Assembly (NCBI GenBank): GCA_046861385.1
Contig: JBHHTW010000041.1
Span: 1 to 16,744, forward strand
Length of the DNA: 16,744 nucleotides
From: Fidelibacterota bacterium
GTDB taxonomy: Bacteria > Fidelibacterota > Marinisomatia > Marinisomatales > TCS55
Direction: 5' to 3'
Shown: positions 1-16,744 of the stretch, in pieces
How positions within the stretch are numbered: position 1 is the stretch's first letter
Layout of the letters: every line of letters starts with the position of its first letter
Program-made: the position numbers and the translations under genes
The notes under the pieces: model-generated
The model's database searches: none
What the model was told of the DNA's origin: nothing
Seen by the model: only the letters and a program-made list of their open reading frames with translations

Positions 1-114
1 CGCGAGAGCAAATTTAGATTATTCCTTTTAATCCGTTACATCAATGAGTCTGCTCCGAAAACCGTATTTTTGTTTAACCAACGTTACGATAGACATTCTT
101 CTATAAATATTAGT

Positions 115-231
115 TTATAAAATACCCAGGGGGAATTCGGTTAATGCCCTTTCTTCATCCTTTGCTGGTAGAGCAGTATAACCGGCTATATCGGTGAACA
201 CGATGGCGGCGAGTTTGCGTGTAGGATTCAC
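115..231 (-). pseudogene. Truncated class III adenylate/guanylate cyclase (N-terminal stub, 38 aa)
   Basis: Manual translation from GTG at 231 gives MNPTRKLAAIVFTDIAGYTALPAKDEERALTEFPLGIL, ending at TAA 117-115. RKLAAIVFTDIAGYT is the first strand of class III cyclases with the metal-binding Asp. Similarity stops after ERAL. Confidence 0.75.
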
Positions 232-369
232 ATGAAACGCCTATAAATACTGATTGAACCACTGTACTCTTTTCAATCATTTCGTATGAAATTTTAGAGC
301 TTACACACTTGCCTAATAGCACGGCTATAATCGTACAAAACCAAATAAATATTGAACCCTTTAACTATT

Positions 370-397
370 TTGTCTTTTTTGTATTTCTCTTTATGAT
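370..397 (+). promoter_or_regulatory. Possible sigma70-type promoter for the plus-strand unit
   Basis: TTGTCT (370-375), a 16-bp spacer and TATGAT (392-397). The context is AT-rich, so a chance match is possible. Confidence 0.2.
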
Positions 398-515
398 TAT
401 TCTGAAATAATGTCTTGAATCTGATAGTTTCTGTTCATAGAAATGCATTATTATTTTGCAAGGCAAATGAAGACAACTCACAAAAATAGGTCCCCCATTT
501 CTAGTTCCGTTTCTA

Positions 516-947
516 GTGACATCCATCGCCCGTATCACTCAAGGAATAATCAATGAATATGATTTCAAGGAAGATGCCATTCCCCGTACGTTTATGGCAA
601 TGAATTCTAAGGATAAAATGAATCAAATCAGTGAACAAATCGTCTGTAAAGTCAATGCGTCCTACCGATTGCATTTTCCGGCAATAAACCCTAAATCGAA
701 TAAGGATACTATACTAAGGGAGCGGTTTTGGAAATATTCCGCTCAAGGAGAATCATTTTTTATGGAGCTGACCCGAAAAAAACATGTCCAGGGTCAGCAA
801 GCTGGCTTTGTAACTGAATATGGACATGAATGGCGTGATTTTATCTATACACGCTGCATTGAACTGAAAAACGAGTATAACAGGGATTATTTGTTTATTG
901 AAACAACACGAGGTAACCCGTTGTTAATGGGGTTTCTGATCCGATGA
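516..947 (+). CDS. Hypothetical protein, possibly a degenerate extracytoplasmic (DUF3365-like) sensor fragment
   Basis: 143-aa ORF with a GTG start. Its stop overlaps the kinase start (ATGA, 944-947). The segment KEDAIPRTFM...QISEQ...SYRLHFPAINP resembles DUF3365 by eye, but there is no CxxCH. Confidence 0.35.
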   Translation: MTSIARITQGIINEYDFKEDAIPRTFMAMNSKDKMNQISEQIVCKVNASYRLHFPAINPKSNKDTILRERFWKYSAQGESFFMELTRKKHVQGQQAGFVTEYGHEWRDFIYTRCIELKNEYNRDYLFIETTRGNPLLMGFLIR

Positions 948-3622
948 ATCAATTTTTTAACAAAATTATAAAAGGGGCTTCCCTTAGAAAGCTTCTCTCT
1001 GTCGGGGGAGGGATTTTTACATTAATTCTCATTTTTACCTTTGGTTACACCAGTTATCGTGTGGGTAGAGATACATTAATATATTCTGTACTGGACACTT
1101 TTACCAAAGATTCGCAACTGGCACAAACCCAAATACAGGGTTTTCTTTCTCACCAATACCAAGCTCTGAAGGTGATAGAAAAAACGCCCCCAATTCCTGC
1201 AATATTCCGAGCCATTCAGAATGGAGGCGTTGATCCGGCCTCCCAGGATGACTTAACCACCTGGCGGCGGCGCCTTGAGCAAATTATGATCAGTACCATT
1301 GACGCAGACCTGGATCATAGTTTACAACAACTCAGGCTTTTGGATCGACATGGCCGGGAATTGGTTCGTGTTCATGCCACGGAAAAATCACCAAAAGGTG
1401 TACCCGAAGACGATTTGCAGGATAAAAGCGGTCGGTCCTATTTTCAAAAAACCATCCAATTGGCTCCGAATGAATACTTCGTATCTCCGATTAATCTCAA
1501 CCGGGAATATGGGAAAATAATGGAACCCATCCAGCCCACCATCCGGGTATCGATTCCACTATTTAATGACGAGGAAGAATTAGAGGGTGTACTGGTTTCA
1601 AACATTAATCCAAAATCCATATTTAACCAGCTGATATTACATGAAAAAATCTTCGAATCTGTTTTTCTGGTTAATCAGGACGGCTATTTTCTCATTCATC
1701 CAGATCCGGATAAAACGTTCGGGTTTGACAGGGGATTTGAATATACTTTGAAAAATGAGCATCCGGATTTAGCAAAAATACTGAATGTTAATGATGAATA
1801 TATTAATCCGTCCTCTTTTCATGGACATAAACTTTCCCATTTTGACGGTTTTATTCATATCCATTATAACCCCTCTGATCCAGATAAATTTTGGGCATTT
1901 GTGTTTGAAATTCCTACTGAAACAGTGCTGGGATCGATTAATCAATTACGCTTTAACTTAATTATTCTGGCTGTATTTTTTGTGGTCATATTTTCATTCA
2001 TCAGTTATCAGGTCAGTTCCCGTCTTATCACCAAACCAGTGAAGAGCTTATGTGGTGCCACTCAGAGTGTTGCCAGCGGTCATTATCAACCGGAAGATAT
2101 ACCTTCCGGTGGCCATGTTCTGGAATTTGAACAGTTGTCCAGTTCCATCAAAAATATGATTGATGAAATCCAACAATCTCAAAAAGCTCTAAAGGAATCG
2201 GAAGAAAAATTCAGGGTATTGTATGAAATGGCGGGAGATACCATTATCATTGCCAAACCGCCTGAAGGAAACATTACGGATACCAACGAAGCGGCGAGTA
2301 GGTTGTTAGGGTACTCCCAGGAAGAATTTAAACACATGACTGGTTTTGACATCATTGCTCCCGATTATATAGAAAGAACAGATAAAATTTGGCAGAAACA
2401 AATGGAGGAAAAAGGGCATTTTCTCCTGGAAACACAATGGATTCGGAAAGACGGACATCAAATTCCTGTGGCTGTGGCCGGTACCCCGGTAACTATACAG
2501 GCAATTAATTATATACAATTAATTGCCCGGGATATTTCTGACCGGAAAAAAGCAGAAAAAGAAATCCAACGACTGGCGAATTTCCCTAGAGAAAATCCAC
2601 AGCCGGTTCTGGAGATTAATCATAATGGAGAATTAACATACATAAACCCAGCCGGTAAACAACTTTTAAAAGACCTTGGTAATGGATCCTTGGATAAAAT
2701 CCTTCCACTCAATTTCCGTCAGGGCGTCATTGAAAGCTTTACATCAGGAAAAATGCTTACAAACCAAGCCATTGTTTTAGGTGAAAGAACTTTTCTCTGG
2801 TCTGCCCACTTTATTCCTGACCTGGGCCTTGTCCATCTATATGCGAATGATATTTCTGATTTGAAGAAGACAGAGTTAGATCTGATCCAGGCAAAAAATA
2901 AGGCCGAACAGGCTGATAGGGTCAAAACGCTCTTTCTGGCCAACATGTCCCATGAAATTCGTACTCCTTTAAATTCCATTCTCGGATATACTGAACTCAT
3001 AGAGCTGGAGACGAGCACATTGCTTGGGGAAGAATATTTATCCTTTTTTCATATTGTTAAAAGTAGTGGCCAACGCCTCATGAACACCGTTCACAAAATT
3101 CTGGATATTTCCCAGGTAGAAGCAGGAACATATGAACTCGCATTAAAACCGATAGATATTCAAAATTTGATTTCTACATTGATCGATGCAATAAAGTTGA
3201 CAGCATCCAACAAACATTTGGATATCCACTGGAATCATCTCTCAAAACCAGCCATGGTTATCGTAGACGAATCATCCATTTCCCAAGCAGTGACCAATTT
3301 ATTGGATAATGCCATCAAATATACCAATGAAGGGGAAATCGAAGTAACCCTCAGTGAACAAAACAACCAATTTCAATTGGTCATACGGGATACAGGTATC
3401 GGTATTTCTCCTGAATACCTGGAGCATATGTATGATATATTTTCCCAGGAAAGTTCCGGTTATACAAAAAAATATCAGGGGATTGGTCTTGGGTTAGCTC
3501 TGGCCAAACGCTTTTTGGATTTAAATAAAGTTAGAATTGATGTAGTCAGCAAAAAAGGTTCCGGAACCACTTTTACCTTGTTATTTACAAAAGCTTCAAC
3601 TAAAATTCAAGACATGGGTTAA
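944..3622 (+). CDS. Membrane sensor histidine kinase (TM-Cache-TM-HAMP-PAS-PAS-HisKA-HATPase)
   Basis: Two hydrophobic segments flank a Cache-like region (DKSGRSYFQKT, YFVSPINLNRE, FLVNQDGYFLIHPD). A HAMP follows (ITKPVKSL...EFEQLSSSIKNM), then PAS domains (RKDG...ARDISDRK; LANFPRENPQPVL). H-box FLANMSHEIRTPL, N-box NLLDNAIKYT, G1 DTGIGI and G2 GIGLGL are present. Confidence 0.93.
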   Translation: MNQFFNKIIKGASLRKLLSVGGGIFTLILIFTFGYTSYRVGRDTLIYSVLDTFTKDSQLAQTQIQGFLSHQYQALKVIEKTPPIPAIFRAIQNGGVDPASQDDLTTWRRRLEQIMISTIDADLDHSLQQLRLLDRHGRELVRVHATEKSPKGVPEDDLQDKSGRSYFQKTIQLAPNEYFVSPINLNREYGKIMEPIQPTIRVSIPLFNDEEELEGVLVSNINPKSIFNQLILHEKIFESVFLVNQDGYFLIHPDPDKTFGFDRGFEYTLKNEHPDLAKILNVNDEYINPSSFHGHKLSHFDGFIHIHYNPSDPDKFWAFVFEIPTETVLGSINQLRFNLIILAVFFVVIFSFISYQVSSRLITKPVKSLCGATQSVASGHYQPEDIPSGGHVLEFEQLSSSIKNMIDEIQQSQKALKESEEKFRVLYEMAGDTIIIAKPPEGNITDTNEAASRLLGYSQEEFKHMTGFDIIAPDYIERTDKIWQKQMEEKGHFLLETQWIRKDGHQIPVAVAGTPVTIQAINYIQLIARDISDRKKAEKEIQRLANFPRENPQPVLEINHNGELTYINPAGKQLLKDLGNGSLDKILPLNFRQGVIESFTSGKMLTNQAIVLGERTFLWSAHFIPDLGLVHLYANDISDLKKTELDLIQAKNKAEQADRVKTLFLANMSHEIRTPLNSILGYTELIELETSTLLGEEYLSFFHIVKSSGQRLMNTVHKILDISQVEAGTYELALKPIDIQNLISTLIDAIKLTASNKHLDIHWNHLSKPAMVIVDESSISQAVTNLLDNAIKYTNEGEIEVTLSEQNNQFQLVIRDTGIGISPEYLEHMYDIFSQESSGYTKKYQGIGLGLALAKRFLDLNKVRIDVVSKKGSGTTFTLLFTKASTKIQDMG

Positions 3623-3629
3623 AAGAATC

Positions 3630-4013
3630 ATGACAGAATCAAATTCAAAAAAGAAAAATATTCTCGTGGTAGAAGATGATCTGAATTCACAACTGCTCGT
3701 TAAGTTTTTCCTCAGGGATACTTATGAGTTTTGTTTTGCCGATTCAGTGGCGACTGCCAAAGATTGTTTAGAAAAAAACCCTGTTGAATTAATTCTATTG
3801 GACCTTTCACTGGTGGGAAATGAAGATGGACTGGATTTGGTGAGATGGATGCGAACCAGTGAAAAGTGGAAAAAGACTCCAGTCATTGCCACGACGGCCC
3901 ACGCCTTTACGACTGACCGGGACAATTGTATGAATGCCGGATGTGACGATTATCTACCAAAACCCATTACGAGAGCCGCTTTGCAGGAAAGAGTCGCCCA
4001 TTACCTTTCCTGA
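3630..4013 (+). CDS. Single-domain response regulator (DivK/CheY-like receiver)
   Basis: Motifs VVEDD, phosphoacceptor LILLDLSL, ATTAHA and YLPKPI. It starts 7 nt after the kinase stop and has no output domain. Confidence 0.93.
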   Translation: MTESNSKKKNILVVEDDLNSQLLVKFFLRDTYEFCFADSVATAKDCLEKNPVELILLDLSLVGNEDGLDLVRWMRTSEKWKKTPVIATTAHAFTTDRDNCMNAGCDDYLPKPITRAALQERVAHYLS

Positions 4014-4159
4014 TCATCCAATTTAATTTTAAGTCAATCGGGATGAATTGCATTAAAAAATGATGATTCGATTCTTTTGAAGTATTCAAGATAATCATGA
4101 AGGTCTTTTAATCAGTCATTCCAGAAAAATCATATCGGAAATCTATGCCTGGTTTTCGT

Positions 4160-5407
4160 TTAATTAACCTGTACCGTTAGGATTTTTAACCCCCCTAACC
4201 CACTGGCCACAAACATAACATCGTGTTTATAATGGATATGATTAACCGATTGAAAATCTCCAAACCGAAAATGTCCTAATAATCTTAAATTATCAACATC
4301 ACAGTCTTTCGAATCAAACTTGGTGTCGGAAATACCAACATATACTCCTGCTTCACCATTGGCCATGAAAAGCAGTCGCTTATCAATGGATGCTGCATTG
4401 GTCACCGTAACTGAAGCGTCTAAGTCAGATACCATGGGTTGGGGAATGGAATCAATCACCGTACCGGTTTGAATGCAAACAATTTGAGTACCTCCGTCTC
4501 CTAGAGCCAGAATAGCCTTCTTCTTTTTAATTTCAATAGTAGATTTTGAAAATTCTATATTGGCCCCTGTCAATGTCCAATCGTTTGTTAACGATCCGCT
4601 ATCCCGATCAAATATCAGCAATCTTGCCGGTGTACCAGCGACAACACCAACATCATCACCGTCACCATCTACGCTACGGGCATCTTCCACTGCAATGGAA
4701 TCGTGTTTGGTGAATGTGTCCTTATCCAGAATATTCACATACCCTCCCAAGGCACCGGAGGTCACATAAATCCAGTCTTTTTCAACCGTTACATCTGTGG
4801 CTGCAAAACTGGGCAAATCCATTGTTTCAGTTGTATTTGTTAATAAATCATCATTGTCTAATGTGACTTTTTCCAGGACAGCCGGAGTAGAGAATTCAGT
4901 CCGGTCCGTTGCACCAGCGAGGTATAAATATCCACTTTTTTCTTTGATACCATTAATATCTGTATCAATAAAAATAGCGCTGGATAGCAGGGAAGGTTGG
5001 TCAATATTTGAAACATCAAATATATCAACAGCCCCCAAGAATGTTTCTCCCTGGACATTGTAGCTCACATATGCTTTATTATCTTTTATTCTGACATCAG
5101 TTGCCTGAAGTATAACACCATCGTATTCAGGAGGGGATACTTCAGCTACCAGCGTCAATACAACCGTATCTGCATACGATAAGGACTTTCTCTTAAAATT
5201 TCCTGTTCCGACCGTATCAATTGGAATAATTTCCTGGCTATATTGAATTCTGGCTGACAGCGCATCTGAATTATTTTCAATAATGATCCGTTTCTGCTTT
5301 GTAGTTAAATCTTCGCAAGCCATAAAATGAACAAGAAGTGAGAAAATAATTGTGTTAAAACACACCGTGAAAATTTGTTTATTTCTTTGACTACATTTAA
5401 TATGCAT
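4160..5407 (-). CDS. Putative lipoprotein with LVIVD-like beta-propeller repeats
   Basis: The ORF track gives 4160..5443. ATG 5407 yields a basic then hydrophobic signal ending in a lipobox-like FMA-C (Cys codon 5317-5315). Repeated blades: YVSYN...GAVDIFDVSNIDQP, ILALGDGGTQIV, FMANGEAGVYV, FVASGLGGLKIL. Confidence 0.7.
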   Translation of the reverse strand: MHIKCSQRNKQIFTVCFNTIIFSLLVHFMACEDLTTKQKRIIIENNSDALSARIQYSQEIIPIDTVGTGNFKRKSLSYADTVVLTLVAEVSPPEYDGVILQATDVRIKDNKAYVSYNVQGETFLGAVDIFDVSNIDQPSLLSSAIFIDTDINGIKEKSGYLYLAGATDRTEFSTPAVLEKVTLDNDDLLTNTTETMDLPSFAATDVTVEKDWIYVTSGALGGYVNILDKDTFTKHDSIAVEDARSVDGDGDDVGVVAGTPARLLIFDRDSGSLTNDWTLTGANIEFSKSTIEIKKKKAILALGDGGTQIVCIQTGTVIDSIPQPMVSDLDASVTVTNAASIDKRLLFMANGEAGVYVGISDTKFDSKDCDVDNLRLLGHFRFGDFQSVNHIHYKHDVMFVASGLGGLKILTVQVN

Positions 5408-5529
5408 GAATGATGATAGATATTTATCAAATAAATTGATCATGGTATTTCCAAATTAGTTTAAATAGTGTTTTTTTGAGATGGGGACACTAACGAAATT
5501 ATTGAAAGTATCTCGTGATTAAAATCACT

Positions 5530-7380
5530 TTACCACCTATAGATCATTCCAATCATTATTCCCAATCTGACCGGTAACTGTCCCTCTGCATTATAAGACA
5601 CTGTTCCGGTTAAACCCAAGTCAGAATTAAAAAATTTCTGATAGGAACCAGTAAAAAATATGACAGATCTGCTATCGATTAAAGGTCCTGATCCAACCAA
5701 AGCAATGGTATTCCCAAACCCCAACCGTGTTTCGAGAAAATCATCCACAACCCCCAAGTATCTCCTGATCATAAATGTTTGTGTGAAGCCCTGCGATTTT
5801 AATCCACTGAAAATAACTGTTTTTTCATAGCCAAACCAATCTCCCTCATATTTTGCCAAAGAAATGCCCCAAAAGTGGATTCCATTTCCTGGAAAATCCA
5901 TAAATCGATAACTCCCGGAAAATTCCCACCCAAGACCAAACCCCTGAAATATTTCCAAGTTCATATCTCTCCCAGGCAGAATATCAGGATGAAAGGCAGA
6001 TTGAAAACGCAAGTAAACATAGGAACGGGGCCAGGAATCTATATAGCCTTCAAATGACAAAGCTTCATCCCATAGATCAAATCGATTGGCTTTCGTCAAG
6101 TTCATCACCAGGGAACCTCGGGACATTTCCCGTTTAACCCCGGTGGAAAGTTGATGCCAGTTAGAACGATTATTACCAACATATTGAAAATCATATTGAC
6201 TTCGCATTTCCCACTGAGTTGCGGAAACGACACGATTTAATATTCTTAGCTTTTTATTAATCACTTTTTTTCCCACACCCAGTTTTCCGGCTTTTATCAG
6301 ACTCTCTCTGGCCAATGGGTACAGCCTTGCCTCACGATAAACTTCGGACAGTCCTAAATAGGGATCGGGATTATCAGAGGCAATCTCAATCCATTCCATA
6401 TAAACATCGATAGCTTTAGCAGTCATTCCTTGCCATCGATATAATTTCCCCAACATGGACCGAGCGTCATTATATTGAGGATAGTGTAATGTCACATATT
6501 TAATATCTCTTTCAGCTCTTTTGTAATCTTTCATCCAAGTCAGGGTTCGTCCTCTTTCCAACCGTGCATCTGCATCGGTAGAGTCGGCCAAAATCAATCT
6601 CGTATAAAGGGAAATTGCATTTTCATACTCACCCAATCGAGAGTAAGATTGAGCGCATTTAAAAAGGGCAGAATAGTTGGTAGAATCATGCTCAATAATT
6701 TTCAGGTATAGGGTTAGTGCCGAGTCAAAGAGTGACTGTGAAAATTTTGCATTTGCTTCCGTCAGGAGTTTTTGTGCTTTTTCAGCTTCATTTTTTTCAA
6801 TTTTTTTCTGGATAAATACGGTCAGTGGATCAATGATGTCATCTTTCCCACCCAAACGCCTGGCTGTTTCCAGATCACTTCTGGCTAGGTGTAACTCATT
6901 GGAACTTAAATGGGCTTTGGACAGGCTAATATATAATTCAGGATTATCAGGTATGAGCGTAATGCAAGTGGATAAAGTAGTCACTGCTTTTTCTGGATTA
7001 TTCCACCACAAATAGAGGTGACCTAACGCCGACCAGGCATCCCCATAATCGGGGCGCTGTTGGATAACTGCAAGAAAATCCCCTTCTGCTTCTTCATATT
7101 GACGATTCCATGCGTAGACCCTCCCTCGTGCAAGCAATACATCCAAATCATCCGGGGTTTCAATAATTAGCTGATTATACACGTCCAGAGCTTGCCCATA
7201 TTGCTTGTTGTTTGCCAGTTCCTGGGCTTGAAGGATTCGCGCGCTATATGGCAGTTTTTTATCAGTCAGGGTAGGTTTACTCTGTTTGGAAGTAGATGTA
7301 TCTGGAGAAAATAATTCTAATGAATAACCAGATTGGATAGATAATAAACTTATACCAAAAATATAAAATGCAAATCTCAT
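5530..7380 (-). CDS. TPR-repeat plus YaiO-family outer-membrane beta-barrel protein (putative polysaccharide export porin)
   Basis: The likely start is ATG 7380, with an ATGA overlap with the GT2 stop and AGGAAG upstream, giving the signal peptide MRFAFYIFGISLLSIQSGYS. About 330 aa of TPRs follow. The C-terminal ~230 aa have alternating amphipathic strands (GWEFSGSYRFMDF, WGISLAKYEGDW) and end in IGMIYRW, an aromatic barrel C-terminus. Confidence 0.85.
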   Translation of the reverse strand: MRFAFYIFGISLLSIQSGYSLELFSPDTSTSKQSKPTLTDKKLPYSARILQAQELANNKQYGQALDVYNQLIIETPDDLDVLLARGRVYAWNRQYEEAEGDFLAVIQQRPDYGDAWSALGHLYLWWNNPEKAVTTLSTCITLIPDNPELYISLSKAHLSSNELHLARSDLETARRLGGKDDIIDPLTVFIQKKIEKNEAEKAQKLLTEANAKFSQSLFDSALTLYLKIIEHDSTNYSALFKCAQSYSRLGEYENAISLYTRLILADSTDADARLERGRTLTWMKDYKRAERDIKYVTLHYPQYNDARSMLGKLYRWQGMTAKAIDVYMEWIEIASDNPDPYLGLSEVYREARLYPLARESLIKAGKLGVGKKVINKKLRILNRVVSATQWEMRSQYDFQYVGNNRSNWHQLSTGVKREMSRGSLVMNLTKANRFDLWDEALSFEGYIDSWPRSYVYLRFQSAFHPDILPGRDMNLEIFQGFGLGWEFSGSYRFMDFPGNGIHFWGISLAKYEGDWFGYEKTVIFSGLKSQGFTQTFMIRRYLGVVDDFLETRLGFGNTIALVGSGPLIDSRSVIFFTGSYQKFFNSDLGLTGTVSYNAEGQLPVRLGIMIGMIYRW

Positions 7381-8798
7381 CCATCTTCCTGTATTTGAAA
7401 GCCTTTTCGTTCCATTTTTCCCCATCCTTTACTTCCGCGAAAATAAGAATACACGCCGTGAATACGCCAGTAAATTGATAGCTGACGATAACCGACATTT
7501 TCAGCAATAGCCATCAGAAAGAGTCCGAGTAAATCGCGGAATCTCGGATAGCGTCTAAAAGTCAATTCCTCCAATCCAATTGATACAATGGATAGTGCAA
7601 TTCCAAACACCATTGCTGCCATGAAAAACGCTAAAATATATGTTCCTGAAACTCGACCTAGCGCAAGGGCCAATATAAATGATATGTAGCCAGGAAATTC
7701 AATGATGGGACCCAACATTTCAAAAATGTAGAAATATGGATAAGCAAAAAGTCCAATCCGTTTGTAACGGGGATTAAACAGCATAATTTTATGACGATTA
7801 ATCACTTCCATTAACCCCCGCTGCCACCTATCTCGTTGACGACCAAGTATTTTTAAACTTTCAGGGCATTCAGTCCAAGCCACCGGATCTGGGACAAATG
7901 TTATTTTATAGGGTGTTTTTTTCTGAAGGCAATGACGATGAAGTTTCACAATGAGTTCCATATCTTCACCCACAGTATCGGTTGAATATCCCCCCGCTTC
8001 TACCACAGTCGCCCGCTTGAAAATCCCAAAAGCACCTGATATTATCAGAGTCGATTGAATGGCCTCCCAACCCATGCGACCAGCTAAAAACGCGCGTAAA
8101 TACTCCAGAACCTGAATTTTAGCCAGAATATTTTTTGGTAATCGAATATCCACAATGACTCCATCTTTGATGGTGCACCCATTGACGATACGAATTATAC
8201 CGCCAGTAGCTACAGTACTGTCATTTTCCAGAAAAGGACGAACCACCCTCACCAGCGCATCTCGTTCTAATAAAGTATCGGCATCCATGGCACAGAATAA
8301 TGGCGTTCGACAAAAACGAATACCGGTATTTAATGCATCCGATTTACCACCGTTTTCTTTATCAATTACCCAAATATTGGGATATCTCCGACTGTTATAT
8401 ATTTCCTTCACTGGGGCAGCCTTAATGTCAGCAGTCGGCATCCTTGGCGTTGGTATTAAATCAAATTCATCAATTAGCCGCTGTATCGTATTATCAGATG
8501 ATCCATCATTTACCACCAGAATTTCATATTCAGGATAATTCAAGGTCAAGAATGATTTTATGGCTTCAACACAGGTGGCTTCCTCGTTGTATGCAGGAGC
8601 AATAAGTGTAATTGGAGGTGAACCTGCTGATGTTACTAAATCTTCTATATTTAAGGATTTCATTCTTCGGGCGTAACGTCGCAAGGAAAAGAATGCCAGG
8701 ATACTCATGGACAAATATCCAATATTTAAGAATACAAAATAAAAAATTACAATTGTATTGAAGGAATCCAGGATCAATTGAAAAAAATAATATATCAT
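7377..8798 (-). CDS. Processive family-2 glycosyltransferase (PgaC/IcaA/BcsA-like polysaccharide synthase)
   Basis: An N-terminal TM is followed by APAYNEE, VNDGSSD, NGGKSDALN, the DxD motif MDADT, the catalytic-base motif GEDMEL and QRDRW (QxxRW, 7838-7824), then C-terminal TM helices. There is no PilZ extension. Confidence 0.93.
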   Translation of the reverse strand: MIYYFFQLILDSFNTIVIFYFVFLNIGYLSMSILAFFSLRRYARRMKSLNIEDLVTSAGSPPITLIAPAYNEEATCVEAIKSFLTLNYPEYEILVVNDGSSDNTIQRLIDEFDLIPTPRMPTADIKAAPVKEIYNSRRYPNIWVIDKENGGKSDALNTGIRFCRTPLFCAMDADTLLERDALVRVVRPFLENDSTVATGGIIRIVNGCTIKDGVIVDIRLPKNILAKIQVLEYLRAFLAGRMGWEAIQSTLIISGAFGIFKRATVVEAGGYSTDTVGEDMELIVKLHRHCLQKKTPYKITFVPDPVAWTECPESLKILGRQRDRWQRGLMEVINRHKIMLFNPRYKRIGLFAYPYFYIFEMLGPIIEFPGYISFILALALGRVSGTYILAFFMAAMVFGIALSIVSIGLEELTFRRYPRFRDLLGLFLMAIAENVGYRQLSIYWRIHGVYSYFRGSKGWGKMERKGFQIQEDG

Positions 8799-9871
8799 CG
8801 TCTGTTTTCCGCTAATACCTGTTGCGCGAGGTTTGCACGTGGATGGTTTGAATGGGCGATTTCATGTAAAAACGTCTGACCCCCTGCTGACATGAGTCCC
8901 TCTACTGCTTGGATGGCCACCCAGGGAATCGGGTCATCTAATCCGGGTTTGATGAGTTCCAAATCATTTTCCTCGCCAATAACACCCAACGCTTTTAAGG
9001 CGCAGGCCCGTACCACAAAATCCGGACTAGTAATTAGATTTCGAATTGCGGGCAAATGTTTTTCCTGTCCTACTTGGGCCAATAGTTTCAGCGATGCAGC
9101 CAGTAAGTCGCGATCTGATTCCTTTGTAATAACATCAGCTGCAATATCAGCCGAAAGAAGATCATTGAGGTTACGAAGAGCTTGTGCAGCAGTGGCACGA
9201 CTAATAGGAGTAGCTTTAGAATCAGAAAAGGTTTTACGGAAAGCCGGGGTTCCGTTAGGCCCGATGGATTTTAACAGAGATGTTAAAAAGTTTTTGCTCC
9301 AGTTTTCAAAACGATGAAGATGGCTCATGATATGGGGCGCGTATTCAGGAGAATCCTGACTTGCCAATGCGCGTATAGCAACCATGGCAACCAAAGGAGA
9401 TGGATCATCTAAACTTGCCACGATTTGCTTATCGTACTCTTTCAACCCCAAAGAACTCAAAGTTAACACCGCCCGAGCCCGCCGTTCGATATCATTTTCA
9501 TGGAGACGGTCAGCAATGGGTTTTAAAAATGGTTTTGCTAATTTTATTAAATGATTCTGCTCCATCCCCTTCAAACGCTGGGAAAATCGCAAGAGAAAAT
9601 CAATAAAATACAATGACTCATTTTTTCCCACCTCTTCCCATAGAGCTTCATGTGTCTCCTCTTCTGATAGAATCATCAGTAAATGCTCTTCCCATTTTTG
9701 TTCCAACCCCTGCCAAATTTTCGATTTTCTATCGTTTGATATTCGAAGATAAATGGTGGCAATTGCGAAGAAAATAGCCATGATAAAAAATATACAGATA
9801 AATACAATTAATAGAGTCAGTATTCCCTCATGCAACAAGCTATCAGCCATAGGAAAGGAAGGAAGTTTCAA
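8795..9871 (-). CDS. Single-pass membrane protein with HEAT/PBS-lyase-like repeats
   Basis: One N-terminal TM (ILTLLIVFICIFFIMAIFFAIATIYL) is followed by basic residues. Repeats: ERRARAVLTLSSLG, LDDPSPLVAMVAIRALA, SPDFVVRACALKALGVIG, LDDPIPWVAIQAVEGL. TTG start with AAGGAA upstream (ATG 9850 is an alternative). The stop overlaps the GT2 start (ATGA). Confidence 0.88.
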   Translation of the reverse strand: MKLPSFPMADSLLHEGILTLLIVFICIFFIMAIFFAIATIYLRISNDRKSKIWQGLEQKWEEHLLMILSEEETHEALWEEVGKNESLYFIDFLLRFSQRLKGMEQNHLIKLAKPFLKPIADRLHENDIERRARAVLTLSSLGLKEYDKQIVASLDDPSPLVAMVAIRALASQDSPEYAPHIMSHLHRFENWSKNFLTSLLKSIGPNGTPAFRKTFSDSKATPISRATAAQALRNLNDLLSADIAADVITKESDRDLLAASLKLLAQVGQEKHLPAIRNLITSPDFVVRACALKALGVIGEENDLELIKPGLDDPIPWVAIQAVEGLMSAGGQTFLHEIAHSNHPRANLAQQVLAENRR

Positions 9872-9874
9872 TGA

Positions 9875-10234
9875 TTATTCCTTCAATAATGCTTGTACAG
9901 TATTTGCAAATATGGTTGGATCAAATGGTTTTTCTATGATCCCTTTTGCTCCTGAAGATTTTAGTTTGTTTAATGTGTCTGAATCCGATTTACCGGTTAA
10001 ATAAATAAATGGAACAGGTGGAGAAACGGTCTCTTTGATCTGATTCATGAGAGATAATCCATCCATATCAGGCATCAAGTAATCCACGAGGATAGCATCA
10101 GGTACAGATGTCTGAAGCAGTTTGATCGCTTCCAGTCCGCTGGCTGCCTTAATCACTTCAAATCCCGCCTCCATGAGAGAAAAAGAAATGATGAAGCGCA
10201 TATCCTCTTCGTCATCAATGATGAGTATTTTCAT
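9875..10234 (-). CDS. Single-domain response regulator (CheY-like receiver)
   Basis: Motifs IIDDEED, ILVDYLMPDMDG, YLTGK and IEKPFD. It overlaps the 3' end of the DGC by 20 nt. Confidence 0.93.
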   Translation of the reverse strand: MKILIIDDEEDMRFIISFSLMEAGFEVIKAASGLEAIKLLQTSVPDAILVDYLMPDMDGLSLMNQIKETVSPPVPFIYLTGKSDSDTLNKLKSSGAKGIIEKPFDPTIFANTVQALLKE

Positions 10235-11792
10235 AATTCCTGATTAATCGCCTGACTCGTGCCAATAATTCATTAGGAGAAAATGGTTTAATAATATAAT
10301 CGTCTGCCCCCAATTCCAGGGCTCGAATCGTATCCTGTTCTTTGCCCATTCCCGTCAACATAACAATGGGGATATTTGCATAATCTGGGAGTTGGCGTAA
10401 ATGACTTAATAAGTCCAAGCCGTCCATTCCGGGCATTTTCACATCCAAAATCACAACAGTGGCAGATTCATTCTGAGCAGCTTTGAACGCATTCGCACCA
10501 TTATTAAAGTGCTTCACTTTAAACCCCTGGCGACCGAGACGATGTTTGACCACGGCAGCAACAATTTCGTCATCCTCAGCAAACAATATGGTTTTTTCTA
10601 TCTTAAGGTCTCCGGAGTCGGACATACACACCTTTGCTTTTCCCGTACTTTTTGCAATATACAGAAATCGATCTGCTTCTGCTATGACGTCTTCGACCTT
10701 TCCATCAACAGGGACCTTGGCAATTCCGGCGGAAAATGTAATAGAAAATTTGGTTCCATTGGGTGAAATAAATACTTCTTTTTTCAATTCTTCCAATGCT
10801 TTTTCCAATGCTTTGGCACCTCCTGTCAAATCTGTATTTGGCATCAGCACAACAAATTCTTCCCCACCCCAGCGGGCCAAAAAATCTGATTTACGCAATG
10901 CGCTGGAAATAATGGCAGACATTCGACGAAGGACTTCATCCCCCATCGCATGGCCGTGGACATCGTTTACTGATTTGAAATTATCAATATCCAGTATTGC
11001 AGCTAAGAGAGGCTCATCCTGTCGCATCGCATAAGAATGGGCACGCTTAAAGTTTTCAGAAAAGGCGGCTCGATTGGGTAGTTTAGTTAACCAATCCTGG
11101 CGTGCTGCTTTTAACAATTGTTTTGATCTCTGGATATTGGAAGCCACTGCAGCTGAAAACGAATCCGGATCGAACGGTTTCTCAAAAAAGCCGTTAGCAC
11201 CTAAGGCATAACATTCCGCTTTGGTTGTTGGATGATTTTTCCCCGATAAAACCACAACAGGTATGCCAGCTGTATCGGGGTTTTCCCTCATATGCATCAA
11301 AAAACTTCTTCCATCTCCGTCAGGTAAAATTAAATCCAAAACCACCAGTGACGGCAGGGTGGTTTTGAGATGTTCTTTTGCAGCCTTCAACGTACCTGCT
11401 GTAATAATTTCCCGAGTGGGATCGGCCAATTTAATTGATAGTAAATGGATAATATCCGGATCATCGTCAATAATAAGAATGATGGCTGTTTTCTGGCCCT
11501 CTTTTGGAGCAACTGTTTGTTGAAGTATTGCTAACAGAGGGTCCAAAGTAGAAAGTATACTTTTTTCATCCGCTTCTTCAACTAACTCGGCTTTCTCAGA
11601 AATTTCAGGAAACCCAAACGTGCCCCCAGAACCCTTAATAGAATGGGCAATCCTGCGAATGGTATCTACAGCATCCTGTTTGCTTCCTTCATCTAAAAGA
11701 GAATTTTTCGCCGCGTTTAATGCATCAATACGCGCTACAAGACTTTCTCTGTACCAATCTTCTAATTCACTCATGAAATATGGTTTTCTCAC
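10215..11792 (-). CDS. Diguanylate cyclase response regulator, Hpt-REC-GGDEF-REC
   Basis: Hpt RRIAHSIKGSGGTFGF. REC1 IIDDD / VVLDLILPDGDG / EKPF. GGDEF DWLTKLPNR, DIDNFKSVNDVHGHAMGDEVL, RKSDFLARWGGEEF. REC2 FAEDD / VILDVKMPGMDG / IKPF. The start may be ATG 11774 rather than GTG 11792. Confidence 0.93.
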   Translation of the reverse strand: MRKPYFMSELEDWYRESLVARIDALNAAKNSLLDEGSKQDAVDTIRRIAHSIKGSGGTFGFPEISEKAELVEEADEKSILSTLDPLLAILQQTVAPKEGQKTAIILIIDDDPDIIHLLSIKLADPTREIITAGTLKAAKEHLKTTLPSLVVLDLILPDGDGRSFLMHMRENPDTAGIPVVVLSGKNHPTTKAECYALGANGFFEKPFDPDSFSAAVASNIQRSKQLLKAARQDWLTKLPNRAAFSENFKRAHSYAMRQDEPLLAAILDIDNFKSVNDVHGHAMGDEVLRRMSAIISSALRKSDFLARWGGEEFVVLMPNTDLTGGAKALEKALEELKKEVFISPNGTKFSITFSAGIAKVPVDGKVEDVIAEADRFLYIAKSTGKAKVCMSDSGDLKIEKTILFAEDDEIVAAVVKHRLGRQGFKVKHFNNGANAFKAAQNESATVVILDVKMPGMDGLDLLSHLRQLPDYANIPIVMLTGMGKEQDTIRALELGADDYIIKPFSPNELLARVRRLIRNYENTHH

Positions 11793-11816
11793 ATATTGTT
11801 AAATCAAGCATGGCCA

Positions 11817-14800
11817 TCATGAAGTTTCCTTTTTATTTATAATACAACGCATCAAGGCCCACATCAATGATTTTCGATGTACGGGTTGGTCAACAAATTC
11901 GTTTGCACCTGACAGTAACTTGCTAAGTTCTGTTGCTTTTGAGCTAACAATAATAATGGGGACACTTTGTGTCGTTTTTTCTTCCTTCAATTCCGCAATT
12001 TGTTTCTGTGTAATTGAAATTTCGTGTGCAGCTAATATAATTATTTGGGGTTTTACCTTTTTTATCACGCTCTTCCTCAGGGATTGACCGGATGATACTT
12101 TACATTCCAAAGAAAGCAATAATTCCTTTAAAAGTGCCCGTGAATCAGATTGAGAATCAATAATGTAGGTAATTGTCCCTTTTATTTTTTTGATTATTTC
12201 GTCCTGCGAATTGTTTTTTTCTCTTGGGATTTTTCTTTGTTTCCGCATTGGAGAAATCAAGGAGGAATCTTCTCCGTTACCTTGAATGACTATAGTAAAT
12301 GTACTTCCCTTGGCTTCCTCACTGTGCACTGTTAAGTCGTACCCCATCATTTTACACATTGACTTGGATATAGCGAGTCCTAAACCAGTCCCTTGGTATT
12401 TCCGGTTGGATTCGGATTCAACCTGTTGGAACGTGTCAAAAATAGTGCTTTGTTTATCTACAGGAATACCAATCCCAGTGTCTGTAACTCGTATTTTACT
12501 AACAGTATGGTTATCAGTTTCGGTTTCTACAGCGACGGTGACACGACCTTCATCTGTAAATTTTATAGCATTTCCCACCAAATTGATTAATACTTGTTTG
12601 AGTTTTCCAGCATCGGTCATCAATGGGCTAAGTTTCTCAGGAATCTCTTTAAGTATTTGGATATTAGTATTAACAACCTGGCCACTTAACTGGGTGATTA
12701 TTTCCGTGACTAATGAATTCAGGTCCACTTCCGTCTTAACCACTTCTGTCCGTCCTGCCTCAATCTTCGATAAATCCAGAATATCATTGATTAATAAAAG
12801 TAGGTGTTTCCCGTTGACGGCAACTCGTTCTAAAAAGGTTTTTGACTTTTTTGATGAAATGTCCTCTCCCCTTTTAAGGAGAATATTTGTAAACCCTATG
12901 ATTGAATTTAATGGAGTACGCAGTTCGTGACTCATATTTGCTAAGAATCGACTTTTTGCTTTGGATGCTTCCAGCGCGGCTTGTTGTGATTTTTTTATTT
13001 CCATCTCTATCCGTTTCCGATCAATAATACTCGCGAGAGTATTTGCTACTATCTTTAGAAACTCAACTTCTTGATCCCGGTACTGGTGACCATCATTTAA
13101 ATATAGAACAATAACCCCAACAACTTGGCCATGAGATTTAATGGGTATATTATAATGACCGTGGGGCAAAATACCATCATACTGGTTATCATGACGTTCA
13201 TCGACATGTTGGGCAAATTCAATTTCACCACTCTTGGCAGCTCGACCGCATAGGCAATGTCCGAATGCCACATTTGAACAGACGGTTATTAATGATTCAT
13301 GTAATCCAAAATGTACTTTGAGACTCAGTGTGTTCGAACCGTCCTCTACGAGAAAAATGCCCCCTTTCGGCATGGTTGTTATAAACGGGACAGAAATAAT
13401 GATATCCAATGCACGGGATAAGATCTCATCCAGAGAAATTTCTTCAAGGGAAATGGTCAGGAGAGAATTCAAGACATCCTGAAGCTGGTAGCTATGATTT
13501 ATTTCTTGTTGTGTTCTTTTCCGTTCTATTGCCAACGCTACAAAAGACGAAACAAATGTTAATAGACGACGGTCATCTTCACTATACTTAACATTTGGAT
13601 CATATATCTGAATTGCCATAACGCCGATAGTTTTTTCCTCAACAATCAGGGGGGCTCCTAGCCAATTATTTGTTGAAGTACCTCGTGATACGATAGCCCC
13701 TTTTTTCACTAATGAGTTAAAAACCGCCGGAGTGGCCAAAAGGGATTCTCCTGTTTTCAGGACGTAATCAGTCAGACCTTTATTTAATTTCCTGGGGGAT
13801 GGAGGGGAATCAAACTCATCAACAAAATAGGGAAAGTGTATAGTCTCTGTTGATTCATCATACAGAGAAATGTACAGATTCGGTGCAGGCATCATATCGT
13901 TTACAATTTTATGAATAGAGGTATAAAGTTCATCAAGGTTTTTTGTCTTGATGGTTGCCTCAGATAGGTTATGGTTAAAATTCTGGAACTTTTCTGCTTC
14001 TTTTCGGTCGGTAATATCCCGAATGATTATCGTAATCTCATCTTCACTGCTCTTTGTTAACCGAGCTTCAAAACAATGAATTTTTTCATTTACAGGGAAA
14101 TTGTACTCGAATAATTGCAACTTTTCAGATGTCATTGCTTTATTCATATGTTTTAGTGTTTTTTCCGCTAACCATTTTGGAAGAACTGCTTTTATGTGTT
14201 GGTTCATGAAATTTTCGGGTGCGACTAAGAGGTTCTCTTCCTCAACTGCATGATAATCCAAAATGATTCCATCAACACGAATTCGAAACATTAAGTCTGG
14301 TTGGGCATTGAGCAGAGCAGTATTGCGCGCCTCACTGGACTCAAGGGCGTCTAAGGTTGCTTTTCTCTCAGTAATATCCTCTTTAATACCAATAAAATGG
14401 GTGATTTCACCATCCTCGTTTCGAAGGGCTGATATGGATGCAAATTCCCAGAATAACTCTCCATTTTTTTTACGATTGTGAAATTCTCCTGCCCATTCTT
14501 TTCCAGCAGTAATTGTATCCCACAGGTTTTTATATTCACTTGAGGGCGTTTCTCCTGATTTTAATATTCTTGGATTTTTTCCGATAACTTCTTGGGGCTG
14601 GTAGCCCGTCACTTTTACAAATTTTGGATTAACATACTCAATATGTCCTTCTACGTTGGTTATCACTACAGATACGGGACTTTGCTCCATAGCTCTGGAT
14701 AGTTTTCGAATTTCCTCTTTTGCTTTTTTTTCAGCGCTCAAATCTCGAACAATACCAGAAAATATTCGACGATCATTCAGTGTCACTTCGCTAATACCGA

Positions 14801-15329
14801 TGGAAATGGGAATGATTACACCGTCTTTCCTCAGGCCTGACACTTCACGCCCGGTTCCGATAATCCGTTTGATACCTGTTTCCAGGTATGATTGGAGATA
14901 TTGGTCATGCTCATCCGAGTATGGTGAAGGCATCAGTTTATTTATTTTTTGACCAATGATTTCATCACCGGAATAACCAAAAATTGCCTCGGCTGCTGAA
15001 TTGAATGATTTTATTACACCACTTTCCTCGATGGTGATAATACCGTCAATCGTATTTTCAATCACATCAAAGGCACGGAGGCGTTCCTCCATGGCGTTGC
15101 TGCGTATTGGCCGGATAATATATAACCAGAGTAAGGGGGCTAATAATATTGTAAGAAGAGTTGCATCGAGTAGACCAACAAATAAATTTACTTCACTGAC
15201 GATGAAAAACATGATGGATTCCTCAATGATAAATATCAATCCCAGTAAATTGAGAAATAAACGGATAGGGGAATTGAGAAATAATTCAGCGATGTTAGTA
15301 TTTTTTATATTAAAAATTGTTTTAATCAT
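11817..15329 (-). CDS. Multi-sensor hybrid-type histidine kinase (2TM-PAS-PAS-PAS-GAF-GAF-HisKA-HATPase-degenerate REC)
   Basis: Two N-terminal TM helices are followed by three PAS domains (ending VRDLS, KEDIT and IRDIT) and two GAF domains (WLGAPLIVEEKTIGVM; HYNIPIKSHGQVVGVI). H-box FLANMSHELRTPL, NLVGNAIKFT, DTGIGI and GTGLGL are present. The C-terminal receiver-like domain lacks the Asp and Lys. Confidence 0.93.
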   Translation of the reverse strand: MIKTIFNIKNTNIAELFLNSPIRLFLNLLGLIFIIEESIMFFIVSEVNLFVGLLDATLLTILLAPLLWLYIIRPIRSNAMEERLRAFDVIENTIDGIITIEESGVIKSFNSAAEAIFGYSGDEIIGQKINKLMPSPYSDEHDQYLQSYLETGIKRIIGTGREVSGLRKDGVIIPISIGISEVTLNDRRIFSGIVRDLSAEKKAKEEIRKLSRAMEQSPVSVVITNVEGHIEYVNPKFVKVTGYQPQEVIGKNPRILKSGETPSSEYKNLWDTITAGKEWAGEFHNRKKNGELFWEFASISALRNEDGEITHFIGIKEDITERKATLDALESSEARNTALLNAQPDLMFRIRVDGIILDYHAVEEENLLVAPENFMNQHIKAVLPKWLAEKTLKHMNKAMTSEKLQLFEYNFPVNEKIHCFEARLTKSSEDEITIIIRDITDRKEAEKFQNFNHNLSEATIKTKNLDELYTSIHKIVNDMMPAPNLYISLYDESTETIHFPYFVDEFDSPPSPRKLNKGLTDYVLKTGESLLATPAVFNSLVKKGAIVSRGTSTNNWLGAPLIVEEKTIGVMAIQIYDPNVKYSEDDRRLLTFVSSFVALAIERKRTQQEINHSYQLQDVLNSLLTISLEEISLDEILSRALDIIISVPFITTMPKGGIFLVEDGSNTLSLKVHFGLHESLITVCSNVAFGHCLCGRAAKSGEIEFAQHVDERHDNQYDGILPHGHYNIPIKSHGQVVGVIVLYLNDGHQYRDQEVEFLKIVANTLASIIDRKRIEMEIKKSQQAALEASKAKSRFLANMSHELRTPLNSIIGFTNILLKRGEDISSKKSKTFLERVAVNGKHLLLLINDILDLSKIEAGRTEVVKTEVDLNSLVTEIITQLSGQVVNTNIQILKEIPEKLSPLMTDAGKLKQVLINLVGNAIKFTDEGRVTVAVETETDNHTVSKIRVTDTGIGIPVDKQSTIFDTFQQVESESNRKYQGTGLGLAISKSMCKMMGYDLTVHSEEAKGSTFTIVIQGNGEDSSLISPMRKQRKIPREKNNSQDEIIKKIKGTITYIIDSQSDSRALLKELLLSLECKVSSGQSLRKSVIKKVKPQIIILAAHEISITQKQIAELKEEKTTQSVPIIIVSSKATELSKLLSGANEFVDQPVHRKSLMWALMRCIINKKETS

Positions 15330-15696
15330 TTTTATTAAGTTGTTCCTTAATGGCTTGGTACATTAATTCTTCATCCACAATTGGTTTGGTTAAATATCCA
15401 TCAAATCCAATTGCCAAAAACTTTTGACGATCACCTACCATGGCGTGGGCGGTGAGAGCAATGACGGGTAAATGCTTTAGTGTTTTATCTTCGCGGATAA
15501 TTTTTAATATTTCAATACCGTCCATGCCCGGTAGAGAGATATCTAGTAAGACCAGATCCGGAGGACTCATTCGCATACCTTCTAATGCATCAAACCCATT
15601 TTCAAATTTATTTAATTCATACAAATCCTCCAAGAGAACCTCTGCGAGTAACATATTATCTGGATTATCTTCTACTATTGCTATTTTTTTCTTCAT
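15322..15696 (-). CDS. Single-domain response regulator (DivK-like receiver)
   Basis: Motifs IVEDNPDN, VLLDISLPGMDG, IALTAHAM and YLTKPI. It overlaps both neighbouring genes. Confidence 0.93.
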   Translation of the reverse strand: MKKKIAIVEDNPDNMLLAEVLLEDLYELNKFENGFDALEGMRMSPPDLVLLDISLPGMDGIEILKIIREDKTLKHLPVIALTAHAMVGDRQKFLAIGFDGYLTKPIVDEELMYQAIKEQLNKND

Positions 15697-16076
15697 ATGT
15701 ATTCAGACTTTTTATTAATTAGTAGTTTCAGCACTTTCGAACTTTCAGCTATGATTAATTCAATTAATTGATCAAGTGATGGTTTACTTTTCTCTTGAGC
15801 TAATACTTCAATTTCATTTGCGGTTTGCTGAAGCTTTCTGGCTCCCAAGTTCCCAGCGCTGGATTTCAATGAATGTGCTGCCATTTCAAGTGATTTATAA
15901 TCACTGTCCCGGACAGCCTGTTCCATTATGTTAATTTTCTGTGGAATGTTTTCTAAGAAAAGGTTTATCATTTTCACGACCAAAACATTACCACCCATTT
16001 TCTTCAAGCGTGCGATAGCGGTTAGATCAATCGAAGAAATTTTCGCACTTTGATTTTGATGAGAAGTCATAGCCAA
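15693..16076 (-). CDS. Stand-alone Hpt (histidine phosphotransfer) protein
   Basis: AAHSLKSSAGNLGA matches the Hpt His motif in an all-helical protein of about 125 aa. The start is TTG 16076 or, more likely, ATG 16070. Confidence 0.9.
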   Translation of the reverse strand: MAMTSHQNQSAKISSIDLTAIARLKKMGGNVLVVKMINLFLENIPQKINIMEQAVRDSDYKSLEMAAHSLKSSAGNLGARKLQQTANEIEVLAQEKSKPSLDQLIELIIAESSKVLKLLINKKSEYI

Positions 16077-16202
16077 TTGATAATTGTTTTTTGATGCATA
16101 TTTAATCTCGCTATGACGATAACTTAATGTGCTGATTTATTCATTGTTTAATAAAATCCTAAACTATACAAGCTACCTGATTGTACTGCTTTCTCTTTCT
16201 TA

Positions 16203-16355
16203 ATGTCCAGCATTTTATCTGTCTTGAATGTGTTCGATCCAGTTAAAGTAAAAATATATCAAAATAAGGAAGAAATAGGTCAAGCTGAATTAGCCAGGCA
16301 TCTGGGAGTTAGTAGGGCTTGGGTGACGAAAGTACTAAAAAGGGGCAGTGATTAA
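16203..16355 (+). CDS. Small helix-turn-helix protein (50 aa) or HTH gene remnant
   Basis: Manual translation: MSSILSVLNVFDPVKVKIYQNKEEIGQAELARHLGVSRAWVTKVLKRGSD*. QAELARHLGVSRAWVTKVL is a typical HTH. It is shorter than any ORF in the supplied track and has no clear RBS. Confidence 0.55.
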   Translation: MSSILSVLNVFDPVKVKIYQNKEEIGQAELARHLGVSRAWVTKVLKRGSD

Positions 16356-16356
16356 A

Positions 16357-16440
16357 CCGCCCGATATTAGCCCGATCGAGGATCTATTGAACAGTAATCA
16401 TGCCATATCCCTGCTCTGCAATGAGAGCCATCATTGCTCT
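16357..16440 (-). pseudogene. TetR/AcrR-family regulator N-terminal remnant
   Basis: The minus frame reads RAMMALIAEQGYGMITVQ*ILDRANIGR, with an in-frame TAG at 16386-16384. This matches the TetR HTH pattern (LIxExGYxxITVQxIxDRAxIGRxTFY) and is truncated before the xTFY. Confidence 0.7.
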
Positions 16441-16534
16441 GGAGGTCGCCCTGCGTCCCGAAAAACGAGACTTCGGGTGGTAAAGTCCACATACATCTTG
16501 ATAAAATCAGAACGTTGGAGGATAAACCTCTTTA

Positions 16535-16600
16535 ATTTACCCATATAGCAAAAAAGTCTCCCCGCCTTTTGGCGGAAAAACTTTTTTGCTCCGGAGGAGG
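16535..16600. repeat. Copy 2 of a 66-bp imperfect direct repeat (tRNA-Asn 3' end plus terminator; att-like)
   Basis: Matches 16638-16703 at 54 of 66 positions without gaps (manual alignment), including GCTCCGGAGGAGG at 16588-16600, which is the tRNA 3' end. Confidence 0.88.
16548..16589 (-). terminator. Second intrinsic terminator-like hairpin
   Basis: GCAAAAAAGTCTCCCCGCC-TTTT-GGCGGAAAAACTTTTTTGC. The three apparent stem mismatches become G-U pairs on the minus-strand RNA. Confidence 0.65.
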
Positions 16601-16637
16601 CCCTCCTACACTCCGTTTCGGCGGGTAGAGACTCCGT

Positions 16638-16703
16638 ATTTACCCATATAACAAAATAGCTTTTGCGCCAATTGGCGCAAAAGCTATTTTGCTCCGGAGG
16701 AGG
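16638..16703. repeat. Copy 1 of the 66-bp imperfect direct repeat (overlaps the tRNA-Asn 3' end)
   Basis: ATTTACCCATATA, then the hairpin, then TTTTGCTCCGGAGGAGG. Offset 103 bp from copy 2. Confidence 0.88.
16652..16691 (-). terminator. Intrinsic terminator of tRNA-Asn (perfect 40-bp palindrome)
   Basis: CAAAATAGCTTTTGCGCCAA / TTGGCGCAAAAGCTATTTTG lies immediately 3' of the tRNA, with a U-rich 3' arm on the minus strand. Confidence 0.75.
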
Positions 16704-16744
16704 GACTCGAACCCCCGACCTGGTGGTTAACAGCCACTCGCTCT
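16692..16744 (-). tRNA. tRNA-Asn: tRNA-Asn(GTT), 5' part outside the window
   Basis: Reverse complement AGAGCG-AGTGG-CTGTTAA-CCACC-AGGTC-GGGGG-TTCGAGT-CCCTC-CTCCGGA-G. Anticodon GTT is at 16731-16729, the T-loop is TTCGA, the discriminator is G, and CCA is not encoded. Confidence 0.95.

Follow-up and report, generated by a model that had tools for sequence, protein, structure and literature searches.

A phosphorelay-linked HEAT-GT2 locus is most likely a new variant of synthase-dependent exopolysaccharide secretion

Every well-studied exopolysaccharide system of the synthase-dependent type (cellulose, PNAG, alginate, Pel and NfrB) is, to our knowledge, gated by c-di-GMP. The locus described here, from an uncultured marine bacterium, encodes a glycosyltransferase (GT2) together with a phosphorelay and a diguanylate cyclase. 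Our analysis suggests, with a probability of about 0.6, that the locus is a polysaccharide synthesis and export machine of the synthase-dependent type that is switched by the phosphorelay, with c-di-GMP as a second input in this lineage. The original prediction had envisaged post-translational control by the operon's own cyclase; the cyclase is indeed intact in this locus, whereas the partner conserved across related loci is a receiver domain.

The 13 proteins of the window (the whole analysed stretch of 16,744 nt) were searched against Pfam (E≤0.01) and NCBIfam. Nine tightly packed, co-oriented genes on the minus strand make up the operon, and their open reading frames and profile matches agree with the genes and domains originally proposed. 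The features are as follows, with the evidence in brackets.

4160..5443, minus strand: propeller lipoprotein, 427 aa (family alignment, fold model)
5530..7425, minus strand: outer-membrane TPR plus YaiO-family barrel protein (PF19413, TIGR04390, AF2 model, BcsC match)
7377..8798, minus strand: processive-type, PgaC-like GT2 synthase, 473 aa (Pfam, NCBIfam, family alignment, BLASTP)
8795..9871, minus strand: HEAT-repeat membrane protein, 358 aa (Pfam HEAT_2, 67.6 bits; synteny, complex model, alignment)
9875..10234, minus strand: REC2, stand-alone receiver, 119 aa, 3 nt before the HEAT gene (Pfam, alignment)
10215..11792, minus strand: Hpt-RECa-GGDEF-RECb protein, 525 aa (Pfam GGDEF, PF00990, 138.9 bits; motif columns)
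11817..15329, minus strand: membrane-anchored sensor kinase, 1170 aa, with two PAS, two GAF, HisKA, HATPase_c and a pseudo-receiver (Pfam, NCBIfam, structure matches, alignment)
15322..15696, minus strand: REC1, stand-alone receiver, 124 aa, acceptor Asp present (Pfam Response_reg, 93 bits; alignment)
15693..16076, minus strand: stand-alone Hpt, 127 aa, histidine motif AAHSLKSS (Pfam Hpt, 55.3 bits; translation)
16180..16209, minus strand: sigma-70-like promoter candidate, TGGACA, 18 nt, TACAAT (10 of 12 consensus positions)
16343..16362, minus strand: terminator-like hairpin (consensus match from a scan, and reading of the sequence)

From the coordinates, neighbouring genes overlap by 4 (Hpt and REC1), 8, 20 and 4 nt (ATGA, HEAT and GT2), and the intergenic gaps are 24, 3 and 86 nt. 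GT2 and the TPR-YaiO gene overlap by 49 nt as listed; the TPR-YaiO protein likely starts at Met16 (ATG 7380-7378), which would leave a 4-nt overlap (ATGA) with the GT2 stop codon. The hairpin would close the upstream gene (16431-16742) and mark the 5' limit of the operon. The promoter candidate sits in the AT-rich 260-nt gap before the Hpt gene, and we give it little weight because the sigma-70 consensus may not be the promoter type of the host phylum.

The catalytic residues of the GT2 (D98, D146, D172/D174, E278-D279 and Q321-R-D-R-W325) are invariant in a 22-sequence family alignment, which bears out the D,D,D,QxxRW motif call made from the single sequence. Its C-terminus contains multiple transmembrane (TM) helices and the protein ends about 20 residues past the last of them. 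Directly upstream of GT2, the HEAT protein has an N-terminal hydrophobic TM helix (about residues 15-43) followed by a HEAT solenoid, predicted to be cytoplasmic. A gene-neighbourhood search, named as a check with the original prediction, found the two genes to be constant neighbours: HEAT lies directly upstream of GT2 in 78 of 80 related loci, with the two misses at contig edges. The pair occurs in Marinimicrobia, Gemmatimonadota, Longimicrobiales, Planctomycetota, Lentisphaeria, Omnitrophota, Elusimicrobia and Salinibacter/Salinivenus.

Structure prediction supports binding of HEAT to GT2, by the model's own confidence score and not by measurement, and HEAT is the predicted subunit of the synthase. 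The complex was modelled with a median ipSAE of 0.69 (runs 0.71, 0.59 and 0.69; best of three controls 0.00), partner pLDDT of at least 81 and at least 68% of contacts shared between runs. Among solved complexes, 116 of 157 reach the ipSAE mark, against 2 of 215 mismatched pairs; these counts hold only roughly here because our own alignments were used for the HEAT-GT2 model. In the modelled interface, the TM helix of HEAT lies against GT2 TM 384-427 and the solenoid contacts GT2 residues 117-123, within an insertion of 23 residues that E. coli PgaC lacks.

The nearest known synthases belong to the PgaABCD/IcaADBC systems for poly-beta-1,6-N-acetylglucosamine (PNAG), which likewise encode a small membrane partner beside the synthase and export through a TPR plus barrel protein. 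PgaC_IcaA is the top NCBIfam match of the GT2, but the score lies far below the equivalog cut-off (TIGR03937, 140.1 versus 422.3 bits), and identity to E. coli PgaC is 28% over 350 residues (BLASTP). The partner differs as well, being the 137-aa PgaD encoded downstream in Pga and the 358-aa HEAT protein encoded upstream here. The PgaA porin models match the TPR part only (TIGR03939, 47.6 versus 366.65 bits; PRK10049, 32.2 versus 1043), and the barrel here is YaiO-type with 14 modelled strands. The PgaB-type deacetylase is without counterpart in the operon, no polysaccharide deacetylase family was matched in any of the 13 proteins of the window by Pfam or NCBIfam, and Pfam recognised no deacetylase, hydrolase or lyase domain in the operon. 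In contrast to Pga, regulation here is assigned to an operon-encoded phosphorelay.

Other systems are more remote. In NfrAB, too, a GT2 is paired with an outer-membrane TPR/barrel protein, and RefSeq annotates E. coli NfrB as a c-di-GMP-activated glycosyltransferase. The system reportedly involves a dedicated local cyclase, DgcJ (a preprint by Junkermeier and Hengge). However, NfrB is unrelated to our GT2 (BLASTP E 0.003 over 51 residues), which has no NfrB-like C-terminal c-di-GMP-binding (MshEN-like) domain, and Pfam finds no NfrA_C match in the operon. The E. coli yaiO-yaiX-yaiP-yaiS cluster, for which no functional characterisation was apparent among the literature titles listed, likewise has a YaiO-family barrel gene adjoining a GT2 gene. 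It is without HEAT or receiver genes; YaiP is 24% identical to our GT2 over 262 residues (BLASTP), and E. coli YaiO has neither a TPR part nor BLAST-level similarity to the TPR-YaiO protein. Bcs cellulose secretion follows the same overall logic, and our TPR plus barrel model aligns with BcsC (9b8a) over 567 columns, but the operon has no PilZ domain and no BcsB, and the GT2 scores 42.6 bits against the 699.1 of the BcsA equivalog (TIGR03030, CelA model). The proposal of a distinct locus of the synthase-dependent type is supported, and a new variant of synthase-dependent exopolysaccharide secretion is the most likely assignment. No study of a HEAT-GT2 system was found in the literature searched.

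The TPR-YaiO protein scores well above the YaiO family cut-offs (PF19413, 66.3 versus 23.9 bits; TIGR04390, 105 versus 32), and its AF2 model (pLDDT 84.3) shows two TPR blocks and a 14-stranded barrel. Of the last protein, the description as a repeat lipoprotein stands, with an invariant lipoprotein Cys43, but the LVIVD-like label does not: it has no Pfam family, LVIVD included, at E≤0.01, PF08309 is precomputed on only 2 of 120 homologues among the matches listed, and the fold is a seven-bladed beta-propeller. Its sequence places it in an unnamed family whose members recur beside GT2.

GT2-HEAT might instead make a lipid-linked sugar, or a glycan that stays in the periplasm or bound to the cell, with the barrel and lipoprotein as unrelated envelope proteins syntenic only in this phylum. 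We consider this improbable. The barrel is missing beside GT2 in 56 of the 80 loci, the genes downstream of GT2 vary widely, Pfam recognises no polymer-modifying enzyme in the operon, and only 7 of the 80 GT2-centred loci show the lipoprotein. The GT2, however, has retained features of processive synthases, namely the QxxRW and ED motifs and a multi-TM C-terminus. YaiO barrels adjoin GT2 in the remaining 24 loci, as had been guessed, and follow it in several phyla (among them Planctomycetota L081, Omnitrophota L032, the gammaproteobacterial MAG L051 and Salinivenus L073); here the barrel gene overlaps the GT2 stop codon. Of the 31 lipoprotein-family loci that span 12 kb or more, 17 have GT2 within the flank, and three or more gene orders are represented. 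Export thus remains our preferred reading: the PgaC-like GT2 and the single-pass HEAT protein would form an inner-membrane synthase complex, the TPR plus 14-strand YaiO barrel an outer-membrane conduit, and the propeller lipoprotein a periplasmic or surface accessory.

Upstream of the synthase genes, the sensor kinase contains, in order, a FixL/DosP-type heme-PAS, an MmoS/NifL-type FAD-PAS, two GAF domains, HisKA-HATPase_c and a C-terminal pseudo-receiver. PAS1 aligns with FixL 1d06 (98 bits, E 6e-27), keeping ...EHD.YLQ.Y..TG.KRIIG..R.VSG.RKDG. We take the EHD histidine to be the proximal heme ligand and the RIIG..R arginine to be the distal Arg. By these features PAS1 belongs with the FixL/DosP heme-PAS O2 sensors and is predicted to bind heme. 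PAS2 matches the FAD-type PAS domains of MmoS (3ewk) and NifL (2gj3), and alignment to these shows that the LOV cysteine is absent. Both assignments fit the O2/redox label given to the phosphorelay. The C-terminal domain of the kinase has no Response_reg match (Pfam, E≤0.01) and carries Ala at the acceptor position and Gln in place of the conserved Lys, which sets the protein apart from hybrid histidine kinases with a phospho-acceptor receiver. As predicted for the regulators, none of the five signalling proteins matches a DNA-binding domain in Pfam.

The Hpt-RECa-GGDEF-RECb protein keeps GGEEF, the RxxD I-site (RKSD) and the DxD metal site (DIDNFK) in aligned columns and thereby has the motifs of an active GGDEF domain, so that the cyclase is predicted to be functional. 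It resembles PleD-type cyclases in REC-GGDEF order, GGEEF and I-site, but its NF007135 score (271 bits) is under the 474-bit cut-off and it adds an N-terminal Hpt and a second, C-terminal receiver, RECb. RECb is the part of this protein that is conserved beside HEAT-GT2. Wherever a locus contains sequence upstream of HEAT (75 loci), a receiver domain is encoded there; 70 of these loci are RECb-type (RECb match of at least 90 bits), and 17 of the 70 keep GG[DE]EF, 30 have a degenerate middle domain and 23 have none. The idea of control by the operon's own cyclase therefore does not describe a conserved logic, the GGDEF being degenerate or absent in 53 of the 70 loci. The stand-alone REC2 is present mainly in Marinimicrobia-type loci, plus a few others.

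It is nonetheless conceivable, if unlikely, that the cyclase is the controlling output, that c-di-GMP binds HEAT-GT2 directly and activates it allosterically, much as in PgaCD, and that the receivers only switch the cyclase on. The intact cyclase and I-site here are consistent with this, as are the 17 related loci with GG[DE]EF, 16 of which keep RxxD. The genome's c-di-GMP set is very small, with three GGDEF matches, one HD_5 match and zero EAL or PilZ matches in profile searches; any c-di-GMP receptor must therefore be of a non-PilZ kind. Pfam and NCBIfam find no known c-di-GMP-binding domain (PilZ, MshEN-type or other) in the operon. HEAT also carries Arg and Trp residues that are invariant or nearly so (R131, R133, W191, R212, R225, R288 and W317), but several of the conserved HEAT residues lie at the predicted contact with GT2, so no ligand is needed to account for their conservation. 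Where the GGDEF is degenerate or missing, RECb, HEAT and GT2 stay conserved, RxxD survives in only 3 of the 30 degenerate domains, and a column comparison found no HEAT or GT2 residue conserved specifically in intact-cyclase loci. The conserved regulatory partner of HEAT-GT2 is thus, at the level of sequence, the receiver domain and not the cyclase.

A purely accidental neighbourhood, in which the phosphorelay would control, for example, global c-di-GMP levels, is very hard to reconcile with a receiver gene next to HEAT in every one of the 75 loci with upstream sequence. The two genes abut in seven phyla or more, their frames mostly overlapping or nearly so, and the complete Hpt/REC/kinase/RECb block is found again in Marinimicrobia, Gemmatimonadota, Longimicrobiales, Lentisphaeria and Planctomycetota.

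In the phosphorelay-switched machine that we favour, the kinase would sense O2 or redox state through its heme-PAS and FAD-PAS and pass phosphate via REC1 and an Hpt to RECa, RECb and REC2. A phosphorylated receiver (RECb and/or REC2) would then act on the HEAT-GT2 complex, switching the machine after translation. Since the same protein carries an intact diguanylate cyclase, c-di-GMP is probably made beside the synthase as a second input, and this local synthesis may be a lineage-specific extra layer. More tentatively, HEAT could be a new kind of glycan-synthase regulatory subunit whose solenoid docks phosphorylated RECb or REC2, so that gating is by the phosphorelay and not by c-di-GMP, while the Marinimicrobia-type receiver also tethers an active cyclase to the synthase. 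If true, a single machine would receive two signals from an O2-sensing heme kinase, a protein-protein switch and a local pulse of c-di-GMP.

The HEAT-GT2 family would add to the known systems a machine that is widespread, relies on another partner protein and is switched by a receiver domain. It occurs in uncultured phyla that are abundant in the sea and in soil, Marinimicrobia and Gemmatimonadota among them, where attachment to particles and the formation of aggregates matter for carbon cycling. As the machine here is tied to an O2/redox sensor, a link from oxygen gradients to matrix production becomes testable, and experiments are feasible in the cultured carriers (Salinivenus iranica L073; Salinibacter MAG L077). 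The GT2 family comprises more than 8000 clusters, and the family was found in at least 482 species-level genomes. A sample of 201 genomes of the host phylum, Fidelibacterota, contained it in 42. The varied genes downstream of GT2 include an epimerase, Ccm genes, a penicillin amidase and kinases.

The locus belongs to a widespread variant of synthase-dependent polysaccharide secretion, for which we infer both the polymer and its export. Our literature search, with subscription journals outside its scope, found no paper that describes HEAT, GT2 and YaiO in combination or a synthase of this type under receiver control, and as far as the literature searched shows the variant is undescribed. The window holds the fullest version, with a heme/FAD sensor kinase, a four-step relay, an intact cyclase, an extra receiver, a TPR-barrel protein and a propeller lipoprotein.

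The window is the entire contig C81 (16,744 bases) of a 2.43-Mb MAG with a completeness of 97.85% and a contamination of 0.46%. Among the matches listed, the nearest named relatives of its genes are from Marinimicrobia, Neomarinimicrobiota or Fidelibacterota MAGs. Nine minus-strand ORFs form a head-to-tail array running from 16076 down to 4160.

Features of the operon and its surroundings (domains of operon genes from Pfam and NCBIfam)
16343-16362: terminator-like hairpin 5' of the first operon gene (consensus match only)
16180-16209: promoter-like site 5' of the first operon gene (consensus match only)
Operon gene 1, minus strand: Hpt
Operon gene 2, minus strand: stand-alone receiver REC1
Operon gene 3, minus strand: kinase of 1170 aa with PAS, PAS, GAF, GAF, HisKA and HATPase_c
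Operon gene 4, minus strand: Hpt-REC-GGDEF-REC, with receivers RECa and RECb
Operon gene 5, minus strand: stand-alone receiver REC2
Operon gene 6, minus strand: one N-terminal hydrophobic helix, then HEAT_2 repeats (HEAT)
Operon gene 7, minus strand: GT2 synthase
Operon gene 8, minus strand: TPR repeats and YaiO barrel (TPR-YaiO)
Operon gene 9, minus strand: 427-aa protein without a family match
Within 516-4013, plus strand: 143-aa ORF without a family
944-3622, plus strand: dCache-HAMP-PAS histidine kinase
3630-4013, plus strand: stand-alone REC

ATGA-type overlaps of 4 nt join Hpt to REC1 and HEAT to GT2, and also GT2 to TPR-YaiO if the latter starts at Met16, the first residue of a plausible predicted signal peptide. 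Overlaps of 8 and 20 nt occur at two further junctions, and the intergenic gaps calculated from the coordinates are 24, 3 and 86 nt. The distal end of the operon is bounded by a convergent gene. These findings therefore confirm the observation and the parts list of the original prediction. The plus-strand genes at 516-4013 constitute a second, convergent two-component set; the closest related locus, L002, has a REC and a PAS kinase at the same relative position.

GT2 contains every motif of processive family-2 synthases, all of them invariant in the family alignment. We placed it by pairwise and profile scores. It reaches 140 bits against the PgaC/IcaA model (TIGR03937; cut-off 422), 42.6 bits against CelA (TIGR03030; cut-off 699.1) and 42.7 bits against NodC (TIGR04242; cut-off 550). 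E. coli PgaC is 28% identical over 350 residues and E. coli YaiP 24% over 262 residues, while E. coli NfrB matches with an E-value of 0.003; among PDB sequences, GT2 comes nearest to chondroitin synthase, at 34.8 bits, and BcsA, at 26 bits. Scores so far under the PgaC/IcaA and CelA cut-offs, together with the NfrB value, bear out the proposal that the system is distinct from Bcs, Pga and NfrAB. The family is very tight: among more than 8000 matches, the top 120 are 62-100% identical and span several phyla. Two homologues of 718-720 aa (P0111 and P0114) carry a precomputed YaiO domain as well. A true fusion of an inner-membrane synthase with an outer-membrane barrel seems unlikely here, and a one-base assembly error across the ATGA overlap of both genes could have produced these proteins.

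A scan of species-representative genomes gave at least 482 GT2 relatives among the 600 pattern matches listed, of which the best 80 loci were examined. A HEAT homologue is encoded immediately 5' of GT2 in 78 of these 80, and in the two exceptions (L045 and L067) GT2 begins at a contig edge, so that the two genes hold up as conserved neighbours. By sequence, only designed alphaRep proteins in the PDB match HEAT, and an ESM Atlas search returned only unnamed HEAT clusters. Structure prediction supports binding of HEAT to GT2: the median ipSAE of the modelled complex is 0.69 (runs 0.71, 0.59 and 0.69) and the best of three controls scores 0.00, with a partner pLDDT of at least 81 and at least 68% of contacts common to the runs. 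Of solved complexes, 116 of 157 attain the ipSAE mark, as do 2 of 215 mismatched pairs; because the alignments were custom ones, these counts hold only roughly here. In the model, the HEAT transmembrane helix (residues 15-43) packs against GT2 transmembrane residues 384-427, and the HEAT solenoid contacts GT2 residues 41-61, 117-123 and 189-194. Residues 117-123 belong to an insertion of 23 residues with no counterpart in E. coli PgaC. Several of the conserved HEAT residues, namely R131, R133, W191 and W317, are located in or beside the predicted interface stretches 129, 132-133, 190-195 and 316-317.

The signalling proteins of the window were cut into domains and each was searched against the 80 loci. 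Directly 5' of HEAT, a receiver domain is encoded in all 75 loci with any upstream DNA, and 70 of these 75 receivers match RECb, the receiver at the C-terminus of the window's cyclase protein (residues 396-525), with at least 90 bits. Among the remaining five, L032 has just 340 nt of upstream DNA, which contains a REC2-type receiver, and L066, L071, L073 and L077 show weaker receiver matches. The domain between the receivers differs in state among these 70 loci.

State of the middle domain in 70 loci
Intact GG[DE]EF: 17/70 loci; RxxD kept in 16/17
About 175 aa, degenerate (GGSEF, GGAEF, GGGEF, RGDEF or unrecognisable): 30/70 loci; RxxD kept in 3/30
None (Hpt-RECa-RECb, Hpt-RECb or RECb alone): 23/70 loci; RxxD not applicable

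On 11 sampled proteins, the architectures lacking GGDEF were borne out by Pfam. In the Gemmatimonadota chromosome of L071, the protein preceding HEAT (7152-8246) is a REC-HD_5 (HD-GYP-like) protein rather than a cyclase or plain receiver. The active-type cyclase characterises loci of the Marinimicrobia type and a small number of others (Planctomycetota L081, Lentisphaeria L029 and Gemmatimonas L017). With a receiver in 75/75 loci, HEAT in 78/80 and a variable GGDEF, the constant triad is thus receiver, HEAT and GT2. The original prediction had placed the synthase under the control of its own cyclase. This agrees with the intact cyclase of the window, but the domain is degenerate or missing in 53 of 70 loci while the receiver stays, and the comparison of loci moves the regulatory emphasis from the cyclase to the receiver domain. 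We infer a contact between the receiver and HEAT.

In the window, the cyclase domain has GGEEF and the DxD metal site, an RxxD I-site at canonical spacing, and the Asp of the GHxxGD motif. This Asp marks c-di-GMP-forming rather than Hypr enzymes. The c-di-GMP network of the genome is minimal. Three proteins match GGDEF: that of the window, a PAS-GGDEF on contig C6 and a GAF-GGDEF on C29, whose gene adjoins those for an ECF-type sigma factor and a TPR protein. Contig C89 adds a single GAF-HD_5 protein, and neither EAL nor PilZ gave a match at a completeness of 97.85%. Given the lack of a PilZ match, any receptor for c-di-GMP in this genome has to be something other than PilZ. The operon encodes no known c-di-GMP receptor domain, and no HEAT or GT2 column tracks the cyclase, with the criterion set at a conservation of 90% or more in loci whose cyclase is intact and of 25% or less in the others; this contrast is low-powered and confounded by phylogeny. 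Direct activation of the synthase by c-di-GMP is thus possible but unsupported, and any c-di-GMP role at the synthase is presumptive.

The FixL heme domain (1d06) matches the first PAS domain of the kinase at 98 bits (E 6e-27), and DosP aligns with it too; the histidine of EHD and the arginine of RIIG..R are both retained. For the second PAS domain, the best alignments are to MmoS (3ewk) and NifL (2gj3), whose PAS domains bind FAD, and it has no LOV-type cysteine. Since the two domains match heme- and FAD-binding PAS domains, labelling the relay as O2/redox-responsive is reasonable. In the C-terminal receiver-like domain of the kinase (11820-12224, minus strand), the acceptor Asp is replaced by Ala and the conserved Lys by Gln, making it a pseudo-receiver; phosphate must therefore pass from the kinase to a separate receiver. 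In other loci, the kinase core of the relatives is followed by a single receiver domain or by two. Both Hpt domains retain the HxxK motif. The most economical order of transfer would be from the kinase to REC1, then Hpt, then RECa, RECb or REC2. As anticipated, none of the five signalling proteins has a DNA-binding domain in Pfam.

On the export side, TPR-YaiO exceeds the cut-offs of both YaiO models (Pfam and NCBIfam). In its AF2 model (pLDDT 84.3, pTM 0.51), 14 beta strands follow two TPR blocks, and E. coli BcsC aligns to it over 567 columns, at rank 47. A YaiO barrel adjoins GT2 in 24/80 loci from several phyla, and unrelated genes lie downstream elsewhere. In a subset of Marinimicrobia and Lentisphaeria loci (L008, L014, L022, L029 and L031), GT2 is followed, about 4.4 kb downstream, by genes for a DUF5916 protein of 900 aa and for two unnamed proteins with lengths of about 400-450 aa; by phmmer, only L008 of these five has a YaiO barrel.

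The product of the last operon gene is a lipoprotein whose Cys43 is invariant in the family alignment. Its residues 90-427 fold into a 7-bladed propeller (AF2 pLDDT 88.8) that resembles WD40-type propellers in a VIA search (Z 31.8, rmsd 2.5 Å, 291 aligned residues). Foldseek and VIA returned only generic WD40-like propellers, with no catalytic assignment and no outstanding glycanase family, and a PDB sequence search gave nothing at E≤1. The family is small (308 matches) and unnamed, mostly from Marinimicrobia, the FCB group and Latescibacterota. It occurs in just 7 of the 80 GT2-centred loci, but in the reverse comparison, on 80 lipoprotein-centred metagenome loci (best of 265 relatives; GT2 threshold E<1e-120), the family GT2 lies in the flank of 24, and of 17 among the 31 that span 12 kb or more. 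In six more loci of this size, a TPR-YaiO match alone lies beside the lipoprotein gene. The position of the lipoprotein gene varies: directly after GT2, divergent from REC-HEAT-GT2 or after TPR-YaiO. The lipoprotein is therefore a genuine accessory, though one restricted to certain lineages.

Within the window's phylum, GT2 is a patchy accessory trait. Among 201 sampled genomes at least 80% complete, representing 84 genera, GT2 (E≤1e-120) is present in 42 genomes and 16 genera; in the window's own family it is found in 2 of 24 genomes besides that of the window. The window DNA is present in hydrothermal-vent metagenome runs, which may be its source. In one genus of the phylum, g55, a lone in-frame stop codon (TAA or TGA), which may reflect either read-through past a shorter C-terminus or broken genes, falls within the GT2 match of seven genomes (G004, G016, G042, G050, G082, G090 and G106).
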